Shown here: one piece after another, positions 1 through 32,536 of the stretch
Layout of the letters: each line of letters begins with the position of its first letter
How positions within the stretch are numbered: the first letter of the stretch is position 1
Origin: a phage
Assembly (NCBI GenBank): GCA_012925625.1
Contig: GCA_012925625.1_3625.1
DNA length: 32,536 nucleotides
Reading direction: 5' to 3' (one strand)
Position numbers and translations under genes: made by a program
Notes under the pieces: model-generated
Seen by the model: only the letters and a program-made list of their open reading frames with translations
Database searches by the model: none
What the model was told of the DNA's origin: nothing

Positions 1-13
1 AGGAGAAAATATC

Positions 14-637
14 ATGACCACCGTTAACATTACTACAGGTTACAATTTATCTTTCGACGTGCTGACCGACGAACAAAAAGAAAAAGCTGTTGAAATGGTC
101 CGCGAAAGAGAAGAACACAGCGGGGATAACTTTTTTGCAGAAAGTGTAATTGAGTACTATAAAGAATATGTTTTTCCAGAGTATGGCCTTGAAGATACCG
201 AAATACATTGGTCCGGCTTTTGGTGTCAAGGCGACGGCGCGTCAATCAGTGCTGAAAACGTGGATTTAGAAAAATTCTTGCGTAAAGTAAAGGCCCTGAC
301 CAAGTTCCGATCAATTCGTCACTTGTTCGGCACAATGCACGATGGCGAGTTATCAGCCAGTGTTGAACGCGACAAGTACAGCCATTACAGCCATGAAAAC
401 ACTGTAAGCGGGTACATTGATACCACCTGGCTAGATCTGACCGCCAAACAAGAAAACAAAGTGGAAGACCTGGAAGAGCTGATCACCGAGACGGTACGGG
501 AGCTATCCCGCAAGGTTTACGTAGACTTGGAAGCGGCATATTTGGAGCAATTCACTACCGAAAACCTGATCGGCCTTATCGAGGCCAATGATTGGCGGTT
601 TGATGTGGATGAATATGGCGAGATGACTTTTTCATAA
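14..637 (+). CDS. hypothetical protein (207 aa), first gene of plus-strand early cluster
   Basis: Long ORF with RBS AGGAGA 8 nt upstream of ATG; no family recognised by eye. Confidence 0.6.
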   Translation: MTTVNITTGYNLSFDVLTDEQKEKAVEMVREREEHSGDNFFAESVIEYYKEYVFPEYGLEDTEIHWSGFWCQGDGASISAENVDLEKFLRKVKALTKFRSIRHLFGTMHDGELSASVERDKYSHYSHENTVSGYIDTTWLDLTAKQENKVEDLEELITETVRELSRKVYVDLEAAYLEQFTTENLIGLIEANDWRFDVDEYGEMTFS

Positions 638-645
638 ATAAAGTG

Positions 646-673
646 TTGCAATAAACTAAAAACCTGCTATATT
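646..673 (+). promoter_or_regulatory. sigma70-like promoter TTGCAA-N16-TATATT
   Basis: -35/-10 hexamers about 55 nt upstream of the 728 ATG. Confidence 0.4.
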
Positions 674-727
674 AAAACTCAAGGGGGCAAGACGTTTGCC
701 CCCACACAAAACAAAGAGGAAAACATC

Positions 728-1108
728 ATGAAAAACACTACTAAAGCTATTGACACCGTTATGTTTAACCTGGTTACCTTTCGCGAGGATATGAAAGATC
801 TTCCGCGTGAAACAGTGTGCGACCATATCGAAAACTATCGCAAACTAATCAAAGAGTTGCCTTTAAAACGTGATCAGTATGCGGCTAACGCCATGCTTAA
901 TGCCATGATCAAAAAGATGATCCAGTGTGATTTAACTCTAGCCTATGATTATGCGGGTGGTCGTTTTGCAGTATACAATCAGCCCGTGCCAGGTATGGGC
1001 ACCACCGAAGAATTGCACGCGTTAAATCTGAAACAAGATGTATGGGATAACATGCCCCGCGTGGTGGTGTGGGCAGAAAGCGGAAAGATTTACGGCGATA
1101 ATTTTTAA
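728..1108 (+). CDS. hypothetical protein (126 aa)
   Basis: ORF with RBS AAGAGGAAAA upstream of ATG. Confidence 0.6.
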   Translation: MKNTTKAIDTVMFNLVTFREDMKDLPRETVCDHIENYRKLIKELPLKRDQYAANAMLNAMIKKMIQCDLTLAYDYAGGRFAVYNQPVPGMGTTEELHALNLKQDVWDNMPRVVVWAESGKIYGDNF

Positions 1109-1117
1109 TCAGGTAAC

Positions 1118-1144
1118 AGGCGGCAAATATGCCGCCTTATTGTT
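1118..1144 (+). terminator. intrinsic terminator hairpin AGGCGGCA-aata-TGCCGCCT followed by TTATTGTT
   Basis: 8-bp GC-rich stem plus T-rich tail directly after the 1108 stop. Confidence 0.5.
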
Positions 1145-1172
1145 AAACAGAACTGCAAAAGAGGTACATAGA

Positions 1173-1544
1173 ATGGAATTTATTATTTTGGCCGTATTAG
1201 TTGCCTTGTTTAACGCCTGGATCGCTGGCAAGATGGGCAGATCCGCCTTTTTATGGTTTATTATATCTATTTTCCTGGGGGTGGTTGCAACTATTGTATT
1301 GGTTATCCTTGCAATTGTTGACAAGGGGAATAATAGAAAGGGTAAAGTATTTTCAGACCTGTACGACGCTCAAACGTTTGTCAACGCCTATTATAGTGAT
1401 CTTCCAGTCTCCCTACGTTGCAGCCTTGCACAACAGGTTTTCGATGAAGCTAAAACCAGAGATCACGCCCATGAGATTTGTTTAACTGAGGCGGATCGCC
1501 TATTTGAGAGGAATAGAAAATATGTGGGCCAGCCGTTTAAATAA
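1173..1544 (+). CDS. small membrane protein (123 aa, two predicted TM helices at N-terminus)
   Basis: Start moved to internal ATG at 1173 (RBS AAGAGGT 8 nt upstream); hydrophobic N-terminus MEFIILAVLVALFNAWIAG...FIISIFLGVVATIVLVILAIV. Confidence 0.55.
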   Translation: MEFIILAVLVALFNAWIAGKMGRSAFLWFIISIFLGVVATIVLVILAIVDKGNNRKGKVFSDLYDAQTFVNAYYSDLPVSLRCSLAQQVFDEAKTRDHAHEICLTEADRLFERNRKYVGQPFK

Positions 1545-1767
1545 TGCCACGTTAATTAACCCCTTCAGTGAAGATTTGAAGCCAGCCGCCTGGCGGGATG
1601 GATTCAATAAAGAAAGCTTTATTTTCAGGCCTGATCTTAAGGAATTTTATAACAATGGATCGAACAACGACAGAGATAATTTTTCTTATGATGTGTGTGG
1701 TGATAATACTCCTGGGGGCCATTGTAAACCACGTCACTACTACCAGGAGGAAAGGGGGAGACGATGA
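1522..1767 (+). CDS. hypothetical protein (81 aa)
   Basis: ORF in track; chosen start ATG 1522 with RBS GAGAGGAA; overlaps previous gene end. Confidence 0.45.
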   Translation: MWASRLNNATLINPFSEDLKPAAWRDGFNKESFIFRPDLKEFYNNGSNNDRDNFSYDVCGDNTPGGHCKPRHYYQEERGRR

Positions 1768-1883
1768 CACCCAAGGATAAGCCACGCACCGATAAGGCGC
1801 GCCGTGTTATGGTGTGGCTGGAGATCATCGCCCTTGAAATATTGTTAGGCGTAGGGATGTACTTTATCGCTGTAAGTAACTAA
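1764..1883 (+). CDS. small membrane peptide (39 aa), not in ORF track
   Basis: Strong RBS GGAGGAAAGGGGGAG; ATGA overlap with upstream stop; hydrophobic core VMVWLEIIALEILLGVGMYFIAV; stop immediately followed by terminator. Confidence 0.5.
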   Translation: MTPKDKPRTDKARRVMVWLEIIALEILLGVGMYFIAVSN

Positions 1884-1888
1884 GAACG

Positions 1889-1916
1889 GCCCCCGATCAT
1901 GGGGGCTTATCTTTTT
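1889..1916 (+). terminator. intrinsic terminator GCCCCC-gatcat-GGGGGC + TTATCTTTTT
   Basis: Perfect 6-bp GC stem and T-tract. Confidence 0.65.
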
Positions 1917-1939
1917 AAAAAAATTTTTCTCCCAGGGTG

Positions 1940-1967
1940 TTGCAATCCGGTCCGGAATGTGGATAAT
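1940..1967 (+). promoter_or_regulatory. sigma70-like promoter TTGCAA-N16-GATAAT (TGtGGATAAT)
   Basis: Hexamers upstream of the 2024 gene; same aatNtGGATAAT architecture as at 3102. Confidence 0.45.
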
Positions 1968-2023
1968 AACAATCAACGGGGAGCTAATCCCCACCAACAC
2001 AAAAACCAGAAAGGAGAAACAAA

Positions 2024-2224
2024 ATGAGCAACAATATCCGCGTTATTAACTTCAAAAAAGAAGAAAAAATTGCCGTGCTGATTGACGGTCAAGAAATCTT
2101 CAAGGGCGATTATGAAGATCATCAAACGGCGATTAGTATCACTCGCGTGATCGGTTACCATAATTTCTACCCCCAAGGCGCTGAGGCAGCAGTTAAACGA
2201 ATCAAAGAGATTGTAGGCCTGTAA
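2024..2224 (+). CDS. hypothetical protein (66 aa)
   Basis: ORF with RBS AAAGGAGAAA; flanked by promoter and hairpin. Confidence 0.6.
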   Translation: MSNNIRVINFKKEEKIAVLIDGQEIFKGDYEDHQTAISITRVIGYHNFYPQGAEAAVKRIKEIVGL

Positions 2225-2317
2225 AATTTATTTTTAGATGGCCTTGACTCCAGGGCCATCAATAAAGTAAATTTAAACCCTGTTAAAATACCACGCAGTT
2301 AACAAGGAGTGATAGAC

Positions 2318-2617
2318 ATGTTTATCCAGGCTAATAATCTTTATTTCTTTGATGGTCAGATCGTAGACGGTGTGGAAGTGGAGATCACCGGGTGCCCTGG
2401 CGGTCAGGCTATGACTTTTCGGAATAATGCCTTTGATGATTCTCATATCGTTATGAGAATGGAAGTTACGAAGCTGGACGACAAGAAAACACTTATTGAC
2501 TATTCTGTGAAAGATCATCCAGACTACCGCATGATCCATGGCGATTTGTGCATTGTTGACCGTGACAAGGTGGGCGGCATTGTGATCGCTATTGTGAACG
2601 ATGTTTTCTCAAACTAA
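2318..2617 (+). CDS. hypothetical protein (99 aa)
   Basis: ATG at 2318 preferred over the upstream GTG because RBS AAGGAG lies 9 nt upstream. Confidence 0.55.
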   Translation: MFIQANNLYFFDGQIVDGVEVEITGCPGGQAMTFRNNAFDDSHIVMRMEVTKLDDKKTLIDYSVKDHPDYRMIHGDLCIVDRDKVGGIVIAIVNDVFSN

Positions 2618-2634
2618 TTTCAGCAGGTGATTTT

Positions 2635-2985
2635 ATGAAAGTCAAACTATATTACCTTAATGAGCTTAACCCCCTTGCCCAGGTCCGCGCCCTGGCTAAT
2701 ACCTTGATTTGTGAGAAATCTGCATATTGTGTTGAGCTTAACGCCATGCGTGAACGTCTCAAAGGTGGTTACTTTGACATCCATGCTGCAATCAACGGCC
2801 TGAATATGGAATTTATACGCCTACGTAACAGCCGCCGGAATCTGGCAAGAATGGAACAAGATCCGGCCCACCTTCGTAAACTGGTTATTGAAAATCATCT
2901 GATGTTCAATGCCGAGGGTGATTATTACCATTTTAACCGCAAACGTTGGTACCGTGGCGGCAATACAGGCAAGAATGCAAAATAA
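2635..2985 (+). CDS. hypothetical protein (116 aa)
   Basis: ORF with RBS CAGGTGA; followed by two hairpins. Confidence 0.6.
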   Translation: MKVKLYYLNELNPLAQVRALANTLICEKSAYCVELNAMRERLKGGYFDIHAAINGLNMEFIRLRNSRRNLARMEQDPAHLRKLVIENHLMFNAEGDYYHFNRKRWYRGGNTGKNAK

Positions 2986-3020
2986 GGCCCTTAGCAGGGC
3001 CTGCAGCGATATAATCACAT

Positions 3021-3055
3021 AAAGGCTATGCGGTTGCATGGCCTTTATTATTTTA
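3021..3055 (+). terminator. intrinsic terminator (11-bp stem AAAGGCTATGC/GCATGGCCTTT, T-rich tail)
   Basis: Hairpin plus ATTATTTT; preceded by a second hairpin AGGCCC-ttagca-GGGCCT at 2985-3002. Confidence 0.6.
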
Positions 3056-3101
3056 GCGTTACAGCGGCCCCAAGGCGCTTAAAAATTTTTTAAAGAAGTA
3101 C

Positions 3102-3129
3102 TTGCATCAAGCCCTACAATATGGATAAT
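3102..3129 (+). promoter_or_regulatory. sigma70-like promoter TTGCAT-N16-GATAAT (TGGATAAT)
   Basis: Hexamers about 55 nt upstream of the 3185 ATG. Confidence 0.45.
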
Positions 3130-3184
3130 AGGACGTGTCAGGGGGAGGCCCCAATCATTAACCGGATAGATAGGAGTTAAAACC

Positions 3185-3469
3185 ATGGCTATTGTTACCG
3201 CTGGCGATGTAGTAGAAATGGAAGCAAAATACTTAAAAGCGGGTATGCATATCCTACGCAACGATCTTGAACTGGTCCTGACAATGGTTGACTATAACCC
3301 AGGGCAAGATTATCCAAGTGTTGACTACTTTTTTGAGTATGTTGATGAAGAGTTGAAAGAGGATGAGGCCTATTGCGGTGAGTTCTGCAACTTCTTTTGT
3401 CCTGATGAGGTTGTAAAGGTTATCTATCAACCTGGCGTAGCTTTCCCGCTGCACGCTATCAATAAATAA
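3185..3469 (+). CDS. hypothetical acidic protein (94 aa)
   Basis: ORF with RBS GATAGGAG. Confidence 0.6.
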   Translation: MAIVTAGDVVEMEAKYLKAGMHILRNDLELVLTMVDYNPGQDYPSVDYFFEYVDEELKEDEAYCGEFCNFFCPDEVVKVIYQPGVAFPLHAINK

Positions 3470-3531
3470 ACCTGGCGGGGCCGAAAAGGCCCCCGCCTGA
3501 AATTATGAAAAATAAAAAGAGGCAAACTATC

Positions 3532-3765
3532 ATGATGGAACAAATTAAACGCGCTGAGGCTATTAATGGCAATGTGATCTATTTTGTCAGCAAAAACGAA
3601 AAAGGCGTACCCTATGCGGCGGTAATAGTACAGCCTGACGGAGATTATTGGTGCACTGTGTACGGCGCTTATTCTTTTGGGCGTCCAGTGCATGATAAAA
3701 TTTTGAAAGTAGCGAACCCTACCGGGAAAAATATTACAGCAGAAAAATTTTTTGAAAATAGTTGA
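3532..3765 (+). CDS. hypothetical protein (77 aa)
   Basis: Start at ATGATG 3532 with RBS AAGAGG; the track ORF starts upstream without an RBS. Confidence 0.55.
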   Translation: MMEQIKRAEAINGNVIYFVSKNEKGVPYAAVIVQPDGDYWCTVYGAYSFGRPVHDKILKVANPTGKNITAEKFFENS

Positions 3766-3789
3766 CATGACCATATAAAACTGTAGTAT
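3762..3789 (+). promoter_or_regulatory. sigma70-like promoter TTGACA-N16-TAGTAT
   Basis: Consensus -35 and TAnnnT -10 upstream of the 3841 gene. Confidence 0.45.
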
Positions 3790-3840
3790 ATAAATAAAAG
3801 GGAGCAACAAGCCCCACCAACCACAAAGAGGATAAAAATC

Positions 3841-4020
3841 ATGGCTATTATTGCAAAGACCGAGATCGTAGGCTTAGATTCTATTCTCCTCGCATATGAG
3901 GAAGCTATAGAAATGTATGTGGTTTCCTATGGTGAGTATATCCGTGAATATGAATCTATTGATCTAGCTTTTGAATGTTATATTCGCCAGGTTAATAAAG
4001 CGTACGATGATTATCGTTAA
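3841..4020 (+). CDS. hypothetical protein (59 aa), not in ORF track
   Basis: RBS AAAGAGGATAAAAATC then ATG; uninterrupted 60 codons ending TAA at 4018-4020. Confidence 0.5.
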   Translation: MAIIAKTEIVGLDSILLAYEEAIEMYVVSYGEYIREYESIDLAFECYIRQVNKAYDDYR

Positions 4021-4111
4021 AATAGTTTGACAACAAACAACCATCTAACAAAGCATAATACATAAGGTGGTAGAATGATCCGCCACCCGGAACAAAGAAG
4101 AGGTAAACACC

Positions 4112-4357
4112 ATGAAAAGCAATAAAGGTTATAACGGTTACAAAAACAAAACTCATTGGAATGTAAGCCTTTGGATTAATAACGATGAGTCATTGTACCG
4201 GTTGGCCCAAGGCTTTATTAACTCTAATGCTAATCGTAATGATGCGGCGCGGGATATGATGCTTTTTCTGGAGCTAACCGGACAAGATAATACCCCGGAC
4301 GGCTTCAAGTACAGCACTACGGCGATCCGTGCCGCGATGGTTGGAATGAAACACTAA
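4112..4357 (+). CDS. hypothetical protein (81 aa)
   Basis: RBS AAGAAGAGGTAAACACC then ATG. Confidence 0.6.
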   Translation: MKSNKGYNGYKNKTHWNVSLWINNDESLYRLAQGFINSNANRNDAARDMMLFLELTGQDNTPDGFKYSTTAIRAAMVGMKH

Positions 4358-4434
4358 AAGCACATAGCTGCCTTACCCTGGGGCTGTGGTAGCGGCCCCA
4401 TGAATAAGGTTACTAACAGAAGAGAATAAACACC

Positions 4435-4539
4435 ATGAAACAGAAATTAATCGATGCAGTGATCTTGGTTATTGCCCTGGGTATTGGCCTGATTGCAACC
4501 ATGTCTAATATGATCTTGTCTTCCAACGGTATCGGGTGA
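4435..4539 (+). CDS. small membrane peptide (34 aa), not in ORF track
   Basis: RBS GAAGAG; hydrophobic core VILVIALGIGLIATM; sits between 4357 stop and 4549 start. Confidence 0.4.
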   Translation: MKQKLIDAVILVIALGIGLIATMSNMILSSNGIG

Positions 4540-4548
4540 GGTTGGCAA

Positions 4549-4764
4549 ATGATCACTAACAAAACAGGCAAAACAGAATTTTTACGCAACTTGCAGATCG
4601 GCAAGCCAGAGATCTGGCATTGCACTAAAACACCACGTGACGAAATGAAAGACTTCACCGCCACGCTGCAACGGGTAAAGATATCCATCACGCAGAAAAA
4701 GGCCTTGATAGTGGTAGAAGGTGAGATCCCTCAAACCGTTGTTATAGTTGAGCGTACAGCATAG
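4549..4764 (+). CDS. hypothetical protein (71 aa)
   Basis: RBS GGTGAGG then ATG. Confidence 0.55.
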   Translation: MITNKTGKTEFLRNLQIGKPEIWHCTKTPRDEMKDFTATLQRVKISITQKKALIVVEGEIPQTVVIVERTA

Positions 4765-4855
4765 TTTAATTTATAGCGATACCTGAAAATTAACCAATAA
4801 ATCATAAACAGGCGGTTACCGCCGCCTTAAACGTAGCAGAAAGAGGCTAGACACA

Positions 4856-5140
4856 ATGAAAAAGATGATCGCAGTAGTTGCCCTGGTTGTTGGACTTAAT
4901 GCGCCTGTAATGGCTAAAGAGCTGGCAAAAGAGGTTAATCTAACGGATATCCATGCCGTCAATCAAATCGGGGTTACTTATCGCTTATGCCTTGCCGCTA
5001 AAACTTTTAATGACGGCACAACGGAGTACTACGGATTCGAAGGTATCCGGTGCGGTGAGCTTGCTCGCGACCTTAAGGAAGATCCAGACCTGGAAGATCT
5101 GCCCATCACCGTAAACGGTAAAGCTTACGTAAACCGTTAA
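4856..5140 (+). CDS. small secreted/periplasmic protein (94 aa) with N-terminal signal peptide
   Basis: N-terminus MKKMIAVVALVVGLNAPVMA-KE has signal-peptide shape (basic n-region, hydrophobic core, AxA site); RBS AGAAAGAGG. Confidence 0.6.
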   Translation: MKKMIAVVALVVGLNAPVMAKELAKEVNLTDIHAVNQIGVTYRLCLAAKTFNDGTTEYYGFEGIRCGELARDLKEDPDLEDLPITVNGKAYVNR

Positions 5141-5142
5141 CC

Positions 5143-5277
5143 ATGAGAAAGATAATCATCACCTTGGGGATTGTGGCGGGATCGCTGGCGCTCTTTCCCC
5201 TTATGGTTAGGTATGTGCTGATCAGTATTGTCCTGGTAGTCAGTGATCTATTGGAAACGGTTGGCACCTTGTTTTAA
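5143..5277 (+). CDS. small membrane protein (44 aa), not in ORF track
   Basis: ATG 3 nt after upstream stop (coupled); two hydrophobic segments; weak RBS. Confidence 0.35.
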   Translation: MRKIIITLGIVAGSLALFPLMVRYVLISIVLVVSDLLETVGTLF

Positions 5278-5289
5278 AGAGCGGTAAAA

Positions 5290-5481
5290 ATGAATATCGA
5301 ACAAGTTAGAAAAGTATTAGCGGTACTGCGTTATCATAATCATAGAAAGGTCATAGACGATCCTGATTATGTTGATTCAAGCCTGGAAGGGGATACACTA
5401 CAAGCTATAAGTAACATGCAAGAATTGCTAAAGCGCATGACAGAGAAAAACCGACCGGACTACATAGGCGAAAAAATATAA
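5290..5481 (+). CDS. hypothetical protein (63 aa)
   Basis: RBS AAAGAGCGGTAAAA then ATG; followed by terminator. Confidence 0.55.
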   Translation: MNIEQVRKVLAVLRYHNHRKVIDDPDYVDSSLEGDTLQAISNMQELLKRMTEKNRPDYIGEKI

Positions 5482-5495
5482 TATTTATAAACTAC

Positions 5496-5527
5496 AAAAC
5501 AGGGCTTGCAATGGTCCTGTTTTTTGT
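5496..5527 (+). terminator. intrinsic terminator AAAACAGG...CCTGTTTT + TTTTTGTT
   Basis: Stem-loop with T-tract after the 5481 stop. Confidence 0.6.
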
Positions 5528-5609
5528 TATACTTGTTTCACGGCAGGCACCTGGCGACGGGTGGAGACAATCACCGGGCCTGCCTGTCATATAAGAACTA
5601 TAAAAACCG

Positions 5610-5638
5610 TTGACATCTGCCATGGGGGGAGGTAACAT
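5610..5638 (+). promoter_or_regulatory. sigma70-like promoter TTGACA-N17-TAACAT
   Basis: Consensus -35, weaker -10, upstream of the 5693 gene. Confidence 0.3.
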
Positions 5639-5692
5639 TTATCTTGAAGGGGCAAAGGTGCCCACACAACAACCAGGAGAGAGGAAAACACT

Positions 5693-5965
5693 ATGTCAAG
5701 CTGGATTAATCAAGAAGTCGAATCACGTTTTAATGCTATTTGGGATCTCATCGAAAAAGAGGACGGAACATCAAGCCCTTACCTCAATAATCTTGAATTC
5801 CATTTTGTGGAAGCGATGAACGCAGAACATGATCACGAAGGTGGTGCGGACGAGTTCGCTAAAGGGTATGGCTTCAACAATGCCAACGAAATGATCGAGG
5901 CAGTTGTACTCCAGGCTGAGGAAGATTATCAATTAAAAACGCTTGAATTCTGCCGCCGCAAGTAA
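5693..5965 (+). CDS. hypothetical acidic protein (90 aa)
   Basis: RBS AGGAGAGAGGAAAA; preferred over the overlapping 5610 ORF in another frame. Confidence 0.6.
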   Translation: MSSWINQEVESRFNAIWDLIEKEDGTSSPYLNNLEFHFVEAMNAEHDHEGGADEFAKGYGFNNANEMIEAVVLQAEEDYQLKTLEFCRRK

Positions 5966-6026
5966 TAAGATAATGACACGGGCCAAAAGGCCCCCTAAAC
6001 CAGAACCACATAAAAAGGTAAACATC

Positions 6027-6290
6027 ATGAAACGTCTTGATCAGCTCAAACTAGTTCAGTACATGGCCTACAAAGTTCTTGAAGTCCAAAAAGGTAGCAA
6101 AAAAGAGGTTTGCGAGAAAGCGTACAAGATCTTTACCCGTAAAAAAGATGATTGGATGTTACGCCAGACCAAAAAAGCCGATATCTTGGGGTACCTGGAA
6201 GAAGAGATCCGGCTTGAAGAACAAGAAGAGATCCGCCGTAGTGAAGCAGATTATCAGGCAGCTTGGGAAAACTGGATGAGTAACAAATAA
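6027..6290 (+). CDS. hypothetical Lys/Glu-rich protein (87 aa)
   Basis: Start at ATG 6027 with RBS AAAAGGT; the track ORF extends upstream without an RBS. Confidence 0.55.
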   Translation: MKRLDQLKLVQYMAYKVLEVQKGSKKEVCEKAYKIFTRKKDDWMLRQTKKADILGYLEEEIRLEEQEEIRRSEADYQAAWENWMSNK

Positions 6291-6357
6291 TACAACAAGT
6301 TACATGGTCAGGGGGCAATAAAGCCCCTTGATCGCATAAAAATTATGCCATCCTTGG

Positions 6358-6386
6358 TTGACAAGGATCGGCAGTTTTGCTATATT
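6358..6386 (+). promoter_or_regulatory. sigma70-like promoter TTGACA-N17-TATATT
   Basis: Near-consensus hexamers about 50 nt upstream of the 6435 ATG. Confidence 0.5.
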
Positions 6387-6434
6387 CTTTTTGAAGGGAA
6401 GTTGTAAGAAAATTAACTAAGAGGTAAAAACACC

Positions 6435-6854
6435 ATGAACATTAAATCTAATAATCCGGCATATAGCTTTGATAACGCTTTTTGTCACGGTCCGGCGGCG
6501 AAAGGATTCGAAATCGATGGTAAACTAATTATTGTCAATGTTGACGGGGAAGAGGTTGCAGTATATCCGGTGGCAGACGTTAAAAGCCGTTTGCAATGCC
6601 GCATGGATGTTACCGCCTACCAGCTTGATCCGGTCCGCATAGTTGCCCTGGTCCTGGAGGAAGAGATCAAAGCCATGCATCATAGCAACAAGTTTATCGG
6701 TGACGCGCAAGATAATATGAAGGTATGCCGCTATAAAGTTAATGAAGTGCTTAAAGAATATGGCTTCAAAGATCTGATGATCAAGCGTGATGAAAAATTC
6801 CGTTATCGTAACGACCTGGCAAATCGAATCTATGAAATATACGAATCATTATAA
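6435..6854 (+). CDS. hypothetical protein (139 aa)
   Basis: RBS AAGAGGTAAAAACACC then ATG; last plus-strand gene before the ORF-poor region. Confidence 0.65.
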   Translation: MNIKSNNPAYSFDNAFCHGPAAKGFEIDGKLIIVNVDGEEVAVYPVADVKSRLQCRMDVTAYQLDPVRIVALVLEEEIKAMHHSNKFIGDAQDNMKVCRYKVNEVLKEYGFKDLMIKRDEKFRYRNDLANRIYEIYESL

Positions 6855-6872
6855 TTTCTTAACTAAACTATC

Positions 6873-6900
6873 AGGGGCTTTAAAAGGCCCCTTTCTTTTT
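6873..6900 (+). terminator. intrinsic terminator GGGGCTTT-aa-AAGGCCCC + TTTCTTTTTG
   Basis: 8-bp stem with T-tract; ends the plus-strand transcription unit. Confidence 0.65.
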
Positions 6901-7517
6901 GTCTGTATTTCTCCTACCACAAACGGCCCTACCTGGCAAATGGAATAATTGACGAGCCATCAATCCCACACACTGTACAAATATACATGTAAAATAGCTA
7001 TTGCATAACCTTTCATTGTGTGGTAGCGGTGCTATTTTTTACCCGTTTTCCTTCCAAAGTTGCACGTAATGCAGTTATTGCACAAAATTTAACCTGATGC
7101 ACATCTTCAATACCTTGTCAACAACTAAAAATCTTTATAAGTCATACACTTACATAACCACAAAAGCGTGTTCTACGCGAAAAATCGAGTATAACTATAG
7201 CCGCCAGATCTCAGAATTCACGTACGCACGCCATTCTATAGCCTGCAAAGTATTTATTCCAACCACAGAATAACGGAATAGTCAATACCTGCATAAAATA
7301 ATTATTCGTGTAAACTGCATAACATAAATCAGCTCAGGTGTCAACATTTTTCGTAAACAGTCCGAAATTATCACGATGAGTTATCATAAACAGAGAAATC
7401 TTTAGTCGTCTAATGTTTACTGTACATTACTATACTGACTGGAATCATTAGATGACTAAGAGAAAGATAAGAAATAATTAATAATGTAATTATTTTACCT
7501 GTAACAATAAGGCAACT

Positions 7518-7750
7518 ATGCAAACGAATGGCATGGCGCGACGGAGTCGCGACATAATATAAAAGCAGTAACCATCACCCCCGTGATAGTTTGTCTGCAA
7601 ACTATTAATCAGATCATAGTTGCCTTGTATTTAGTTAATCATGACATAACAAGCAAGGCAACTATAGATCTTCTAATAGTTGCCCTGCTTTTATATTATG
7701 TCATATATTATTATCTTGTTAATTGTTTTCATGCAAACGAATGGCATGGC
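7518..7750. repeat. two copies of a 20-mer direct repeat ATGCAAACGAATGGCATGGC (7518-7537 and 7731-7750) bracketing an inverted-repeat cluster
   Basis: Exact 20/20 identity read directly from the sequence. Confidence 0.7.
7586..7684. repeat. cluster of ATAGTTGCC/GGCAACTAT inverted repeats, with further copies of the 9-mer at 7511-7519 and 7676-7684
   Basis: Palindrome ATAGTTTG-tctg-CAAACTAT (7586-7605); 12-bp inverted repeat ATAGTTGCCTTG (7616-7627) / CAAGGCAACTAT (7654-7665). Confidence 0.65.
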
Positions 7751-7851
7751 TTATCATATCTGCGTGAACAGTCTATGCATAAACAGTGAGATATGGAATA
7801 GTAACAATTGTTATTGTGTGCCAGATAAGTTTTGTCATGAAGTGCTTAAGG

Positions 7852-7879
7852 TGTCAAAAGTGACAATTTTGTCAGACAA
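7852..7879. promoter_or_regulatory. paired TGTCA/TGACA palindromes (TGTCA-aaag-TGACA and TTGTC-a-GACAA), operator-like
   Basis: Two perfect short palindromes 4 nt apart; further TTGTCA copies at 7833 and 7895. Confidence 0.35.
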
Positions 7880-8171
7880 GTTTTTCTCCTCTTTGTCAAG
7901 TGCTGCATGAAAAATTTACAATCTGGTATGGTAGCATTTTTGCGGCCCCGTTTACATTCAGTGATGTATGTATAAGCCTTGTTGTGTGGGCGTTTAGACG
8001 TCTAGACGGTTGGAAGTCCACAGGTCAATATCTAATCTATCGGCTGCTAACTATATCCCACACAAATAGTAAGAAATATAATTGTTATGCGTGTAAACAG
8101 TAACTCATGGTATCAATCCCTGTATGTATCGCCAGTGGTGCGCATAATAGGTATTATGTTAAATTGCCCGT

Positions 8172-8206
8172 AATGATAACTATTCTCACAATGATAGGTA
8201 TTCTCA
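8172..8206. repeat. iteron-like tandem repeat AATGATA(AC/GG)TATTCTCA x2, with related ATAGGTATT copies at 8148 and 8222
   Basis: Two 17-mers with 2 mismatches at an 18-bp period. Confidence 0.55.
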
Positions 8207-8401
8207 TTCACCCCCGCAAGATAGGTTGCAAATGTTGTGCCACTGTGTGAACGGCCTGGCCTATTAATTTGCCTCACTGCCTCGATATTTGAGAATTATT
8301 ATAAGAATGAGAAGTATTCCCATTTCGTCCGCCTGGCAGCACTCCAGTCGCTACCGCTCATGACAGGGCAGAACTGGGTCCATTCAGATATTTCTGGCTG
8401 A

Positions 8402-8634
8402 CTCTTCAGGCCTGTGTGGGAAAAGCCAACCTCTCCGGCGGCGGGGAGGGGTTTGTCAGGAAAATTGCAGGTCAATTAAAAAATTTACGGGGTATATGAA
8501 GCGCTCTTCAGATAAGGCATGTATTATGGGATGAAACCCTCTTCAGGCAATGATATTTGTGGGTGTGATATTTGCTGGAAAGCCAGATATGACGGGACTC
8601 CCGGCGGGGCAGGGGTAGTACAGACAGGGAAAAT
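8402..8634. repeat. duplicated G-rich element: copy A 8402-8464, copy B 8540-8634
   Basis: Both copies run CTTCAGG...GTGGG...AAAGCC...CTCC(C)GGCGG(C)GGGG(C)AGGGG...CAGG(G)AAAAT in the same order. Confidence 0.55.
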
Positions 8635-9312
8635 ATGGAGGATGTGGTTGGGTAAATTGATCAGGCAGGTAGAGTATGGAATATGTTACAGGTATGTTAA
8701 ATAGGGAGGCTGAATATCTGTAGGATTTGTGTGTAAAATCAAAGACTTAAGTGGTGTTGTGGTATTTTCTATAAATAATTCAAGTTTAATAGGTAATATT
8801 TGTCTCTATCCGCTTTGTGTGGTAAACAAATTCAGATGGTGTTGGTTTACAAGTGTATACATAATATACAAATTAAAGATACAAGAAACCCCCCCTCCCC
8901 CTTCGGCTACCATTCACCTTTTCCTCTGACTGGTACTTAAACACTTATTCAGACTCTTCAGGTTATCACCCATATATCATATGGCAGTGACTGGTGTCCT
9001 CCGGCCCCTCTTTCGTCACCCGTCCGCTTCGCCATGCTAATGCCATAGCCAATGGTTCGGTTGTTCACCCTGTTCACTCAGGTGTATCTCCATACCCCTT
9101 CAAACCGAAGAGAACAGAAAACCCGAATTACTCGGTAAAAGAAAAGAGAAGAACTTAATTTTATCAGGATAGGCAAGAATGTCAAGGCATGACTGCTCAC
9201 TAAACAAGCAAACAGTCATGTGTGGGAGGTAAGTGATTGTGGTGGTGGGAAATTTAGTTGAAAGATGTGTTATAGGTGCTTCCAGCACTTTAGCCGGGCA
9301 GCTAATTGTGTG

Positions 9313-9528
9313 TCAGTCCAGCGGTTCATCCTCTACTTCACTGAAATCAATGTTCATGGTCTCTTCCCAACCATCGATCTCAGCACAAGAGTGGAGTTCT
9401 TTAGGGTTTACTCCCAAAGCCTCAGCAACAGAGTCTATATTTAACACCTCTGGCAGGTATGTTTCATCGAATTCAAGGTAAATCAGGCCACGAGTGTTGT
9501 CAGCTCCACCAAATATTTCTATCTTCAT
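9313..9528 (-). CDS. hypothetical acidic protein (71 aa), last gene of the minus-strand unit
   Basis: ORF with RBS GAGGAG upstream of ATG at 9528. Confidence 0.55.
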   Translation of the reverse strand: MKIEIFGGADNTRGLIYLEFDETYLPEVLNIDSVAEALGVNPKELHSCAEIDGWEETMNIDFSEVEDEPLD

Positions 9529-9649
9529 GAAATCTCCTCTGGAAATGAGAGTGTGAACAGGGTTTTATACGTTCCAATGCACTGGAATTATACACGTTTG
9601 CCTCTTCAGGCCATGCTTTAGCATGAGGAACCTGTGTGGGCTCGGTGCT

Positions 9650-9862
9650 TCATAGTCTGCCACCTCTGAACTCTTCGTGCTCAGGCATAATGGAGAACCA
9701 GATGTCTACGATGTCTTCCCACGTTAGGTCATCAGCCTCAGGATCTACCTGGAGCGAAGATGGAGAATCTTCAGAATCGAAGTTTTCCTCTTTCACTGGC
9801 TCAGACAATGGACATATGGTCACTCCTTCGGATGTCTCTTCAGGTGCATGCGTGTTGATCAT
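9650..9862 (-). CDS. hypothetical acidic protein (70 aa)
   Basis: ORF in track; ATGA overlap with the upstream small ORF. Confidence 0.5.
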   Translation of the reverse strand: MINTHAPEETSEGVTICPLSEPVKEENFDSEDSPSSLQVDPEADDLTWEDIVDIWFSIMPEHEEFRGGRL

Positions 9863-9948
9863 GTTCCACCCGTGAGTATTCCGGCAACAGCCGCTATGGA
9901 CGTAATGATCATCAGGATCACTACTAAAACTTCGGACAATGTTCTCAT
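9859..9948 (-). CDS. small hydrophobic peptide (29 aa), not in ORF track
   Basis: MRTLSEVLVVILMIITSIAAVAGILTGGT; directly downstream of the 9981-10009 promoter; weak RBS. Confidence 0.3.
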   Translation of the reverse strand: MRTLSEVLVVILMIITSIAAVAGILTGGT

Positions 9949-9980
9949 TGTGTATTCCATATTCTACAAACTATGTGTGG

Positions 9981-10009
9981 ATACTATCACTGGAGCGGTA
10001 ATGTGTCAA
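9981..10009 (-). promoter_or_regulatory. sigma70-like promoter (minus strand) TTGACA-N17-TAGTAT
   Basis: Reverse complement of 10004-10009 is TTGACA and of 9981-9986 is TAGTAT. Confidence 0.45.
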
Positions 10010-10170
10010 TAGAAACGCCGCGAGGGTTTGGTTAAAATCCGAGCGTATGGTGATTTGGGTCAAAACGGACGTGCGTTCTCGCTACGCTCGAAATATGGAG
10101 TTGTTTGTAGGAAGCTCTTAAACTCTCTGTAACGAGATTATCTGTCCAAGGTATGCAATCGTGCACCAGA

Positions 10171-10197
10171 TAAAGAAAAGGACGCCACAGAGCGTCC
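10171..10197 (-). terminator. intrinsic terminator (minus strand) GGACGC-loop-GCGTCC + TTTTCTTTA
   Basis: Hairpin and T-tract on the minus strand immediately after the 10223 stop. Confidence 0.55.
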
Positions 10198-10222
10198 TAG
10201 GTGTCTTAAATTTGATATTTTG

Positions 10223-10534
10223 CTATACCCATGAGGGCTTATCAAGGTTGGAGTAGCTAAAAGGTGTCAAAAGGTGACTGTCAAAATCTCTCAAACTATC
10301 CAAATCTTTTTCCTCGTCCTGACACCATCTGTGCCTACATTTATTGTTGTAGTGCATAGAATGCATAGCGTTCTGCAACTTAACAGGCACAATTGATTCA
10401 GGAGTAGTTAGTATTGTTGGGTATGCCAGAACCACCTCAAACAGTGGAAACACATCGAAACTAAAATCTACCTCTGCAGAGGTTGATGGCATGTAGGAGT
10501 ATTTAGCCGTCTTTGTAGACATAATCCACCTCAC
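10223..10534 (-). CDS. hypothetical protein (103 aa)
   Basis: ORF; start overlaps upstream stop (ATGA-type coupling). Confidence 0.55.
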   Translation of the reverse strand: MRWIMSTKTAKYSYMPSTSAEVDFSFDVFPLFEVVLAYPTILTTPESIVPVKLQNAMHSMHYNNKCRHRWCQDEEKDLDSLRDFDSHLLTPFSYSNLDKPSWV

Positions 10535-10857
10535 ACAGGTTTGATAATACCTTCACCGAATAACTCTTCATATCTAATCTTATCCGGATCCCACTCCTGG
10601 ATAATTTCGAAGACAATATCCAACCCTGGGATAATCACTTCTCCAGTGTCAAGTTTGGCAAGAACAAAACCAGAAGGCTGAATGGTTTCCCAGTTGCGAC
10701 GATTGGAATAGAAGACCTCGAAAATATCACCGACCTTGATCTGTTGATCAAGATGTTCAAGGTTCTCTTTCATGTAGACGCAGCGTATTTTTCGTGCAGG
10801 CCATAGACCACCTGCATCGCGTTCATTCAATTCTTTTACAGTGATCGGTATACTCAT
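10531..10857 (-). CDS. hypothetical protein (108 aa)
   Basis: ORF in track with a plausible RBS. Confidence 0.6.
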   Translation of the reverse strand: MSIPITVKELNERDAGGLWPARKIRCVYMKENLEHLDQQIKVGDIFEVFYSNRRNWETIQPSGFVLAKLDTGEVIIPGLDIVFEIIQEWDPDKIRYEELFGEGIIKPV

Positions 10858-10877
10858 CTCAAATCTCCTTCATAGAT

Positions 10878-10903
10878 AGTAAAAAGAGGGGCCCAAGCCC
10901 CTC
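10878..10903 (-). terminator. intrinsic terminator (minus strand) GAGGGGC-ttgg-GCCCCTC + TTTTTAC
   Basis: 7-bp GC stem and T-tract after the 10913 stop. Confidence 0.55.
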
Positions 10904-10912
10904 TCTTTGTCA

Positions 10913-11218
10913 TTATTCTACAGAGCGTTTGAACAGAATGTCTGCCTCTGACATGTGCTCAACCTCTTCTTCGATTTTAGCTCGACGTTTTTCAGCCTCA
11001 TATCGAATATCGAACTCGGTAGCCACCAGAGATTTGATGAATTTAGGAGAATACAGATGATCCTGCTTCTCAACAAGAATGATATCCTTGATGGCATCTT
11101 TCAGATCTTTAATCTGAAGTTGGAGTTCCACCAGTTCTTCGATTGTTTTGCGAAGGCGATCACGCTCTGCAGTGTCAGAAGGAAGAGAGGTGAACAGTTC
11201 AACTTTAGATTTAGCCAT
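10913..11218 (-). CDS. hypothetical coiled-coil protein (101 aa)
   Basis: RBS AAGGAG upstream; charged heptad-like sequence. Confidence 0.6.
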   Translation of the reverse strand: MAKSKVELFTSLPSDTAERDRLRKTIEELVELQLQIKDLKDAIKDIILVEKQDHLYSPKFIKSLVATEFDIRYEAEKRRAKIEEEVEHMSEADILFKRSVE

Positions 11219-11246
11219 AGTAAGAGTCTCCTTATGTTGTTTTAAA

Positions 11247-11498
11247 TTAACGTTCTACAAAAATACCGTTCAGTTCAATAACCAGGAATTTCTGGTCTTC
11301 ACTATCGTCTCGTGCCAGCACCTCACAGACGTATCGGTCATCCCCATCATCATCGCAGTCAAATACAAGACTGAGGACTTTATCATGATAAACCTTCTCC
11401 ACTACCGCCTCGTAAGTATTGCCGATTGTGAATCCAAGATAATCTCCGATGCATTTGACAACAACATGGTCGCCAGCATTCAAGTCAATCTTCGTCAT
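11247..11498 (-). CDS. hypothetical protein (83 aa)
   Basis: Start moved to internal ATG (MTKIDLNAGD...) with RBS AAGGAG 8 nt upstream. Confidence 0.55.
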   Translation of the reverse strand: MTKIDLNAGDHVVVKCIGDYLGFTIGNTYEAVVEKVYHDKVLSLVFDCDDDGDDRYVCEVLARDDSEDQKFLVIELNGIFVER

Positions 11499-11625
11499 TA
11501 CTGCGCTCCTTGGGTAATAATACTGTATGTAAAACTTTAACCAGAGATGTGAATAACGCCCCAAAACACACCGATAGCGCTAAAACAGACAAGGCCATCA
11601 TTAAAGCTTCAGTAAAATCTGTCAT
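11485..11625 (-). CDS. small membrane protein (46 aa), not in ORF track
   Basis: Strong RBS AAGAGGTGAGGA; hydrophobic MMALSVLALSVCFGALF; overlaps the next gene start. Confidence 0.45.
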   Translation of the reverse strand: MTDFTEALMMALSVLALSVCFGALFTSLVKVLHTVLLPKERSNDED

Positions 11626-11653
11626 TCCTCACCTCTTGTTAGTCACTATACTA

Positions 11654-11917
11654 TCATTTATCCTTACCGTCAAGAACTTTTTTAAATCTTTCAGGGATAT
11701 CTCCCGTTCTTAGATAGTTCATGACCTCACAAGGTTCCCACTTGAATTTCTTACAAAGCAGGGCGGCTGATATTGTCTCATTGCGAAAAGAAAGGATATT
11801 AATATCCCATTCTGAGAACCCCAACTTCCGAAGGGTAGCTACAGAAATCCTCACCGCAACCCAGCAGCAAAAACATGCAACAAACGCCACTGCTATAACC
11901 CACATCAGGATGTTCAT
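11654..11917 (-). CDS. membrane-anchored hypothetical protein (87 aa)
   Basis: RBS GAGGTG; N-terminal TM helix ILMWVIAVAFVACFCCWVAV. Confidence 0.55.
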   Translation of the reverse strand: MNILMWVIAVAFVACFCCWVAVRISVATLRKLGFSEWDINILSFRNETISAALLCKKFKWEPCEVMNYLRTGDIPERFKKVLDGKDK

Positions 11918-11926
11918 ACAAGCACC

Positions 11927-12010
11927 TCACTGAAATACAAGACACAGTGTTAAGGTTACTGACCAGCAAATAATTAACAGTGCCGTTGCAACCTTGGCAA
12001 GATTTATCAT
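11927..12010 (-). CDS. small hydrophobic peptide (27 aa), not in ORF track
   Basis: MINLAKVATALLIICWSVTLTLCLVFQ; ATG immediately after upstream stop; RBS GAGG. Confidence 0.3.
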   Translation of the reverse strand: MINLAKVATALLIICWSVTLTLCLVFQ

Positions 12011-12294
12011 AGTGCCTCTAAGATTTCATATCCTTCGGGTCGGAATACAAGCCACTCCGTGGCTCCGTTTGGTCGATACGCTTTATACAGAACAACCTGA
12101 TCTCGGCACATGCACATAGCTACATAGTTTTCATCCACACCTGCAGCCTGCATTGCAGCTTCTTCTCCGGCAACTGCTTTGCTTACAACCTCCTTGGTAG
12201 GCAGGTGTGCGATCAGCTCGTCACCATCATTAATTCCAAAATGGCTGAGCTCTCCATTGGTATCTTTAATCTTAATCTTAACCAGATCTTTCAT
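12007..12294 (-). CDS. small acidic protein, member of the paralogous array (95 aa)
   Basis: ORF; tightly coupled to neighbours; ends in acidic EILEAL tail. Confidence 0.55.
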   Translation of the reverse strand: MKDLVKIKIKDTNGELSHFGINDGDELIAHLPTKEVVSKAVAGEEAAMQAAGVDENYVAMCMCRDQVVLYKAYRPNGATEWLVFRPEGYEILEAL

Positions 12295-12623
12295 TAGTCT
12301 TCCTCCAGGTTCAAAGGCCCTAAGATTTCATATGCCAGATTAGAAGTTACCAGAGGGTCTTCTGCATCTTTAGTATTATACCACCCGTGAATAACCAGAG
12401 TCCCACTCTGTTTCATATCCAACTGGAACTGTTCTGCAGTTTCCTCATCCATCTCTAAGATCTCCATGAGGTATTTGATGTTAGGAAGGTATGCAGCTGT
12501 TACAGTTCCCTCCACCAAACCTTCGGGCCAACCTACATCTGGATGACAAGTAGGAACCAGGTTGGTCAGCTTAATGGTGTACGCTTTTTCTGCACGAGCC
12601 TTCAGTAACGGGTCAATCTTCAT
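12294..12623 (-). CDS. small acidic protein (109 aa)
   Basis: ORF; overlapping stop/start with both neighbours. Confidence 0.55.
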   Translation of the reverse strand: MKIDPLLKARAEKAYTIKLTNLVPTCHPDVGWPEGLVEGTVTAAYLPNIKYLMEILEMDEETAEQFQLDMKQSGTLVIHGWYNTKDAEDPLVTSNLAYEILGPLNLEED

Positions 12624-12973
12624 TATTCGTCCTCCTCTTCGGTGCCTGCTTCCAGTAATAAGTTAAGAATATCTTCTGCACAAGGCTCATAGAACTCTTG
12701 GCCTTCATTATCGATGATTTTGTAGTCATCTCCACGAATAATCAGAGGATCACTCTCAAAATTATCGAGACCTTTAACAACGACAACACGATCGATTGCC
12801 ATCATTGTAAGAACTTTATCAACATCTTCCTCTGCTACACCATACTGCAGCAGAATGTCTTTGGTAGGAGGAACAGCATCCACCACAACACCGTTACCAA
12901 AACCTTCCGGCAATTTAGATAAAATATCTTCCGGAACCGCATTCACATCAAAACCGGTAATTTCTACTTTCAT
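12623..12973 (-). CDS. small acidic protein (116 aa)
   Basis: ORF; MKVEITGFD N-terminus and acidic C-terminus. Confidence 0.55.
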   Translation of the reverse strand: MKVEITGFDVNAVPEDILSKLPEGFGNGVVVDAVPPTKDILLQYGVAEEDVDKVLTMMAIDRVVVVKGLDNFESDPLIIRGDDYKIIDNEGQEFYEPCAEDILNLLLEAGTEEEDE

Positions 12974-13234
12974 TTACAGCACCTCTTCGTCGACTACTTC
13001 ATAAAAATGGCTTGGGATTGCAATAGCGTTCTCACCTTCACCTACAAACACAGTTCCGTCAAGAATCAACATCATAAGAATTTCTGGAATATCCTCTTCC
13101 GGAACGTTGCCAAAACCTTTAATCAGCGTGTAGGTTGGAAGATTTACCTCTAAGATGTCACCATCTTTAGAACGGAAATCTACACCGTCCTGAATCTCTG
13201 CCGTTTCAAGGTTTTTCAATTTAATCTTCATCAA
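12974..13234 (-). CDS. small acidic protein, MK(I/V)K paralogue family (86 aa)
   Basis: ORF; N-terminal MMKIKLKNL and C-terminal VVDEEVL shared with paralogues. Confidence 0.55.
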   Translation of the reverse strand: MMKIKLKNLETAEIQDGVDFRSKDGDILEVNLPTYTLIKGFGNVPEEDIPEILMMLILDGTVFVGEGENAIAIPSHFYEVVDEEVL

Positions 13235-13310
13235 TCGGTCTCCTGTCTTGTTAAGATGAAGGTATTATTTCACACAGGGTTGGCGTTGTCAACACCTGTG
13301 TGCAAGAAAA

Positions 13311-13706
13311 TTACTGAAACAGTGCGGATAAATTACCTTCTGGTGGAAACTTATCTGCCAAAAACGGTGTTAGCACAGTAGCCTTCTGAAGATCTGGGGT
13401 CCACTCGTTGTTCAGAACATCCCAGTAGTACGCAATGTTGCTGTGTGGGTGCCGCATTACGAACTTTTTCCCTTCGTAGTCATCTGAAACCTCTACAGAA
13501 GAAATAACAACAGAATCTTCAAGGGTTTCTTCATAGAAAGATCCACCTTCAAATTTCCAACGAGATGCAAGAGCCCCTGCCTTGAACGCTGCAGATAACG
13601 GACTGTCGGCAAGAACATACATTTCTTGCACTCTGTCGCTGCGATCTTTGCTTCTTACGTTGTATACAGTATCTGAGCTATACTCAACACGGTATAGTCT
13701 TACCAT
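13311..13706 (-). CDS. hypothetical protein, paralogue of 15522..15920 (131 aa)
   Basis: Shares FV(M/I)xHP(H/D)S...(Y/H)YW(D/N)...(E/T)WTP with 15522..15920. Confidence 0.6.
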   Translation of the reverse strand: MVRLYRVEYSSDTVYNVRSKDRSDRVQEMYVLADSPLSAAFKAGALASRWKFEGGSFYEETLEDSVVISSVEVSDDYEGKKFVMRHPHSNIAYYWDVLNNEWTPDLQKATVLTPFLADKFPPEGNLSALFQ

Positions 13707-14038
13707 TACCGCACCTCCTCAATAACTTCCACATCTGAACCTACCACAAATGCAAAAGGACAGGTTTCATGAAAGACATCCGGATCGCCGCCAAGCTTGC
13801 TAACAATTTCTCCACCACTAATAAACACAAGCTCACCGATATTCATCAGATTGCTGAAATAGTATCCATAATGATTAAAGAATGCAGCAGGGTCAGGTAA
13901 GCTAGTAGCCTCAAGTTCTACATCGTTTGAGATTACTTTCTTATCATAACCTCTCGCCTTCTGAGATGCAAGATCTGCAGAATCTTCAGGCGACCGGAGA
14001 TGCACAGGAATTGTTTCACCAATAAATCGTACTTTCAT
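13706..14038 (-). CDS. small acidic protein (110 aa)
   Basis: Start placed at internal ATG 14038 (RBS GGTGAG), directly after upstream stop at 14043. Confidence 0.5.
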   Translation of the reverse strand: MKVRFIGETIPVHLRSPEDSADLASQKARGYDKKVISNDVELEATSLPDPAAFFNHYGYYFSNLMNIGELVFISGGEIVSKLGGDPDVFHETCPFAFVVGSDVEVIEEVR

Positions 14039-14042
14039 ATTC

Positions 14043-14306
14043 TCACCCAACAACCATAGCTTCAAAAGGAGTCATGAACGAATAAACGGCATCATCATCT
14101 GCTTCAGGGAATGCTCCCAAAGACTTCATGTCTGAGCCCTTGACAAATACAAGGTTTTGATCAAAAGCTTCTTGGGGATCAATCCGATACATATCTCGTA
14201 GAATATCGCTTACCTCCTCATCAAGAGGTGAGTATGCTGTGCACGTTTTTCCGATCAAGCTTTGAGAATCAGGGTATCCACCTGAAGTTTTAAAATAAAC
14301 AATCAT
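14043..14306 (-). CDS. small acidic protein, paralogue family (87 aa)
   Basis: ORF; shares GK...VKG.D..S.GA pattern with 15933/16177/19794. Confidence 0.55.
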   Translation of the reverse strand: MIVYFKTSGGYPDSQSLIGKTCTAYSPLDEEVSDILRDMYRIDPQEAFDQNLVFVKGSDMKSLGAFPEADDDAVYSFMTPFEAMVVG

Positions 14307-14401
14307 ATAGTATCACCTCTGGCAAGAGATGGGGATTCCTTTCCCACAAATAATTACAAACTTTTCTTTTTATTGAGAGAAGTATGCTAATCCAAGCAGG
14401 A

Positions 14402-14671
14402 TTACTCTTCTACAATCTCATACACATCAGGAGTTACAATCAACTCTTCTCCGTTACCCGGTGCAACAAACACCACCAAGCCTTCAGGTGTGTGCTTTTT
14501 AGCCATCTCGATAACATCTTCTCGCAGAGCTGGCTCCATCAGATCAAAGCCTTCACCCAAGGCATCACGAACTACCTTCATGTAGTCCACTGGTTGTGCT
14601 TCAACGATCATGCCTTCAACCAGTCCACAGTTTTTGTCTGCCAGCTCAGTTTTGAATAATTTAATTTTCAT
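14402..14671 (-). CDS. small acidic protein, MKIK paralogue family (89 aa)
   Basis: ORF; N-terminal MKIKLFKTEL and C-terminal EIVEE. Confidence 0.55.
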   Translation of the reverse strand: MKIKLFKTELADKNCGLVEGMIVEAQPVDYMKVVRDALGEGFDLMEPALREDVIEMAKKHTPEGLVVFVAPGNGEELIVTPDVYEIVEE

Positions 14672-14697
14672 TTAGAGGTCTCCTCAATTATTTGATA

Positions 14698-14799
14698 TTA
14701 ATAGCCGTAACCTAACACATTAACTACAACTGCGATTGCAAACATAATTTCAAAGCATGCAATCTCTACATTTGGGACTAATTTCTTAATCACACCCAT
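14698..14799 (-). CDS. small hydrophobic peptide (33 aa), not in ORF track
   Basis: RBS GAGGTG 6 nt upstream; MGVIKKLVPNVEIACFEIMFAIAVVVNVLGYGY; start region overlaps the HPF gene 3' end. Confidence 0.3.
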   Translation of the reverse strand: MGVIKKLVPNVEIACFEIMFAIAVVVNVLGYGY

Positions 14800-14808
14800 T
14801 GTAGCACC

Positions 14809-15129
14809 TCATTCTCCAAAGTCAATCTTTACTTTGCCTTTCCCCTTACCTTTCTTTCCACCGCATTTAGCCAGCTGACGTGCTGCAACATCTACCATAC
14901 GGTCAGTTGCCTCGTAAGCATCACTGCCTTTAGCCTTGGCAATAACTTCTTTTCCAGAATTGTCAAAAATGAACGCCATAACTTCCTGGTGATCATTTTC
15001 AACTTTTACACTCACACGTGCATAGTTAACAGAGGGATGTAAACGCTCCAGCTTGGACATTTTGCGGGAAATAAAAGATACCATACCTTCTGTGATTTCT
15101 ACATTGTTGCCAGTGATTTCAATTTGCAT
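14809..15129 (-). CDS. hpf: ribosome hibernation promoting factor / RaiA (S30AE family) homologue with Lys/Gly-rich C-terminal tail
   Basis: N-terminus MQIEITGNNVEITEGM...KLERL...VSVKVE...DAYEATDRMVDVAARQLAK matches the recalled E. coli HPF pattern MQLNITGNNVEITEAL...KLEQYF...VVLKVE...DMYAAIDGLIDKLARQL; RBS AAGGAA. Confidence 0.8.
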   Translation of the reverse strand: MQIEITGNNVEITEGMVSFISRKMSKLERLHPSVNYARVSVKVENDHQEVMAFIFDNSGKEVIAKAKGSDAYEATDRMVDVAARQLAKCGGKKGKGKGKVKIDFGE

Positions 15130-15213
15130 AACGTGTTCCTTTTAAGGAAGAGGGAATAACTATCTCTCTTTGAAAACAATGATACTAAATCTGAAGCGTT
15201 GTGTCAACAGTTT

Positions 15214-15504
15214 TTACAGCTTGTTGTCGATAGTTTTTAAAATATCCACAGCAAGATCTGCCATTTTTCGAACATACTCTGCAAACTCAACAGGATCCTT
15301 GATCAAAGAATTCACAGGGTCGTACCCTAGAGCGTTTAAAATGGCTGCAGCATCTACAACCTTCTCATCATTTGCGAAGATCTCTCCGTCAAACTTGTAG
15401 GTCCATTTTGAGTCAACCTTAGCAGAGCAGGGTTTGTCCATGCTTGTTACACCATCGTCTTTAAACTCTCCTGCGTTATCAATATTTAGAATTAAATCCA
15501 TCAT
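15214..15504 (-). CDS. hypothetical protein (96 aa)
   Basis: ORF in track with a plausible RBS. Confidence 0.55.
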   Translation of the reverse strand: MMDLILNIDNAGEFKDDGVTSMDKPCSAKVDSKWTYKFDGEIFANDEKVVDAAAILNALGYDPVNSLIKDPVEFAEYVRKMADLAVDILKTIDNKL

Positions 15505-15521
15505 GGTGACACCTCACTGTT

Positions 15522-15920
15522 TCAGTTTAGCTTTTCTTCAACAACCCCATAACTTGGGGCAGAGTCAAGAGCTTTCTGGTTTAAAAGTGGCGTAGCAGAA
15601 TCTGCAAACGGTGTCCAAGTTTTTGTTCTGGCATTCCAGTAATGCTTCACTCTGGAATCTGGATGCACTATAACAAAAACTTTTTCACTTGTCAACACAT
15701 TAATTTCTTCTACACCCTTGCTGATAATTTCTCCGTCATAGCCCCCAGTCTGGTATCCTTCGTACCAGGTTCTTGCATAGGCATAGCCAGCCTGCCAGCA
15801 TGCAGCCTCCTCCGAGGTGGAGACTACGTAGAAGTCTTTCTCAAATTCTGGAATACGCCCTTGCTTTACGCTCCAAGCCCCGCGAATTTTCATTGTAACT
15901 TTAAACAGTTTATTTTTCAC
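15522..15920 (-). CDS. hypothetical protein, paralogue of 13311..13706 (132 aa)
   Basis: Shared motif block with 13311..13706. Confidence 0.6.
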   Translation of the reverse strand: MKNKLFKVTMKIRGAWSVKQGRIPEFEKDFYVVSTSEEAACWQAGYAYARTWYEGYQTGGYDGEIISKGVEEINVLTSEKVFVIVHPDSRVKHYWNARTKTWTPFADSATPLLNQKALDSAPSYGVVEEKLN

Positions 15921-15932
15921 AACGGTTACCCA

Positions 15933-16187
15933 TCACAGCTCTACAATATCTGCATCTGACCCTACCCCAAAGGCATAGTAGGACTCTTCCCCGAAATAAT
16001 ATTCAGGTGCACCAGCGGTGATCAGGTCTGATCCCAAGATAAACACCACGTTGTGGCCTACATAACTGTGATGTTGCCGCACAGGATCATCCCACGGCAA
16101 CCCTTCAAAGTATACCGCAGGAACGACCTTTCCATTCAGGAAGGATTGTCCCAAGTAGACGTTAGAATCAAGAATTTTAACCTTCAT
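15933..16187 (-). CDS. small acidic protein, MKVK paralogue family (84 aa)
   Basis: MKVKILDS...GKVV...GSDLITAGA closely resembles 16177 and 19794. Confidence 0.6.
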   Translation of the reverse strand: MKVKILDSNVYLGQSFLNGKVVPAVYFEGLPWDDPVRQHHSYVGHNVVFILGSDLITAGAPEYYFGEESYYAFGVGSDADIVEL

Positions 16188-16404
16188 GATCGTCCTCCAC
16201 TACCTCTACATCCTCACCTAGGGCAAAGTTATAGGTCCACTGACTGTCAAAGCATTCCTGAGATGCACCAGCGGCAATAAGATCTGCTCCTTTTATTTTT
16301 AAAAGGTCAGGGTAATCTTCGTTAGGGACAGCAGTAAACACTTTACCCACTAAAGGCTCCTGACCAATATAGAAGCTTGAATCTAAAACTTTAACTTTCA
16401 TCAA
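16177..16404 (-). CDS. small acidic protein, MKVK paralogue family (75 aa)
   Basis: MMKVKVLDSS...GKVF...GADLIAAGA...EDVEVVEDD. Confidence 0.6.
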   Translation of the reverse strand: MMKVKVLDSSFYIGQEPLVGKVFTAVPNEDYPDLLKIKGADLIAAGASQECFDSQWTYNFALGEDVEVVEDDHEG

Positions 16405-16682
16405 CGGTCTCCTTCAGGTGGTTGGGGGACGTAAACACTGTTACGAATCTCGTCAGCAGTGTAGTAGCAGGTTTTTCCAGCCCTGTCCCTAGCAGCAATA
16501 TATTCAGCTATACCTATAAGCGCCATAGCTTTGGTGGCATATCTCCCTAATTCATCTGCTCCCCAGTAGAATTTAGACCAATATGGGATAAGTCCAAACA
16601 AATATACCTTTTGTCTCACTTCCCAATAGGTCTCCTTACTACACACCTTGAACTCCACATCTGTATCGCAAATCTTTTTCAT
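16401..16682 (-). CDS. hypothetical protein (93 aa)
   Basis: Start moved to internal ATG (MKKICDTD...) immediately after upstream stop, avoiding an 85-nt overlap. Confidence 0.5.
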   Translation of the reverse strand: MKKICDTDVEFKVCSKETYWEVRQKVYLFGLIPYWSKFYWGADELGRYATKAMALIGIAEYIAARDRAGKTCYYTADEIRNSVYVPQPPEGDR

Positions 16683-16684
16683 TA

Positions 16685-16978
16685 CTAGTCCTCTTCTGTG
16701 GTTGGATTGGTAGTAAGATATTGTGCATTGGCCGGAGGTACACCAGACATCTTCCACACAATCATACATTTATACCCAGGAATTCTCCTAAAAGATGCTC
16801 CTGAGGTATCCGTGCAGGAATATTTCCGTTTACCGAACCCGTTCTCAAGCATGATCCAGTATCCCGTGTCTTTATCACCTGGAATTGGTAATCCCTCATC
16901 GTCCACCCACTGAATGGACCACGGCACGATGGCTACAGCTTTATATTTAAACTTTTTAAACCACTCAAAAAGTTTCAT
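16685..16978 (-). CDS. hypothetical protein (97 aa)
   Basis: ORF in track. Confidence 0.55.
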   Translation of the reverse strand: MKLFEWFKKFKYKAVAIVPWSIQWVDDEGLPIPGDKDTGYWIMLENGFGKRKYSCTDTSGASFRRIPGYKCMIVWKMSGVPPANAQYLTTNPTTEED

Positions 16979-16981
16979 AAT

Positions 16982-17071
16982 TCAGCCTCGCATAGACATA
17001 ATCACTATAAACAGGCAAACAATGAATCCGAATGCCACGCCACCCATAAACGTTAATATTGATGCAATCAT
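16982..17071 (-). CDS. small hydrophobic peptide (29 aa), not in ORF track
   Basis: MIASILTFMGGVAFGFIVCLFIVIMSMRG; RBS GAGG about 10 nt upstream; wedged between two genes. Confidence 0.35.
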   Translation of the reverse strand: MIASILTFMGGVAFGFIVCLFIVIMSMRG

Positions 17072-17073
17072 AG

Positions 17074-17259
17074 TCAATCAGCCTCGCTTGGCAACTCTTC
17101 CACCTTAACATGCCGAAAAGTGTTACCGTAATGGTTGATCCATGACATCAGCTCACTTTCTTGCTCTTCCTCTGGAATGAACTCTCGAATACTGACAAGT
17201 TTTAAGAAAACCCAATCACAATCTGCACCCATTCTGCCAGACAGACAATAGTGCTTCAT
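17074..17259 (-). CDS. hypothetical protein (61 aa)
   Basis: ORF in track. Confidence 0.5.
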   Translation of the reverse strand: MKHYCLSGRMGADCDWVFLKLVSIREFIPEEEQESELMSWINHYGNTFRHVKVEELPSEAD

Positions 17260-17278
17260 AAAAACCCTCCATCCTGGT

Positions 17279-17479
17279 TTAGAATACTGCCTCTTTTAAT
17301 GATCCAAGGAGCAGCAGGTGTGAAATCTGATCCACATTCATGGTAGATTCAATCTCCTCTCCTTTGAAAGGTTCTCGGCAAAACAGTACTACATTCGGGT
17401 TTTCGCTACGCACTATATAATACAGATCGTTCAAATCATTCTCATAGTAGGTATTAAATTTAAGAATTTTGTCACTCAT
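17279..17479 (-). CDS. hypothetical protein (66 aa)
   Basis: ORF in track; overlaps upstream stop. Confidence 0.5.
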   Translation of the reverse strand: MSDKILKFNTYYENDLNDLYYIVRSENPNVVLFCREPFKGEEIESTMNVDQISHLLLLGSLKEAVF

Positions 17480-17763
17480 TTTCTACTCCTCTTCTTAGAT
17501 TTTTGGGGAGAAACGCTTTCTGCAATACGAGACAAACGTTCTTCTGAAGCCTTGCCTATTCCAGGTTTTTTGAGTGGATTATCTTTATGACCACAATCCA
17601 ATTGGATATCGGATACCTCTCCAACCTTGTAAGTCAATTCTAGCAAAAGGTTGTCGTCCTTGTCAAATGTTTTTACGATAAATTTTTTATCGTCCTCCTG
17701 AACTTCATACCTAGTACCTGCGGTATACAGCATGGTGCCATCAGTGTAGGATATCCAAATCAT
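17476..17763 (-). CDS. hypothetical protein (95 aa), basic C-terminus
   Basis: ORF in track; coupled to neighbours. Confidence 0.55.
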   Translation of the reverse strand: MIWISYTDGTMLYTAGTRYEVQEDDKKFIVKTFDKDDNLLLELTYKVGEVSDIQLDCGHKDNPLKKPGIGKASEERLSRIAESVSPQKSKKRSRK

Positions 17764-18107
17764 TGCACCTCCTTCTGCTGCAACAGCATTAACTCTTTGT
17801 TGGAAATCTTTACTGCTGTCTTTATTGTTCCATCTTCACGGAACCACGACCAGAATTCCACAGTGTCACCACTATCAAGCAAGGCATGACCATGGTAAAA
17901 ATCCTTGTCCTTAGACAGTTTCTCATCTATATCTGCATCAACACATTCGTGATCCATAGCATTTTGCCTGAATGCATCGGTTATGCCAATGCATGCCTTG
18001 CTCTCAAGACTGGTATATCCGATATCTTTTAATTCAGTTTCCCAAGTCCAGTATCCTACAAAAGCTACAACAGCTGCCCACATTAATACCGACTTAATCT
18101 TTGGCAT
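17760..18107 (-). CDS. hypothetical protein with N-terminal signal/TM segment (115 aa)
   Basis: N-terminus MPKIKSVLMWAAVVAFVGYW is hydrophobic. Confidence 0.55.
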   Translation of the reverse strand: MPKIKSVLMWAAVVAFVGYWTWETELKDIGYTSLESKACIGITDAFRQNAMDHECVDADIDEKLSKDKDFYHGHALLDSGDTVEFWSWFREDGTIKTAVKISNKELMLLQQKEVQ

Positions 18108-18167
18108 TCTCTCTACCTCTTTCTTAGTTTATTTAATCATGGCACATCCTTTGTGCCTTGTTGCACA

Positions 18168-18629
18168 CTACTTGAACAACAGTTCAAGATAGTGCAAAAT
18201 TAACAGAAGTTGAATTACGCCTAGCACAACGGCGAGTATGTTAATCTTAGAATCAAAAAACTTCTTAACTTTTACCCTAAAAGGCTCTTTAATGTCCTTT
18301 ACGATCCTATTTATAGATGATTTCATATCCCTGATTACCATCCTAAACATTAGAGACGGATCCTCCTTCTCTGTAACAGAATCGAAAACATACTCTCTTC
18401 GGTCATAAGGCCCTCCAGATCTGCGTATTAACCTCTCCACAGAGACCTCGTACGACACACCTGTAACGTAATCATCTATGACAAGTAGTGACGGGTCTTT
18501 ATCATCCAAGGGTATCAAAGTTATCTTTCCAGATTTTGTTAAAATTTCTCCTTTTTCAAGCAAGGTGTACCAATGCTCTCTACCAAGGTTGTTGAGGCAC
18601 GTTTTTACATATTTAACAAACATCGTCAC
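18168..18629 (-). CDS. hypothetical protein with C-terminal TM anchor (153 aa)
   Basis: C-terminus ILAVVLGVIQLLLILHYLELLFK is hydrophobic. Confidence 0.55.
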   Translation of the reverse strand: MTMFVKYVKTCLNNLGREHWYTLLEKGEILTKSGKITLIPLDDKDPSLLVIDDYVTGVSYEVSVERLIRRSGGPYDRREYVFDSVTEKEDPSLMFRMVIRDMKSSINRIVKDIKEPFRVKVKKFFDSKINILAVVLGVIQLLLILHYLELLFK

Positions 18630-18811
18630 CCCTCATCACACGTCTGATATAACCATTCTATGAAATCTTGATACCACTCTCCCTCTGAGCGCTCCGTAGG
18701 CCAATAATCTTCCCCCTCTCTTGCATTAAAATCTGAGTATTCAACTTTCCACTCCTTTACCAGCTCGTGGAGAAGGTTTTCAGCCTGTTCTAAGGATTTA
18801 TTTTTTGTCAT
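18626..18811 (-). CDS. hypothetical protein (61 aa)
   Basis: Start at ATG 18811 (MTKNKS) with RBS AAAGGGGACAGTA; the track start is a TTG further upstream. Confidence 0.5.
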   Translation of the reverse strand: MTKNKSLEQAENLLHELVKEWKVEYSDFNAREGEDYWPTERSEGEWYQDFIEWLYQTCDEG

Positions 18812-18917
18812 TACTGTCCCCTTTTTCAAGATAATTATACATTAGTGCCGCACCACCCAAAATGGCTACCAGCAGTAATACTCCGGAGAGCATTTCAATA
18901 AACATGGCTTGAAACAT
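18798..18917 (-). CDS. small membrane peptide (39 aa), not in ORF track
   Basis: RBS GAGGTGA; TM segment MLSGVLLLVAILGGAALM; 3' end overlaps next gene start. Confidence 0.35.
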   Translation of the reverse strand: MFQAMFIEMLSGVLLLVAILGGAALMYNYLEKGDSNDKK

Positions 18918-19031
18918 TAGAAGGTCACCTCTAATTTCACGCACCATTTTAAATACACACTCTTTTCCCATGAAGATACTGAACTAAGGTCTGTATAGAA
19001 TGCAATCTCCCTAAGAACAGTATAAACAGTT

Positions 19032-19268
19032 TCAGTCACTGTTACCATTCTTATCTGCCTCCTTCATTTTTCTGACGGTTTTACAGTGATCTACCAAGCA
19101 CATAACAACAATGAAGAGAACGACAGGCCAAAAAGGTGCGGCAGTGATTATAGTTATAAAGTCGTCAAACTTAATTTTTCTACAAGATATGATGCAAAGA
19201 GTTGCTAAAACAACCATTGTCAGAAAGGTCAATGCGCAATACCAAACCAACACAGTATCTATGGCCAT
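19032..19268 (-). CDS. small membrane protein (78 aa, two TM helices)
   Basis: Hydrophobic segments LVWYCALTFLTMVVLATLCII and APFWPVVLFIVVMCLV. Confidence 0.55.
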   Translation of the reverse strand: MAIDTVLVWYCALTFLTMVVLATLCIISCRKIKFDDFITIITAAPFWPVVLFIVVMCLVDHCKTVRKMKEADKNGNSD

Positions 19269-19269
19269 A

Positions 19270-19797
19270 TTACATCTCCTGGTTCAAACTGTTAAGAAAG
19301 GATACTCTGTCTTCGCTATTTTTCTCTGTGATATACCCTCCAAACATGGAAAGAATCACATGCTTCAAGTAATCTTTTTCTGGGTCGCTTAGATGATTGC
19401 GTGGCTTTATTTCCACATCATGGTAGTCATACAATCCACAATCATGATACCCCCAGTATCGACACACCTCAATACTGATCGGGAGTTTTTTGTCACACGA
19501 AACTTTCCAACGGGTTACGTTGTTACCAGGGGATAAATCCTCGCCCACCTTCACGAATGACAAATCGTAATTCATAAACTTTTCGTACAGTTTAAGTACA
19601 AAACCCTCTACCTGTGGAGAAACACCAGCCACTAGCTGGGCGTATCTATATTTACTTTCAATAATTTTTCGGCGCTTTGCTGTAAGGTTTATTGCAGCAA
19701 TTTGACTCTCTGAGTATCTCCAAGGCTTATATATAAATGCTTTCGGGTCTTTATCGCCATAAAAATCTTTCCAATCAACCAGTAGCATACCTGTCAC
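19270..19797 (-). CDS. hypothetical protein (175 aa)
   Basis: ORF in track; overlaps upstream stop. Confidence 0.6.
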   Translation of the reverse strand: MTGMLLVDWKDFYGDKDPKAFIYKPWRYSESQIAAINLTAKRRKIIESKYRYAQLVAGVSPQVEGFVLKLYEKFMNYDLSFVKVGEDLSPGNNVTRWKVSCDKKLPISIEVCRYWGYHDCGLYDYHDVEIKPRNHLSDPEKDYLKHVILSMFGGYITEKNSEDRVSFLNSLNQEM

Positions 19798-20027
19798 TCC
19801 TCCACAACTTCAAGGCCTTTGCCGCCTCGTTCTGGTAGATTACTTAAAGACAGGTAATACGTATAGTCAGGAGAGATCCTGCCAGACTCTGCACCTGCAG
19901 ATAGTAAATCTTTTCCCTTAACCATGACAACATTATCGTTTGCAGATAGTCGTTTTGCTTCCACAATTTTACCAACGCAGTCAACCAAGGAAGGGTACCC
20001 TAAATCTGTAAGAAATTTAACTTTCAT
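19794..20027 (-). CDS. small acidic protein, MKVK paralogue family (77 aa)
   Basis: MKVKFLTDLGYP...GKIV...GKDLLSAGA...LEVVEE. Confidence 0.6.
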   Translation of the reverse strand: MKVKFLTDLGYPSLVDCVGKIVEAKRLSANDNVVMVKGKDLLSAGAESGRISPDYTYYLSLSNLPERGGKGLEVVEE

Positions 20028-20066
20028 GCTACCTCCTACTTCTACCGTCCCTGGTAAGATAAATTA

Positions 20067-20465
20067 TTACTGAACAGAGCGCGGAGCTGGGAAGGATAAC
20101 TCTTCTAAAGAGAAGATTTCATTCCCCACAATCCATGTTGCAGGATCATCTGGGTTGACTGGATAGATAATCATCACCTCGTCAGTGTTACATACCCGCT
20201 TTTTACCTGTGGAGTCATCAGCAACCAGCATGCGCGGTTCTTCAGAAATGCACAGGTAGCCTCCTCGGCCCACTGTTCCTTCCACAGGATCTTGTCCTTT
20301 GATCACGATGATTATCTTCTCTCCTGAGGTGATATTACCTTGCACACTCACCGTTTGACCAACTTTAGATGTGCCGAACTTGGTGGTTTCAAACATTAAA
20401 TCTCGAATTACTGTTGCATAGTCTCCAGACACTTTCTTACCTTCTTTAGTGATCTCAATCTTCAT
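20067..20465 (-). CDS. hypothetical protein (132 aa)
   Basis: ORF in track. Confidence 0.55.
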   Translation of the reverse strand: MKIEITKEGKKVSGDYATVIRDLMFETTKFGTSKVGQTVSVQGNITSGEKIIIVIKGQDPVEGTVGRGGYLCISEEPRMLVADDSTGKKRVCNTDEVMIIYPVNPDDPATWIVGNEIFSLEELSFPAPRSVQ

Positions 20466-20728
20466 ACACTGGGCTCCTTAAATGAATCTATGTAATCAAT
20501 TAAATCCCAAGCATCCCTATGACCTGTCAGAGGGTATACTTCTCCAAGAGGGATCATAGCAATAAGTCTATCAAAAACCCAAGCTGGACGCAACATTTTA
20601 TGGTGATACTCCCACTCACCCTCTACAGATTTTTTCTGAGTAATCAGGATCTCTGTGTAGTGTTTCGCCTGTCTTGAGTAAATTGAAAATGACTTGTACA
20701 TAAATGACCCCCTTGTTGATAACAACAA
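20462..20728 (-). CDS. hypothetical protein (88 aa)
   Basis: ORF in track. Confidence 0.5.
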   Translation of the reverse strand: MLLSTRGSFMYKSFSIYSRQAKHYTEILITQKKSVEGEWEYHHKMLRPAWVFDRLIAMIPLGEVYPLTGHRDAWDLIDYIDSFKEPSV

Positions 20729-20735
20729 TACACAA

Positions 20736-21020
20736 CTACCAGGTTACTGTCAAGTAGGCAACCGTGTTATTTTTCTCTGGAGAGATGCCAACAACATCTA
20801 CCTGCAGACCTCCTGCCCTCAAATCCCCAACAATATGCGGGAAGTAATCTGAGAGATGTGAGGGTAGATTTATCGAAAATCCGCATCCCAGAAAGCCTGC
20901 TAACGCTTTATTTTGTATCTCCCCTACAATCGCATCATAAATGGAGTTAAGCTCGTCAGGGAGCGTTACAGGACGTTTTAGCGCTAACTGGTGCAACTTG
21001 TCCTTAGCACTCATTTTCAT
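20736..21020 (-). CDS. hypothetical protein (94 aa)
   Basis: Start placed at internal ATG 21020, which forms an ATGA overlap with the methyltransferase stop. Confidence 0.5.
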   Translation of the reverse strand: MKMSAKDKLHQLALKRPVTLPDELNSIYDAIVGEIQNKALAGFLGCGFSINLPSHLSDYFPHIVGDLRAGGLQVDVVGISPEKNNTVAYLTVTW

Positions 21021-21550
21021 TTCAAATCTGCCTCTGGTGGTGCCAACCACATAAATGGCGGCAAGTCTAGACGGTTTTTCTTGTCCCATACAAAATATGC
21101 ATATGCCTGACCATCCGTTCTACCATTGGATTGGAATGACGGGCGCTTAGATATTGTGATCACAGTGGTAGGTGCATTATCAAGCCACCATTCAAATCTG
21201 GCCTTGCTTTCCAGAAAATTAAGACGCAAAAGCATAATAACTACGTCGGCATCTTTCAACGCCTTGTCCACAAACTCACGAGCCAGACTGTATGGTGGGT
21301 TGGTGATAATACAGTCAACATGGTTGTATTCTGTATTCAGATAGTCAACACCTTCTTGGATTTCTCCCCATGCAGATCCTAACGGCATACGGGAGTAGAA
21401 CACACCTGAGGCACTATTCCTGCAAGGCTCTAAGTAGGTCCAGTCTTCTGGGAACGGAATAAGGTCATACAGCCCTTCTGCACACCACTCCGGTGTTACA
21501 TACTCATCGTAGGCGTTACGTTGTTCATCAGGTTTTCTAGCACAAGTCAT
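21017..21550 (-). CDS. putative small DNA N6-adenine (or N4-cytosine) methyltransferase
   Basis: Catalytic motif IV CIITNPPY (D/N-P-P-Y) preceded by a possible SAM-binding stretch LEPCRNSASG; RBS GGAG. Confidence 0.55.
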   Translation of the reverse strand: MTCARKPDEQRNAYDEYVTPEWCAEGLYDLIPFPEDWTYLEPCRNSASGVFYSRMPLGSAWGEIQEGVDYLNTEYNHVDCIITNPPYSLAREFVDKALKDADVVIMLLRLNFLESKARFEWWLDNAPTTVITISKRPSFQSNGRTDGQAYAYFVWDKKNRLDLPPFMWLAPPEADLK

Positions 21551-21567
21551 GCAAATCTCCAGATCAT

Positions 21568-21596
21568 AAAAGCCCTCCGAAGAGGGCTTTAGAATT
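21568..21596 (-). terminator. UUCG-tetraloop hairpin AAAGCCCUC-UUCG-GAGGGCUUU (minus-strand RNA) after the ClpP-like gene
   Basis: 9-bp stem with UUCG loop read on the minus strand; only a short U-run follows. Confidence 0.4.
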
Positions 21597-21601
21597 AATG
21601 T

Positions 21602-22651
21602 TTAAGCTTCTTCGACAATTCCTGCACCCAGGATTTTTTCATTGAGCTCTTTTGCTGTTTTAATAATATTGTCCACCAGACGCTTGCGCGTCTTATCTTT
21701 CACCTTAACCTCTTCACCGCCGTTCAGAGTAGTCTTCAATTGAGACAGAATATCCTGAAGTTCAACGACAGAGAATCTCTGCAGATCTTCTGAAGTAATC
21801 TCACTCAGGGCAATTCTGACAGTCTCGCCACTTTCCATCTGCAGATTCAGGAACACAGTGTGAACATCACCTTTCGAACCACCCGCTTTTGCAGATTCAA
21901 CAGCATGAACTAACTCATCTAAAGATGTGCACTGGTGAATCTCCGGAAGACCTGCTTCACCTAACACGCCTTCTTCATCACCTTTTGCCAAAAGCTTTTT
22001 CGGTTTTTGTCCGTTCTGGATGCGTTGTATGTTGCCTTCATCCAGAATAATAGCTCCAGTGCGTGCTGCCAGCTCTTCTCCGTCCAACCACACTTCGCCA
22101 CCAGCTGTGATGGATGCGATCTCATCTTCTGTCAGCACCCCACCGTAGTATTTTTCGATCAGGCGTTCAAAACGTTTTTTCCAGTAGCTGACCTGAGTAT
22201 TCATGTTCACACCGTTACCATAAGTGCCACCTTGATAGTAGTGGAACATAAACTCTGTGTCCGGAGCCACAGTACGTTCTTTACAGCCAAGCCATAAGAT
22301 TGTTCCAGCAGAGCAGCACATCCCTTCAGCATGTGCAACAACGCTTGCCTGAGACTCGCGGAATGCCTGCAGATAAGCCATTGCAATGTGCACGCAACCC
22401 CCAGGACTATTGATGATCACCCGAATGCTTTCTTCCGGCTGAGCCATACGGATCGTCTGCAGACGAGACATATGATCTTGTAAGTCTTCCAAATCGTCGA
22501 TATAAAGAACGTGGTCAACAACAGGTGTTGGGTAGCTGTATGTTTCCATAATACCACCCGGCATACCAAACATTTTATTACTCATAGGTTCGAAACCGTT
22601 CTGTTTTTCTTTCATGCCGTGTACCATGGTGCTGCGAGGTGTTAAATTCAT
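21602..22651 (-). CDS. ClpP/S14-family serine peptidase-like protein with ~150-aa C-terminal extension
   Basis: VIINSPGGCV and GMCCSAGT resemble ClpP INSPGG and G-x-A-A-S-M-G (active Ser aligned); RBS AAGGA. Confidence 0.55.
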   Translation of the reverse strand: MNLTPRSTMVHGMKEKQNGFEPMSNKMFGMPGGIMETYSYPTPVVDHVLYIDDLEDLQDHMSRLQTIRMAQPEESIRVIINSPGGCVHIAMAYLQAFRESQASVVAHAEGMCCSAGTILWLGCKERTVAPDTEFMFHYYQGGTYGNGVNMNTQVSYWKKRFERLIEKYYGGVLTEDEIASITAGGEVWLDGEELAARTGAIILDEGNIQRIQNGQKPKKLLAKGDEEGVLGEAGLPEIHQCTSLDELVHAVESAKAGGSKGDVHTVFLNLQMESGETVRIALSEITSEDLQRFSVVELQDILSQLKTTLNGGEEVKVKDKTRKRLVDNIIKTAKELNEKILGAGIVEEA

Positions 22652-22711
22652 GAGAAATCCTTAATATTGGAAGTTGAAAGCTATTTATTTAAACCTGATT
22701 CACATTTACCT

Positions 22712-23023
22712 TTATTTAGCAATCACTAGGGAATACTTACGATTGTCAGAAGCATCACAGCTCAATGATTGCCAGTCTACCACATACCACGTATCATTGT
22801 CAACAATTACTTTATCGCCTGTTCTGTAGCAGGTGCTGCTTTCAATAATCCGAGACTCGATAAAGAATCTGTGTCGGCGCTCACGTAGCAACGCTAAGTT
22901 GATTATATTACCACCACTGTCCTTGATCCACACATTCTTGGATCCTTTATTTGCCAAAATTGTCTCGCCGTTATAGACAAACAGGCAGTATATTTTATTC
23001 AGTCTCTCTTGTATTGTAGCCAT
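22712..23023 (-). CDS. hypothetical protein (103 aa)
   Basis: ORF in track; RBS GAAGGAGATA; downstream of the 23054-23082 promoter. Confidence 0.55.
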   Translation of the reverse strand: MATIQERLNKIYCLFVYNGETILANKGSKNVWIKDSGGNIINLALLRERRHRFFIESRIIESSTCYRTGDKVIVDNDTWYVVDWQSLSCDASDNRKYSLVIAK

Positions 23024-23053
23024 ACTATCTCCTTCTACTTGTCTTGTCCGATA

Positions 23054-23082
23054 ATAATATCTAAATCTTACCTGTTTGTCAA
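23054..23082 (-). promoter_or_regulatory. sigma70-like promoter (minus strand) TTGACA-N17-TATTAT
   Basis: Reverse complement gives TTGACA then 17 nt then TATTAT; preceded by hairpin AGGGTGG-ttatt-CCACCCT at 23102-23120. Confidence 0.5.
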
Positions 23083-23126
23083 CAACTGTTTTAGATATTT
23101 AAGGGTGGAATAACCACCCTTCTGTA

Positions 23127-23915
23127 TTACTCGGAAACAGGGGTCCAAATATGATTTGCACGATCCTCGATAAGATTGAGTGCAATCTGACGACCCAACC
23201 CGGAACGAACGACATCATCTGGACTATCAAAGCTGATCATTCCAACCTCAGGATCTGGATGGCGAGTAAAGAAATCCGTCACCCATGCAAGGCCAGATTT
23301 ACCAGGGATGTCACGTTGGCTATTATCACCCATAATTACAAGGGTGGCTTGATCAGAGATCCTTGTGATAATTGACAACATTTCTTCAGGGTTAGTTTGC
23401 TGTGCCTCGTCAATCAGGACAAAGCATCGCTCATCGAAACTACGACCACGAATGCTTTCAACTTCACAAATCTCGATACGACTGTTCTGACCGTCTCCCA
23501 GCATTGCGGCAAAAGCACCTTTGCCAACACGGCGACAAATCGTGTCCATCATGCTTCGAAGATAGGGCCACAGTTTCTGCATTGCATTTCCAGGTTTAAA
23601 TCCTGAAGTCTTTCCTGTCTGAACGTAAGGGCGTGCAACAATGATCTTATCAATCTCGTTCTTACGCAGAAGATCACCTGCATATGCAGATGCCATGAAC
23701 GTCTTACCAGACCCAAACACACCGTTTACAATAATAATCTTACGTGACCCTAGATAATCAAGATACTTTTGCTGCTTCTTGTTCATTGGTCGGAGAGCTG
23801 GAGCGGTGTGCTCTCTTTCGTCAGCAAATTTCTCAGCAGCCTTACGCAGGCGATCAGATTTTCGAGCCTCTCTAGCTTCATCACGCATGCGTTTTGTTTC
23901 TTTAGCTCGACCCAT
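23127..23915 (-). CDS. phoH: PhoH-family ATPase
   Basis: Walker A GVFGSGKT, Walker B-like VLIDEAQ, and typical PhoH length. Confidence 0.85.
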   Translation of the reverse strand: MGRAKETKRMRDEAREARKSDRLRKAAEKFADEREHTAPALRPMNKKQQKYLDYLGSRKIIIVNGVFGSGKTFMASAYAGDLLRKNEIDKIIVARPYVQTGKTSGFKPGNAMQKLWPYLRSMMDTICRRVGKGAFAAMLGDGQNSRIEICEVESIRGRSFDERCFVLIDEAQQTNPEEMLSIITRISDQATLVIMGDNSQRDIPGKSGLAWVTDFFTRHPDPEVGMISFDSPDDVVRSGLGRQIALNLIEDRANHIWTPVSE

Positions 23916-23953
23916 GTTGGGACTCCTTTCAGATTGAGATGTGCCAAGTACTT

Positions 23954-24304
23954 TTACTGCAACAGTTTTTCAATAGCCGCTTCCATGCTGCTTGCAACAG
24001 CCTGAACTCGGATATTCATCTCTTCTTGGTGGATCAGCTCCTTAAGCTCTTTAATGGTAAATTCTTTAGAGAAACCTTCCACCATAATCTTGTGTAAGGC
24101 TTCTTGCGTGTCTACTTGCAAGAACTTTTCCAGTTTGTTGGCAGAGGCTTCTAAATCAGCCCGAATGCGAGGGTCATCTGTGCGATTCAGCATTAGGCGT
24201 AAGCCATCAAGATTAGTAGAAATAGCGTCTGCATGTTGAGTAACTAACCGTGGCAAAATGAGATCTACAAACTTATTAGCCAAATCGATACGTTCTTGTG
24301 TCAC
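23954..24304 (-). CDS. hypothetical protein (116 aa), GTG start
   Basis: ORF in track; GTG start overlapping the TGA of the upstream small ORF (GTGA). Confidence 0.5.
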   Translation of the reverse strand: MTQERIDLANKFVDLILPRLVTQHADAISTNLDGLRLMLNRTDDPRIRADLEASANKLEKFLQVDTQEALHKIMVEGFSKEFTIKELKELIHQEEMNIRVQAVASSMEAAIEKLLQ

Positions 24305-24414
24305 TGTTGCACCCCCTCTTCATCCTCATGATGTTTCTTTTCACGCTTGTGTTTTTTCTTGAGCTCAAGCGCAATTTCTTTTTTGTACGCCTTCTTCAAG
24401 GCTTTTTTAGCCAT
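24301..24414 (-). CDS. small Lys-rich protein (37 aa), not in ORF track
   Basis: Strong RBS GAGGAGG; MAKKALKKAYKKEIALELKKKHKREKKHHEDEEGVQQ; immediately downstream of a consensus promoter. Confidence 0.45.
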   Translation of the reverse strand: MAKKALKKAYKKEIALELKKKHKREKKHHEDEEGVQQ

Positions 24415-24445
24415 TTGGCACCTCCTCTGCTTTCATTTTACGATA

Positions 24446-24475
24446 ATTATACCTATCTGAACAAAGCTTTGTCAA
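24446..24475 (-). promoter_or_regulatory. consensus sigma70 promoter (minus strand) TTGACA-N18-TATAAT
   Basis: Reverse complement of 24470-24475 is TTGACA and of 24446-24451 is TATAAT. Confidence 0.55.
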
Positions 24476-24478
24476 CAG

Positions 24479-24952
24479 CTAGTCTACCTGGACCCAACCG
24501 CCTGATACTTTTTTAAACATTCTTTGGTTATCGCTGCCTCGGAACGGTTTCTTGGTTGGTAAATCTTTTACATACTTACCGTCAATGATGATATCAGCCA
24601 GTTTAAGAACATCACTAGAGATATGGTCAAATGTGAACCCAGTATATACAAGAATAGTTTTCTTGTCACCAAATTTTTCCTTAATTTTCTCCATCAGGCT
24701 AATAATATCTGGCTCATTATAGTATGCTAAGGGTTCTCCACCCAGCAGAGAGATACCGCACACAGACGGGTTATCTAAATCTGACAAGATTTTTTGCAAG
24801 TCTTCTTCAGTAAACTCTCTCCCCTTATCTTTTGACCAAAATGCCTGATTAAAGCAACCAGGGCAAGCGTGTGGGCACCCAGATACCCATAAGGCAGTTC
24901 TAATACCTGGCCCTTCGGTGTAAGATATTTCTGTGTATCCGGCAATATTCAT
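24479..24952 (-). CDS. nrdG: anaerobic ribonucleotide reductase activating protein (radical SAM)
   Basis: Cys cluster CPHACPGC near N-terminus, ~157 aa, immediately downstream of nrdD. Confidence 0.85.
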   Translation of the reverse strand: MNIAGYTEISYTEGPGIRTALWVSGCPHACPGCFNQAFWSKDKGREFTEEDLQKILSDLDNPSVCGISLLGGEPLAYYNEPDIISLMEKIKEKFGDKKTILVYTGFTFDHISSDVLKLADIIIDGKYVKDLPTKKPFRGSDNQRMFKKVSGGWVQVD

Positions 24953-25065
24953 AGATACTCCGCATCACATTTAGGGCAATGCCAAATAAAATCGTCCAGT
25001 GCCTTGCACCAACGAAGATTGCAACGACAACCACACTTGCAAATTTTATAAATACCTGTAGACAT
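24949..25065 (-). CDS. small Cys-rich protein (38 aa, zinc-ribbon-like), not in ORF track
   Basis: RBS AGGAGG; MSTGIYKICKCGCRCNLRWCKALDDFIWHCPKCDAEYL; TGA overlaps the nrdG ATG. Confidence 0.45.
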   Translation of the reverse strand: MSTGIYKICKCGCRCNLRWCKALDDFIWHCPKCDAEYL

Positions 25066-25128
25066 ACTGTACCTCCTAGCTCACTGTATGTCAATAATAT
25101 GCCACATCCTTGTGGCTTTTGTCAAGTA

Positions 25129-26400
25129 TCAGCAACCACAACTTCCGTAGTGCTTAACCCGTTCTATAACTTCCGCTTGCTTACCTTTATTGTAAGGACG
25201 GGAGTTTGGACTAGACAGGTACCCGGATACACGTCTGATCACACTGATCGTTCCCTCTTCATGGTTTCCACACTCTGGGCATACGAATCCCTTAGCTGTT
25301 GCACTGAACTCACCAGAGAAACCACACTTAAGACATTTATCCACAGGCTGGTTGATACCAAAATACATAATGTGTTTATATCCGAAATCAACAAGAGCTT
25401 CCAAAGCATCTAAGTTGTTTTTCAGATTTGGTGTCTCTACGTATCCGATGTTGCCACCAGAAGAGATCATAGCAAAACCTTCCTCATACTCCCACTTATC
25501 AAAAGGCGAGCTATTGATCCATACTGGCTGATGGAAACTGTTGGTGAGATATTCATGCTCGTGCTTCAACACTTCAGGATATTCACGATCCAGACAGGTT
25601 GCAGCTTTATAGCATAGACTCTCAGAAGGGGTGCCGTACAAGCTAAACGCTAGTCTACTTTCCTTCTTGTATCGCTCACAAGCATCTCTCATGTGCTGAA
25701 GTATTCCAAGAGCTAAAGCCTTGTCACCCTCCCTGCCCAAAATCTGACAGGTTTCATACACACCAATATACCCAATACTGATGGAAGCGTACCCGTCATA
25801 GAAGAGTTTATCAATACTCTCTTCAGGATCCAGGCGAGCAAGAGCGCCTTCACACCACATGATAGGGTTCTGCCCTGCCTTTGTTCCTTTTAGACGGTTA
25901 ACCCTTACAAGGTGAGCCTCGTATGCAAGATCCAGGTATTCGTCAAGAACTGCAAAGAAATCAACACCTTCCGTTTTAGCTTTTGCCGCAATCATTGGCA
26001 GGTTAAGGCTAACAACGCCTAAGTTAAATCTGCCAAGGTATTTCTCCTCTCCTGTTTCCAAGTCATTGTATTTGCTAAGAAAACTCCGGCAACCCATGCT
26101 CGTTACTTTACCATCTGTCGAGCCTGTCACTTTACGATTTAGTGGAACAGAAACAAAGTCAGGATAAATCCGCTCTGCAGAGCATTCCAGAGCTAATCGT
26201 TTCAAATCATAGTTAGGATCTCCAGGGTTCATGTTGACACCCTCTTCTAGGAAGAACAGCACTTTAGGGAACACAGGTGTGATACGTTCTTCACCAAGAC
26301 CCATTTTGTGGACTTTCAAGTAGTTTTTGGTAATCATTCTACCAAATACTGAGGTGTCCAGACCTAAACTTAATGTGATAAAAGGGGTTTGCGGTCCCCA
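25129..26400 (-). CDS. nrdD: anaerobic ribonucleoside-triphosphate reductase, exon 2 (C-terminal part)
   Basis: Glycyl-radical motif RVSGYL, zinc-site CLKCG...CPECG; reading frame stays open upstream of the track ATG to 26400 (WGPQTPFITLSLGLDTS...). Confidence 0.8.
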   Translation of the reverse strand, partial: WGPQTPFITLSLGLDTSVFGRMITKNYLKVHKMGLGEERITPVFPKVLFFLEEGVNMNPGDPNYDLKRLALECSAERIYPDFVSVPLNRKVTGSTDGKVTSMGCRSFLSKYNDLETGEEKYLGRFNLGVVSLNLPMIAAKAKTEGVDFFAVLDEYLDLAYEAHLVRVNRLKGTKAGQNPIMWCEGALARLDPEESIDKLFYDGYASISIGYIGVYETCQILGREGDKALALGILQHMRDACERYKKESRLAFSLYGTPSESLCYKAATCLDREYPEVLKHEHEYLTNSFHQPVWINSSPFDKWEYEEGFAMISSGGNIGYVETPNLKNNLDALEALVDFGYKHIMYFGINQPVDKCLKCGFSGEFSATAKGFVCPECGNHEEGTISVIRRVSGYLSSPNSRPYNKGKQAEVIERVKHYGSCGC

Positions 26401-26648
26401 CCCTTATGTTTCCACAAGGCCAGACTATCTCTTGCCTGAAATCACACCGTGTGATTCTTAATCAGACCTCTGCGTTTCGGAATCTTCCATAATCCCTACA
26501 CCAAAAGGTTAGTCGTTACAACCGCCTCACTCCTTGTGAAGCTAGTCACGGGATTGGCATAGCTTTCGCCTTAGCGTTCCCCGTTAGCCAGCGATCAGCT
26601 GACCCCTCATACTGAGGTTAGCAGAGTTTTAAAACGGCCAGTTTGTTA
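26401..26648 (-). ncRNA. group I self-splicing intron (ORF-less, ~248 nt) interrupting nrdD
   Basis: Minus-strand RNA shows P1 pairing AACGGU with GCCGUU ending in U.G, ACGGGGAAC...AAUCCCGUG (P4/P6), GACUA paired with AAGAGAUAGUCUGG (P7), GAAA-capped P9 hairpin and terminal G; boundaries +/- a few nt. Confidence 0.75.
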
Positions 26649-27509
26649 ACCGTTGACAGAAGTTAACGTATTGATTTGATAGAGCAAAGTCTGCATGCTG
26701 TCAAATACGTCTTTATCTGTCATTTGCATTGCAACAGTCTCAGCATCTGGCAACCAATGTTCCTGGCAAAATTTAAGGTTCTTCTCATAGGTCGCTTCAG
26801 CATACTGTGCCAGATAATGATCAATATGGCTCATAGTCTGACCCCCATATTGAGCACTAGCTACTGCACTAGAGATTTGGCTAAGGATTGTTGTTGCAAC
26901 CCCTATTGACTTCGGCTTACTGACATGGGCGTTACCAATGTTGAATCCGTTTTCCAACATGTCGGGATAATTTACCAAACAACAGTTTGTTAACGGACTG
27001 ATCAAGTAGTCAAGATCATGCACATGGATGAAGCCTTTATTGTGCTCTTCTGAGACACGGTCTGGCAGGATCTGTGTTGATGCAAGATGTTTGCTAAGGA
27101 TTCCTGCAAGCAGGTCACGATGAGTGTGTACATGATTAGTAGGCTTATTTGCGTTTTCTTTTGTAAATTCATCACAAGTTCGATCCAAGAAGCCACTAAT
27201 ATCTGCAAGCAGTTTTCCACCTGCCTCTCTGTTATTATCTCTTGTCTGCCTATATTGGATGTATTCTCTGGCTGCACATTTTAAACCCATATCCATAAGA
27301 GCGTCTTCAACAAGGATATGGATATTTTTTACAGAGATCGTGCACTGATCGGTTGGTAGATTGTTAGCAACAACTTCATTAACCGCACAGGCGATCCGGT
27401 AAGCTTCTTCTTCAGTATGTCCAGACTCAAGTAAGGCGGACTCTGCCGCCTTGATCACCTTAATTCCGTTATAGAACTCTTCTCTACCGTCCCGTTTTAC
27501 AACTTTCAC
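26649..27509 (-). CDS. nrdD: anaerobic ribonucleoside-triphosphate reductase, exon 1 (N-terminal part with ATP-cone)
   Basis: N-terminus MKVVKRDGREEFYNGIKVIKA is ATP-cone-like; frame closes in the intron 3 nt past the proposed 5' splice site. Confidence 0.8.
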
Positions 27510-27784
27510 TTTTTCTCTCCAAAACCATTCTTAACAAAAGAGATGAAATCGTCAGCACCGCCTATATGGACACTGTCAAGATCGCTCTCTAAGAAGATCT
27601 GCGGCAACGTTCTAGGGACGATTGGACTACACTTCTCAATAAGCTCTTCTTTTGTATAGCCCTCGCCAAGTGTCTTATATACAAAAGGCAGATCTTTGCT
27701 GACTGCAAATTCTTTTGCTCTTACACAATGTGGGCAGTTATCTTTACCGTAAATGATAAAGAAAAAAGATTTTTCACAGCTCAT
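27506..27784 (-). CDS. nrdC: glutaredoxin-like protein (phage NrdC/NrdH-type redoxin)
   Basis: Active-site CPHC, glutaredoxin motifs TLPQIF and GGADD; lies between nrdB and nrdD. Confidence 0.75.
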   Translation of the reverse strand: MSCEKSFFFIIYGKDNCPHCVRAKEFAVSKDLPFVYKTLGEGYTKEELIEKCSPIVPRTLPQIFLESDLDSVHIGGADDFISFVKNGFGEKK

Positions 27785-27787
27785 ATA

Positions 27788-28876
27788 TTAAAACTCCCAA
27801 ATTTCTTCTTCAGCGTCGTTAACAGTTGTGTTGACGCGGTAGTCGGTGTTCGACATTTCCTGGTTAGCCGTCTGTTGCAATGAAGGTTTCATCCACACCT
27901 GCATAAACGGTAGCGGGTCCTTTGTTGGCGGCACAAAGTCTTTGTCGATGCCGTAGTAATCATAAATCGGTGAGCAGTTATAGTCAACCCATTCTTTAAG
28001 CAACGGTGAGTTAAGACCTATAATCGCTCTTCCTTCGCTGAAAATATAGTCACTCCAACCGTACTCTTTGGTTCGTACTTCATCAAGAATCTCTTTTAAC
28101 TCCCCTTTTATCTCAAGGAAGCTTTTCTCCCATGCTGGATCATTAAGCAGGATATCAATGATGGCAAAATCACCTTTCGAGTGTAGCATTTCATCAAGCA
28201 TGATTTTTTGAACAAGCTGCGCCACCTGAACAAAAATACCCTGTTCAGCTACTGCGAAAGTGCATGCAAAACTTGCAATAAACTCAATACTTTCCAGGGC
28301 TAAAAGTGCAAAAAGCGCTCTAAGAATGCATTTCCGCACAATATCTTCTTCAACACTAGAAGGATCCAGTCGGTATTTTGCACCAATGACCTCAAGCTCT
28401 TGCATGTATTTGACAATAACGCCAGATCTGCTCAGAACGTTTTGGTTTTCCTGAATCTCTTCTATAATCTCACGGGCATTGGGGAGGCATTGTCTAACAA
28501 TCTCTGAGTAAGTTAGTGCGTGAAGAACTTCAATCTCTGACTGTTTCATCAATAGAGTGAAAAGCTCACTATTAGTGATGAATGGTGAAAAGAGGCAGAT
28601 GATCGATCTTGCCGCAACGCTATCAGCCTCCCATTGCCACATCAAGGTCTGCACCATCACATCATAAGTTGACTTGGAGCATGTTACAAAATCTGAAATA
28701 GATTGCGACAAATCCACTTCATCCTCTGCCCAGTCTTGTTCTTTTTGTTTTTTGTACAGTTCGAACAGTTGTGGATATTTTTTGTTGATAGAGTCGTACA
28801 TACCCATTTGCTGTCCCAGAAACAGCGGATAGTCACCAGTTTTATGAGCGGTGTTCTCAGCATTAAATACAGCCAT
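27788..28876 (-). CDS. nrdB: ribonucleotide reductase class Ia small subunit
   Basis: ~362 aa directly downstream of nrdA; start placed at MAVFNAENT with RBS GAGGT (track ORF extends 20 codons upstream without RBS). Confidence 0.8.
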   Translation of the reverse strand: MAVFNAENTAHKTGDYPLFLGQQMGMYDSINKKYPQLFELYKKQKEQDWAEDEVDLSQSISDFVTCSKSTYDVMVQTLMWQWEADSVAARSIICLFSPFITNSELFTLLMKQSEIEVLHALTYSEIVRQCLPNAREIIEEIQENQNVLSRSGVIVKYMQELEVIGAKYRLDPSSVEEDIVRKCILRALFALLALESIEFIASFACTFAVAEQGIFVQVAQLVQKIMLDEMLHSKGDFAIIDILLNDPAWEKSFLEIKGELKEILDEVRTKEYGWSDYIFSEGRAIIGLNSPLLKEWVDYNCSPIYDYYGIDKDFVPPTKDPLPFMQVWMKPSLQQTANQEMSNTDYRVNTTVNDAEEEIWEF

Positions 28877-28889
28877 TATTCTACCTCTA

Positions 28890-28910
28890 AAATGGGGCCG
28901 AAGCCCCTTT
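28890..28910 (-). terminator. UUCG-tetraloop hairpin GGGGC-UUCG-GCCCC (minus-strand RNA) between nrdA and nrdB
   Basis: Read on the minus strand; followed by AUUUUA and then the nrdB RBS; terminator or RNA-stability element. Confidence 0.45.
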
Positions 28911-28914
28911 AAAA

Positions 28915-31230
28915 TTATAGTGCACAGCTTTCGCAATACGGATCTTCAACTGAACTATCTGCAATCAAAGGATAGTTCTTTCTGGTTTCATCTTCAGCCT
29001 GTTTCTTGGCATGAAGTTCCTCTGCCAAGGAGTCACCAGCACCAACCCTAGAGTTTAAATAATACCATGTCTTCATCCCGAATTTAGTGGCACGGATAAG
29101 GTACCCTAGCTGCTCCTTCATTGAAATTTTACCATCTTTCAACTTGGTGTAGTCTATGTATAAATCCGCGCTGATTGCCTGACCTGTGAATTTTTGAATC
29201 ACAGCATACATATCGATCATGTCGTTAGTATCAACGTCCCAAGCCGAGGTGTAATACTCTTTCAACTCATCATAGTCAGGAACGATAAACAGCACCTGCC
29301 CTTGTGGCGATTTTTTAAAGATAATGTGCTCACGGACAGGATAAACCCCATTAGTGGTGTTTGTTGCCAGCGAAGAGCTTTCATTAGGCATATATGCTTC
29401 AAGAACGCTATTACGTAGCCCACCATTTTCAATGATTTCTTTACGTAACCCTTCCCAATCCTGTTTAAGAGAAGGATCTTTCACCACGCTATCGACCTCT
29501 TTGTTATAGGTGTCGATTGGTAACCAACCTTCTGGATATTTTGTCTTATGCATCCACTCGCAGACACCACGCTCTTTTGCCAACCGTAAACTTGCCTTAT
29601 GCAAGCTGTAGCTGTGAAGTTCTGCAAGATCGTGAACAAGCTGTTTACTTTCAGGAGATCCGTAAGTAACCTTGTGGCTGGCAATAAAATGTGCAACATT
29701 GGTAAGGCCAACCCCAATGGATCTGCGTTTTTTAACAGTACTCTCCATATTTTCATACGGATATGTCATGATTTCCATAACATTGTCAATCATAAGCACC
29801 GTGTAGTATGCAACATCCTCATACTCCTCTGGGGTAACCCTTCCAGCTACAAGGGATGACAGGAAGCACAATGCAACCTCACCATCATCAACATCGTACT
29901 TGAAGATATTACGCATATCTGAATAGCCTTTTGTCGGGAGGGCTATTTCTGCACACAGGTTACTTGAATAGATCACATCTTTAAAAGGTGTATGTCTATT
30001 CATCTCATCTGTCCAGTATACGTACAGTCTTCCCACCTCGGTACGCTGCGTGATCAGCTCAACAGCAAGATCTCTAGCTCGGATCCATGTTTTAGGAACA
30101 CTGTCATCTTTAGCGATACGATCAACCTCTGCATCAAACTCCTCCATAGACATGGTGAAGATACCTTCATGCAGTTGAGGCGCGTGCTTATAAGAAACAA
30201 GCATCCAATCTAAATTCTTAGCCACACGGTTGATAAACGACCTATTAATACCTATAGAGTAGTCCATGGTGTTGATTCTTTTTGAAGCAACAGTCATAGG
30301 ATTTCTCAAACGGATTAGCTCATCAATCTGCGGGTCTAGTGCAAGGAATGATACTGTTGCAGAACCGCCACGTGATTGTTGTCTGTTCTCCTTAACCCCA
30401 GCATCAATACCTCGATAATATGGGATCTTACCCATGTGTTTAATAGTGTTACCACGAACACCATCGCCTGCAGATCTTGATGATAAATAGTAGCCGATAC
30501 CTGCTTGGTTAACCGTCATTGTGTACGCAACTTCACGTGCCACACCAATAGATTTTGCTGTATCATCAGCTTTTATTACACAACAAGATGCATACCCTGT
30601 CTTACCTGTACGCAGCCCGTTTAAGTACGGTGTCGGGGCATTGATCTTTAAGTCGGACAGATAAGTGTATAATTTTACAACATCGTTGATACGACGTTCT
30701 TTCGGCATATTCTTCATGACAGCCATTGCTATCCCCATAAACATCATCTGGGGAGATTCAAACAGGGTGTCTTTAAGAGTATCCTTGATCCCGTATTTGT
30801 CGCGAAACTGTTTAAGGACTGCATAGCCGTAACCGAGATCTTTACTGTGGTCAATAACAGCGCCTAAAGTGTTTAGCTCGGTAAAGCTATAACCCATATC
30901 CTCCCAATACCCTTTCTCAACCATGGTATTGTAAAATGATGGTAAGGAAGGGATCTTTGTAAACCCTCCAAAAGCCTCTTTATAAATCTGACCAATAAGA
31001 ACACGACCAGCCATACGGGAATGTGCTTCGTCTTTACGGCTAACACAGGAGTCTATGATAGCTTGGTTAACTTCTTTGGTTGTACATCCATCATACAGTC
31101 GTTTGTATGCATCCAGTGCAATGTGTGACCAATTGCCGTTACCGTCGTCACCGAAAATAGCTGCCTTATTTAAACGTTCTGGATCGAATGCCACTTCACA
31201 TCCGTTGCTTTTAATTACCTTGGTGATCAA
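28915..31230 (-). CDS. nrdA: ribonucleotide reductase class Ia large subunit
   Basis: N-terminal ATP-cone VIKSNGCEVAFDPERLNKA, active-site NLCAEI, C-terminal Cys pair CESCAL, 771 aa. Confidence 0.9.
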   Translation of the reverse strand: MITKVIKSNGCEVAFDPERLNKAAIFGDDGNGNWSHIALDAYKRLYDGCTTKEVNQAIIDSCVSRKDEAHSRMAGRVLIGQIYKEAFGGFTKIPSLPSFYNTMVEKGYWEDMGYSFTELNTLGAVIDHSKDLGYGYAVLKQFRDKYGIKDTLKDTLFESPQMMFMGIAMAVMKNMPKERRINDVVKLYTYLSDLKINAPTPYLNGLRTGKTGYASCCVIKADDTAKSIGVAREVAYTMTVNQAGIGYYLSSRSAGDGVRGNTIKHMGKIPYYRGIDAGVKENRQQSRGGSATVSFLALDPQIDELIRLRNPMTVASKRINTMDYSIGINRSFINRVAKNLDWMLVSYKHAPQLHEGIFTMSMEEFDAEVDRIAKDDSVPKTWIRARDLAVELITQRTEVGRLYVYWTDEMNRHTPFKDVIYSSNLCAEIALPTKGYSDMRNIFKYDVDDGEVALCFLSSLVAGRVTPEEYEDVAYYTVLMIDNVMEIMTYPYENMESTVKKRRSIGVGLTNVAHFIASHKVTYGSPESKQLVHDLAELHSYSLHKASLRLAKERGVCEWMHKTKYPEGWLPIDTYNKEVDSVVKDPSLKQDWEGLRKEIIENGGLRNSVLEAYMPNESSSLATNTTNGVYPVREHIIFKKSPQGQVLFIVPDYDELKEYYTSAWDVDTNDMIDMYAVIQKFTGQAISADLYIDYTKLKDGKISMKEQLGYLIRATKFGMKTWYYLNSRVGAGDSLAEELHAKKQAEDETRKNYPLIADSSVEDPYCESCAL

Positions 31231-31457
31231 TTTGCTTCCTCCACTTCATTAACGTATTTATCAAGGCAGGTATCAGTATCTTGCTGGACAAAGGTATCCT
31301 CTTCTACAGAGATATTTATAATTTTACCTGTATACTCGTCATAATAAACATCATCATACATTTTAATATCGTTTGTCAGGCCGTTGAACCAAAGCCAGCC
31401 AACATATTCTGCCCGACTTGCAAAACCAAGATCCTTCCACTTGGAGTTATGACTCAT
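31227..31457 (-). CDS. hypothetical protein (76 aa)
   Basis: Start placed at internal ATG (MSHNSKW...) with RBS AAGGTGGTG; 3' end overlaps the nrdA start. Confidence 0.5.
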   Translation of the reverse strand: MSHNSKWKDLGFASRAEYVGWLWFNGLTNDIKMYDDVYYDEYTGKIINISVEEDTFVQQDTDTCLDKYVNEVEEAN

Positions 31458-31467
31458 CTTCACCACC

Positions 31468-31968
31468 TTAGCTTTCAATACCGAATAATTTTTCCAGGCG
31501 ATGCAGATCTTCAAAATTGAAAGGTTCATCAACAATATGAATATCTTCAGCCTTTTCAGATTGTTTTGTATACTTTCTTACATTAACACGATCCTCTACA
31601 GGAATATCATACGGAAGATCTTGAACAAGCATTGCCTCACCGGGTGCTTTATCTACATCTAAAATATCTACACCGTTATACATTTGCGGGTATCTAAAGT
31701 CTGCACGCATGACACCAGCAAATACATCTGCCTTTCGATAATGTGTTGGATTATTTTTGCATCGAACGTTTTTTCCACGAAGAACATCAATACTTTTTAA
31801 ATCAAACCCTACGGCAAAGAGTGCAGCTCGGAGACCGTTTCGTGTGCGAACGTTAAACCCTGGAACGGTAGATAGGAAATCTAAAGTAACTGAAATAAAT
31901 GTCTTTTTAGGAATCATAACATTACTCATATCTGTCTCCATTTCTGGCTCACCAACAAAGTGAGCCAT
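31468..31968 (-). CDS. hypothetical protein (166 aa)
   Basis: ORF in track; no family assignable by eye. Confidence 0.6.
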   Translation of the reverse strand: MAHFVGEPEMETDMSNVMIPKKTFISVTLDFLSTVPGFNVRTRNGLRAALFAVGFDLKSIDVLRGKNVRCKNNPTHYRKADVFAGVMRADFRYPQMYNGVDILDVDKAPGEAMLVQDLPYDIPVEDRVNVRKYTKQSEKAEDIHIVDEPFNFEDLHRLEKLFGIES

Positions 31969-32027
31969 TATTATAGATTATCTAATACTATTAGTCAACA
32001 CAAAAGTTACCTATCGCTGTGATAGGA

Positions 32028-32522
32028 TTAACCTTTCACGAAGTGGTTATTAAGCAGTTGTCTGTGCTGAACCCACCCACAAAAGTTGGCAGACCAGAAT
32101 TTACCATCACGGTCTTGATGGGTTACACCTTCCTGCCAAGTACTGACGTCTTGTGTGATTTCACATGAAGACAGGTAGTAGTTTAAACGTTCCATTGCGT
32201 TATCGTGATCCATAGGTGTTGCCTGGTGCTCGTAAGGGCTTGCATGAATACGATCCCCACCAATCAACTTTTTAGCCACACTGTCTGCCTTTTCAAACGT
32301 GCTGTCAATATTTCGATAAGATACTTGTGCACAGCAACTAGCACTAATAGACAGAGCTTCTTTAGTATCAAGAATGCAGAGCTTTCCTTCTGTGTCACGT
32401 ACAGCGTAGTTAAACTCTCCGTCCAAATAAACGTGCTCTACATATGGGGTGTGCCATTGACCTGGTTTAAGGATCTCAGGGGTGCTATTCACAAGAGCCT
32501 CCCACATGCAATTAGCCAACAT
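32028..32522 (-). CDS. hypothetical protein (164 aa)
   Basis: ORF in track near window edge; no family assignable by eye. Confidence 0.55.
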   Translation of the reverse strand: MLANCMWEALVNSTPEILKPGQWHTPYVEHVYLDGEFNYAVRDTEGKLCILDTKEALSISASCCAQVSYRNIDSTFEKADSVAKKLIGGDRIHASPYEHQATPMDHDNAMERLNYYLSSCEITQDVSTWQEGVTHQDRDGKFWSANFCGWVQHRQLLNNHFVKG

Positions 32523-32536
32523 CTGAATCGTAGGAT

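What the first reader, a model, noticed from the sequence alone, without database searches (positions are those of the whole stretch)
14..6900. Early-gene cluster with one promoter and terminator per small gene
About 20 short plus-strand ORFs (34-207 aa) are each preceded by a Shine-Dalgarno site. Many are flanked by sigma70-like promoters (for example TTGCAA-N16-GATAAT at 1940 and 3102, TTGACA-N17-TATATT at 6358) and hairpin terminators (1889, 3021, 5496, 6873). This is the classic layout of host-takeover genes transcribed by unmodified host RNA polymerase. It includes a membrane protein (1173), a signal-peptide protein (4856) and several tiny membrane peptides, none with a recognisable family.
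Basis: partly seen in the sequence, partly recalled or inferred. Interest (0 to 1): 0.45.

Follow-up and report, generated by a model that had tools for sequence, protein, structure and literature searches.

The report
Modular accessory-gene cassette array in rV5-like phage
This is a known block of 20 small genes of unknown function in an rV5-like E. coli phage, built from repeated promoter–hairpin–ribosome-site cassettes at whose edges genes are gained, lost and swapped between phages; that it is switched on early in infection is likely but unproven.

Summary
The window is a Vequintavirus, 95% identical to phage FFH2. Region 14-6900 corresponds to rV5 genes 185-164. All 20 ORFs are real, conserved, Shine-Dalgarno-led genes of unknown function. 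"One promoter and terminator per gene" is overstated: I find about 10 sigma70-type promoters and 4-5 T-tailed terminators, which implies about 11 short transcription units. Seven of these sites were already published for rV5 in 2013. The promoters look functional: their hexamers are almost invariant across relatives (4 of 96 columns vary, against 29% of other intergenic columns). The part that appears to be new is a stereotyped cassette. It runs -35/-10, then a GC hairpin starting about 11 nt after the -10, then an A/C-rich spacer, SD and ATG, with about 52 nt from -10 to ATG. The window has 6 against 0.15 expected by chance, all on the coding strand. The same design recurs in phi92/phAPEC8-like phages and in the jumbo phage G17. 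Gene gain, loss and replacement between relatives break at these cassettes (29 of 32 breakpoints). This resembles the PeSL cassettes of T4-type phages but has a different anatomy. Early timing and host-takeover function remain inferences, and g1 and g12 gave confident models with no known fold.

The parts
14..637 (+). g1 (207 aa, net charge -24; rV5 gp185). Invariant SGFxxQGDGA / Y-H motifs; function unknown.
   Evidence: phrog_5162 E 2e-89; 47 homologues including jumbo phages; alignment A1; model pLDDT 87 with no PDB fold match. Its promoter and leader hairpin lie just upstream of the window.
646..673 (+). Promoter of g2: TTGCAA-N16-(TGc)TATATT
   Evidence: PWM 12.4; hexamers invariant in 13 distinct relatives.
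683..703 (+). Leader hairpin of g2, GGGGGCAAgacgtTTGCCCCC, starting 9 nt after the -10
   Evidence: -15.9 kcal/mol, z -3.5; compensatory variant in L006 and flipped copy in L016.
728..1108 (+). g2 (126 aa; rV5 gp184)
   Evidence: phrog_7352 E 3e-69; SD -6.0.
1118..1137 (+). Intercistronic hairpin / weak terminator (rV5 t184), tail TTATTGTT
   Evidence: z -3.5; loop flipped in most relatives.
1173..1544 (+). g3 (123 aa, two TM segments; rV5 gp183)
   Evidence: phrog_13090; hydropathy.
1522..1767 (+). g4 (81 aa), overlaps g3 by 23 nt
   Evidence: phrog_12060 E 4e-50.
1764..1883 (+). g5 (39 aa TM peptide; rV5 gp181), start overlaps the g4 stop
   Evidence: phrog_13629; hydropathy.
1888..1907 (+). 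Intrinsic terminator after g5 (rV5 t181), followed by an A/T tract
   Evidence: every variant folds at -14 to -17.5 kcal/mol.
1940..1967 (+). Promoter of g6: TTGCAA-N16-GATAAT
   Evidence: hexamers conserved.
1978..1992 (+). Leader hairpin of g6, GGGGAgctaaTCCCC
   Evidence: z -3.8; variant stems and loops still fold.
2024..2224 (+). g6 (66 aa; rV5 gp179)
   Evidence: phrog_12347.
2224..2286 (+). About 60-nt repeated intergenic element. Its hairpin GGCCTtgactccaGGGCC (2240-2257) carries the -35 TTGACT in the loop, with -10 TAAATT (promoter 2244-2273, for g7).
   Evidence: Two further copies at 92-100% identity in other intergenic regions of the array in relatives; PWM 11.4.
2318..2617 (+). g7 (99 aa)
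   Evidence: phrog_7366.
2635..2985 (+). g8 (116 aa, basic). Absent from SYGMH1, BP9, A13b, ECML-10 and typing phage 5.
   Evidence: phrog_8549; breakpoints 2610-2631 | 2975.
2985..3002 (+). Hairpin overlapping the g8 stop codon
3019..3048 (+). Intrinsic terminator (rV5 t177), followed by an A/T tract
   Evidence: the + strand RNA is more stable than its complement (-18.1 vs -13.8); loop flipped in FFH2.
3102..3129 (+). Promoter of g9: TTGCAT-N16-GATAAT
   Evidence: PWM 8.0.
3141..3152 (+). Leader hairpin of g9, GGGGgaggCCCC
   Evidence: Eleven distinct variants (window plus relatives) all fold; GGGGG/CCCCC becomes GGAGG/CCTCC in L013; the window copy is weak (z -1.1).
3185..3469 (+). g9 (94 aa, net charge -12; rV5 gp176)
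   Evidence: phrog_12610.
3474..3497 (+). Intercistronic hairpin GGCGGGGCCgaaaaGGCCCCCGCC, no T tail
   Evidence: -19.7 kcal/mol, z -3.4.
3532..3765 (+). g10 (77 aa; rV5 gp175). Also present in phi92 (gp247) and in tuntematon, at a different position there.
   Evidence: phrog_9227.
3762..3789 (+). Promoter of g11 (rV5 P174): TTGACA-N16-TAGTAT; the -35 overlaps the g10 stop codon
3800..3815 (+). Leader hairpin of g11, GGGAGCaacaaGCCCC
   Evidence: z -2.5; relatives have a perfect GGGGC/GCCCC stem.
3841..4020 (+). g11 (59 aa; rV5 gp174). Replaced in SYGMH1; present in Justusliebigvirus ESCO8.
4027..4059 (+). Degenerate promoter of g12: TTGACA-N21-CATAAT. A 4-nt deletion in inoa, MaxTheCat and A13b restores N17.
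4066..4087 (+). Leader hairpin of g12, GGTGG...CCACC
   Evidence: z -2.1; variants.
4112..4357 (+). g12 (81 aa, DUF7249). The most widely shared cassette; absent from nomine and typing phage 5.
4380..4399 (+). Intercistronic hairpin before g13
   Evidence: -17 kcal/mol, z -2.7; + strand -14.6 vs complement -8.5.
4435..4539 (+). g13 (34 aa TM peptide)
   Evidence: phrog_14631.
4549..4764 (+). g14 (71 aa; rV5 gp172)
   Evidence: phrog_5988.
4810..4827 (+). Hairpin before g15, AGGCGGttaccgCCGCCT. BP9 and A13b carry its exact reverse complement.
   Evidence: z -2.8.
4856..5140 (+). g15 (94 aa, signal-peptide-like N-terminus; rV5 gp171). Absent from SYGMH1.
5143..5277 (+). g16 (44 aa TM peptide; rV5 gp170). 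Absent from Murica, JLBYU08 and C12.
   Evidence: phrog_16005; breakpoints 5151 | 5287.
5290..5481 (+). g17 (63 aa; rV5 gp169). Absent from SYGMH1.
5496..5523 (+). Intrinsic terminator. Its loop carries TTGCAA, the -35 of promoter candidate 5506-5533 (TTGCAA-N16-(TGt)TATACT). Relatives have extra genes inserted just before it.
   Evidence: + strand -13.5 vs complement -6.9; insertion points 5482-5522.
5610..5638 (+). Promoter of g18 (rV5 P168): TTGACA-N17-TAACAT
   Evidence: PWM 12.9.
5650..5663 (+). Leader hairpin of g18, GGGCAaaggTGCCC
   Evidence: the window copy is weak (z -1.3).
5693..5965 (+). g18 (90 aa, net charge -12; rV5 gp167)
   Evidence: phrog_7287.
5943..5971 (+). Promoter of g19: TTGAAT-N17-TAAGAT; the -35 lies inside the end of g18
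   Evidence: PWM 10.1.
5980..5993 (+). Leader hairpin of g19, GGGCCaaaaGGCCC
   Evidence: z -2.6.
6003..6030 (+). A/C-rich spacer + SD + ATG of g19. It appears as a direct repeat on both sides of an extra 72-aa gene in typing phage 5 and L014.
6027..6290 (+). g19 (87 aa; rV5 gp165). The 'DNA translocase' label in some records is unsupported.
   Evidence: phrog_11701; no Pfam or NCBIfam hit.
6311..6327 (+). Hairpin GGGGGCaataaaGCCCC: left joint of the g20 cassette
   Evidence: z -6.1; breakpoint at 6329 in five genomes.
6358..6386 (+). Promoter of g20 (rV5 P164): TTGACA-N17-(TGc)TATATT. Best match in the region; it has no leader hairpin.
   Evidence: 11 of 12, PWM 16.5.
6435..6854 (+). g20 (139 aa; rV5 gp164). 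Absent from 5 of 15 relatives; present in Phapecoctavirus.
   Evidence: phrog_12277.
6873..6892 (+). Terminal intrinsic terminator (rV5 t164): right joint of the g20 cassette and end of the array
   Evidence: relatives without g20 carry a single hybrid hairpin.

Best explanation
The region is the distal two-thirds of a hyperplastic accessory-gene array of a Vequintavirus (rV5 genes 185-164). It holds 20 small, non-virion genes of unknown function, grouped into about 11 short transcription units. Most units start with the same regulatory cassette. The cassette is an optional terminator hairpin with an A/T tract, then a sigma70 -35/-10 pair, then a GC-rich hairpin that begins about 11 nt after the -10 (about 3-5 nt from the predicted transcript start), then an unstructured A/C-rich spacer, an AGAGG-type SD and the ATG. 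The distance from -10 to ATG is about 52-55 nt.

Proposed mechanism:
(1) Unmodified host RNA polymerase starts at each cassette. This rests on sequence and conservation and is likely, but activity was not measured.
(2) The hairpin sits at the 5' end of the mRNA. There it most likely protects the message from 5'-end-dependent decay and insulates each gene from its neighbours, while the A/C-rich spacer keeps the SD accessible. This step is inference.
(3) T-tailed hairpins end some of the units. This is shown as sequence features only.
(4) Because the same short sequences recur before many genes (GC hairpins and the spacer-SD-ATG segment), homologous recombination between them deletes, inserts and swaps whole genes without breaking their expression. 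This is shown by comparative breakpoints.

The logic matches the PeSL cassettes of T4-type phages, with a different cassette anatomy. Early, pre-replicative expression is the most likely timing but is inferred.
For: IDENTITY. 95% identity to FFH2 over the full 7 kb, with 292 related records.

GENES. All 20 have PHROG families and SD sites.

PROMOTERS. They are enriched in intergenic DNA (5.3/kb against 0.74/kb). Only 4 of 96 hexamer columns vary across relatives, against 246 of 849 other intergenic columns (p = 3e-9), while the spacers vary freely at 23%.

COMPOSITE CASSETTE. The window + strand has 6 (one of them a spurious call at 6263), against 0.15 in shuffles. The opposite strand has 0. 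The 23-kb minus-strand gene block has 1, against 1.1 expected. The homologous arrays of FFH2, tuntematon, SKA64, ESCO8, phi92 and the jumbo phage G17 have 5-10 each, against 0.45 or fewer expected.

GEOMETRY. Over 41 cassettes, the distance from the -10 end to the hairpin has a median of 11 nt (IQR 10-13), and from -10 to the ATG a median of 52 nt (IQR 50-55).

HAIRPINS. 10 of 12 were matched or beaten by at most 7 of 200 shuffles. Nearly all orthologous variants still fold, with compensatory changes and four exact hairpin flips. A G.U wobble is conserved in the recurrent GGGCGGCA/TGCCGCTC copies.

RECOMBINATION. 29 of 32 homology breakpoints lie in intergenic DNA or within 15 nt of a gene end. 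That zone covers 30% of the region (p = 2e-12). g20 is flanked by two similar hairpins, and the five genomes lacking g20 carry one hybrid hairpin. The losses of g12 and g15 join at the SD-ATG motif. An extra gene in typing phage 5 is flanked by direct repeats of the leader. Gene order differs in Phapecoctavirus.

PeSL PRECEDENT. PMC2839356 and PMC4122927.

NON-STRUCTURAL. No virion mass-spectrometry evidence for gp164-185.
Against: There is no experimental TSS, timing or half-life data for any member, so the '5'-terminal' position of the hairpin depends on predicted start sites.

Strong sigma70 promoters also occur in the nucleotide-metabolism block, so the promoter type does not prove early timing.

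The strand-asymmetry test for an RNA-level function only leans the right way: 12 hairpins against 4, Wilcoxon p = 0.08. The leader hairpins themselves are nearly symmetric.

Two window leader hairpins are weak on their own (z -1.1 and -1.3).

Two promoters (2244, 6358) have no leader hairpin, and four hairpins in the same ATG-anchored position (before g3, g10, g13 and g15) have no promoter. The cassette is therefore a tendency, not a rule.

About 11 independent indel events is a modest sample. Breakpoints would also be expected to favour gene boundaries simply because disruptive events are removed by selection.
Confidence: 0.66

Rival explanations
1. One reading: each small gene is its own early transcription unit, with one promoter and one terminator, read by unmodified host RNA polymerase, and the products take over the host.
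For: The sigma70-type promoters are conserved and terminators are enriched. The proteins are small, often acidic or membrane-bound, and non-virion. The extended array contains T7 gp1.1-like and T4 Tk.4-like genes.
Against: Only about 10 promoters and 4-5 T-tailed terminators serve 20 genes, and several genes overlap or abut as operons. No timing data were found. No protein function is known, and there are no PADLOC, Pfam or NCBIfam hits. Many of these genes are dispensable, being absent from close relatives. That fits accessory or niche functions better than core takeover functions.
Confidence: 0.3
2. The GC palindromes just downstream of the promoters act at the DNA level as operators for a phage-encoded or host dimeric repressor that shuts the whole array off together. 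They would sit at about +4 to +24, like lacO.
For: The position relative to the -10 is fixed. One palindrome type, GGCGGGAA-N3-4-TTCCCGCC, recurs in three phage lineages. The leader hairpins are nearly strand-symmetric.
Against: Stem sequences differ widely between cassettes in one genome (GGGGGCAA, GGGGA, GGTGG, GGGCA, GGGCC), and only the pairing is kept. Orthologues show compensatory changes with variable loop length. A G.T wobble is conserved in the commonest Stephanstirmvirinae copy, which would be an A.C mismatch on the other strand. No DNA-binding regulator was identified in the array.
Confidence: 0.1
3. The hairpins work mainly as transcription stops. They would act as attenuators for read-through from upstream units, as terminators for antisense transcription coming from the convergent gene block (hairpin plus the T-rich complement of the -10 box), or both. 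That is promoter-terminator coupling.
For: The scan reports minus-strand terminator-like sites exactly at the leader hairpins: 703, 1998, 3815 and 4827. PeSL stem-loops were shown to terminate (PMC2839356). A 2026 preprint reports widespread promoter-terminator coupling. At 5496 and 2240 the -35 lies inside a hairpin loop.
Against: Most leader hairpins are followed on the + strand by an A/C-rich sequence, not a U tract. Only 3-4 have a T-rich tail on the minus strand. This explanation does not predict the tight spacing to the -10, although that spacing would follow automatically if the -10 doubles as the tail. This rival is compatible with the main explanation as a second role.
Confidence: 0.2
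4. The promoter-like sequences are incidental. The block would be expressed as the tail of the long leftward unit proposed for rV5 (genes 10-1-238-164), and the hairpins would be generic mRNA-processing or 3'-stabilising elements.
For: The rV5 authors proposed one unit covering these genes. The region-wide promoter count is at chance.
Against: The hexamers are far more conserved than the surrounding intergenic DNA, while the spacers are not. The composite cassette is about 40-fold over shuffles and strand-specific. Four T-tailed terminators lie inside the block.
Confidence: 0.07

Closest known systems
PeSL (promoter-early stem-loop) cassettes of T4-type phages (Arbiol 2010, PMC2839356; Comeau 2014, PMC4122927)
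   Same: Both are small repeated regulatory cassettes in a hyperplastic region of small ORFans. Both have a strong sigma70 promoter with an A/T-rich upstream tract, a GGGG...CCCC stem-loop, an SD and an ATG. Indels and replacements between close relatives break at the cassettes, with crossovers between the -10 and the ATG. Three or four intergenic regions here (1888/1940, 3019/3102, 5496/5506-5610, 6311/6358) have the PeSL order, with the stem-loop before the promoter.
   Different: The phage lineage is different (Vequintavirinae, with parallels in Stephanstirmvirinae and Asteriusvirus). The recurrent stem-loop here lies downstream of the -10, in the transcribed leader, at a fixed 10-13 nt, and it lacks a T tail. 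Copies within one Vequintavirus genome are less alike than published PeSLs, although they are highly alike in phi92- and phAPEC8-type phages. Mini-circles were not tested.
rV5 genes 164-185 with predicted promoters P164, P168, P174, P185 and terminators t164, t177, t181, t184 (Kropinski 2013, PMC3606486)
   Same: It is the same locus, at roughly 93-95% identity. Seven of the regulatory sites I list were already published, and Murica (KT001917) annotates an RBS for every gene plus the terminators.
   Different: Those descriptions treat the sites as isolated promoters and terminators inside one long unit. The leader hairpins, the fixed geometry, the repeats and the breakpoint association are not described.
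5'-terminal stem-loop mRNA stabilisers such as the ompA 5' UTR hairpin (Emory, Bouvet and Belasco 1992; cited from my own knowledge, not checked here)
   Same: A stable hairpin lies within a few nucleotides of the 5' end of the message and is followed by an unstructured leader and an RBS.
   Different: The TSS positions here are predicted, not measured. No decay data exist. Here the element is multiplied before many genes and shared across phage lineages.
T7 class I early region with RNase III sites between genes (cited from my own knowledge)
   Same: A run of small early genes is read by host polymerase, with hairpins between the genes.
   Different: T7 uses a few clustered promoters, one terminator and long RNase III substrates. 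The stems here are 4-9 bp, too short for RNase III, and nearly every second gene has its own promoter.
Promoter-coupled terminators (Fletcher et al. 2026 preprint, 10.64898/2026.08.19.745784)
   Same: Hairpins and promoter elements overlap. Examples are the -35 inside the loop of terminator 5496-5523 and of hairpin 2240-2257, and a -10 box that reads as a T tail on the opposite strand.
   Different: That work is on bacterial chromosomes, and I read only its abstract and outline. It does not address gene shuffling.

Membership tests
PeSL cassettes (T4-type phages) | Strong sigma70-like promoter with an A/T-rich tract upstream | tested here: met
   About 10 promoters. Hexamers are conserved (4 of 96 variable columns against 29% of other intergenic columns). 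A/T tracts lie before 1940 and 3102.
PeSL cassettes (T4-type phages) | [quoted passage not shown] | tested here: inconclusive
   This order holds for 4 of 10 promoters (1888/1940, 3019/3102, 5496/5506-5610, 6311/6358). In 7 of 10 the recurrent stem-loop lies downstream of the -10 instead. Terminator activity was not measured.
PeSL cassettes (T4-type phages) | Many copies clustered in a hyperplastic region next to ORFans that differ between close relatives | tested here: met
   About 11 independent indel or replacement events in 15 relatives over 6.9 kb. The minus-strand block has 1 cassette in 23 kb.
PeSL cassettes (T4-type phages) | Indel junctions fall inside the cassettes, with short homology at both ends | tested here: met
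   29 of 32 breakpoints fall in the boundary zone (p = 2e-12). Junction evidence: a hybrid hairpin at g20, SD-ATG joints at g12 and g15, and direct leader repeats around the extra gene.
PeSL cassettes (T4-type phages) | Formation of excised mini-circles during infection | not testable with these tools
   This needs inverse PCR on infected cells.
PeSL cassettes (T4-type phages) | Host genome is a T4-like phage | tested here: not met
   The window is a Vequintavirus. I therefore file it as an analogue, not a member.
Vequintavirus rV5 gene block 164-185 | Collinear high nucleotide identity and the same gene set | tested here: met
   100% coverage at 95.0% identity to FFH2. Protein lengths match rV5 gp164-185.
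Sigma70-dependent promoters | -35 and -10 hexamers at 16-18 nt spacing, more than chance, in a position to drive a gene | tested here: met
   The region-wide count is at chance. The sites are enriched 7-fold in intergenic DNA, sit at a fixed distance from the ATG, and are conserved. Activity was not tested.
Intrinsic (Rho-independent) terminators | GC-rich hairpin followed directly by a T run | tested here: met
   Sites at 1888, 3019, 5496 and 6873, with 1118 weak. 18 found against 7.0 expected over both strands. Four are listed for rV5.
Phage early (pre-replicative, host-polymerase) genes | Transcribed in the first minutes without phage protein synthesis | not testable with these tools
   No transcriptome for this phage group was found.
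Phage early (pre-replicative, host-polymerase) genes | Products absent from the virion | tested here: met
   In the rV5 table, gp164-185 carry no mass-spectrometry evidence, while gp133, gp137 and gp152 do. This evidence comes from the literature, for a 93-95% identical relative.
5'-terminal stabilising stem-loops | Hairpin within about 4 unpaired nucleotides of the transcript 5' end | tested here: inconclusive
   The hairpin starts a median of 11 nt after the -10, about 3-5 nt from a start predicted 6-8 nt after the -10. No TSS has been measured.
DUF7249 (PF23907), for g12 only | Score above the Pfam gathering threshold | tested here: met
   48.3 bits against a cut-off of 27, E 2e-12.
Rfam RNA families | Match to any curated covariance model | tested here: not met
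   No hit in window 1-10400 at E <= 0.1. No hit in six related loci at gathering scores.

The most novel reading that the evidence does not exclude
The leader hairpin is not just a generic stabiliser. It would be a specific, conserved cis element, with consensus GGCGGGRAA-N3-4-TTCCCGCC / GGGCGGCAATRGTGCCGCYC placed 10-13 nt after the -10. It is shared by three unrelated lineages of large coliphages: rV5-like, phi92/phAPEC8-like and 121Q/G17-like jumbo phages. On this reading a common host or phage factor recognises it, for example an RNA-binding regulator that times early-gene shut-off or a structure-specific recombination protein. That would define a cross-lineage 'expression-and-exchange' cassette system for accessory genes.
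Probability: 0.18. Interest if true: 0.7.

Novelty: new variant of a known kind. Interest (0 to 1): 0.4.

Why it matters
As written, the finding describes an already annotated block of hypothetical genes with published promoters and terminators.

What the tools add is that these sites form a repeated cassette with a fixed geometry. It is strand-specific and about 40-fold over chance. It marks the points where genes are gained, lost and exchanged, and it recurs in at least three lineages of large E. coli phages used in therapy and defence-system research, including the BASEL collection.

If confirmed, three things would follow:
- It would extend the PeSL idea of regulatory cassettes doubling as recombination linkers beyond T4-like phages.
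- It would give a simple rule for locating the accessory (anti-defence or host-interaction) gene pool in such genomes.
- It would provide a compact, portable promoter-leader module for expressing small genes.

It also names concrete proteins worth screening: g1, with an invariant motif and no known fold, and the very widespread g12/DUF7249.

Tried and rejected

RNA FAMILIES AND tRNAs. None were found.

TIMING. Three literature searches found no transcriptome for this phage group. The rV5 'late' motif TGGTAAAATA has no exact match in the window. Within the array there are two one-mismatch hits on the + strand: 2281, in the intergenic region before g7, and 6518, inside g20. This is uninformative.

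HAIRPIN ANALYSIS. Column-wise pair counting on MAFFT alignments was spoiled by indels (2 compensatory, 34 one-sided, 57 'broken' cells), so I relied on folding each variant separately. In one search several stem coordinates were mis-entered. Only the promoter, spacer and SD categories from that call are used.

REJECTED MECHANISMS.
- RNase III sites: rejected because the stems are only 4-9 bp.
- Lambda-N-type boxB sites: considered because of GAAAA loops, but rejected because loops vary and flip and no N-like protein is present.
- Integron-like attC cassettes: considered, but rejected because the cassettes carry their own promoters and there is no integrase.

COLLECTION SCANS. An IMG/VR scan with g9 returned only 3 loci. 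The 19-mer hairpin scan showed that the single-copy hits outside Stephanstirmvirinae are ordinary terminators in an unrelated contig family, not cassettes.

Full report
IDENTITY AND CONTEXT. The first 7 kb of the window match 292 phage records. The best match is Escherichia phage FFH2, at 100% coverage and 95.0% identity. All close hits are Vequintavirus (rV5-like myophages). By gene order and protein length, the plus-strand ORFs correspond to rV5 genes 185 down to 164. The rV5 authors placed these genes at the far end of a proposed long transcription unit, '10-1-238-164', next to a box they labelled 'non-coding'. From about 10.2 kb the rest of the window is a convergent minus-strand block. 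It carries thymidylate synthase, class I and class III ribonucleotide reductases, PhoH, a ClpP-like protease, a ribosome hibernation factor and about 40 small genes. The array is cut by the window edge: relatives carry at least nine more small genes of the same kind upstream, along with g1's own promoter.

CHECKING THE OBSERVATION. All 20 ORFs are real conserved genes. Each hits its own PHROG family (E from 8e-23 to 6e-96), always of unknown function. SD sites are genuine: mean duplex energy with the anti-SD is -6.2 kcal/mol, against -2.1 for 136 other ATGs in the region. The membrane and signal-peptide calls hold up. The promoters are a different matter. The region-wide count of promoter-like sites equals chance (18 against 17.7). 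With a weight matrix the signal is confined to intergenic DNA, at 5.3 per kb against 0.74 per kb in coding DNA. I count about 10 candidate promoters and four strong plus one weak T-tailed terminators for 20 genes. Several genes overlap or abut as small operons. 'One promoter and terminator per gene' is therefore an overstatement; about 11 short units is closer. Seven of these sites were already published for rV5: P164, P168, P174, t164, t177, t181 and t184. Murica's record annotates an RBS for every gene plus the terminators.

ARE THE PROMOTERS REAL? I aligned 14 intergenic regions from up to 15 relatives. Only 4 of 96 columns under the -35 and -10 hexamers vary, against 246 of 849 other intergenic columns (Fisher p = 3e-9). 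The spacers between the hexamers vary at 23% and hairpin loops at 43%. That pattern is the expected signature of working sigma70 promoters. One promoter, before g12, has a 21-nt spacer in the window; a 4-nt deletion in three relatives restores 17 nt. Sigma70-consensus promoters are not unique to this array, however. Eight strong ones precede genes in the minus-strand block, and rV5 Table S4 lists them across the genome.

THE CASSETTE. Lining the upstream regions up on the ATG shows a repeated layout. Eleven of the 13 long intergenic regions carry a GC-rich hairpin at about -48 to -28, then an A/C-rich spacer, then an AGAGG-type SD. In seven of them a -35/-10 pair sits just upstream, so the hairpin falls at the start of the transcript.

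I defined the composite as a promoter with PWM >= 8, a GC hairpin starting 6-18 nt after the -10, and an SD plus start codon 12-45 nt after the hairpin. Counted that way:
- Array, plus strand: 6, one of them a spurious call at 6263, against 0.15 in shuffles.
- Array, opposite strand: 0.
- Minus-strand gene block (23 kb): 1, against 1.1 expected.
- Homologous arrays of FFH2, tuntematon, SKA64, ESCO8, phi92 and the jumbo phage G17: 5-10 each, against 0.45 or fewer expected.

With the search range opened to 2-30 nt, the hairpin starts a median of 11 nt after the -10 (IQR 10-13). The distance from -10 to ATG has a median of 52 nt (IQR 50-55) over 41 cassettes. In the minus block the promoter leaders are about 30 nt and lack the hairpin.

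In phi92- and phAPEC8-type phages and in G17 the hairpin is itself a repeated sequence: GGGCGGCAATRGTGCCGCYC or GGCGGGRAA-N3-4-TTCCCGCC. The second form also precedes g1 in Vequintavirus. A collection-wide scan with the 19-mer found multi-copy hits only in Stephanstirmvirinae-type contigs, always in the full cassette context. The single copies elsewhere are ordinary terminators in an unrelated contig family. No Rfam family matches.

ARE THE HAIRPINS SELECTED AS STRUCTURES? Ten of twelve were matched or beaten by at most 7 of 200 dinucleotide shuffles, with z from -2.1 to -6.1. The other two are weak. When each orthologous variant is folded separately, a hairpin survives in almost every relative. 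This holds despite stem changes (GGGGG/CCCCC to GGAGG/CCTCC; GGGGGCAA/TTGCCCCC to GGCGGGCG/TGCCCGCC), loop replacement and length changes. Four hairpins occur in some relatives as the exact reverse complement: the g2 leader, the hairpin at 1118, the loop of terminator 3019, and the g15 hairpin. Pairing is kept while loop sequence is not. A test for strand asymmetry, based on G.U wobbles that stabilise only the sense RNA, leans toward the plus strand (12 against 4 hairpins, p = 0.08). It is clear for the T-tailed terminators but not for the leader hairpins. The common Stephanstirmvirinae copy keeps a G.T wobble, which would be an A.C mismatch on the other strand.

GENE FLUX. I compared the window with 15 Vequintavirus loci. 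29 of 32 distinct homology breakpoints lie in intergenic DNA or within 15 nt of a gene end. That zone covers 30% of the region (binomial p = 2e-12), and the breakpoints reflect about 11 independent events. The junction sequences are informative:
- g20 and its promoter lie between two similar hairpins, tcAGGGGGCaataaaGCCCCTT and tcAGGGGCTTtaaaAGGCCCCTTT. The five genomes without g20 carry a single hybrid hairpin.
- Loss of g12 (nomine, typing phage 5) joins at the repeated TAAACACCATGAAA of two SD-ATG segments.
- Loss of g15 joins at the start codons.
- An extra 72-aa gene in typing phage 5 is flanked by direct repeats of GAACCACAnAAAGAGG...ATGA.

A 60-nt intergenic element (2224-2286) occurs three times in the array of relatives at 92-100% identity. 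Single genes or small groups (g10; g11-g12; g13-g14; g15-g17; g20) occur at 72-92% DNA identity in Phapecoctavirus, Justusliebigvirus and jumbo phages, in a different order.

This is the behaviour described for PeSL cassettes of T4-type phages. Those are strong sigma70 promoters with GGGG...CCCC stem-loops in hyperplastic regions, with crossovers mapped between the -10 and the ATG. The anatomy differs: in PeSLs the stem-loop precedes the promoter, whereas here the recurrent one follows it. Three or four intergenic regions here also have the PeSL order. I found no report of such cassettes outside T4-like phages.

MECHANISM.
- Shown: the genes, the SD sites, the conserved promoter hexamers, the hairpins, the fixed geometry and the breakpoint association.
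- Inferred: host RNA polymerase initiates 6-8 nt after each -10, so the hairpin begins 3-5 nt into the mRNA.

A stable 5'-terminal hairpin with few unpaired 5' nucleotides is a known way to protect E. coli mRNAs from 5'-end-dependent decay (my own knowledge of the ompA work, not checked here). The G-poor spacer would keep the SD open. Secondary roles are plausible: attenuating read-through, or terminating antisense transcripts, since the scan calls minus-strand terminators at 703, 1998, 3815 and 4827 (preprint). A DNA-operator reading is less likely, because stems differ between cassettes and covary.

Early timing is favoured for three reasons: the promoter type, the absence of the products from virions, and the T7 gp1.1-, T4 Tk.4- and RB49/phi1-like genes in the extended array. 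No timing data exist in what I could search.

PROTEINS. g1 belongs to a phage-only family (26-98% identity) found in rV5-like and ~350-kb jumbo phages. It has an invariant SGFxxQGDGA motif, and its model is confident (pLDDT 87) with no recognisable fold. g12 (DUF7249) has 352 clusters across very different phages. It models as a small helical bundle with only weak similarities. g20's family is narrow. Nothing supports or excludes 'host takeover'. The frequent absence of individual genes from close relatives points to dispensable accessory functions.

VERDICT. The finding as written is a correct but overstated description of an already annotated locus. The added value is the repeated promoter-leader-hairpin cassette, its link to gene exchange, and its recurrence in three lineages of large coliphages. 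I rate it a new variant of a known kind (PeSL-like), of moderate interest.

Noticed in passing
window 6900-9560 (with small ORFs up to about 10200): A gene-free stretch of about 2.6 kb, the 'non-coding' box of rV5. GC falls to 0.356 at 7-8 kb. It holds an exact 20-nt direct repeat (7518 and 7731), a perfect 18-nt inverted repeat (7551-7568 / 7685-7702), and an ATAGTTGCC motif four times in both orientations. Promoter-like sites are enriched (18 against 9.8), including a strong minus-strand promoter at 9185-9158 with no ORF behind it. There are no tRNA or Rfam hits. A similar gene-free stretch follows the g20 homologue in Phapecoctavirus. In phi92 the array is followed by the right terminal repeat, and several GenBank records start or end inside this stretch. 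It could be an origin, a packaging or terminus region, or non-coding RNA genes.
   Followed up: partly
window 683-703, 1118-1137, 3019-3048, 4810-4827: In some relatives, whole hairpins are replaced by their exact reverse complement: the stems are kept and the loop is complemented. This is the pattern of small inversions at palindromes, and it suggests frequent recombination or template switching at these sites.
   Followed up: partly
window 5482-5692: This is the longest intergenic region. The -35 of a strong promoter candidate (5506-5533) lies in the loop of terminator 5496-5523. A structured segment follows at 5542-5588 (-23.9 kcal/mol, z -2.2), and then a second promoter at 5610. It could be a small RNA or a regulated leader. 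Relatives insert extra genes exactly here.
   Followed up: partly
window 14-637: The g1 family has invariant SGFxxQGDGA, Y125/H127 and R162/Y169/L172 residues and a net charge of -24. It gives a confident alpha/beta model with no PDB relative and is shared with ~350-kb jumbo coliphages. It looks like an enzyme or a specific binder of unknown type.
   Followed up: partly
window 14809-15129 (-), 21602-22651 (-), 23127-23915 (-): The opposing block encodes a ribosome hibernation factor homologue (PF02482, E 4e-15), a ClpP-like protease and PhoH. In rV5, three small proteins of this block (gp133, gp137, gp152) have virion mass-spectrometry evidence although they sit among non-structural genes.
   Followed up: no
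GenBank records MG065644, MG065690, MG065677, MG065635 and others: 23 records named 'Campylobacter phage' (the two opened, A13b and C12, are flagged UNVERIFIED; host given as C. jejuni) match this E. coli Vequintavirus region; the four listed in the output are 92-95% identical to it. The host label is probably wrong.
   Followed up: no
window, both strands: The rV5 'late promoter' motif TGGTAAAATA has 10 one-mismatch matches against 3.8 expected (1 of 100 shuffles reaches 10). Seven are on the minus strand, the coding strand of the nucleotide-metabolism block.
   Followed up: no
L011 (phage G17), L008-L010, L021: In G17 the cassette promoters are nearly identical copies (gtacTTGCAAactatgtttaaaagcgTATAAT). 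In phi92- and phAPEC8-type phages the segment between the -10 and the hairpin is also conserved (gtatcacAT / cacGT). The repeat unit there is therefore about 70 nt, much more uniform than in Vequintavirus.
   Followed up: partly

What the first reader, a model, noticed from the sequence alone, without database searches (positions are those of the whole stretch)
6901..9312. 2.4 kb ORF-poor region at the convergence of the two transcription units
Plus-strand genes end at a strong terminator (6873-6900) and minus-strand genes end at 9313, so this is a tail-to-tail gap of about 2.4 kb with no ORF that has a credible RBS or codon pattern. That is unusually large for a tightly packed phage genome. 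The region is dense in repeats and short palindromes (detailed below) and includes GC-rich blocks, making it a candidate replication origin, packaging or recombination site, or a structured ncRNA locus.
Basis: seen in the sequence. Interest (0 to 1): 0.7.

Follow-up and report, generated by a model that had tools for sequence, protein, structure and literature searches.

The report
Phage chromosome ends, joined by assembly
The 2.4 kb gene-free gap is where the two physical ends of this rV5-like coliphage's linear chromosome meet in the assembled sequence: it holds the 459-bp direct terminal repeat plus about 1 kb of conserved non-coding DNA on each side, a feature already reported for this phage genus.

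Summary
Window 6901-9312 is non-coding: no ORF exceeds 76 aa, substitutions across 16 relatives show no codon periodicity (flanking genes do), and there are no Pfam, PHROG, tRNA or Rfam hits.

The window is a Vequintavirus (rV5-like myovirus). The rV5 genome paper (2013) already drew this gap as a "non-coding" box.

The gap is the junction of the chromosome ends.
- The published 459-bp terminal repeat of phage Gotham maps without gaps to window 7875-8333.
- Phage YN3 carries an identical 458-bp repeat at both record ends with the same boundaries.
- Other records start or end exactly at 7875 or 8333.
- The repeat is a conserved block flanked by hypervariable indel zones.

Flanking elements:
- a compound palindrome (7538-7702);
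- a variable array of 15-16-bp repeats abutting the repeat's left edge;
- a near-invariant 255-nt block (8897-9151), adjoined by a consensus sigma-70 promoter-like site.

Klebsiella phage KPP-1 and Salmonella phage PVP-SE1 have the same convergent ORF-free gap. KPP-1's repeat was shown by read coverage. Their palindrome shows compensatory base changes.

A structured ncRNA is not supported, and an origin could not be tested. Already known; low to moderate interest.

The parts
6873..6900 (+). Intrinsic terminator that ends the plus-strand transcription unit
   Evidence: stem 6873-6892, 8 pairs (5 GC), 4-nt loop, followed by TTCTTTTTGT.
6901..7517 (.). Unique non-coding DNA of one chromosome arm. 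AT-rich (34% GC over 7001-7500), 90-98% conserved, function unknown
   Evidence: Composition; conservation; no codon periodicity.
7518..7537 (+). Left copy of an exact 20-nt direct repeat, ATGCAAACGAATGGCATGGC, that brackets the palindrome
   Evidence: family D3. Phage FV3 lacks everything between the two copies.
7538..7702 (.). Compound palindrome: a small hairpin (7538-7550), an 18-bp perfect outer stem (7551-7568 with 7685-7702), and inner AAGGCAACTAT/ATAGTTGCC stems
   Evidence: DNA fold z = -7.3; alignment-fold z down to -11 on both strands, minus strand more stable. Present in 116 of about 120 Vequintavirus records. An analogous element in sister genera shows compensatory base changes.
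7731..7750 (+). Right copy of the 20-nt direct repeat
   Evidence: family D3.
7706..7869 (+). Hypervariable indel zone holding an array of short repeats, period 15-16 bp, core GTRAAC(A/T)(A/G)T. The window has one pattern match (7764-7772); 7779-7787 is a near copy (ATAAACAGT). Relatives have up to 8
   Evidence: All copies lie on the plus strand, at -200 to -48 from the left edge of the repeat.
7869..7879 (.). Palindrome TTGTC-A-GACAA at the left boundary of the terminal repeat. Conservation resumes here, and the repeat starts at 7875, just after the centre base
7875..8333 (.). Direct terminal repeat (459 bp), present once in this collapsed assembly. It contains a conserved promoter-like site (7893-7922, plus strand), a palindrome (7985-8022), a core shared with PVP-SE1 (8135-8164) and an 18-bp tandem repeat (8172-8206)
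   Evidence: The Gotham repeat maps 459/459 without gaps at 94.6% identity. YN3 has an identical 458-bp repeat at both record ends with the same boundaries. Other records start or end at 7875 or 8333. Published in PMC7471380. Internal features.
8346..8395 (.). Second variable indel zone, starting 13 bp beyond the right boundary of the repeat
8552..8574 (+). GATATTTG doublet (8552 and 8567), with a third copy at 8284 inside the repeat. A similar TGATATTTT cluster sits at the equivalent repeat edge in KPP-1
   Evidence: weak: nhmmer E = 0.52.
8897..9151 (.). Near-invariant non-coding block, specific to the genus
   Evidence: 14 variable columns in 255 nt among 19 genomes, with no codon-position bias. 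A 326-nt query over it is at least 99% identical in 100 of 119 records. No fold signal. No homologue found in KPP-1 or PVP-SE1.
9158..9185 (-). Sigma-70 promoter-like site, TTGACA-16 nt-TG-n-TAAAAT (11 of 12 matches), pointing towards the terminal repeat. Both hexamers are invariant in 19 genomes
   Evidence: No transcription data exist.
9189..9221 (-). Conserved hairpin CATGACTG...CAGTCATG, downstream of the last minus-strand gene and next to the -35 hexamer
   Evidence: (z = -3.3 to -3.6 on the minus strand).
9313..9528 (-). Last gene (71 aa) of the minus-strand unit, which marks the right edge of the gap

Best explanation
The gap is the terminal region of the linear Vequintavirus chromosome, seen as a concatemer junction because the assembly collapsed the two ends. 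Virion DNA starts and ends with the same 459-bp direct terminal repeat (window 7875-8333).

In window orientation:
- One end reads ...genes, terminator, 6901-7874, repeat.
- The other end reads repeat, 8334-9312, then the 3' ends of the minus-strand genes.

Proposed mechanism, inferred by analogy with T7-type phages. Replication yields head-to-tail concatemers with one repeat copy per junction. Terminase recognises fixed sites, cuts at the two repeat boundaries (7874/7875 and 8333/8334) on opposite strands, and the repeat is duplicated by DNA synthesis so that each packaged genome carries a copy at both ends.

The flanking non-coding elements are the likely cis-acting signals for this process, or for protection and early events at the ends after injection. 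They are the compound palindrome, the variable array of 15-16-bp repeats abutting the left boundary, the GATATTTG sites near the right boundary, and the near-invariant block with its promoter-like site.

Shown here: the region is non-coding; the repeat's position and boundaries are inferred from homology to relatives; the conservation pattern; the same architecture in two sister genera. Inferred: the cutting and duplication mechanism, and the role of each flanking element.
For: - Gotham's record carries identical 459-bp repeats at both ends. They map without gaps to window 8333..7875 at 94.6% identity.
- YN3 independently has an identical 458-bp repeat at both record ends with the same boundaries. 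Pr121LW starts at 7875.
- The four bov phage records start at 8333, ECP2309 ends at 7875 and EcoIv14a_Aya starts at 7875.
- Conservation marks both boundaries: a conserved repeat flanked by hypervariable indel zones at 7706-7869 and 8346-8395.
- KPP-1 (genus Mydovirus) has a 514-bp repeat shown by twofold read coverage and PhageTerm, T7 type (PMC9862379). It sits in a convergent ORF-poor gap of about 1.8 kb.
- PVP-SE1 (genus Seunavirus) has a 2,268-bp convergent gap without annotated genes. That gap is homologous to KPP-1's at 73-80% identity.
- The Vequintavirus profile matches the PVP-SE1 gap at the part that aligns with KPP-1's repeat (E = 1.8e-5).
- A compound palindrome lies beside the repeat, on the same side, in all three genera.
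- In the sister genera, 11 of 65 base pairs show compensatory changes against 4.6 +/- 1.3 in shuffles (0 of 500), and 0-1 in slid controls.
- The region is non-coding by every test.
Against: - The window holds one copy of the repeat and no reads, so terminal redundancy of this particular phage is inferred from homology only.
- The rV5 paper calls the genome circularly permuted.
- Two papers report PhageTerm calls of permuted or headful packaging for Vequintavirus isolates.
- FV3 lacks the palindrome entirely. Either it is dispensable or that assembly collapsed it.
- No terminase-binding or cleavage data exist for this subfamily.
- The palindromes at the two boundaries are short (5+5 and 3+3 bp).
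- The strongest promoter-like site points towards the chromosome end, unlike the early promoters of T7.
Confidence: 0.8

Rival explanations
1. Replication origin. The palindrome with its iteron-like GGCAACTAT repeats, next to the 34% GC block at 7000-7500, would be where replication starts. This could coexist with the terminal-repeat role.
For: - Four inverted GGCAACTAT copies and a 20-nt direct repeat cluster at 7500-7750.
- An AT-rich block lies alongside.
- The cumulative GC skew peaks near the region.
- The palindrome is conserved in 116 of about 120 records.
Against: - The skew turn coincides exactly with the switch in gene orientation. The rV5 authors drew the same conclusion.
- FV3 lacks the palindrome.
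- No initiator-binding data exist.
- The sister-genus palindrome is selected for intrastrand pairing, not for repeated binding sites.
Confidence: 0.12
2. Non-coding RNA locus. The near-invariant block 8897-9151 would be transcribed leftwards from the promoter-like site at 9185-9158 to give an RNA of about 260 nt, or the palindrome would act as an RNA structure. This could coexist with the terminal-repeat role.
For: - The promoter-like site matches 11 of 12 consensus positions with an extended -10, and both hexamers are invariant.
- The block is more conserved than the neighbouring genes and has no coding signature.
- The palindrome folds better on one strand: 25 G.T pairs against 0 A.C, and 5-15 kcal/mol more stable in all 7 genomes. 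The same direction of bias is seen in the window.
Against: - No Rfam match.
- Fold z-scores of the block are -0.8 and -0.1.
- No clear terminator at its far end.
- No homologue of the block in sister genera.
- No transcriptome for this genus was found.
- The strand bias fits single-stranded DNA equally well.
Confidence: 0.15
3. Headful packaging from a pac site. The genome would be circularly permuted, the region would hold only the pac site, and the shared record ends would reflect a preferred first cut.
For: - rV5 is described as circularly permuted.
- PhageTerm called 'circular permutated' or headful packaging for some isolates.
Against: - Two independent records have exact 458/459-bp repeats at both ends with identical boundaries.
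- Gotham's authors report one specific start for all virions.
- KPP-1 shows twofold coverage confined to 514 bp.
- Both boundaries, not just one, recur among records.
Confidence: 0.08
4. Overlooked small protein genes. Some annotators to 14 ORFs in this region.
For: - PMBT16, Mangalyan and MiataMamis annotate many small genes here.
- ORFs 7410-7523 (minus strand), 8107-8250 (plus), 8958-9077 (minus) and 8994-9158 (plus) are intact in 16-18 of 18 relatives.
Against: - Those intact ORFs lie in stretches with almost no variation, so being intact says little.
- Their few variable sites show no third-position excess.
- All other ORFs are broken in relatives.
- No significant protein-family hits.
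- Curated annotations (BASEL collection, rV5) call nothing here.
Confidence: 0.04

Closest known systems
rV5 'non-coding' box and the Gotham 459-bp terminal repeats (genus Vequintavirus)
   Same: It is the same locus. It is homologous at 87-96% identity in 122 records. The rV5 genome map labels it 'non-coding ... contained no ORFs' between genes 163 and 164 (PMC3606486). Gotham's terminal repeat maps to 7875-8333.
   Different: The papers I read do not connect the two facts and do not describe the internal anatomy: palindrome, short-repeat array and near-invariant block. The window's phage is not identical to any full record; the best full-length match is 94.6%.
T7/T3 concatemer junction (Autographiviridae, short direct terminal repeats)
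   Same: - Short exact terminal repeat with fixed ends; PhageTerm classed KPP-1 as T7 type.
- About 1 kb of non-coding DNA on either side of the repeat.
- Arrays of short repeats flanking the repeat (T7's SRL and SRR arrays; from my own knowledge of Dunn and Studier 1983).
- A hairpin-forming inverted repeat beside the repeat, implicated as a processing intermediate (Chung and Hinkle 1990, as cited in PMC4281155).
   Different: - Myovirus of about 137 kb with no sequence similarity to T7.
- The flanking genes converge on the termini, instead of all reading away from one end.
- The strongest promoter-like site points towards the end.
- No phage RNA polymerase pause site is known here.
- None of the T7 pac elements was tested.
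Terminal regions of sister genera Mydovirus (KPP-1) and Seunavirus (PVP-SE1)
   Same: - Convergent ORF-free gap of 1.8-2.3 kb.
- The repeat lies inside the gap, shown by coverage for KPP-1.
- A compound palindrome lies a few hundred bp from the repeat edge, on the same side.
- Weak collinear sequence matches inside the repeat.
   Different: - Sequences are largely unalignable with Vequintavirus.
- The arm equivalent to 8334-9312 is only 335 bp in KPP-1.
- The near-invariant block has no detectable counterpart.

Membership tests
Terminal region of a phage with short direct terminal repeats (T7-type packaging) | The same sequence is present at both physical ends of virion DNA | not testable with these tools
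   The window holds one collapsed copy and no reads. In relatives the feature is met: Gotham 459 bp and YN3 458 bp are identical at both record ends.
Terminal region of a phage with short direct terminal repeats (T7-type packaging) | The window sequence is homologous to an experimentally defined terminal repeat, with the same boundaries | tested here: met
   459/459 without gaps at 94.6% identity, at window 7875-8333. The same boundaries recur in YN3, Pr121LW, the bov phages, ECP2309 and EcoIv14a_Aya.
Terminal region of a phage with short direct terminal repeats (T7-type packaging) | Fixed termini: read-start pile-ups and twofold coverage confined to the repeat | not testable with these tools
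   Reported for Gotham and KPP-1. Contradicted by PhageTerm calls in two other papers.
Terminal region of a phage with short direct terminal repeats (T7-type packaging) | Terminase large subunit of the clade that packages short terminal repeats | not tested
   The terminase gene is not in the window and was not fetched.
Structured non-coding RNA of a described family (Rfam) | Match to a covariance model at or near the family's gathering score | tested here: not met
   No matches at gathering score in the whole window. Only two weak chance-level matches at E up to 5. No tRNA or tmRNA.
Protein-coding genes | ORF conserved in relatives, codon periodicity of substitutions, or a family match | tested here: not met
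Replication origin | Copy-number peak or autonomous replication; initiator-binding repeats beside an easily unwound AT-rich element | tested here: inconclusive
   Repeats and an AT-rich block exist. The GC-skew turn is confounded with the switch in transcription direction.
Headful (pac) packaging with circular permutation | One preferred cut site with variable downstream ends, and no exact repeat of fixed length | tested here: not met
   Two independent records have exact repeats of 458/459 bp with identical boundaries. Both boundaries recur among records.

The most novel reading that the evidence does not exclude
The compound palindrome beside the terminal repeat would be a conserved folded element that acts on one strand. 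That would make it the first cis-acting structure defined for repeat duplication or packaging in a myovirus with direct terminal repeats.

- It is kept across at least three Vequintavirinae genera.
- In the sister genera its base pairs show compensatory changes.
- It folds consistently better on one strand.
- It could act as a single-stranded DNA hairpin intermediate or as an RNA.

Separately, the near-invariant 255-nt block with its consensus promoter-like site could be a genus-specific regulatory RNA or an end-proximal control element.
Probability: 0.25. Interest if true: 0.5.

Novelty: already known. Interest (0 to 1): 0.27.

Why it matters
- **Annotation.** Many of the 122 public Vequintavirus records are opened at arbitrary points. 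Several fill this region with 2-14 spurious small genes. Placing the true termini at 7875 and 8333 fixes both problems.
- **Engineering.** Rebooting or packaging synthetic rV5-like therapeutic phages needs the terminal repeat and probably its flanking signals.
- **Biology.** The conserved palindrome, the short-repeat array and the near-invariant block are concrete, testable candidates for terminase recognition and end processing. No cis-acting packaging signal has been defined in this subfamily.

Tried and rejected
- **Known RNAs.** Rfam at gathering score and at permissive E-value, and ARAGORN, found nothing.
- **RNA structure in the near-invariant block.** Single-sequence folds of both strands gave z = -0.8 and -0.1.
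- **RNA structure across the gap.** An alignment-fold scan found only the palindrome, on both strands, plus one hairpin at 9189-9221.
- **Protein families.** Pfam and PHROGs on the ten longest ORFs gave no significant hits.
- **Host origin.** The whole region has no match in 5,426 complete E. coli genomes.
- **IMG/VR search with the 71-aa flanking protein.** Only 3 loci came back, too few to widen the comparison.
- **TCCCACACA motif.** This 9-mer occurs four times in the gap and nowhere else in the window. I set it aside because the copy at 6964 is not conserved.
- **Fur-box resemblance of the 18-bp tandem repeat in the terminal repeat.** At chance level in the window: 6 sites at 14/19 or better against 0-7 in shuffles.
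- **GTRAACWRT as a window-wide motif.** 4 matches against 2.8 expected. It is meaningful only as the local array seen in relatives.
- **Transcriptome literature for the genus.** None found.
Full report
**1. What the window is**

The region matches 122 phage records at 87-96% nucleotide identity. All are Vequintavirus (rV5-like myoviruses of about 137 kb), and most annotate nothing here. The rV5 genome paper of 2013 already drew a grey box labelled "non-coding" that "contained no ORFs" between genes 163 and 164. It attributed the local GC-skew change to the switch in transcription direction (PMC3606486).

**2.

- The plus-strand unit ends at a good intrinsic terminator at 6873-6892.
- The minus-strand unit ends with a 71-aa gene at 9313-9528.
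- In a 16-genome alignment the flanking genes show strong three-base periodicity of variable sites, with 0.65-0.81 of them in one phase. Every 150-nt window from 6825 to 9300 gives 0.36-0.48.
- Outside one near-invariant block, every ORF of 50 aa or more is interrupted in at least half of the 18 relatives, and most in nearly all.
- The ten longest ORFs have no significant Pfam or PHROG match.
- There is no tRNA and no Rfam family.
- In the curated relative MaxTheCat the gap is 2,532 bp, while no other intergenic gap in about 30 kb exceeds roughly 210 bp.

**3. What it is**

Several records begin or end inside the region at two recurring points.

- Phage Gotham's record annotates identical 459-bp repeats at both ends. 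They map without gaps at 94.6% identity to window 8333..7875.
- Phage YN3, from another laboratory, has an identical 458-bp repeat at both record ends with the same boundaries. Pr121LW starts exactly at 7875.
- The four bov phage records start at 8333, ECP2309 ends at 7875 and EcoIv14a_Aya starts at 7875.

The gap is therefore the junction of the physical chromosome ends:

| Window coordinates | Content |
|---|---|
| 6901-7874 | unique non-coding DNA, 974 bp |
| 7875-8333 | direct terminal repeat, 459 bp |
| 8334-9312 | unique non-coding DNA, 979 bp |

**4. Conservation marks the repeat independently**

In a 19-genome alignment the repeat is a conserved block. A hypervariable indel zone at 7706-7869 ends at the palindrome TTGTC-A-GACAA, and the repeat begins just after its centre base. 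A second indel zone begins 13 bp beyond the right boundary, which reads GCC|TGGC.

**5. Flanking anatomy**

- **Compound palindrome, 7538-7702.** It has an 18-bp perfect outer stem and inner AAGGCAACTAT/ATAGTTGCC stems.
  - DNA fold z = -7.3. Alignment-fold z reaches -11 on both strands.
  - Its outer stem is the only perfect long inverted repeat in the window.
  - It is bracketed by an exact 20-nt direct repeat.
  - It is present in 116 of about 120 records. FV3 lacks everything between the direct repeats.
- **Short-repeat array abutting the left boundary.** Period 15-16 bp, core GTRAAC(A/T)(A/G)T, all on one strand. The window has one pattern match plus a near copy, and rV5 has 8.
- **GATATTTG sites** near the right boundary, with a similar cluster at the equivalent edge in KPP-1.
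- **Near-invariant block, 8897-9151.**
  - 14 variable columns among 19 genomes, with no codon bias.
  - A 326-nt query over it is at least 99% identical in 100 of 119 records.
  - It adjoins a consensus-like sigma-70 promoter-like site on the minus strand (9185-9158, 11 of 12 matches, extended -10, invariant hexamers).
  - Neither strand of the block folds better than shuffled sequence.

**6. The architecture is shared across the subfamily**

- Klebsiella phage KPP-1 (Mydovirus) has a 514-bp repeat shown by twofold coverage and PhageTerm, T7 type (PMC9862379). It lies in a convergent ORF-poor gap of about 1.8 kb.
- KPP-1 has a compound palindrome about 309 bp from the repeat edge (21-bp perfect outer stem, z = -10.7).
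- Salmonella phage PVP-SE1 (Seunavirus) has a 2,268-bp convergent gap without annotated genes. It is 73-80% identical to KPP-1's gap, and the Vequintavirus profile matches it at the part that aligns with KPP-1's repeat (E = 1.8e-5).
- The KPP-1-type palindrome occurs in 69 records of several genera.
- On a seven-genome alignment, 98.2% of cells pair. Eleven of 65 pairs show compensatory changes against 4.6 +/- 1.3 in shuffles (0 of 500), and 0-1 in slid controls.
- The strand equivalent to the window's minus strand folds 5-15 kcal/mol better in all seven, with 25 G.T pairs against 0 A.C. The window's own scan shows the same bias.

**7. Mechanism**

This part is inferred. As in T7-type phages, concatemers would carry one repeat per junction. 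Terminase would cut at the two boundaries on opposite strands, and DNA synthesis would duplicate the repeat. T7 also has short-repeat arrays flanking its repeat (my own knowledge of Dunn and Studier 1983). A hairpin intermediate is reported for T7 (Chung and Hinkle 1990, as cited in PMC4281155), which makes the palindrome a candidate for that role.

Points against:
- FV3 lacks the palindrome.
- rV5 was called circularly permuted.
- Two papers report headful or permuted PhageTerm calls.

**8. Verdict**

The feature is already known for the genus. The internal cis-element anatomy and its cross-genus conservation are modest additions.

Noticed in passing
L020 (phage I29), about 3386-3950; equivalent to window 8117-8678: I29 carries a tandem duplication of about 560 bp that spans the right boundary of the terminal repeat. 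It does not coincide with the repeat itself. It could be a real duplication or a misassembly at the chromosome ends.
   Followed up: partly
Records MG0656xx, matching window 6901-9312: Nineteen records named 'Campylobacter phage', with host given as C. jejuni, are about 88-94% identical to this coliphage region. They also encode the identical 101-aa neighbouring protein. They look like Vequintavirus coliphages that were mislabelled or were contaminants.
   Followed up: no
Window 6435-6854 (plus strand, 139 aa): The last plus-strand gene before the gap is present in some relatives (MaxTheCat, rV5, YP-6, WalterGehring). It is absent in others (pangalan, PMBT16, FV3, APCEc02, Alma, WM). It is an accessory gene next to the terminus.
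   Followed up: partly
L013 (phage FV3), equivalent to window 7538-7750: FV3 lacks the palindrome and one copy of the 20-nt direct repeat, exactly as expected from recombination between the repeats. An assembly collapse of a hairpin-forming region would look the same.
   Followed up: partly
L006 4795-4819 and L027 34309-34333: One arm of the sister-genus palindrome contains a site matching the E. coli Fur-box consensus at 16 of 19 positions. The weaker resemblance in the window's 18-bp tandem repeat (8169-8187, 14 of 19) is at chance level.
   Followed up: partly
Window 9215-9290 (minus strand): No canonical intrinsic terminator follows the last minus-strand gene. Instead the transcript would be C-rich and G-poor (like a Rho-loading site), followed by the hairpin at 9189-9221.
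   Followed up: no
Window 6964, 8056 (plus strand); 8413, 9219 (minus strand): The 9-mer TCCCACACA occurs four times in the gap, in a roughly symmetric arrangement, and nowhere else in the 32.5 kb window. The copy at 6964 varies among relatives.
   Followed up: partly
Window 10913-11218 (minus strand, 101 aa): This neighbouring protein is at least 99% identical in 115 records and has homologues across Vequintavirinae, some annotated as a transcriptional regulator or dsDNA-binding protein. In KPP-1 it lies 36 kb from the terminal repeat, so gene order next to the termini is not conserved between genera.
   Followed up: no

Follow-up and report, generated by a model that had tools for sequence, protein, structure and literature searches.

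A nested inverted-repeat element beside the direct terminal repeat of Vequintavirus genomes: a candidate folded-DNA signal for genome-end processing

The window considered here is the whole stretch of DNA that was analysed, 32,536 nt of the genome of a Vequintavirus (an rV5-like coliphage). Its gene blocks converge on a gene-free terminal region, the left limit of which is an intrinsic terminator at 6873–6892. Between about 6,900 and 9,200 there is no open reading frame of at least 80 amino acids, the small neighbouring genes are hypothetical, and a tRNA scan across the window returned none. In rV5 itself the interval 104,013–106,618 is without open reading frames; it has been noted as a ‘non-coding region’ since the rV5 genome paper, and Murica has a counterpart. 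Window positions ~6,900–9,300 correspond to the rV5 region and are the same locus as that of rV5 and Murica. It is this published 2.6-kb non-coding region of rV5-like phages that holds the repeat cluster described below, whereas the rV5 and Murica literature records only the absence of open reading frames, with no link to a terminal repeat and no description of a structured element. Phages of the rV5 type carry a T7-like replication module, consisting of a family A polymerase and a gp4-type primase-helicase (PMC3606486), and the annotation of Gotham, a complete relative of 137,025 bp, agrees; the skew analysis in the rV5 paper was uninformative on the origin. The features that frame the region are as follows, with the strand given where one is assigned.

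6873–6892, plus strand: intrinsic terminator closing the upstream plus-strand gene block; 8-bp stem with five GC pairs, followed by a T-run; kept in relatives.
7705–7874, plus strand: hypervariable tract between the element and the terminal repeat; majority frequency 0.52–0.81.
7869–7879: palindrome TTGTCaGACAA, with the boundary of the terminal repeat (between 7874 and 7875) at its centre.
7875–8333: direct terminal repeat (DTR) of 459 bp in the virion DNA, placed by the ends of database records, the annotations of two records and two papers.
7893–7922, plus strand: sigma70-like promoter TTGTCA-18-TACAAT; conserved, 18 bp inside the DTR and directed into the genome.

The DTR boundaries were taken from database record ends, annotations and papers on relatives, and not from reads of the window phage. 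In Gotham a repeat_region that starts at GACAAG is annotated at 1–459 and 136567–137025. The records of EdH4, bov10K2, bov11CS3 and Gotham all begin at the equivalent of window position 8333, whilst those of Aya, Pr121LW and ECP2303 end at 7874 in ...TGTCA. A terminal redundancy of 458 bp has been described for EdH4 and HdK5 (PMC6563267), and the length is 458–460 bp in every listed record. A DNA search with the DTR sequence showed it to be genus-specific. The tract that leads to the repeat may carry an optional 46-bp hairpin-bearing insert. Between 7751 and 7874 it also contains GTRAACAGT-like repeats, variable in number (four copies here against 0.5 expected), and TGTCA repeats then continue up to the DTR boundary. 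These GTRAACAGT repeats are fixed in orientation and sit in the variable tract, outside the conserved core of the element.

That element spans about 200 bp, and its inverted repeats are nested. An outer stem of 18 bp (P1) encloses a hairpin (P2) and an inner stem (P3) with an alternative, P4-like pairing. Its parts, together with the direct repeats that bracket it, are listed below.

7509–7519, minus strand: box A, AAGGCAACTAT; repeats, upstream and outside the outer stem, the 3′ strand of P3 (box C), and is invariant in 14 relatives.
7518–7537, plus strand: 20-mer direct repeat, copy 1; found in every relative examined.
7537–7551: GC-rich hairpin CGCGAC-GGA-GTCGCG, predicted by folding; abuts the outer stem and lies within an invariant run (7537–7572).
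7551–7568: P1 5′ arm, GACATAATATAAAAGCAG, of the perfect 18-bp outer stem.
7570–7591: P2 hairpin AAC-c-ATCAC-CCCC-GTGAT-a-GTT, predicted by folding, right after the P1 5′ arm.
7586–7605: 8-bp palindrome overlapping the 3′ strand of P2 and the base of an extended P3; pairing lost in 6 of 14 relatives.
7616–7665: P3, formed by box B (7616–7627) and box C (7654–7665), with an AT-rich apical loop (7628–7653).
7676–7684, plus strand: box D, ATAGTTGCC; an alternative partner for box C (15 nt, 93% complementary).
7685–7702: P1 3′ arm, CTGCTTTTATATTATGTC, partner of the 5′ arm.
7731–7750, plus strand: 20-mer direct repeat, copy 2; conserved though embedded in hypervariable DNA.

P3 folds as a 13-bp helix, and its apical loop accepts substitutions and, in LL12, a 33-bp insertion. 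Box D occupies the position of hairpin P4 in other genera. Two AACTAT-N10-ATAGTTGCC dyads lie 60 bp apart, and folding z-scores of −9.2 and −9.5 were obtained. Gaps of 13 and 28 nt separate the 20-mers from the P1 arms. The 3′ arm of P1 ends at 7702, leaving 172 bp before the DTR starts at 7875, and the cluster is one-sided, as no inverted repeat of at least 14 nt occurs on the other flank of the DTR (8334–9320).

An initial annotation, made from the window alone, had described part of this arrangement and likened it to a multi-site protein-binding region (origin or operator array) or a cruciform-forming element. All the repeats it reported are present at the positions it gave, and far above chance. 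The 20-mer ATGCAAACGAATGGCATGGC, at 7518–7537 and 7731–7750, has no other match in the window even with three mismatches allowed (0.01 expected); the palindrome ATAGTTTG-tctg-CAAACTAT lies at 7586–7605 and the 12-bp inverted repeat at 7616–7627 and 7654–7665, with a spacer of 26 nt. The 9-mer ATAGTTGCC occurs in five exact copies in the 32.5-kb window, four of them clustered at 7511 (minus), 7616 (plus), 7657 (minus) and 7676 (plus). Random scatter of the motifs through the genome, or an arrangement not conserved in relatives, had been named as evidence against a functional array; neither was found. In Gotham four of the eight copies of the 9-mer fall inside 174 bp, the others being single and scattered, the 20-mer occurs only twice and the P1 arms are unique; the arrangement is kept in relatives. 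A scan of viral contigs for the 20-mer recovered only two further vequintavirus contigs. What the annotation had missed is the perfect 18-bp inverted repeat at 7551–7568 and 7685–7702, which encloses most of the listed motifs, as well as the GC hairpin at 7537–7551, the hairpin ATCAC-CCCC-GTGAT at 7574–7587 and the position of the element 172 bp from the DTR. The 8-bp palindrome is the weakest of the listed items, because its right arm changes from CAAACTAT to CAATCTAT in 6 of 14 relatives without compensation.

The core of the element (7501–7704) is near-invariant in 14 relatives and is the most conserved stretch within the genus; indels are confined to loops or to DNA outside the stems. The element is single-copy per genome, with no copies elsewhere, and a plasmid search returned one match, a vequintavirus genome mis-filed as a plasmid. 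The record of phage FV3 is without the element: exactly the 213 bp between the 20-mers are missing and one 20-mer is left. That record describes a plaque-forming phage and argues against strict essentiality; a correct record would mean that packaging can do without the element, at least under laboratory conditions. Homologous elements fill the corresponding non-coding gap in four genera; the element is therefore ancient, and FV3 represents a secondary loss via the direct repeats.

These homologues were reached with the non-coding region of KPP-1 as query. In Mydovirus, Seunavirus and Henunavirus phages the corresponding gap contains an element whose topology is the same but whose sequence differs; DTR positions are known for Vequintavirus and Mydovirus only, and not for the Seunavirus and Henunavirus phages compared. 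The KPP-1 DTR is of the T7 type, as judged by two-fold coverage and PhageTerm (PMC9862379), and the record of phage DP annotates a 514-bp terminal repeat_region. Both genomes have a perfect 21-bp inverted repeat enclosing hairpins, 308 bp (KPP-1) and 237 bp (DP) from the promoter-proximal DTR boundary, and KPP-1 has the same TTGTCAAG motif as the window's sigma70-like promoter beside its DTR boundary. Outer arms of 17–22 bp, perfect or near-perfect but differing in sequence, are present in nine phages of four genera (eight of them in the three genera other than Vequintavirus), and arms of 18–22 bp are perfectly complementary over their full length though 116–225 bp apart. A conserved GC block, GCGAGCGTAGCGAGCG, takes the position of the GC-rich hairpin in the other genera (alignment columns 1–16), and a TAAC motif follows the P1 5′ arm in all genera. 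KPP-1 also carries a palindrome like that of P2, TGATAA-N4-TTATCA, outside the element, one copy lying 17–38 bp from the DTR boundary.

MAFFT misaligned the divergent arms when the window or the Erwinia phage was among the sequences, and each sequence was instead folded separately; these folds gave one common topology. The formal count of pairs is restricted to the six sequences that align cleanly, among which 97.6% of cells are paired. Five pairs (10 cells) are changed on both sides and none on one side only; the covariation score was reached in none of 500 shuffles, and slid controls gave 27–50% pairing. The counterpart of P2 in other genera covaries (pair 32/46). All changes in stems are Watson–Crick, with no G·U intermediates and virtually no wobble pairs, and the covariation fits DNA hairpins as well as it does an RNA. 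As for which strand folds, the minus strand gives the better fold by 4–11 kcal/mol in all nine phages, a weak hint, and single-sequence imperfections in 241Ecol and LNA4 disagree with each other. Within the genus the boxes do not vary, which would be compatible with protein contacts too. However, because other genera preserve the topology with different sequence and Watson–Crick compensated stems, the boxes listed in the initial annotation are strands of stems and not just protein sites; covariation in four separate stems is not predicted by a single binding protein. Its cruciform or hairpin reading is thus supported by the nested stems and their compensatory substitutions across genera, whilst its suggestion of a multi-site binding region, origin or operator is neither established nor refuted.

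The element lies just outside the terminal repeat of the rV5-like phage, and compensatory mutations preserve it across at least four related genera; the most likely role is therefore that of a signal in the cutting, copying or packaging of genome ends. Our leading reading, which we put forward tentatively, is a conserved cis element of folded DNA that serves T7-like processing of concatemer junctions, regeneration of the DTR or packaging; we infer both that DNA is the species that folds and that end processing or packaging is its role. During maturation of concatemers, a strand made single-stranded beside the terminal repeat would fold through stems P1–P3. The fold might then act as a recognition structure for terminase or the nicking machinery or, as a second option, a folded-back 3′ end might prime copying of the adjacent repeat; either way, each packaged genome would obtain a full DTR. 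The GTRAACAGT and TGTCA arrays, which end at the palindromic cut site, would form a putative protein-binding tract. One point against the proposal is that the spacer between element and DTR has a hypervariable length, so that any action on the cut site could not depend on distance.

The second option can be taken further, to a version that we regard as quite unlikely, in which the element would be a self-priming DNA fold and would serve large myoviruses throughout a subfamily as a conserved ‘terminal-repeat regenerator’ defined by its structure. As concatemers mature, a displaced strand would fold through the outer stem and its 3′ end would prime synthesis across the 459-bp repeat. Each cycle would proofread one arm against the other, and the resulting gene conversion would keep the arms perfectly complementary. 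Continual conversion of this kind would explain why only Watson–Crick compensated states are found across genera.

A replication origin or priming site is a doubtful alternative. Hairpins on unwound DNA might recruit the phage primase-helicase or a host primosome, in the manner of single-strand initiation signals, or the AT-rich loop of P3 might unwind with an initiator bound at the boxes. Selection for pairing without G·U intermediates fits a DNA structure, and the gene-free region is conserved across genera. The repeated boxes, the AT-rich spacer and the orientation-fixed GTRAACAGT repeats recall an origin, but the boxes are inverted stem partners and not a direct iteron array, and the 26-nt AT-rich loop tolerates a 33-bp insertion. 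No initiator gene adjoins the element, convergent transcription and the genome ends account for the switch in GC skew, and the FV3 record is without the element. The tight tie to one DTR boundary in two genera is not predicted for an origin.

The multi-stem architecture with compensatory changes would also suit a structured non-coding RNA of ~150–290 nt, or an RNase III processing site at the long, perfect P1 duplex, with a function in regulation or counter-defence. The folding z-scores (−9.2 and −9.5) and the better fold of the minus strand in nine of nine phages favour this, and the related phage PhiTE has a functional non-coding RNA locus (PMC3475682). A ToxI-like RNA on the PhiTE precedent was rejected, there being no tandem 36-nt repeats at the element. 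A candidate minus-strand promoter has its −35 TTTGCA in copy 2 of the 20-mer and its −10 GATAAT at 7715–7710, which would start a transcript at ~7703, the edge of P1; in KPP-1 and PVP-SE1 the stretch from the element to the DTR contains a terminator-like hairpin. However, promoter-like matches are at the level of shuffled sequence, with no consistent frame relative to P1 in KPP-1, PVP-SE1 and the Erwinia phage, and the candidate −10 of the window falls in an indel-ridden stretch and is not conserved; no conserved promoter or terminator frames the structure. The scan does not cover phage-specific promoters, and such a promoter or read-through could supply a transcript. Rfam 15, searched with window positions 6000–11000 and five loci of other genera at E up to 1, gave nothing relevant, only chance-level matches elsewhere. 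Dispensability in FV3 would suit an accessory RNA, but stem changes that are exclusively Watson–Crick, with no G·U intermediates, are unusual for RNA, and we consider an RNA product unlikely.

The inverted repeats could also be dyad sites on duplex DNA, arrayed for a dimeric protein such as an operator-binding regulator, a terminase small subunit or a nucleoid-type factor. The four ATAGTTGCC boxes are invariant whilst their spacers vary, two AACTAT-N10-ATAGTTGCC dyads stand 60 bp apart, and in KPP-1 copies of TGATAA-N4-TTATCA occur outside the element, one of them near the DTR boundary. We judge such an array improbable: four different stems covary independently across genera, complementarity over the full length of arms of 18–22 bp at distances of 116–225 bp is unexpected for protein half-sites, and no regulator gene adjoins the element.

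A gene-free, repeat-rich and conserved region beside a terminal repeat also recalls the injection-stop signal of T5, and a DNA-transfer control that pauses genome entry might be envisaged here. This is very improbable. Two-step DNA transfer is not known for Vequintavirinae, and it is only at the opposite physical end that the promoter inside the DTR points into the genome, an indication that this other end is the first to enter the cell. A miniature mobile element with terminal inverted repeats and a target-site duplication, suggested by direct repeats that bracket an inverted-repeat unit and by FV3 as an empty site (one 20-mer, no insert), can be dismissed: the arms are set 13 and 28 nt away from the 20-mers, the element is single-copy, plasmids gave no match bar the one mis-filed vequintavirus genome, and homologous elements in the corresponding gap of four genera make it ancient at this locus.

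If the element does act in genome-end processing, it bears on a step that has been worked out for phages with short DTRs, in outline only, in T7 and T3; the cis requirements for regenerating and cutting the ends are poorly defined even there. The analysis supplies a sharply delimited candidate cis element, defined by structure, beside the terminal repeat of Vequintavirinae, and a first way into the function of the 2.6-kb non-coding region. Members of this subfamily, among them rV5, PVP-SE1, FFH2 and the Klebsiella mydoviruses, are widely used in phage therapy and biocontrol. Natural variants are at hand in the FV3 record without the element, the loop insertion of LL12 and the genus-specific arm sequences. 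In practical terms, the findings indicate the point at which database records of these genomes should start and the DNA to be kept when they are engineered or rebooted.

Several known systems resemble the element in part. The cosB R sites of lambda, the pac hexamers of P1 and pacL/pacR of SPP1 are, like the TGTCA and GTRAACAGT repeats before the palindromic boundary here, short repeated motifs clustered near a cut site; they act as duplex protein-binding sites with no selected intramolecular pairing, in contrast to the four covarying stems seen here. The injection-stop region of T5 is a conserved non-coding tract of repeats, inverted repeats and palindromes tied to a terminal repeat, but it lies within a repeat of 10 kb and governs a transfer of DNA in two steps. 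The right end of T7 shows its parts in matching order, an inverted repeat at 39,568–39,608 being followed by 169 bp of short direct repeats and then by the terminal repeat. A role for the T7 hairpin in duplication of the repeat was reportedly described by Chung, Nardone and Hinkle in 1990. The two elements share no sequence similarity, and T7 has a single imperfect 19-nt hairpin with a 3-nt loop, in contrast to a nested unit of 150–290 nt with a perfect outer stem of 18–22 bp. T7 moreover couples maturation to an RNA polymerase of its own, and these myoviruses have no such enzyme. Packaging of T7 requires a pac signal together with the terminal repeat (PMC13236587), and recognition sequences lie near the termini (PMC3276506). 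T7 and the window phage both have a short exact terminal repeat (160 bp in T7) and a one-sided inverted repeat in unique DNA, 169 bp from the repeat in T7 and 172 bp in the window. The window's phage group shares the T7-type replication module, and a member of the subfamily is classed as T7-type by PhageTerm. In both, finally, the interval is filled by arrays of short direct repeats, which in T7 are CCTAAGG/CCTAAAG.

Some 120 records of Vequintavirus (rV5-like) coliphages match the window at about 92% identity. The plus-strand gene block of the window and, from the right, its minus-strand gene block end as listed below, and both therefore converge on a stretch without long open reading frames (ORFs), already published for rV5 as a non-coding region. 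In rV5 this region (104013-106618) has no observable ORFs and is shown as a grey box with the label non-coding (PMC3606486); it is recorded for phage Murica too (PMC4591320), and neither paper gives it a function. The window has no tRNA genes, and its non-coding gap had no match in Rfam.

Features of the convergence region, in window coordinates
6854, plus strand: end of the gene block
6873-6892, plus strand: terminator of that block
7509-7519, minus strand: box A, an additional upstream copy of box C
7518-7537 and 7731-7750: the two exact copies of the 20-mer ATGCAAACGAATGGCATGGC
7551-7568 / 7685-7702: perfect 18-bp inverted repeat, the arms of the outer stem P1
7570-7591: hairpin P2
7586-7605: palindrome listed in the initial annotation
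7616-7627 / 7654-7665: perfect 12-bp inverted repeat, boxes B and C, the two strands of the inner stem P3
7676-7684, plus strand: box D, an alternative partner for box C
10198-10179, minus strand: terminator of the minus-strand gene block

The dominant feature is the 18-bp inverted repeat of P1, which surrounds most of the other motifs. It was overlooked by the initial annotation, as were a GC hairpin (7537-7551) and the hairpin ATCAC-CCCC-GTGAT (7574-7587); the motifs that were listed there were all found, with the same coordinates. The 20-mer, whose copies flank P1 just outside on both sides, has no third match in the window at ≤3 mismatches (0.01 expected), and ATAGTTGCC, the motif of the boxes, has exactly five copies in the 32.5 kb, four of them inside 174 bp. 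Box D takes the same position as a hairpin of other genera, P4, and what had been described as an AT-rich spacer is the loop of P3. About 90 bp upstream of this structured element lies another conserved inverted repeat (7402-7459; 22-nt arms, 82% complementary, 14-nt loop), which overlaps two leftward promoter-like sites.

When 14 vequintaviruses are aligned, 7501-7704 is the best-conserved 200 bp of this non-coding DNA, with a majority frequency of 0.98-1.00, compared with about 0.93 for 6900-7500; two runs in it, of 36 and 35 bp, show no variation at all. No phage differs in the four ATAGTTGCC boxes, and the P1 arms vary only by one base in one arm of one phage. A 33-bp insertion in LL12 sits precisely in the apical loop that separates boxes B and C, leaving the stems intact. 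The 8-bp palindrome of the initial annotation does not hold as a kept pairing, being disrupted without compensation in 6 of the 14 phages. In the complete genome of the relative Gotham the 20-mer and the P1 arms are absent elsewhere and the 9-mer outside the cluster occurs as single, scattered copies; neither random scatter of the motifs nor lack of conservation in relatives was seen in Gotham and the 14 vequintaviruses. The adjoining 7705-7874 is hypervariable (majority frequency 0.52-0.81) and contains an optional 46-bp insert, GTRAACAGT-like repeats of varying number (four copies of GTRAACAGT in the window against 0.5 expected) and TGTCA repeats up to the cut site. The insert of ~46 bp, found directly outside the P1 3′ arm (after 7704) in PMBT16, bov10K2, ECO111, Aya and LL12, carries small GC hairpins (CACCC-GAAG-GGGTG and GGTGAC..GTCACC) that are terminator-like on the minus strand.

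Of the 120 records that include its flanks, 118 have the element as a single copy; the 2 exceptions are both FV3 entries (NC_019517.1 / JQ031132.1). In FV3 one 20-mer is followed directly by sequence from downstream of copy 2, so that exactly 213 bp between the direct repeats (window 7538-7750), the entire structured element, is missing and the 20-mers mark the end points. Such a loss is what slipped-strand deletion classically yields where direct repeats flank an inverted repeat, and it may be a genuine natural deletion or a slippage artefact of cloning or assembly; the chief argument against the element being strictly essential comes from this FV3 record. CP057073.1, a non-mobilizable E. coli ‘plasmid’ in PLSDB that has the element at 99.5% identity, is vequintavirus-sized (137,565 bp) and is probably a misclassified phage genome. 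Eighteen UNVERIFIED ‘Campylobacter phage’ records (MG0656xx, e.g. MG065677.1) are ~92% identical to E. coli vequintaviruses over the region, and their host labels are therefore doubtful.

Beyond the genus, homologs of the KPP-1 non-coding region, 74-80% identical to it, occur in Seunavirus (PVP-SE1, GAP31, LNA4, EspYZU15), Mydovirus (Mydo, DP) and Henunavirus (Erwinia pEp_SNUABM_01), the detectable match in the last being limited to the left arm of the inverted-repeat cluster and the adjoining interior. Each of the phages of other genera has a perfect or near-perfect inverted repeat of 17-22 bp, with arms 164-225 nt apart and differing in sequence.

Example arms, other genera: AGCGACACAATAACACGGGAG, ...CACGAGAG, GACACTATAACACGAGAG, ...ACTATAACACGAGGG
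Example arm, Erwinia phage: GCCACCTATAAAAGCAAGTAG

The Erwinia arm has TATAAAAGCA in common with the window arm, and the inner stem of the Erwinia phage matches those of the other genera; this phage therefore connects both groups. Nine sequences folded independently gave one common topology.

Outer stem: P1
Immediately 3′ of the 5′ arm: a TAAC motif and hairpin P2
Around a variable interior: P3, a long-range inner stem of 11-13 bp
Immediately before the 3′ arm: hairpin P4, with lineage-specific stems ATCACG/CGTGAT, ATCAAC/GTTGAT and ATTAGC/GCTAAT

Across the six cleanly alignable sequences, to which the pair count was restricted, standard pairs fill 97.6% of cells, against 27-50% with slid partners. 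Five pairs (10 cells) have changed on both sides and none on one side only, and the observed covariation score was reached by 0 of 500 shuffles.

In the table of similarity matches many independent records start or stop within a few hundred bases of the element, and when mapped on the window their ends coincide exactly at two points. One, at ...CCGTCCGCC (window 8333), is where Gotham, EdH4, bov10K2 and bov11CS3 start; at the other, ...TGTCA (window 7874), Aya, Pr121LW and ECP2303 end. The Gotham annotation places a 459-bp repeat_region, equivalent to 7875-8333, at each end of the record; terminal redundancies of 458 bp are reported for EdH4 and HdK5 (Korf et al., PMC6563267), and KPP-1, a member of the subfamily, has a 514-bp direct terminal repeat (DTR) by twofold coverage and PhageTerm, classed as T7-type (PMC9862379). 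Taken together, the record ends, the annotation and the two papers indicate that virion DNA has a 459-bp DTR at 7875-8333. The element lies in unique DNA, its outer stem stopping 172 bp before the DTR boundary, which is the centre of the palindrome TTGTCaGACAA. In DP the terminal repeat, annotated as 514 bp long, lies 237 bp downstream of the element; the corresponding interval in KPP-1 measures 308 bp and is likewise on the promoter-proximal side.

Several further motifs surround the DTR. A conserved, inward-reading sigma70-like promoter, TTGTCA-18-TACAAT (7893-7922, plus strand), stands 18 bp inside it and points into ~1.3 kb without a convincing ORF; the motif TTGTCAAG is common to this promoter and to the DNA adjoining the KPP-1 DTR boundary. 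The sequence CTCTTCAGG occurs six times on the plus strand (0.32 expected; 0 of 100 shuffles), with five copies in gene-poor DNA beyond the far side of the DTR, and also within the KPP-1 DTR as CCTCTTCAGG (L019, the KPP-1 sequence, ~2598); a role as a promoter specific to the phage, or in processing, is conceivable.

Plus-strand CTCTTCAGG sites: 8402, 8539, 8954, 9602 and 9836 (within 8402-9844), and 25819

Degenerate G-rich direct repeats at 8439-8456 and 8602-8619 (CGGCGGGG(C)AGGGGT), with ATGAA(G/A)C(G/C)CTCTTCAG pairs at 8496-8511 and 8531-8546, suggest a loosely repeated unit of ~145-160 bp in the DTR far flank. At the edge of the non-coding region a near-consensus minus-strand promoter (9158-9185; TTGACA-16-TAAAAT with TG, 11/12) is followed within ~25 nt by a small terminator-like hairpin (9123-9135, also minus strand), a pair that could give an attenuator or a transcript of very small length. 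KPP-1 has four copies of the P2-type palindrome TGATAA-N4-TTATCA (L019 3047-3068, 3441-3462, 3499-3520 and 3643-3664); they lie within the element, upstream of it and at 17-38 bp from the boundary of the DTR, which hints at a common protein site joining element and cut site. A terminator-like hairpin GGCCT...AGGCC followed by TGATTTTGAG (L019 3233-3248, minus strand; PVP-SE1, L020, 1357-1372, plus strand) is conserved between element and DTR in these two phages and has no window counterpart.

The anatomy, position, conservation and covariation of the element and its T7 parallel are established; we infer, tentatively, that DNA is the active form and that the element acts when folded, in concatemer maturation at the genome ends. 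The strand displaced beside the junction would fold via P1-P4, and the fold would be the structure recognised by terminase or nicking machinery, or alternatively a fold-back primer. As a primer, the minus-strand 3′ end at the P1 left arm would pair with the right arm, and its extension over 7703-8333 would yield a copy of the DTR. A duplex tract for binding and cutting would consist of the TGTCA and GTRAACAGT arrays together with the palindromic boundary.

An origin or priming site is less likely. No specific support for one was found: the boxes pair as stem partners instead of forming a direct array of iterons, an insertion is tolerated in the AT-rich loop, an adjoining initiator gene is absent, and the skew switch is accounted for by convergent transcription at the genome ends. 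We also doubt that the element works as an RNA, which might arise by read-through or from a phage-specific promoter, although the minus-strand fold is better by 4-11 kcal/mol in 9 of 9 phages. Rfam gave no match for any of the genera, and no stem change has passed through a G.U state. In a scan confined to sigma70-type promoters, matches were at shuffle level and none framed P1 consistently in KPP-1, PVP-SE1 and the Erwinia phage. The one neat promoter candidate of the window (-35 in 20-mer copy 2, -10 at 7715-7710) would start transcripts at ~7703, but it lies in an indel-ridden stretch. Where the initial annotation proposed a binding array or a cruciform, the hairpin side of that proposal survives as a nested-hairpin unit and the simple row of protein sites does not; a purely duplex array of such sites is improbable, and sequence-specific protein contacts may still be made at the invariant boxes. 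A mobile element was rejected, as the element is single-copy, lies in the corresponding gap of four genera and has no true plasmid match.

The non-coding region and the terminal redundancy were already published. None of the papers searched describes a nested-hairpin element next to the terminal repeat that is conserved and covaries, and existing labels for a hairpin here are terminator (Murica and Alma records) and repeat_region (isim record). The distinctive structure of the element makes its mechanism directly testable. The closest parallel is the right end of T7, which on direct inspection has an imperfect 19-nt inverted repeat at 39,568-39,608, then 169 bp dense with short CCTAAGG/CCTAAAG repeats, then the 160-bp terminal repeat from 39,778. 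The order in the window is alike, from inverted repeat to short repeats to terminal repeat, and the spacing is nearly equal (172 versus 169 bp). Chung, Nardone and Hinkle (1990) reportedly found that hairpin-ended right ends arise at the T7 inverted repeat, and are said to have proposed these ends as intermediates in duplication of the terminal repeat. The replication module of vequintaviruses is itself T7-like. Packaging of T7 phagemids needs both the pac signal and the terminal repeat (PMC13236587), and packaging specificity has been located near the termini (PMC3276506). The element is best classed with such terminal-repeat-associated processing or packaging signals.

Follow-up and report, generated by a model that had tools for sequence, protein, structure and literature searches.

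We find that the 9-mer CTCTTCAGG and the G-rich boxes that accompany it are strand-specific DNA elements which adjoin the direct terminal repeat (DTR) of an rV5-like E. coli phage (Vequintavirus) and are conserved across phage genera. We tentatively suggest that they are orientation-dependent DNA sites of a concatemer-junction module of the Vequintavirinae, a reading that we hold to be possible rather than probable; which protein would bind them, and a role in packaging, we infer. To our knowledge, the recognition and cutting of ends in phages with short exact terminal repeats is understood, and then only partly, for T7 alone. Phages of the Vequintavirinae find wide use in therapy and biocontrol, and no explanation of their 2-kb ‘non-coding’ box has followed since the rV5 genome was published. 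A few conserved blocks of fixed orientation next to the repeat boundary are now defined; they are targets for packaging assays, bear on engineering, where safe insertion sites and packaging signals for transducing particles are of use, and help in the correct orienting and trimming of assemblies.

The elements lie just inside the genome end

The DNA that we analysed (the window, 32,536 nucleotides) belongs to a Vequintavirus and contains a single, unstranded copy of the 459-bp DTR (7875–8333), which in this phage group forms the physical ends of the genome. The end of the Gotham record, where a 459-bp terminal repeat is annotated, maps to 7875–8333; the prefix and suffix of HdK5, a complete relative (139,328 bp), are identical over exactly 459 bp; and the first base of the bov10K2 record matches 8334. 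Terminal repeats of 459 and 458 bp have been reported (PMC7471380, PMC6563267). With the DTR at 7875–8333, the G-rich and CTCTTCAGG elements therefore begin 69 bp inside the genome end. That they abut the phage terminal repeat is the main context, and it was missing from the preliminary description of this DNA.

Both the DTR and the elements are housed in a gene-free stretch of ∼ 2.4 kb between two converging gene blocks, limited on the left by the intrinsic terminator (6873–6892, + strand) that closes the left-hand (+) block. In an alignment of 12 phages the gene-free region is conserved at least as well as the flanking genes, and the block 8900–9225 is 100% conserved. A coding role is unlikely, since a 1-nt indel near 8639, present in 5 of the 12 phages by our reading of the alignment, would break the sole sizeable ORF over element B (described below).

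A one-strand motif and two diverged G-rich elements

The 9-mer that the preliminary description had seen to recur is real, at positions that differ from those first given by at most 5 bases. CTCTTCAGG occurs six times in the window (8402, 8539, 8954, 9602, 9836 and 25819), always on the + strand and never on the − strand, against 0.32 ± 0.63 expected from dinucleotide-preserving shuffles of the window (n = 100), none of which reached six. Five of these copies fall within 8402–9844, where a variant brings the series to six. Copy 1 (8402–8410, +) lies in element A and is followed 2 nt on by TGTGTGGG (8413–8420). Copy 2 (8504–8512, +) is the variant; it reads CTCTTCAGA in the window, CTCTTCAGG in 9 of 11 aligned relatives and ATCTTCAGG in the other two. 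Copy 3 (8539–8547, +) stands at the start of element B, copy 4 (8954–8962, +) within the fully conserved 8900–9225 block, and copy 5 (9602–9610, +) has TGTGTGGG 22 nt on, at 9633–9640. Copy 6 (9836–9844, +) is mostly CTCTTCAGA in relatives and CTCTTTAGG in the most divergent one. Successive copies are 102, 35, 415, 648 and 234 bp apart, and none was found in 6900–8333, that is, in the DTR and its left flank. Across the 12 aligned phages the 9-mers are fixed while neighbouring bases vary. The genome-wide count that had been proposed as a check agrees: in HdK5 the 9-mer is near-confined to one strand (seven copies on the corresponding strand, one on the other), with five of the seven lying within 1.2 kb directly after the left terminal repeat. 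We rejected the idea that the motif serves as ribosome-binding site or as the start of a small ORF, its distances to start codons being inconsistent by our own reading.

A gene-free, conserved and repeat-rich region might also be a replication origin or primosome-loading zone, with iteron-like sites beside the genome end. It lies at a change in GC skew, and transcription switches direction at the same place, which weakens the argument (PMC3606486). DnaA boxes together with dif-like sites are found at the start of another large IMG/VR contig; beside A or B, however, neither DnaA boxes nor an AT-rich unwinding element were seen, and the spacing of the copies is irregular. We consider an origin very unlikely.

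Two diverged copies of one element had also been described, and alignment bears this out. Element A (8399–8465, + strand) reads TGA-CTCTTCAGG-CC-TGTGTGGG-AAAAGCCA-ACCTCTCCGGCGGCGGGGAGGGG-TTTGT-CAGGAAAAT, and element B (8536–8634, + strand) reads ACC-CTCTTCAGG ... TGTGGG ... GAAAGCCA ... CTCCCGGCGGGGCAGGGG ... CAGGGAAAAT. Their local alignment scores 48, compared with 16.5 ± 3.1 for shuffles (0 of 1000 reach 48), and presents B as A plus insertions. The G-rich core of A (CTCCGGCGGCGGGGAGGGG, 8433–8451, +) includes GGGGAGGG at 8443–8450; that of B (CTCCCGGCGGGGCAGGGG, 8598–8615, +) includes GGGCAGGG at 8607–8614. Element B hardly changes across the 12 aligned phages. Within the genus the G tract of A is variable, half of the relatives lack the 3′ tail of A, and in many phages A amounts to a partly deleted copy of B. 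A canonical G-quadruplex was rejected: by eye, four G3 tracts are found in PVP-SE1 only and are lacking in A and in Hena1.

Such decay of A could mean that the elements have no present function and are small repeats, selfish or decaying, or else what remains of early-gene cassettes (promoter, stem-loop, CACACA, ribosome-binding site). The region accepts small hairpin-bearing insertions, one of which, 45 bp long and flanked by a CTCTT duplication, sits at the 9602 copy in one relative, and early genes in the window have similar leaders composed of a promoter, a hairpin, CCCACACA / CACACA and an RBS. Promoter-stem-loop cassettes (PeSL) are known from T4-type early regions. Repeated short regulatory modules among small early genes, here the promoter-hairpin-CACACA-RBS leaders, are common to both, whereas our motifs lie away from gene starts and have no consistent promoter. 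The fixed 9-mers amid varying neighbours, the confinement of the copies to one locus and one strand, and the persistence of the same short blocks in the diverged flanks of other genera (see below) all argue against functionless remnants, which we regard as improbable. In IMG/VR there were no related elements outside the genus, a pattern scan giving Vequintavirus and two chance hits, and 5,426 E. coli genomes gave no match; nor are there MITE-like terminal inverted repeats at A or B. The same search of E. coli genomes led us to reject an origin of the elements from the E. coli dif region or from an E. coli repeat family.

C-rich tracts and the structured-RNA reading

The C-rich tracts of the preliminary description are present, 1–2 bases from the coordinates first given. 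One, CCCCCCCTCCCCCTTCGG (8889–8906, +), has GGGGAGGG in its reverse complement and varies among relatives solely in the length of its C-run. The other, CCTCCGGCCCCTC (8998–9010, +), is invariant in 12 phages. It had been proposed that they pair with the distant G-rich tracts in a structured non-coding RNA, and the complementarity of GGGGAGGGG and CCCCTCCCC, the high sequence conservation and the strong promoter nearby would suit such a molecule. The predicted pairings, however, were no better than those with shuffled partners (−27.2 vs −23.6 ± 3.6 kcal/mol, and −18.6 vs −21.3 ± 3.2 kcal/mol), and variation in the G tract of A among relatives is not mirrored in either C tract, hence no covariation. 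The 8998 tract carries CCTCCGG in the same direct orientation as the G-rich boxes and not as the complement, and the other genera have, by our own reading, no matching C-rich partner. There was no Rfam match in 6800–10300, either at gathering scores or at E ≤ 10, and no excess folding energy (z-scores over both strands of −0.97, +0.59 and −0.03). On present data the RNA reading is already weakly refuted, and it is the least probable of the explanations considered here. A resemblance of CCTGAAGAG on the − strand to the CUGANGA of a hammerhead-like core was likewise dismissed, no Rfam ribozyme being found at E ≤ 10.

Promoters, hairpins and transcription

A near-consensus extended −10 sigma-70 promoter (TTGACA-16-TG-n-TAAAAT; 9158–9185, − strand; 11/12 matches plus TG) lies inside the 100% conserved block and is directed leftward over the motifs, toward the DTR; no gene lies downstream of it. 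A promoter-like site (TTGTCA-18-TACAAT; 7893–7922, + strand) occupies the DTR’s left edge. From our reading of the sequences, PVP-SE1 and EC152 carry TGTCAAG and, 18 nt on, TACAAA in the same place, and Hena1 has TGTCAAG and no clear −10. Both sites would fit elements that act through transcription. Rightward transcripts from 7893–7922 could pause or terminate at a hairpin in the G-rich box, which would insulate the converging gene blocks; or, like the T7 concatemer-junction pause site, the box could stall a polymerase that marks the DTR boundary. The motif, as CCTGAAGAG, would then act in a leftward non-coding transcript from the 9185 promoter. Consistent with a terminating hairpin, the G-rich box of PVP-SE1 is scored as terminator-like (+ strand; a 7–8 bp stem, then TGGGTTTTGA), the hairpin of copy A in the window beats shuffles (z = −2.29), and the rV5 authors expected bidirectional terminators in the gap and found none (PMC3606486).

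Other data do not agree with this explanation. For B, PVP-SE1, EC152 and Hena1 the hairpin does not exceed shuffles in stability, and in Hena1 its stem is broken. Hairpin z-scores were non-significant in 9 of 10 folds, and a hairpin was therefore rejected as a conserved feature of the G-rich box, only the window’s copy A beating shuffles. A terminator scan of the window calls neither A nor B, and the T tracts are weak in A (GGTTTGT) and absent in B. The preliminary description had suggested looking at the position of the motif relative to −10 elements: we found no consistent −10/−35 arrangement in the window, and the only overlap is that of the 8539 copy with a weak −35 predicted on the − strand. 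Taken with these results, an action through transcription appears unlikely.

The same blocks recur in other genera

We compared the window with Seunavirus (PVP-SE1, EC152) and Henunavirus (Hena1). The right flank of the DTR in these three phages is otherwise unalignable to the window; the 8-mers common to the flanks of the window, PVP-SE1 and EC152 all fall within GACTCTTCAGG, TTGTGTGG or GGGGAGGGG, and these belong to three blocks, the 9-mer motif, a TGTGTGG box and the G-rich box. EC152 also carries GGCTGACTCTTCAGG...TGTGTGG, as is found around copy 1, and PVP-SE1 has six motif variants (C[TA]CTT[CT]AG[GA]) on one strand, the same as in the window, within 400 bp. Hena1, PVP-SE1 and EC152 have in common the CCTCCGGGCGGGGG form of the G-rich box. 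In four genera this box lies 73–147 bp to the right of a homologous boundary, ‘..GTCCGYC|T..’. The conserved 101-aa regulator gene is kept in a different module in the other genera and is therefore no help for synteny. The earlier suggestion of a repeat family or a phage-specific regulatory motif thus stands in its general form only, as elements that are non-random, strand-specific, conserved in the genus and shared with Seunavirus, and the preliminary interpretation as a whole is partly supported. CCTCCGG showed no enrichment that would mark a wider repeat family. The TGTGTGG boxes are spaced 430, 403, 403, 414 and 341 bp, and ancient tandem units of ∼ 400 bp were considered and rejected when the units failed to align (z ≤ 2.3).

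A model for the genome-end elements

We favour, with due caution, sites of a genome-end module because the elements adjoin the DTR, 69 bp to its right; because the motif is enriched, near-confined to one strand and clustered after the DTR (five of the eight copies in HdK5); because the 9-mers are fixed amid varying neighbours in 12 phages; because the same blocks survive in the otherwise unalignable flanks of other genera; and because there is a precedent in T7, no RNA-level support and little likelihood of coding. In replicating concatemers one DTR copy (7875–8333) would sit between the two converging gene blocks, and in virion DNA the elements would be found 69–1500 bp inside one end. Three blocks, the CTCTTCAGG 9-mers (CCTGAAGAG on the bottom strand), the TGTGTGG box next to them and the G-rich box, CCTCCGG(G)CGG(G)GGNAGGGG, are candidate double-stranded-DNA recognition sites for directional proteins that would work away from the DTR boundary at 8333/8334 or toward it. 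The likeliest user would be the terminase, or the machinery for end processing, which makes the cuts at the DTR boundaries and determines the direction of packaging; transcription from the leftward promoter (9185→9158), over the motifs and on into the DTR, may help. In HdK5 an HNH gene splits the large terminase, which has a nuclease domain of the Terminase_6C type.

Terminase sites composed of repeated boxes are well known, among them the R sites of lambda cosB, the P1 pac hexamers, and SPP1 and P22 pac; the small terminase subunit binds such boxes, positions the cut and sets the packaging direction. Several short oriented boxes beside a cut site are the likeness to these systems. The candidate boxes described here differ in spanning about 1.5 kb, much further than the known pac or cos sites.

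In T7, 11 same-strand CCTAAAG heptamers occur in the first 340 bp, eight of them directly after the 160-bp terminal repeat. They start 15 bp after that repeat, compared with 69 bp between the boundary at 8333 and the first Vequintavirus copy. The PVP-SE1 variant CTCTTTAGG gives CCTAAAG(AG) when reverse-complemented, and the bottom strand of the window and of PVP-SE1 has CCT(A/G)AAG(A/T)G, nearly the same word. Both arrangements belong to enterobacterial phages and consist of a short core repeated many times in one orientation next to a short direct terminal repeat, and in each a promoter (phiOR in T7, the 9185 promoter here) reads through the core copies and into that repeat. The T7 heptamers, however, form tight arrays, spaced 13–54 bp apart, that extend into the repeat and flank it on either side, whereas those of Vequintavirus lie on one side only and are accompanied by the G-rich and TGTGTGG boxes. 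The phages themselves appear to be unrelated, T7 being a podovirus with its own RNA polymerase and ours a 137-kb myovirus. The T7 heptamers were reportedly named SRL/SRR by Dunn and Studier in 1983. We know of no function that has been defined or proven for them, and the analogy therefore carries no mechanism.

Several observations count against a genome-end role. The copies are 35–650 bp apart rather than in a T7-like tight array, and there are none inside the DTR or on its left flank. Those at 9602 and 9836 are found on the far side of a small annotated gene, a long way off for a packaging signal. The variable G tract and frequently deleted 3′ tail of A also fit poorly, as does Hena1, which has the G-rich box and few clear CTCTTCAGG copies (one weak match).

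A dif-like site within the terminal repeat

Separate from the elements described above, the DTR contains a dif-like XerC/XerD core site, GGTGCGCATAA-TAGGTA-TTATGTTAAAT (8137–8164, + strand), that matches E. coli dif (sequence from PMC3025954) in 25 of 28 bases, with 22/22 in the arms and the differences in the central 6 bp. It fits the layout of an 11-bp XerC arm, a 6–8 bp central region and an 11-bp XerD arm. The site is kept in 12 of 12 aligned Vequintaviruses; HdK5 has one per DTR and none elsewhere. It is also found in the predicted or annotated DTR of PVP-SE1, EC152 and Hena1, making four genera in all, each with its own central region. The papers that we searched gave no report of this site, which is apparently undescribed.

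Host FtsK loads at KOPS, the consensus of which is GGGNAGGG (PMC2800217), and the G-rich cores match it at 8443 (+, GGGGAGGG), 8607 (+, GGGCAGGG) and 8893 (−, GGGGAGGG), with the boxes 280–730 bp from a site whose XerC and XerD arms are exact and which four genera retain. PVP-SE1 and EC152 carry GGGGAGGG on the same side and strand. The boxes could accordingly be read as KOPS-like FtsK loading sites which, with the dif-like site, would cyclise the injected genome or resolve multimers. Unlike the host FtsK–XerCD–dif system, however, the boxes show no polarity to the dif-like site, A and B pointing away from it, and there is no genome-wide skew in HdK5 (10 vs 9 per strand). The 8-mer, although kept in B, PVP-SE1 and EC152, is lost from A in several relatives (GGGACAGGG, GGGCATGGG, GGGGAGTG) and from Hena1, which has GGGGGCGGG. 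A neighbouring 87-aa protein is annotated ‘FtsK’ in one record and has no FtsK domain in Pfam, and we discarded that annotation. On balance, loading of FtsK at these boxes is improbable, and it is equally doubtful that the GGGNAGGG boxes and the dif-like site make up one module by which a virulent 137-kb myovirus recruits host FtsK and XerCD, or an XerD activator made by the phage. Such a module would recombine the two terminal repeats, so that the injected linear genome is cyclised, as in P1 Cre-lox, or replication multimers are resolved. The genus-specific central 6 bp would favour recombination phage by phage over integration at host dif. A host-type dif site in the repeat of four genera raises the question of whether virulent phages use host Xer recombination.

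A conserved gene-free region beside the terminal repeat

Over 7000–10000, more than 100 records of Vequintavirus (rV5-like) E. coli myoviruses matched at 90–99% identity. (Nineteen Vequintavirus records, MG0656xx, carry the name 'Campylobacter phage' and are near-identical to E. coli phages; the two whose headers were examined are both flagged UNVERIFIED.) The + strand gene block stops at 6854 and is followed by a clear terminator (6873–6892); the − strand block, which heads toward the gene-free region, stops at 9313. Most curated records have no annotation between the two, and the rV5 genome paper marks the stretch separating genes 163 and 164 as a "non-coding" box with no function assigned (PMC3606486). 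In an alignment of 12 phages this region is conserved at least as well as the flanking genes, and a 325-bp block (8900–9225) is identical in all 12, one of which is ~80% identical overall. Within the block is a predicted extended −10 promoter of near-consensus sequence (9185→9158, − strand) that has no downstream gene; a short hairpin (9135–9123) lies just past its predicted start. Leftward, the name 'DNA translocase FtsK' that some records give to an 87-aa protein (~6027–6290, +) was rejected, the protein having no FtsK or other significant Pfam domain. Early genes (~640–730 and 5600–5690, +) share a cassette-like 5′ region of promoter, GC hairpin (GGGGCA..TGCCCC), ACACAA and ribosome-binding site.

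The Gotham record has an annotated 459-bp terminal repeat, in agreement with its paper, which also reports a fixed packaging start (PMC7471380); Korf et al. give terminal redundancies of 458 bp for HdK5 and EdH4 (PMC6563267). Mapping records with known repeats onto the window placed the direct terminal repeat (DTR) at 7875–8333, and the first base of the bov10K2 record matches 8334 exactly. The HdK5 genome, rebuilt whole (139 kb) and turned to the window orientation, has identical first and last 459 bp. The motif copies and G-rich elements described below therefore begin 69 bp inside one physical genome end and, in a concatemer, adjoin the single repeat copy on its right.

The DTR is highly conserved, with short hypervariable, indel-rich segments at both edges (7750–7874 and 8345–8375). 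Its left boundary is the centre of the palindrome TTGTCA/GACAA (7869–7879), and it holds three AATGATA..TATTCTCA repeats (8172–8188, 8190–8206, 8306–8322); PVP-SE1 and EC152 (Seunavirus) have perfect TGAGAATTATTCTCA palindromes (comparison sequences L075:1051 and L077:1209). These sites resemble operators of a dimeric protein and, by eye, Fur boxes. Repeats of the type G(T/C)G(T/A)AAACAGT (7763–7800, 8086–8100, 7296–7313) include an array of variable copy number immediately left of the DTR, larger in V5 and the comparison phage L008; the related GTGTAAACTGTCA is found in the PVP-SE1 and EC152 DTRs. Also to the left, a fully conserved block (7400–7700) holds an exact 20-nt direct repeat, ATGCAAACGAATGGCATGGC (7518–7537 and 7731–7750), and a perfect 18-nt inverted repeat (7551–7568/7685–7702).

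An oriented 9-mer and two G-rich elements

The preliminary description of a recurring motif, a duplicated G-rich element and C-rich tracts was correct, with positions off by a few bases. The 9-mer CTCTTCAGG has six copies in the window, all on the + strand (8402, 8539, 8954, 9602, 9836, 25819), against 0.32 ± 0.63 copies in shuffled sequence (0/100 shuffles reach six). A further copy at 8504 reads CTCTTCAGA in the window and CTCTTCAGG in 9 of 11 aligned relatives. Seven HdK5 copies share one strand (528, 630, 665, 1080, 1728, 18378 and 25878) and a single copy, at 109832, is on the other; five of these eight sit in the 1.2 kb following the repeat. Every copy is near-invariant among the 12 aligned phages while neighbouring bases vary. 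The motif is tied neither to genes nor to promoters.

Elements A (8399–8465) and B (8536–8634) align with a score of 48 (shuffles 16.5 ± 3.1, 0/1000), B being A plus insertions. B is near-invariant in the 12 phages; five carry a 1-nt indel near 8639 which, in our reading of the alignment, disrupts the sole sizeable ORF across B. The G tract of A varies among relatives (GGGGAGGGG, GGGGCAGGGGG, GGGACAGGGGG, GGGCATGGGG, GGGAAGGG, GGGGAGTG), and its 3′ tail is absent from half of them. TGTGTGG boxes (+; 7983, 8413, 8816, 9219, 9633, 9974) recur at near-regular spacings of 430, 403, 403, 414 and 341 bp, identical in HdK5; the units between them do not align.

RNA structure and transcription

The proposal of a structured ncRNA, with the G tracts pairing to C-rich tracts at 8889–8906 and 8998–9010, is weakly refuted. 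Rfam gave no match at gathering scores and none at E ≤ 10 within 6800–10300; folding of 8395–8650 (both strands) and 8870–9152 (− strand) was ordinary (z = +0.59, −0.03 and −0.97); G-tract/C-tract duplexes were no more stable than with shuffled partners, and in aligned relatives changes in the G tract of A had no matching change in either C tract. A local hairpin, CCUCUCC...GGGGAGG, was more stable than shuffles solely in the window copy of A (z = −2.29), the hairpins of B, PVP-SE1, EC152 and Hena1 (Henunavirus) not exceeding them, and an A-to-C change disrupts the stem in Hena1. It is therefore the sequence that is conserved rather than a fold. In a rival reading, the G-rich box, the core of both elements, would pause or terminate transcription, perhaps in connection with end processing, as in T7: the PVP-SE1 box is terminator-like on the + strand and a promoter-like site lies at the left edge of the repeat. 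Neither A nor B is called as a terminator in the window, however, and the hairpin is not conserved.

Conservation across genera

Hena1, an Erwinia phage, was found by scanning IMG/VR for dif arms, as a 148,842-bp contig; its annotated terminal repeat is 519 bp. Seunavirus phages keep 66–80 bp spanning its right repeat boundary, which allowed the equivalent gene-free convergent region to be located in PVP-SE1 and EC152. The boundary (slash) is ..TTGTCCGTC/TA.. in these three phages and ..TTTCGTCCGCC/TGGCAG.. in the window, to the right of which the window does not align with the flanks of the other genera. All 8-mers common to the window, PVP-SE1 and EC152 lie in GACTCTTCAGG, TTGTGTGG(G/T) or GGGGAGGGG, and CCTCCGGGCGGGGG is common to PVP-SE1, EC152 and Hena1. 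The G-rich box lies 96 bp from the boundary in the window, 73 bp in PVP-SE1, 123 bp in EC152 and 147 bp in Hena1. PVP-SE1 has six same-strand motif variants in 400 bp (CACTTCAGG three times, CTCTTTAGG, CTCTTTAGA and CTCTTCAGG) and just two in the remainder of the 5-kb locus; in EC152, GGCTGACTCTTCAGG precedes TGTGTGG, an arrangement shared with element A. These short blocks, kept in otherwise diverged flanks, are the strongest evidence that the elements may function as sequence-specific sites. Selfish or decaying repeats would fit in part, being consistent with small insertions in relatives but at odds with blocks surviving across genera. Insertions of 45–50 bp with small hairpins (..CCCTTCGGG..) occur just right of the DTR boundary in nomine (L001) and the comparison phage L006; L008 has one at the site equivalent to window 9602. 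A CTCTT duplication at a motif copy flanks one of these insertions.

Proposed function

The elements are a real, conserved and oriented cis set of the Vequintavirinae genome-end module; no description of it was found in the literature searched. They adjoin the terminal repeat, share an orientation, appear to be recognised as sequence and are not tied to genes or promoters, which argues for recognition at the DNA level by directional machinery at the genome end. Their position, conservation and strand bias are shown by the data; from this and the T7 precedent we infer a binding protein and tentatively favour, as plausible rather than probable, a function in recognising or processing the concatemer junction and in directional packaging. 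Nothing specific supported a replication origin.

The set is most like the short repeats beside the T7 terminal repeat, with a different layout. T7 has 11 same-strand CCTAAAG heptamers in its first 340 bp, eight of which follow the 160-bp repeat directly, and two immediately ahead of the right-hand copy. The PVP-SE1 variant CTCTTTAGG has CCTAAAG(AG) as its reverse complement. T7 phiOR fires across the repeats into the terminal repeat, as the 9185→9158 promoter would here. In contrast to T7, spacing here is wide and irregular, copies are confined to one flank of the repeat and a G-rich box accompanies the motif; the phages are unrelated. To our knowledge, the T7 short repeats have no proven function.

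A dif-like site in the terminal repeat

Within the DTR, 8137–8164 is a dif-like XerCD site, GGTGCGCATAA-TAGGTA-TTATGTTAAAT. Its two 11-bp arms match those of E. coli dif exactly (GGTGCGCATAATGTATATTATGTTAAAT; PMC3025954), and differences are confined to the central 6 bp. The site is present in 12/12 aligned phages (centre mostly TGGGTA); Hena1 (GGTGTA), EC152 (CGTGTA) and PVP-SE1 (CGTGTA; one XerC-arm mismatch) have it too, in the same orientation. It is conserved in four Vequintavirinae genera with a genus-specific centre (L075:2312, L077:2311, L076:289). HdK5 carries a single copy in each terminal repeat and no others in its genome, and virion DNA therefore has two directly repeated XerCD-type sites, between which recombination would give a circular genome. 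In P1, Cre-lox recombination circularises the genome. No paper linking Vequintavirinae with Xer or dif was found in the literature searched.

Because this site lies in the terminal repeat, we keep, as an unlikely alternative, the reading of the G-rich boxes as FtsK-orienting polar sequences (KOPS), whose consensus GGGGAGGG and GGGCAGGG fit. Against it, the HdK5 genome has no skew (10 vs 9), A and B are oriented away from the nearby dif-like site, and several relatives and Hena1 have lost the consensus match. A lone TATGTTAAAT (8693–8702), right of element B and left of the C-rich tract, matches 10/11 bases of the XerD arm with no adjacent XerC arm. At the start (180–400) of an unrelated large viral contig from IMG/VR (L029, 154,976 bp), four perfect DnaA boxes precede two dif-like sites and a G-rich tract.

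Follow-up and report, generated by a model that had tools for sequence, protein, structure and literature searches.

Three families of small paralogous genes in an rV5-like coliphage and their possible role as host-strain-specific accessory factors

Introduction

Large lytic phages often carry groups of small accessory genes whose roles are specific to the host, as is well known, and an array of the kind described here is no surprise in that respect. Phages of the rV5 type abound in sewage and find wide use in cocktails for phage therapy and biocontrol, and most of their genes are still annotated as hypothetical proteins. The PHROGs resource lists both phrog_5009 and phrog_7379, which correspond to the core of our family A and to our family C, as "unknown function", and splits genes 14043 and 13706 and each member of our family B into separate singleton-like families (phrog_13920, 13661, 11868, 12359 and 12155), so that the broader kinship among these genes does not emerge from it. 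The only functional data come from HIDEN-SEQ, a transposon screen of the Vequintavirus Bas54 (doi 10.1101/2025.11.20.689424, Extended Data Table 8). The only genes matched in that preprint to counter-defence against DS-28 are bas54_0063 (MoxR ATPase) and bas54_0140, both with knockouts; the array genes are not discussed there, and none is matched to a defence system.

Results

The window, by which we mean the whole 32,536-nucleotide stretch analysed, belongs to a Vequintavirus (rV5-like coliphage) with 99% identity to ECML-10. A block of about 8 kb within it carries twelve small genes of three repeated families, which we name by their first coordinate (Table 1): A (19794, 16177, 15933, 14043 and 13706), B (14402, 12974, 12623, 12294 and 12007) and C (13311 and 15522). 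A six-frame scan of the whole 138-kb ECML-10 genome found no members beyond those in the block. All twelve genes are found in rV5, Bas53, Bas54, Bas55 and Bas57, are conserved in about 120 genomes, and are carried in rV5-like phage records as hypothetical proteins. The block falls within the long rV5 unit 82-163, together with nucleotide-metabolism genes.

Table 1. Genes and other features of the array, with rV5 and Bas54 names
Feature	Coordinates	Strand	rV5 name	Bas54 orthologue	Length	Remarks
Family A	19794..20027	-	ORF127	bas54_0166	77 aa	phrog_5009 E 8.5e-36
Family A	16177..16401	-	ORF140	bas54_0159	74 aa	phrog_5009 E 1.8e-38
DNA repeat in ORF141	16005..16034	.			30 nt	encodes GxDLIxAGA motif; partner 16261-16290 in ORF140
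Family A	15933..16187	-	ORF141	bas54_0158	84 aa	phrog_5009 E 3.7e-32
Family C	15522..15920	-	ORF142	bas54_0157	132 aa	phrog_7379 E 4.3e-74
Sigma-70-type promoter-like site	15179..15207	-	P144			TTGACA-17-TATCAT, 11/12 matches
Family B	14402..14671	-	ORF146	bas54_0153	89 aa
Family A	14043..14306	-	ORF147	bas54_0152	87 aa	insert between strands 2 and 3
Family A	13706..14038	-	ORF148	bas54_0151	110 aa	long insert
Family C	13311..13706	-	ORF149	bas54_0150	131 aa	phrog_7379 E 2.4e-66
Sigma-70-type promoter-like site	13264..13292	-	P150			TTGACA-17-AATAAT + extended -10 TG, 11/12 matches
Family B	12974..13231	-	ORF150	bas54_0149	85 aa	first after promoter P150
Family B	12623..12973	-	ORF151	bas54_0148	116 aa	extra acidic C-terminal tail
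Family B	12294..12623	-	ORF152	bas54_0147	109 aa
Family B	12007..12294	-	ORF153 plus ORF154	bas54_0146	95 aa

A preliminary description of this stretch had placed its ORFs correctly (all lie on the minus strand), and had rightly seen both genuine repeated genes and tight packing with stops overlapping starts. What it took for a single family of at least six genes, however, combined four genes of family A with two of family B (12974 and 14402) and overlooked 13706, 12623, 12294 and 12007, and the repeats form three families instead of one. The family A consensus is MKVKxL…GKV…GxDLxxAGA…EVVEE; the four motifs that had been described as shared occur together in 15933, 16177 and 19794 and are degenerate in 14043, but do not extend to 12974 and 14402, from which the GK and GxDLxxAGA blocks are absent. 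Each of the ten proteins of families A and B is acidic (pI 4.05-5.4; net charge -6 to -21 in nine, -1 in ORF127). Their common acidic C-terminus is partly a by-product of translation signals, because the last codons contain the Shine-Dalgarno sequence that serves the following gene.

Membership of family A was examined with leave-one-out profiles, in which the omitted member was always the top match (E 1.6e-15 to 2e-6) and the next-best match never had an E below 0.009, nor, in all but one of the five tests, below 0.14. When excluded, 19794 was recovered at E 3e-7; the two members with inserts, 14043 and 13706, were found by a profile of the three core members at E 1.8e-7 and 2.8e-6, and when left out at 5.8e-9 and 2e-6, respectively. 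The core members 15933, 16177 and 19794 match phrog_5009 (PHROGs v4) over its full length (E 1e-32 to 1e-38), 14043 matches it weakly (E 1.2e-4), and 13706 does not match this HMM. Genes 15933 and 16177 share 40% identity (blastp E 4e-14), and 11 nt at the start of ORF141 are shared with the end of ORF140. The repeat copies in these two genes have 80% identity at a spacing of 256 nt, and in the natural genomes L016 and L017 one 70-aa ORF140N::ORF141C fusion replaces both genes; the repeat is likely a crossover site between the tandem paralogues. Elsewhere, lone family A genes turn up in unrelated phages, both temperate and virulent, including the lambdoid phage mEp554. A 75-aa homologue, P0031, lies between the Q antiterminator and holin genes of lambdoid prophages, and its 90% cluster holds 309 member sequences under the NCBI name hypothetical protein [Escherichia coli]. 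That interval is a classic accessory-gene slot.

In family B, omitted members were recovered at E 8e-6 to 5e-3, with the next best at 0.05 or above, and each paralogue, omitted together with its orthologues, beats all 2000 composition-matched shuffles. The margin is wide for 12623 (E 1.5e-5; 31.3 bits vs a shuffle maximum of 9.2) and 12007 (E 7.8e-6; 23.0 vs 7.4 bits); for 12294 (E 1.5e-5) none of 2000 shuffles reached its score, and 12974, still the top match at E 5e-3, has the thinnest margin (11.9 vs 11.4 bits). The orthologue of 12007 is a single gene in the BASEL phages, vs two annotated ORFs in rV5. The family C pair that the preliminary description had proposed is confirmed: its two proteins align from end to end with 28% identity (blastp E 7e-10) and each covers 131/131 profile positions of phrog_7379 (PHROGs v4).

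Searches of Pfam at E up to 1, the KOW families and SH3 clan included, and of NCBIfam gave no match for any A, B or C protein, and a PDB sequence search gave nothing below E 0.24. AlphaFold2 models of one representative each of family A (16177) and family B (14402), with pLDDT of 91.8 and 91.2, both fall in the five-stranded SH3-like small beta-barrel class and match the same SH3, KOW and PsaE neighbours, about 33 of the top 60 being common to both. The high-confidence prediction for both families is thus a stand-alone SH3-like beta-barrel. It is tempting to go further and trace the ten A and B proteins back to one SH3-like ancestor, with B as a branch marked by a helical insert. The common fold and neighbours, the insert between strands 2 and 3 that B has in common with the A members 14043 and 13706, a common first strand (MK[VI]K…), the neighbouring positions of the genes in a single block, and one B-profile test in which three core A proteins came next best (E 0.05-0.35) all point this way. 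At the level of sequence, however, a merger of A and B falls within noise, the very objection that the preliminary description had raised against itself, because hhalign gives A vs B a probability of about 2% and the HMM scores obtained across the two families (empirical p 0.02-0.4) are matched by unrelated small proteins. SH3-like barrels are also very common, the common acidic tail has the partial explanation given above, and the GxDLxxAGA helix is missing from B. We regard a single origin as a serious possibility whose chances fall somewhat short of even.

The P150 site precedes the four-gene family B run, and the P144 site precedes the gene for a ribosome hibernation factor that lies within the array; both are annotated promoters in the rV5 record. 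A Shine-Dalgarno-like motif lies at most 14 nt upstream of every start except that of ORF142, and adjacent array genes show translational coupling, tightly so in the ORF147-148-149 unit, in which 13311 (ORF149) is the last gene and has an ATG that shares 1 nt with the stop of ORF148. Across the genus, orthologues are 88-100% identical with pN/pS of 0.01-0.41, indicative of purifying selection. Each paralogue is an old lineage, conserved separately, which would imply a distinct partner for each, and the earlier wording of "diversifying" paralogues does not fit, since the copies are old and conserved and show no current diversification. A reading of the ORFs as spurious or decaying and without function could appeal to the lack of functional annotation for them in phage records, Pfam and PHROGs; we reject it as extremely improbable, refuted by purifying selection, the Shine-Dalgarno-like motifs, conservation across so many genomes, confidently predicted folds and conditional phenotypes in the transposon screen.

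That screen provides the phenotypes (doi 10.1101/2025.11.20.689424). On E. coli K-12, insertions are tolerated in all twelve orthologues, nine of which are classed as non-essential and three (bas54_0151-0153) as intermediate, with fewer TA sites hit and reads below those of their neighbours. On the uropathogenic strain CFE311, one pooled transposon screen recorded zero reads in bas54_0150, bas54_0151 and bas54_0152, the orthologues of 13311 (C), 13706 (A) and 14043 (A), with log2FC of -6.77, -6.17 and -7.16 and adjusted p reported as 0, and a fourfold drop in bas54_0157, the orthologue of 15522 (C; log2FC -2.14, adjusted p 0); the remaining eight show no phenotype in this comparison (doi 10.1101/2025.11.20.689424). 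The idea of a host interaction thus finds backing in three or four depleted genes, but not in the other eight, which are neutral on CFE311. Polarity in the unit of the array seems weak, because insertions are neutral both in bas54_0141 (log2FC -0.32), 8 nt upstream of the required bas54_0140, and in bas54_0158, upstream of bas54_0157 (doi 10.1101/2025.11.20.689424); residual polarity onto bas54_0150 may contribute to the loss on CFE311.

Discussion

We lean modestly towards the hypothesis that the twelve genes are host-strain-specific accessory factors, which would either neutralise a host defence or adapt the phage to a variable host factor, since they are dispensable on K-12 while the A-A-C unit (14043, 13706 and 13311) and, to a lesser degree, 15522 are required on CFE311. 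We infer that the A and B proteins may be protein binders and not enzymes, each paralogue having its own partner; A and C would probably act together. An anti-defence role for the array proteins is what we infer from this. A more specific version, which we put forward tentatively and consider rather unlikely as it stands, is that the A-A-C unit forms a three-protein counter-defence module against an immunity determinant of CFE311. Two SH3-like barrel proteins and their 131-aa partner would jointly disable that immunity, and the remaining nine genes would serve as a reserve of binders, aimed at further host factors absent from the strains tested so far.

An alternative is that the genes encode general modulators of host takeover or phage development, acting for example on host RNA polymerase, the ribosome or a protease, with redundancy among paralogues masking their role on K-12. 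The intermediate class of bas54_0151-0153 on K-12 suggests that part of the role may be general and not defence-specific, the array encloses the gene of a ribosome hibernation factor homologue and has ClpP-like and PhoH-like genes nearby, and the orthologues are strongly conserved, unlike many fast-evolving anti-defence genes. The complete loss of insertions on one natural strain, set against a K-12 host that tolerates them (if less than in neighbouring genes), argues against general modulators, as does the scattering of family A singly through unrelated phages, which is typical of mobile accessory genes and not of core regulators; we judge this alternative unlikely. Under it, the CFE311 effect would reflect physiology rather than immunity.

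The gene order itself suggests another alternative. The A-A-C order is seen at two places, 16177-15933-15522 and 14043-13706-13311. In the second of these units translation is coupled and all three genes are required together on CFE311, as might be expected if these were self-contained modules in which a small A protein regulates or neutralises the larger C protein in the manner of an antitoxin or chaperone, without acting directly on the host. In the first unit, however, C alone shows an effect and both A genes are neutral, K-12 tolerates insertions in A, so that C is not overtly toxic without it, and prophages and other phages have family A genes but no C gene. We consider such modules improbable.

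The array offers a concrete lead toward a new host-range or counter-defence determinant. Twelve "hypothetical proteins" are resolved here into three defined families, two of them (A and B) with predicted folds, and the need for the coupled trio on a clinical isolate, which sits unremarked in an existing dataset, is linked to them. The array is also a compact natural model in which to follow how phages enlarge a set of SH3-like binders and keep it.

Comparison with known systems

Several described systems resemble parts of the array. SH3-like barrels such as the KOW domains of Spt5/NusG, PsaE, the C-terminal domain of retroviral integrase and eukaryotic SH3 domains have 4-25% identity to the array proteins, but the canonical fold contains neither the conserved GxDLxxAGA helix of family A nor the three-helix insert of family B, and the array proteins differ from SH3, KOW and PsaE domains in being stand-alone and acidic. 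The DNA-mimic anti-restriction proteins T7 Ocr, ArdA and T4 Arn are likewise small and strongly acidic; their elongated DNA-like fold differs from the compact beta-barrel predicted for A and B, and none of these proteins is found among the structural neighbours of the A and B models. Vequintavirinae are moreover reported to be exceptionally susceptible to restriction-modification systems (PMC8594841), which argues against an effective anti-restriction mimic.

Family A also recalls the morons of lambdoid prophages, since P0031 occupies exactly their slot between the Q antiterminator gene and the lysis cassette, but it does so as a single copy without B or C partners, unlike the array of rV5-like phages. 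A further parallel is with the counter-defence genes bas54_0140 and bas54_0063 of the same genus. The role of these two against DS-28 was shown with knockouts, whereas the A-A-C genes are known from pooled insertions; in that screen, insertions in either set are tolerated on K-12 and disappear on CFE311, and bas54_0140 belongs to the same transcription unit as the A-A-C genes, 1.5 kb from the array.

Sequence Families in the Array

Genes are named here by their start coordinate in the window, and their rV5 equivalents are listed in the table. When 62 minus-strand ORFs were compared all against all by BLASTP, the strongly matching pairs were 15933/16177 (E 4e-14), 16177/19794 (E 6e-7), and 13311/15522 (E 7e-10), and 13706 and 14043 were more weakly linked to the 15933/16177/19794 group. 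A profile built from the three core proteins of this group, which we call family A, picked up 14043 (E 1.8e-7) and 13706 (E 2.8e-6) and no other ORF, while a profile from 14402, 12974, 12623, and 12007 (family B) picked up 12294, absent from its input, at 1.5e-5. With leave-one-out profiles, each member of family A was the top match (1.6e-15 to 2e-6, the next ORF being at 0.009 or worse), as was each member of family B (8e-6 to 5e-3, next ORF at 0.05 or above). When a B paralogue was removed along with all its orthologues, its score still exceeded 2000 of 2000 composition-matched shuffles, the margin for 12974 being thin. PHROGs concur for the cores, with 15933, 16177, and 19794 in phrog_5009 and the family C pair in phrog_7379. 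A six-frame scan of the 138-kb genome of Escherichia phage ECML-10 returned exactly five A, five B, and two C genes, every one in the array block. Searches of Pfam, NCBIfam, and PDB sequences with all three families and with adjacent genes were uninformative, and a word-indexed homologue search returned near-identical orthologues only.

Features of the array and its surroundings
Feature	Position	Strand	Remarks
Array	12007-20027	-	rV5 ORF127 to ORF154
Family A	19794, 16177, 15933, 14043, 13706 (starts)	-	ORF127, 140, 141, 147, 148
Family B	14402, 12974, 12623, 12294, 12007 (starts)	-	ORF146, 150, 151, 152, 153+154
Family C	15522, 13311 (starts)	-	ORF142, 149
HPF / sigma-54 modulation factor homologue	14809-15129	-	ORF144; Pfam Ribosomal_S30AE E 4e-15; mid-array, own near-consensus sigma-70-type promoter
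bas54_0140 orthologue	10223-10522	-	rV5 ORF160; 1.5 kb outside array, same transcription direction; not family A, B, or C; no Pfam or NCBIfam match
30-nt repeat	16005-16034 / 16261-16290		copies 80% identical, encoding conserved motif
Divergent allele	19270-19797	-	rV5 ORF128 position; 'putative glycosidase' in BASEL annotations
Counterpart of stretch absent from Bas54	~17000-18630		rV5 ORF133-138
Stretch between convergent gene blocks	~6855-9100		~2.2 kb; GC dip to 0.36; no convincing ORF, no Rfam match

The preliminary description had placed at least six of these small proteins in a single family. The BLASTP and leave-one-out results bear out the paralogy, but the grouping was wrong and the member list incomplete, as the six are four A and two B genes. 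When the profiles of A and B were compared with each other, the probability was about 2% and only the first 25 residues could be aligned; HMM scores across the two families (empirical p 0.02-0.4) did not exceed those of unrelated small proteins of the same region. A single family of six or more is rejected on these comparisons. The second pair proposed at that stage, 13311/15522, stands, given its BLASTP score and common PHROG.

Acidic C-Termini and Predicted Structure

An acidic C-terminus had also been listed among the blocks shared by these proteins. Seven of the ten A and B genes end in codons that contain a Shine-Dalgarno-like motif; in six of those seven the next gene is at most 1 nt from the stop, and after 12007 it is 89 nt away. 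In 12294, 12623, 12974, 13706, 16177, and 19794, the last codons hold the Shine-Dalgarno of the next gene, whose GAGGAG translates as Glu-Glu. Across the window, the last six residues of genes followed by a start within 12 nt include 1.87 acidic ones, versus 1.11 otherwise (one-sided Mann-Whitney p 0.01). An embedded Shine-Dalgarno therefore makes the C-terminus more acidic and can look like a motif common to several proteins, so that the acidic end common to A and B is partly a coding by-product and is weakened as evidence of their common descent. Within family A, the tail is a real family trait, since E-x-E-[VI]-[VI]-E-E is kept across distant members.

AlphaFold2, run on alignments of paralogues and orthologues, gave one model each for families A and B. 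The model of ORF140 (family A; pLDDT 91.8) has strands at residues 2-5, 21-23, 33-37, 56-61, and 65-69, and its GxDLIxAGA motif forms a short helix. That of ORF146 (family B; pLDDT 91.2) has strands at 2-5, 22-27, 66-69, 76-79, and 84-88, with three helices in residues 30-60 between strands 2 and 3. On the strength of these confident models, both families are predicted to be SH3-like barrels. The barrel common to the two models, and the inserts of 14043 and 13706 at the same loop as that of family B, are compatible with a distant common ancestry of A and B but are not proof of it. A BFVD fold search matched uncharacterised phage proteins throughout. Being small, SH3-like in fold, and free of any catalytic signature, the A and B proteins are putative binding proteins.

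Distribution and Evolution

Searched exhaustively with a profile, 1.84 billion representative proteins yielded 63 relatives of family A (E up to 1e-3). Nearly all of the roughly 50 retrieved (34 aligned) carry MKVKLL..GGY.G...GK.V.A....I.G..LI.AGA...F....Y.F..G.E.E[VI]VEE; a few proteins hold the domain in two or three tandem copies, and in one it is fused to DUF3310. Two long proteins among the matches, P0069 (Ig repeats) and P0080 (CARDB), were probably false positives and were not counted as relatives. Among cultured phages, Vequintavirus alone has family A in several copies, and a single copy occurs in lambdoid mEp554, MagusPhagus, Vibrio phage CHOED, and a Proteus phage. E. coli prophages have a homologue in the interval from the Q antiterminator to the holin, with no B or C partner found beside it. 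The searches found B relatives only in rV5-sized genomes (~120-140 kb) or in short metagenomic or E. coli contigs resembling Vequintavirus, and C relatives only in Vequintavirus records, a locus search with the C pair returning near-identical loci only.

All 12 array genes are present in rV5 and in the BASEL-collection phages Bas53, Bas54, Bas55, and Bas57, where orthologues are 88-100% identical in amino acids, with pN/pS of 0.01-0.41, mostly 0.05-0.15; the adjoining HPF (ribosome hibernation factor) gene is similar at 0.08. On these values, the earlier view of the array as diversifying is rejected for the present-day genus, and the paralogues are old and maintained one by one. Copy number can nevertheless change: in two metagenomic Vequintavirus contigs (L016 and L017, both at 3001-3213), one 70-aa ORF140N::ORF141C fusion gene replaces ORF140 and ORF141. 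The junction falls inside the 30-nt repeat, and the fusion probably represents a natural copy loss through recombination there. The gene order A-A-C is found twice, as 16177-15933-15522 and 14043-13706-13311.

Genomic Setting

Over the 8-kb region, identity is 99.2% to ECML-10 and 94-98% to rV5, JES2013, and other Vequintavirus genomes, with 122 matching phage records in all. Eighteen phage records (MG0656xx, ~95% identical; listed rows 94.5-94.9%) are labelled 'Campylobacter phage' with host Campylobacter jejuni, an unexpected host that suggests mislabelled or contaminated records. Every gene from ~9.1 kb to the window end is on the minus strand, and, as for the HPF gene, a near-consensus sigma-70-type promoter lies 5' of 12974. 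The rV5 genes of the array are 'hypothetical' throughout save ORF144, the RaiA/HPF homologue. They lie inside the long 82-163 unit of rV5. The rV5 genome paper (PMC3606486) makes no mention of the paralogues, and the virion mass spectrometry in its main text lists gp133 but none of the A, B, or C proteins.

Bas54 (locus L012) lacks ~2 kb between bas54_0160 and bas54_0161, including the gene for virion-associated gp133. The counterpart is present in the window, so what separates the two parts of the array itself varies among Vequintavirus genomes. The window and ECML-10 also share a divergent allele at 19270-19797, of which only ~40% can be aligned to rV5 and BASEL phages, at ~70% amino acid identity, with flanking genes 94-100% identical; this looks like a local replacement. 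The equivalent of ~6855-9100 is labelled 'non-coding' in the text of the rV5 paper (PMC3606486) and received zero insertions in the Bas54 transposon screen (doi 10.1101/2025.11.20.689424), which suggests an essential non-coding function, e.g. a replication origin.

Host-Dependent Requirement and Function

A HIDEN-SEQ preprint (doi 10.1101/2025.11.20.689424) reports that screen, performed on Bas54 (phage MaxBurger, MZ501093), whose genes we matched to the window via the annotated record; the host comparison used here, from its Extended Data Table 8, covered K-12 and the uropathogenic E. coli CFE311. On K-12, insertions were tolerated in the orthologues of all 12 genes, nine being 'non-essential' and bas54_0151, 0152, and 0153 (13706, 14043, and 14402) 'intermediate'. 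On CFE311, bas54_0150 (13311), 0151, and 0152 had zero reads (log2FC -6.77, -6.17, and -7.16; adjusted p reported as 0) and bas54_0157 (15522) was down fourfold (adjusted p 0); the drop in bas54_0153 was not significant, and the other A and B genes were unchanged. Insertions in the HPF orthologue were neutral on CFE311, and on K-12 the gene was non-essential. Polar effects are unlikely to be the whole cause of the depletion, since bas54_0141 lies 8 nt upstream of the required bas54_0140, and bas54_0158 lies upstream of bas54_0157, yet insertions in either were neutral; the authors of the preprint also argue against widespread polarity. They do not discuss the array genes, their follow-up being limited to bas54_0140 and the MoxR ATPase bas54_0063, which are reported as needed to overcome DS-28, a predicted defence system of CFE311.

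The array proteins are real, conserved accessory genes. The trio 14043, 13706, and 13311 is needed on CFE311, yet insertions in it are tolerated on K-12 with at most an intermediate effect; the same long unit also contains a proven anti-defence gene; and unrelated phages carry family A sporadically. Taken together, this speaks for a role in counter-defence or host adaptation that is specific to the host, in which A and C proteins would act jointly in at least one A-A-C unit. Independent experiments thus lend partial support, for a subset of genes, to the host-interaction or anti-defence reading first proposed for the array; the other eight paralogues showed no phenotype on CFE311. Acidity is a feature that the A and B proteins share with DNA-mimic anti-restriction proteins, but Vequintavirinae are reported to be highly sensitive to restriction-modification systems (PMC8594841), which argues against such a role. 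The array is a better-defined new example of a familiar type of phage accessory-gene cluster, and it offers a concrete lead for experiments.

Follow-up and report, generated by a model that had tools for sequence, protein, structure and literature searches.

Gene Organization at the hpf Locus

The region covered by the window (the whole stretch of 32,536 nucleotides analysed here) was 97–99% DNA-identical to rV5-like phages (Vequintavirus). The initial annotation had placed an open reading frame of 106 aa at 14809–15129 and read its product as a phage-encoded homologue of the ribosome hibernation factor HPF/RaiA. The frame was found on the minus strand, which the annotation had not given; it starts with ATG and runs for 106 codons to a TGA stop, filling this interval exactly, and the plus-strand frame of the same interval was not open. 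The translation was MQIEITGNNVEITEGMVSFISRKMSKLERLHPSVNYARVSVKVENDHQEVMAFIFDNSGKEVIAKAKGSDAYEATDRMVDVAARQLAKCGGKKGKGKGKVKIDFGE, and the motifs cited for the assignment, MQIEITGNNVEITEGM, VSVKVE, ARQLAK, and GGKKGKGKGKVK, were all present in it. The features of the locus are listed in Table 1. The positions of the surrounding genes agreed with the earlier placement of hpf among small accessory genes, away from those of nucleotide metabolism. A Pfam search of the ten flanking small minus-strand ORFs gave zero matches. The ribonucleotide reductase genes nrdA, nrdB, and nrdD, together with PhoH and a ClpP-like gene, lie at 21.6–31.2 kb, that is, 6–16 kb from hpf.

Table 1. Features of the hpf locus and examples of the extended −35 block in the window.
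Feature	Position	Strand	Basis
hpf-like CDS, 106 aa + TGA stop	14809..15129	minus	ORF list; Pfam, NCBIfam, and PDB matches; rV5 ORF144 (ABI79209) orthologue
S30AE/HPF core domain, residues 1–90, β1-α1-β2-β3-β4-α2	14860..15129	minus	AlphaFold2 model and Foldseek
C-terminal Lys/Gly-rich tail (GKKGKGKGKVKIDFGE), predicted disordered	14812..14859	minus	pLDDT <50
σ70-type promoter: AAACTGTTGACA (extended −35), 17 nt spacer, TATCAT (−10)	15179..15213	minus	11/12 consensus match
Shine–Dalgarno sequence AAGGAA, 6 nt before ATG	15136..15141	minus	Sequence; conserved in orthologues
Downstream 33-aa hydrophobic ORF, rV5 ORF145 homologue	14698..14799	minus	CDS in rV5, FV3, JES2013, and Murica
Extended −35 site, example	15202..15213	minus	
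Extended −35 site, example	7339..7350	minus	
Extended −35 site, example	5604..5615	plus	

In rV5 (DQ832317), ORF144 is named 'sigma 54 modulation factor' and is preceded by the annotated σ70-type promoter P144. The protein was encoded at no less than 93% amino acid identity in 119 phage records, and the frame was intact in 119. Other names given to the gene in GenBank are hpf, ribosome hibernation factor, and RaiA; the RefSeq name 'RaiA' is a generic label and carries no subfamily assignment. The orthologue is misnamed 'ATP-dependent protease La type I' in OR062525, OR062530, MT884009, and MT884011. Furthermore, APCEc02, nom, and S127 BCL3 carry the name 'sigma 54 modulation factor' two genes too far downstream, on the homologue of 14402..14671, and this error has spread by similarity. 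No S30AE match was found in the product of 14402..14671, and this gene is unrelated to hpf. In addition, 18–19 MG0656xx records labelled 'Campylobacter phage' (host Campylobacter jejuni) were 97–98% DNA-identical to the E. coli rV5-like phages here, and their host attribution looks doubtful.

The hpf promoter lies directly after the stop codon of the upstream gene and is the same as P144 of rV5. Its extended −35 block was invariant in 13 loci, the divergent L004 lineage included, and the full promoter pattern was unique in the window, with 0 occurrences expected by chance. Between the promoter and the Shine–Dalgarno sequence, a 5′UTR hairpin with 8 predicted pairs (AAGAGGG...CCCTCTT in most orthologues) was observed at 15148..15170 (minus). 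It was not retained as a regulatory element: there was one compensatory pair in 8 sequences, and the hairpin is weak in the window allele, which has an A–C mismatch. A promoter-like site in the 3′ end of hpf (14825..14798), the −10 element of which directly adjoins the ATG of the following ORF, was also set aside as probably a chance occurrence. Promoter-like sites in the region were no commoner than in shuffled sequences (7 against 7.9 expected).

The downstream 33-aa ORF starts 9 nt past the hpf stop codon, and its own Shine–Dalgarno sequence, GAGGTG, overlaps that stop. Judging from this short gap and overlap, it is probably co-transcribed with hpf. A Pfam search of this ORF gave no match. 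When up to 2 mismatches were allowed, AAACTGTTGACA occurred at 19 sites in the window compared with 4.5 expected, and 17 of the 19 were oriented in the same direction as local transcription. The sites may represent a family of promoters that drives two divergent early transcription units. The sites at 84–5615 were all on the plus strand; among the 13 sites at 7339–28842, 11 were on the minus strand and two (19286 and 26647) on the plus strand.

Several small genes near hpf formed paralogue families. The products of 13311..13706 and 15522..15920 shared 27.5% identity (E = 3 × 10−10), and those of 15933..16187 and 16177..16404 shared 40% (E = 2 × 10−14). Moreover, 16177..16404 matched 19794..20027 (minus) with an E-value of 3 × 10−7, and both 15933..16187 and 16177..16404 weakly matched the C-terminus of 13706..14065. 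No Pfam match was obtained for any of these paralogous genes (13311..16404 and 19794..20027, minus). Further along the same strand, nrdD (25129..27509, minus) was split. The ORF at 26646..27509 corresponded to an ATP-cone and positions 1–154 of the NRDD model, and the second ORF, at 25129..26337, to positions 180–562 and the glycine-radical domain. A candidate group I intron at 26402..26658 (minus) lies in the gap; it aligned with RF00028 over positions 1–253 of 253 with 29.2 bits (E = 1.6 × 10−5), under the Rfam gathering score of 50. In GenBank, nrdD is given as two CDSs in some records and as one in the BASEL records.

Family Assignment and Predicted Fold

The protein matched the Pfam family Ribosomal_S30AE (PF02482; gathering score 23.7) with 56.7 bits and an E-value of 4.2 × 10−15, residues 3–89 being aligned with positions 1–83 of the 88 in the model. 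The S30AE profile match that the initial annotation had proposed as a check was thus significant. The general HPF/YfiA model of NCBIfam (TIGR00741) was passed with 56.8 bits against a cutoff of 40.9. The best NCBIfam score, 65.2 bits, was obtained with the enterobacterial short HPF equivalog NF007780, under its cutoff of 125, and the RaiA/YfiA equivalog NF007654 gave 22.8 bits, under its cutoff of 158. In PHROGs, the protein fell in phrog_12469 ('unknown function') with an E-value of 1 × 10−69; a weaker match was phrog_8990, 'sigma 54 modulation protein/S30EA'. The top matches of a sequence search against the PDB were E. coli HPF entries (2rql, 4v8h, and 6h4n; E about 4 × 10−15), and E. coli YfiA was matched with an E-value of 0.02. 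The phage protein and E. coli HPF were 42% identical over 89 residues, and the ITGNNVEITE block was identical in both.

An AlphaFold2 model was built on an alignment of 70 sequences; the query lacked Met1, so that model residue n is protein residue n + 1. The mean pLDDT was 82.4, with values of at least 80 across the core blocks and below 50 for the last 15 residues (model 91–105). The elements of the model were E2–7, H13–29, E33–42, E47–55, E60–67, and H70–89, which is the β-α-β-β-β-α order of HPF named beforehand as the expected fold, and the model superposed on E. coli HPF. In a Foldseek search of the PDB, the top 36 fold matches were all ribosome hibernation factors. The TM-score was 0.92 at an rmsd of 0.9 Å for V. 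cholerae HPF (4hei_A) and 0.88 at 1.0 Å for ribosome-bound E. coli HPF (6h4n_x), within an overall range of 0.88–0.93 at 0.9–1.0 Å for the HPFs of these two species. The C-terminal dimerisation domain of the long, Gram-positive type of HPF was absent: the protein is a single domain of 106 aa with no second Pfam domain and a disordered tail.

By sequence and predicted fold, the phage protein is, virtually without doubt, a homologue of the S30AE/HPF family. More precisely, it is a diverged single-domain member of the short-HPF type and the Vequintavirus orthologue of rV5 ORF144. With the profile match, the fold, and an rV5-like Vequintavirus genome in agreement, the reading as a phage-encoded HPF/RaiA homologue held. 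It is correct but not new, because the gene is annotated in rV5 and its product was analysed by Mizuno et al. (2019, Nat Commun 10:752, PMC6375957), who described the proteins of rV5, FV3, JES-2013, and FFH2 as virus-encoded HPFs and found them to fall among gammaproteobacterial sequences. That study had thus already covered the existence of the phage HPF, its family assignment, its place in the phylogeny, and an initial functional test, and dozens of GenBank records give the gene a name.

Ribosome-Contact Residues and the C-Terminal Tail

The contacts of Gram-negative HPF/YfiA with the ribosome were taken from a preprint (10.1101/2025.10.07.680626) and are given in E. coli numbering. The phage HPF kept K23, K26, Q29 (as Arg), E60, R83, Q84, K87, and K91. 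Replaced positions were K80 (Val), K89 (Gly), D/E51 (Met), T53 (Phe), and H55 (Phe), so that the T53/H55 patch, which contacts m2G966 and uS9, is Phe/Phe. Position 80 was Lys in 56 of 67 family representatives and position 89 was Lys or Arg in 62 of 67; the Lys residues at both positions were absent from both phage lineages that carry the gene. Among the basic α2 contacts with 16S rRNA (K80, R83, K87, K89, and K91), three of the five were kept (phage R84, K88, and K92), which is low and within the family range; four or more were found in 57 of the 67 representatives. For the class-conserved contact positions, the phage HPF kept 7 of 10, including the Arg that contacts m4C1402. This placed it in the lowest 18% or so of the family, 12 of the 67 representatives scoring 7/10 or less.

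The phage HPF has 18 residues after the equivalent of K87, which is also the family median. The corresponding length was taken as 8 residues for E. coli HPF and as 26 for YfiA. Of the reference sequences used for the contacts and tails, HPF 1–89 was verified by the PDB alignment, and the alignment of YfiA reproduced the K80/R83/K87/K91 identities of the preprint (10.1101/2025.10.07.680626). Basic tails were common in the family, and a glycine fraction of at least 0.3 was found in 0 of 47 comparable representative tails. In the model, a Gly-Gly pair after K88-C89 ends α2 early. The coding sequence of the tail contains a run rich in G and A, AAGGGGAAAGGCAAAG. In Murica and APCEc02 (L008 and L009), the GGGGAAAGG run carries 1-nt indels by which the tail is truncated or shifted out of frame, giving proteins of 99 and 101 aa; these may be real variants or homopolymer sequencing errors.

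Origin of the Gene and Selection

When 1.84 billion representatives were searched exhaustively with HMMER, one close relative was found (P0004, 66% identity). Beyond it, all representatives were at most 44% identical, and no cellular one exceeded 44%. A word-indexed homologue search had found only 5 close relatives and an IMG/VR scan only 2 loci; the wider family was reached with the exhaustive search alone. P0004 occupies the syntenic position in contigs of 125–137 kb from a related but divergent phage; a second phage lineage therefore carries hpf in the same place, at 64–66% identity. Because the clade is isolated and a syntenic orthologue exists in a divergent lineage, the capture of hpf was old and not recent. 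The gene was taken long ago from a gammaproteobacterial-type hpf, and the donor is defined no more finely than as gammaproteobacterial and short-HPF-like. A further hit, P0007 (1160 aa, 8 matched stretches), was rejected as a multi-S30AE protein; the match was spurious and the protein is a PPC-repeat protein.

The dN/dS values of Vequintavirus orthologues, calculated by the Nei–Gojobori method, were 0.03–0.05 at dS of 0.17–0.9. In comparison with P0004, synonymous sites were saturated, and dN was 0.25 for the core and 0.63 for the tail. Within Vequintavirus, the tail was under purifying selection as well. Since purifying selection was this strong, hpf is clearly functional.

Published Functional Test and Possible Roles of the Phage HPF

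The phage HPF has been tested by Mizuno et al. (PMC6375957). The rV5 gene was placed on pBAD24 in E. coli NM522 and induced with 1 mM arabinose, which was present already in the pre-culture. At OD600 1 the cells were collected, and their ribosomes were sedimented through 500 mM NH4Cl and 1.1 M sucrose. Peptides of rV5 HPF were detected in the crude extract and none in the 70S and 100S ribosomes washed with 500 mM NH4Cl, and the 100S fraction of these OD600 1 cells was unchanged on expression. The authors considered the growth phase, a genuine loss of binding, or salt-induced dissociation as causes of the missing association, and speculated that the viral HPF competes with the host factor and thereby prevents ribosome dimerisation. 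The ribosome-profile and 100S assay that the initial annotation had proposed has thus been carried out once, with a negative outcome under high-salt washing. A literature search on rV5 or Vequintavirus and hibernation returned no dedicated study after 2019. A search for a transcriptome or proteome time course of an rV5-type phage likewise returned none, so early expression of hpf is inferred only.

The initial annotation had suggested that the phage protein could freeze or remodel host ribosomes. The reading preferred here, with a probability of about 50%, is that this diverged HPF-type factor still occupies the decoding cleft of the 30S subunit in vacant ribosomes. Host RNA polymerase would transcribe hpf early in infection. 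The protein would then bind, like HPF/RaiA, at the A/P-site of vacant host ribosomes through its retained K23, K26, R29, E61, R84, Q85, K88, and K92 (phage numbering). Its affinity would be lower and salt-sensitive, because K80, K89, D/E51, T53, and H55 are replaced. The flexible Lys/Gly tail may provide non-specific affinity for rRNA and run in the direction of the RaiA tail. From the weaker docking and this tail, a behaviour nearer to RaiA (70S-bound and 100S-neutral) than to an RMF-dependent promoter of 100S formation would be expected. The net effect would be a transient parking or protection of idle host ribosomes during infection. Such docking would reconcile the strong selection, the kept core contacts, and the negative high-salt result. 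Furthermore, the cultures that constantly expressed rV5 HPF from the pre-culture on still reached OD600 1, as would be expected if only vacant ribosomes were bound. Against this reading stand the negative result of the only experiment, the loss of two of the five basic α2 contacts and of the T53/H55 patch, and scores under the cutoffs of both equivalog models.

A possible but doubtful alternative is that the Vequintavirus HPF clade has been retuned, either to a low-affinity anti-hibernation ligand that excludes RMF or to an off-ribosome protein with a new ligand. Such retuning would agree with the shared loss of K80/K89 and T53/H55, the Gly-broken α2 and the tail, the negative ribosome result, and the strong selection.

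Taken separately, both branches appear unlikely. In the first, which is the hypothesis of Mizuno et al. (2019, PMC6375957), the protein would be a weak, reversible competitor of host HPF/RaiA on the 30S subunit and, through its tail, of RMF, and would keep ribosomes from stable 100S formation or hibernation. The erosion of K80 (Val), K89 (Gly), T53 (Phe), and H55 (Phe), with the fold and the central Arg/Lys residues kept, fits a weak competitor. The tail, which by its length is nearer to the RaiA type heading to the RMF site than to that of E. coli HPF, points the same way. In addition, for DRT2 there is a report of RMF induction triggered by defence under phage attack. However, the small 100S fraction was not visibly reduced on expression, in cells collected as exponential growth was ending, a stage at which 100S ribosomes are scarce, and a weak binder would need a very high copy number to outcompete the host factors. 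If this role were true, phage translation would be possible in slow-growing, cold-shocked, or defence-induced dormant cells.

In the second branch, which we rate as similarly improbable, the HPF fold would have been neofunctionalised off the ribosome, as a dsRBD-like/HPF scaffold whose ligand could be a different RNA, a protein of the host, or a nucleotide signal. The missing ribosome association and the replacement of contact positions in both phage lineages despite strong purifying selection would be in line with this. Moreover, there is a precedent for re-use of the scaffold in Acb4 (PF13876), a phage anti-CBASS cyclic-dinucleotide sponge the monomer of which was reported to resemble V. cholerae HPF (4HEI; Chang et al.). 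However, the identity to E. coli HPF extends to R83, Q84, K87, and K91, the leading PDB fold matches were hibernation factors without exception, and no PF13876 match was found for the phage HPF at E ≤ 10.

Finally, the view that hpf is a decaying, functionless relic of a horizontally acquired host gene, for which the negative published assays and the tail frameshift variants of Murica and APCEc02 could be cited, is extremely improbable and was rejected: the dN/dS values effectively refute it, the frame is intact in the 119 records and in a lineage with saturated synonymous sites, the promoter and Shine–Dalgarno sequence are conserved, and the tail variants, being 1-nt indels in a G/A homopolymer-rich run, may be sequencing errors.

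Phage genes for the translation machinery are of interest as tools of host takeover, and phage control of hibernation could bear on whether phages infect dormant cells. The residue differences and the promoter described here serve only the design of experiments on the function of the phage HPF.

Comparison with Known Systems

The nearest known system is rV5 ORF144, which is the same gene, with 97% protein identity, the same position and neighbours, and the same promoter. The window allele (106 aa) has 'GNNVEIT' as in E. coli HPF, whereas the rV5 protein (105 aa) has 'GNVEIT', one Asn of the β1-α1 loop being missing; the rV5 protein also differs by R22H and V34A.

E. coli short HPF (YhbH; 2rql, 6h4n, and 6y69) has the single S30AE domain in common with the phage protein and the same fold at 1.0 Å. 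In contrast, E. coli HPF lacks the α2 broken by Gly-Gly and the 18-residue Lys/Gly tail of the phage, having 8 residues there. Enterobacterial short HPF promotes the conversion of RMF-induced 90S dimers to 100S, whereas expression of rV5 HPF had no discernible effect on 100S in the OD600 1 cells. With E. coli RaiA (YfiA, protein Y), the phage HPF shares the fold and a C-terminal extension beyond the length of HPF, which in RaiA is directed to the RMF site. Family members bind the A/P-site cleft of the 30S subunit and block translation there, and the phage HPF would use the same site. Compared with the Lys/Gly-rich tail of the phage, that of RaiA is longer and ends in acidic residues.

Acb4, compared by description, has a three-stranded core with N- and C-terminal flanking helices and forms tetramers; it differs from the phage HPF in the order of the elements and the number of strands. 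As a family assignment, an Acb4-type sponge was rejected in view of the missing profile match, the HPF topology, and the fold matches to hibernation factors.

Among viruses, a fold search of BFVD returned only a handful of other HPF-fold proteins. The jumbo phages GAP32 (Cronobacter, K4F6Q6) and PBECO4 (Escherichia, L7TII8) encode HPF-fold proteins of about 110 aa, which were 23–26% identical to the phage HPF and belong to PHROG 8990, compared with 12469 here. These S30AE proteins probably represent a separate acquisition. The small number of other viral HPF folds and their low identity agree with the separate acquisitions that Mizuno et al. (2019, PMC6375957) described.

Follow-up and report, generated by a model that had tools for sequence, protein, structure and literature searches.

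A 177-residue protein of a Vequintavirus is most likely an orphan GATC N6-adenine methyltransferase with little beyond a gamma-class catalytic domain

On the minus strand of a 32,536-nucleotide stretch of phage DNA (contig GCA_012925625.1_3625.1; hereafter the window), positions 21017..21550 encode a protein of 177 amino acids that is best explained, with a probability of roughly 0.93, as a stand-alone (orphan) SAM-dependent DNA N6-adenine methyltransferase for GATC, with little beyond a gamma-class, M.TaqI-like Rossmann catalytic domain. The enzyme is already known, as it is widely annotated and an identical protein has published genetics and methylome data. The coding sequence, taken from the ORF list, starts with ATG, ends with TGA and is orthologous to bas54_0170. 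The original prediction, made from the letters alone, had placed a very small NPPY-type phage DNA methyltransferase at exactly these coordinates without giving the strand, and had named an HMM search and long-read methylation calling of phage DNA as checks. Both have come out in its favor: the protein matches a methyltransferase family (PHROG 799), and in the literature the identical protein makes GATC 6mA, which is lost in a T83P mutant.

The window protein is identical in 177/177 residues to bas51_0176 (QXV85686.1) of phage Bas51, which by its locus tags is Escherichia phage WalterGehring (MZ501111). With no difference at the protein level, the GATC 6mA, the triggering of retrons Asa1 and Squ1 and the overexpression toxicity described for bas51_0176 therefore apply to the window protein as well. 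The two genes also share their context, with a ClpP-like protease upstream, a 94-aa gene downstream and a glycosidase 1.2 kb further on. Bas51 phages were selected for escape from retrons Asa1 and Squ1 (Nakamura et al., PLoS Biol 2025; PMC12548924), and the escape mutations D69G, D79G and T83P were found in a Bas51 'N6 adenine methyltransferase'; each of the three, when rebuilt in a clean background, abolished defence (PMC12548924). The annotation 'putative N6 adenine methyltransferase' is found on three Bas51 genes, which encode 441 aa (bas51_0070), 177 aa (bas51_0176) and 272 aa (bas51_0200), and a Dcm-like gene is present as well. Among these four annotated methyltransferases, D69/D79/T83 fit only bas51_0176, the others having C/G/E, Q/A/I and F/A/I at these positions. 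In addition, the Bas51 glycosidase has R87, in agreement with the R87* reported in the same study (PMC12548924). In the window protein, D69G falls in motif III, and D79G and T83P fall in motif IV.

When 6mA was called on Bas51 DNA by nanopore sequencing, a clean GATC logo emerged, which was lost in the T83P phage (PMC12548924). The methylated adenines numbered 1405 in GATC, 509 in GTAC and 576 elsewhere in the wild type, and 35, 511 and 349, respectively, in T83P (PMC12548924 source data), where the calls count only positions above 60% and were made on phages from dam+ hosts; partial methylation by host Dam is thus hidden behind the count of 35 residual sites. We counted 703 GATC sites, or 1406 adenines, in MZ501111; with 1405 of them called, methylation is essentially complete. 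For the identical protein it has been shown in this way that GATC on phage DNA receives N6-adenine methylation and that T83 (motif IV) and D69 (motif III) are required for it (PMC12548924). A plasmid that supplies the methyltransferase alone is sufficient to set off Retron-Squ1 in Serratia quinivorans and to cause toxicity in E. coli (PMC12548924), and no other phage protein is therefore needed for those effects.

The window is a segment of a Vequintavirus (rV5-like) genome. A megablast of positions 20000..23000 returned 122 phage records, the best of which was Escherichia phage MaxBurger (Bas54, MZ501093) at 99.9% identity, and the methyltransferase gene itself is 99.8% identical in DNA sequence to that of MaxBurger versus 98.3% to that of Bas51. 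In MaxBurger, bas54_0170 is annotated as 'putative N6 adenine methyltransferase', and the orthologue carries a DNA or N6-adenine methyltransferase label in dozens of rV5-like phage records. In MaxBurger the gene has the ClpP-like protease gene on one side and a series of small hypothetical genes on the other, and the block to which it belongs is transcribed leftward and also contains PhoH and ribonucleotide reductase genes. The ClpP-like gene was considered as a possible prohead protease and rejected, since Bas51 has separate prohead protease and scaffold genes in its structural module; the methyltransferase therefore belongs to a leftward block of small genes and nucleotide metabolism and not among the head genes. 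The ClpP-like protease (349 aa, 21602..22651 (-), PHROG 5410), distinct from the prohead protease of the phage, contains Pfam CLP_protease at residues 59-168 and a C-terminal extension of ~150 aa with unknown function, and its gene adjoins that of the methyltransferase not only in Vequintavirus records but also in several further Vequintavirinae-like phages.

Three further observations were made on this region. The gene at 19264..19788 (-), bas54_0165, is orthologous to the 'putative glycosidase' gene of Bas51; it is transcribed in the same direction as the methyltransferase gene and follows it at a distance of only 1.2 kb downstream. The class III anaerobic ribonucleotide reductase gene at ~25129..27836 (-) is annotated as two joined pieces in the near-identical MaxBurger record, and a putative homing endonuclease gene is found inside the gap at 26431..26991 (-) (coordinates converted from MaxBurger), which indicates an intron-borne or intein-like insertion. 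Between 18 and 33 unannotated 'Campylobacter phage' records (MG0656xx, e.g. H12, H14-H18, H65-H67; host Campylobacter jejuni) are 95-99% identical in the methyltransferase region to E. coli rV5-like phages; their host labels look wrong, or the phages look like contaminants.

A Shine-Dalgarno sequence, GGAGA, was read at 21556..21560 (-), 5 nt ahead of the methyltransferase ATG. At its other end the gene shares an ATGA stop/start overlap (21017..21020 (-), from the sequence and annotation) with the 94-aa downstream gene (20737..21020 (-), from the ORF list and annotation), which belongs to PHROG 12158 and has no known function. This overlap suggests translational coupling from the methyltransferase to the 94-aa gene. 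A scan for promoters and terminators near the methyltransferase gene gave nothing above shuffled expectation. RNA folding revealed a hairpin between the ClpP-like and methyltransferase genes at 21569..21590 (-), with a perfect 9-bp stem and a UUCG tetraloop (AAAGCCCUC-UUCG-GAGGGCUUU), placed between the ClpP-like stop and the methyltransferase Shine-Dalgarno sequence and with a weak U tract behind it. Folding of the 66-nt segment that contains it (21545..21610) yields -16 kcal/mol with z=-1.8, and the hairpin was not called by a simple terminator scan; it may serve as a weak terminator or affect the stability of the RNA.

Searches with the full protein matched PHROG 799, 'DNA methyltransferase', over residues 1-172 (E=5.1e-67, 228 bits). 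None of the curated Pfam/NCBIfam models reaches its threshold for the window protein: EcoRI_methylase (PF13651) scores 20.1 bits against a gathering cut-off of 26.4 and covers only residues 76-125, Dam (PF05869) scores 19.2 bits against 28.1, and TIGR01712 scores 16.1 bits against 97.05. When 30 homologues were scanned singly, Pfam matches at E<=0.01 were obtained with EcoRI_methylase for 12/30 (best 3e-05), with PF05869 for 9/30 and with Eco57I for 5/30. When 1.84 billion cluster representatives were searched with the family profile, 1,273 clusters matched at E<=1e-30, and the number rose to 10,326 with the threshold relaxed to E<=1e-10. The 150 best representatives almost all measure 154-260 aa, so that being small is characteristic of this large family and does not reflect truncation.

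The catalytic motif IV, D79-CIITNPPY87, with CIITNPPY at residues 80-87 as originally proposed, can be read directly at 21290..21316 (-) as GAC TGT ATT ATC ACC AAC CCA CCA TAC. In a six-frame translation of the window, the methyltransferase is the only ORF of more than 94 codons that contains (D/N/S)PP(Y/F/W/H), so CIITNPPY is not a chance motif. A SAM-binding stretch had been suspected upstream, and the family-profile alignment bears this out, as motifs X, I, II and III precede motif IV in the same way as in M.TaqI. Motif X, Y17-V-T-P20 (21491..21502 (-)), was located in the alignment of 30 homologues and pairs with the ETP of M.TaqI. The SAM-binding loop of motif I, L40-EPCRNSASGVF51 (21398..21433 (-)), as well as motif II, G62-EIQE66, and motif III, V68-DYL71 (together 21338..21367 (-)), were located with both the homologue and the M.TaqI alignments. 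The order of these elements in the alignment of the profile with M.TaqI, ETP (X), LEPxxxxGxF (I), EI(D/Q) (II), (A/V)D(F/Y)L (III) and NPPY (IV), is the gamma-class arrangement.

Among the 30 homologues used for conservation analysis (34-72% identity to the window protein), T19, P20, T83, N84, P85, P86, L107, R109, L113, R118, R136, D146, Y150 and W155 are invariant, and conservation is 90% or higher at E41, P42 and D69. The family consensus of motif I is LEPCxGxG; the rV5 clade has EPCRNSASG, with a 2-residue insertion and loss of the first glycine, and thus has a motif I without the canonical GxG, yet the enzyme is active (PMC12548924). R136-P-S-F139 (21134..21145 (-)), picked out by conservation and located near the C-terminal end of the fold, together with the following loop carrying the invariant D146, Y150 and W155, is a candidate base-pocket or DNA-contact region.

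Searching the PDB by sequence with the protein on its own returned nothing beyond noise (E>0.6). The family profile reached M.TaqI at E=1e-4 and also Erm. The AF2 model (pLDDT 89.9, pTM 0.86) has a class I Rossmann-like fold that can be superposed on the TaqI catalytic domain, and the catalytic domain of M.TaqI is the closest structural kin of the window protein. A C-terminal target-recognition domain is absent; the protein ends at residue 177, and the structural matches align catalytic domains only. Could the protein primarily be an RNA adenine methyltransferase of the KsgA/Erm/METTL5/TrmN6 type, with DNA methylation as a side or indirect effect? We consider this hardly credible. The T83P mutant loses 6mA at essentially all 1406 phage GATC adenines with GTAC untouched, and the window protein shows neither of the two features looked for in rRNA/tRNA adenine methyltransferases, having no Pfam RrnaAD match and lacking the C-terminal RNA-binding domain of KsgA and Erm.

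As a DNA methyltransferase, the protein differs from the M.TaqI-type enzymes in its extent. M.TaqI, the HsdM subunit of type I systems, MmeI, CamA and M.BseCI are 380 to more than 600 aa long and have a separate target-recognition domain or an HsdS subunit, whereas the window protein stops at 177 aa, where the catalytic domain ends, and its identity to M.TaqI-type enzymes is only 14-20%. More similar in build are the small phage Dams of PF05869/TIGR01712, which are likewise small, orphan, phage-encoded enzymes with an NPPY-type motif IV and without a large recognition domain. T1 Dam matches PF05869 with 236 bits, HP2 Dam is assigned to this family by the annotation of the T1 record, and HP1 Dam is of the same type; the T1 and HP1 enzymes are specific for GATC. 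We therefore considered whether the methyltransferase family is a divergent part of PF05869 and rejected this, as 0/30 members pass the 28.1-bit cut-off (best, P0083, 25.1 bits). An hhalign comparison of the family with T1 Dam gave 46% probability over 31 columns around motifs IV-VI, and judged from these profiles the two appear only marginally related. The classical Dams of E. coli (278 aa) and T4 (259 aa) are alpha-class enzymes of PF02086 (MethyltransfD12) that form the same product, G(m6A)TC, from the same cofactor. In alpha-class enzymes the recognition domain lies between motifs I and IV, which gives them another motif order than that of the window protein. PF02086 had no match at E<=10 for the window protein and none at E<=0.01 for the 30 family members. 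Scores below the PF05869 cut-off and the absence of a PF02086 match therefore place the enzyme in a separate lineage with the same specificity, Dam-like in function and belonging to neither Dam family.

The orphan status put forward originally, on the grounds that no endonuclease is adjacent, holds. Within 3 kb, no nuclease signature was found by Pfam, PADLOC or PHROG, and apart from the ClpP-like protease the neighbors have only PHROG matches of unknown function and no Pfam or PADLOC match. The nearest annotated nuclease is the intron-borne homing endonuclease about 5 kb away. No HsdS-like neighbor of the methyltransferase is present. The 94-aa gene, however, has to be considered as a partner, because it overlaps the methyltransferase by ATGA and is adjacent to it throughout the Vequintavirinae. 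If the protein only stimulated or recruited host Dam, or needed a recognition partner such as the 94-aa protein in the way HsdM needs HsdS, this would also fit the lack of a recognition domain in 177 aa and the fact that the published data all come from dam+ cells (PMC12548924). Such a helper or partner role is nevertheless very improbable. The escape mutations strike the motifs for SAM binding and catalysis (D69 of motif III and T83 of motif IV), which is what a genuine enzyme should show, the methyltransferase expressed alone is sufficient to trigger Retron-Squ1 in Serratia and to be toxic in E. coli, and most family members work without the 94-aa protein, which occurs in 190 phage records versus 544 for the methyltransferase. 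These record numbers and the activity of the methyltransferase from a plasmid (PMC12548924) led us to reject the 94-aa protein as an obligate partner or specificity subunit.

The methyltransferase ORF of Mydovirus relatives is longer, at 226-227 aa (in Klebsiella phage KpS8, L013:984-1779 corresponds to positions 20737..21550 of the window). The ~57 codons added at its C-terminal end show poor conservation and run, in another frame, across the homologue of the 94-aa gene, and a fusion with a recognition domain was rejected on both counts. Some Mydovirus annotations leave out the homologue of the 94-aa gene.

The window contains 190 GATC sites, 1.11x the Markov expectation and 1.6x the expectation from base composition. 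With a number above expectation, GATC is not avoided, as would suit a phage that modifies this site. Among the 4-bp palindromes of the window only one is more strongly depleted than GTAC, which has 65 observed versus 96.5 Markov-expected sites. In Bas51, about 509-511/516 GTAC adenines are called as 6mA in wild type and T83P alike (PMC12548924; sites counted here). Since GTAC methylation is unchanged in T83P, a different enzyme must methylate GTAC. Candidates are bas51_0070 (PF01555, 441 aa, L010:14456-15781 (+)) and bas51_0200 (272 aa, with GNPPF and no Pfam match, L011:24069-24887 (-)), both located outside the window, and a basecaller artefact is also possible.

A specificity broader than GATC, for a degenerate GAT/ATC-like site or for single-stranded DNA, with GATC merely dominant at the 60% cut-off, appears unlikely but deserves more weight. 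No recognition domain enforces a 4-bp readout, the presumed retron target msDNA is largely single-stranded, and overexpression is toxic in E. coli, whose GATC is already modified (PMC12548924). Also, the number of methylated adenines outside GATC and GTAC falls from 576 to 349 in T83P, but these 227 lost calls may be basecaller bleed-through beside GATC, and a clean GATC logo with 1405/1406 GATC adenines methylated argues for a narrow site. As to the effects of Dam overproduction, SeqA and MutH need the hemimethylated state, and the toxicity could come from its abolition.

Taking the protein as a GATC-specific enzyme, a mechanism can be proposed. By homology with M.TaqI, motifs X, I, II and III would bind SAM, and the TNPPY loop of motif IV would hold the flipped adenine and catalyze methyl transfer. 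Without a separate target-recognition domain, GATC would have to be read by loops of the catalytic domain, possibly in a dimer, with R136-P-S-F and the segment containing D146/Y150/W155 as candidates. During infection the enzyme methylates all ~700 GATC sites of the phage, for which host Dam alone falls short. One demonstrated consequence is that certain retron abortive-infection systems are triggered, probably through methylation of GATC in their msDNA. From the presence of GATC in the ncRNA, the authors of the Bas51 study deduced that the retrons are activated via methylated GATC in the msDNA (PMC12548924). This resembles two other retrons that respond to methyltransferases encoded by prophages or phages, as Retron-Sen2 is triggered by Dam (Bobonis et al., bioRxiv 10.1101/2020.06.22.160242) and Retron-Eco1 by a phage cytosine methyltransferase (as summarised in PMC12916289). 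The logic is the same in that a phage DNA methyltransferase modifies msDNA and a toxic effector is released. The present case differs in that the methyltransferase is of another lineage, the retrons are others (Asa1 and Squ1) and methylation of the msDNA is presumed.

The likely benefit to the phage would be protection from methylation-sensitive restriction enzymes that cut GATC, in line with the protective role suggested originally. In the BASEL study, the Vequintavirinae were described as 'exceptionally susceptible' to the RM systems tested, and methylation-sensitive GATC cutters are therefore the only enzymes against which the methylation could shield the phage. A literature search for DpnI/MboI digest data on rV5-like phages found nothing usable. 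The sole demonstrated biological consequence is the opposite of protection, namely the triggering of retrons Asa1 and Squ1 (PMC12548924).

We tentatively propose, at somewhat less than even odds, that GATC is read by the catalytic domain alone, without a recognition domain or partner and perhaps as a dimer, so that this Dam-type specificity would have an origin separate from both classical Dam and PF05869, in a family that numbers over 1,000 clusters and has no Pfam/NCBIfam model. If so, the toxicity and the 227 lost non-GATC calls would point to a relaxed or single-strand-tolerant readout, which in turn would explain why the enzyme is sensed by msDNA-based retrons. A sequence-specific methyltransferase of ~170 residues, whose very large family lacks a curated model, lends itself well to studying how 4 bp are read without a recognition domain, and may provide a compact tool for GATC methylation. 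For the phage, self-methylation can be a liability, since it triggers retrons, and may at the same time act as a shield.
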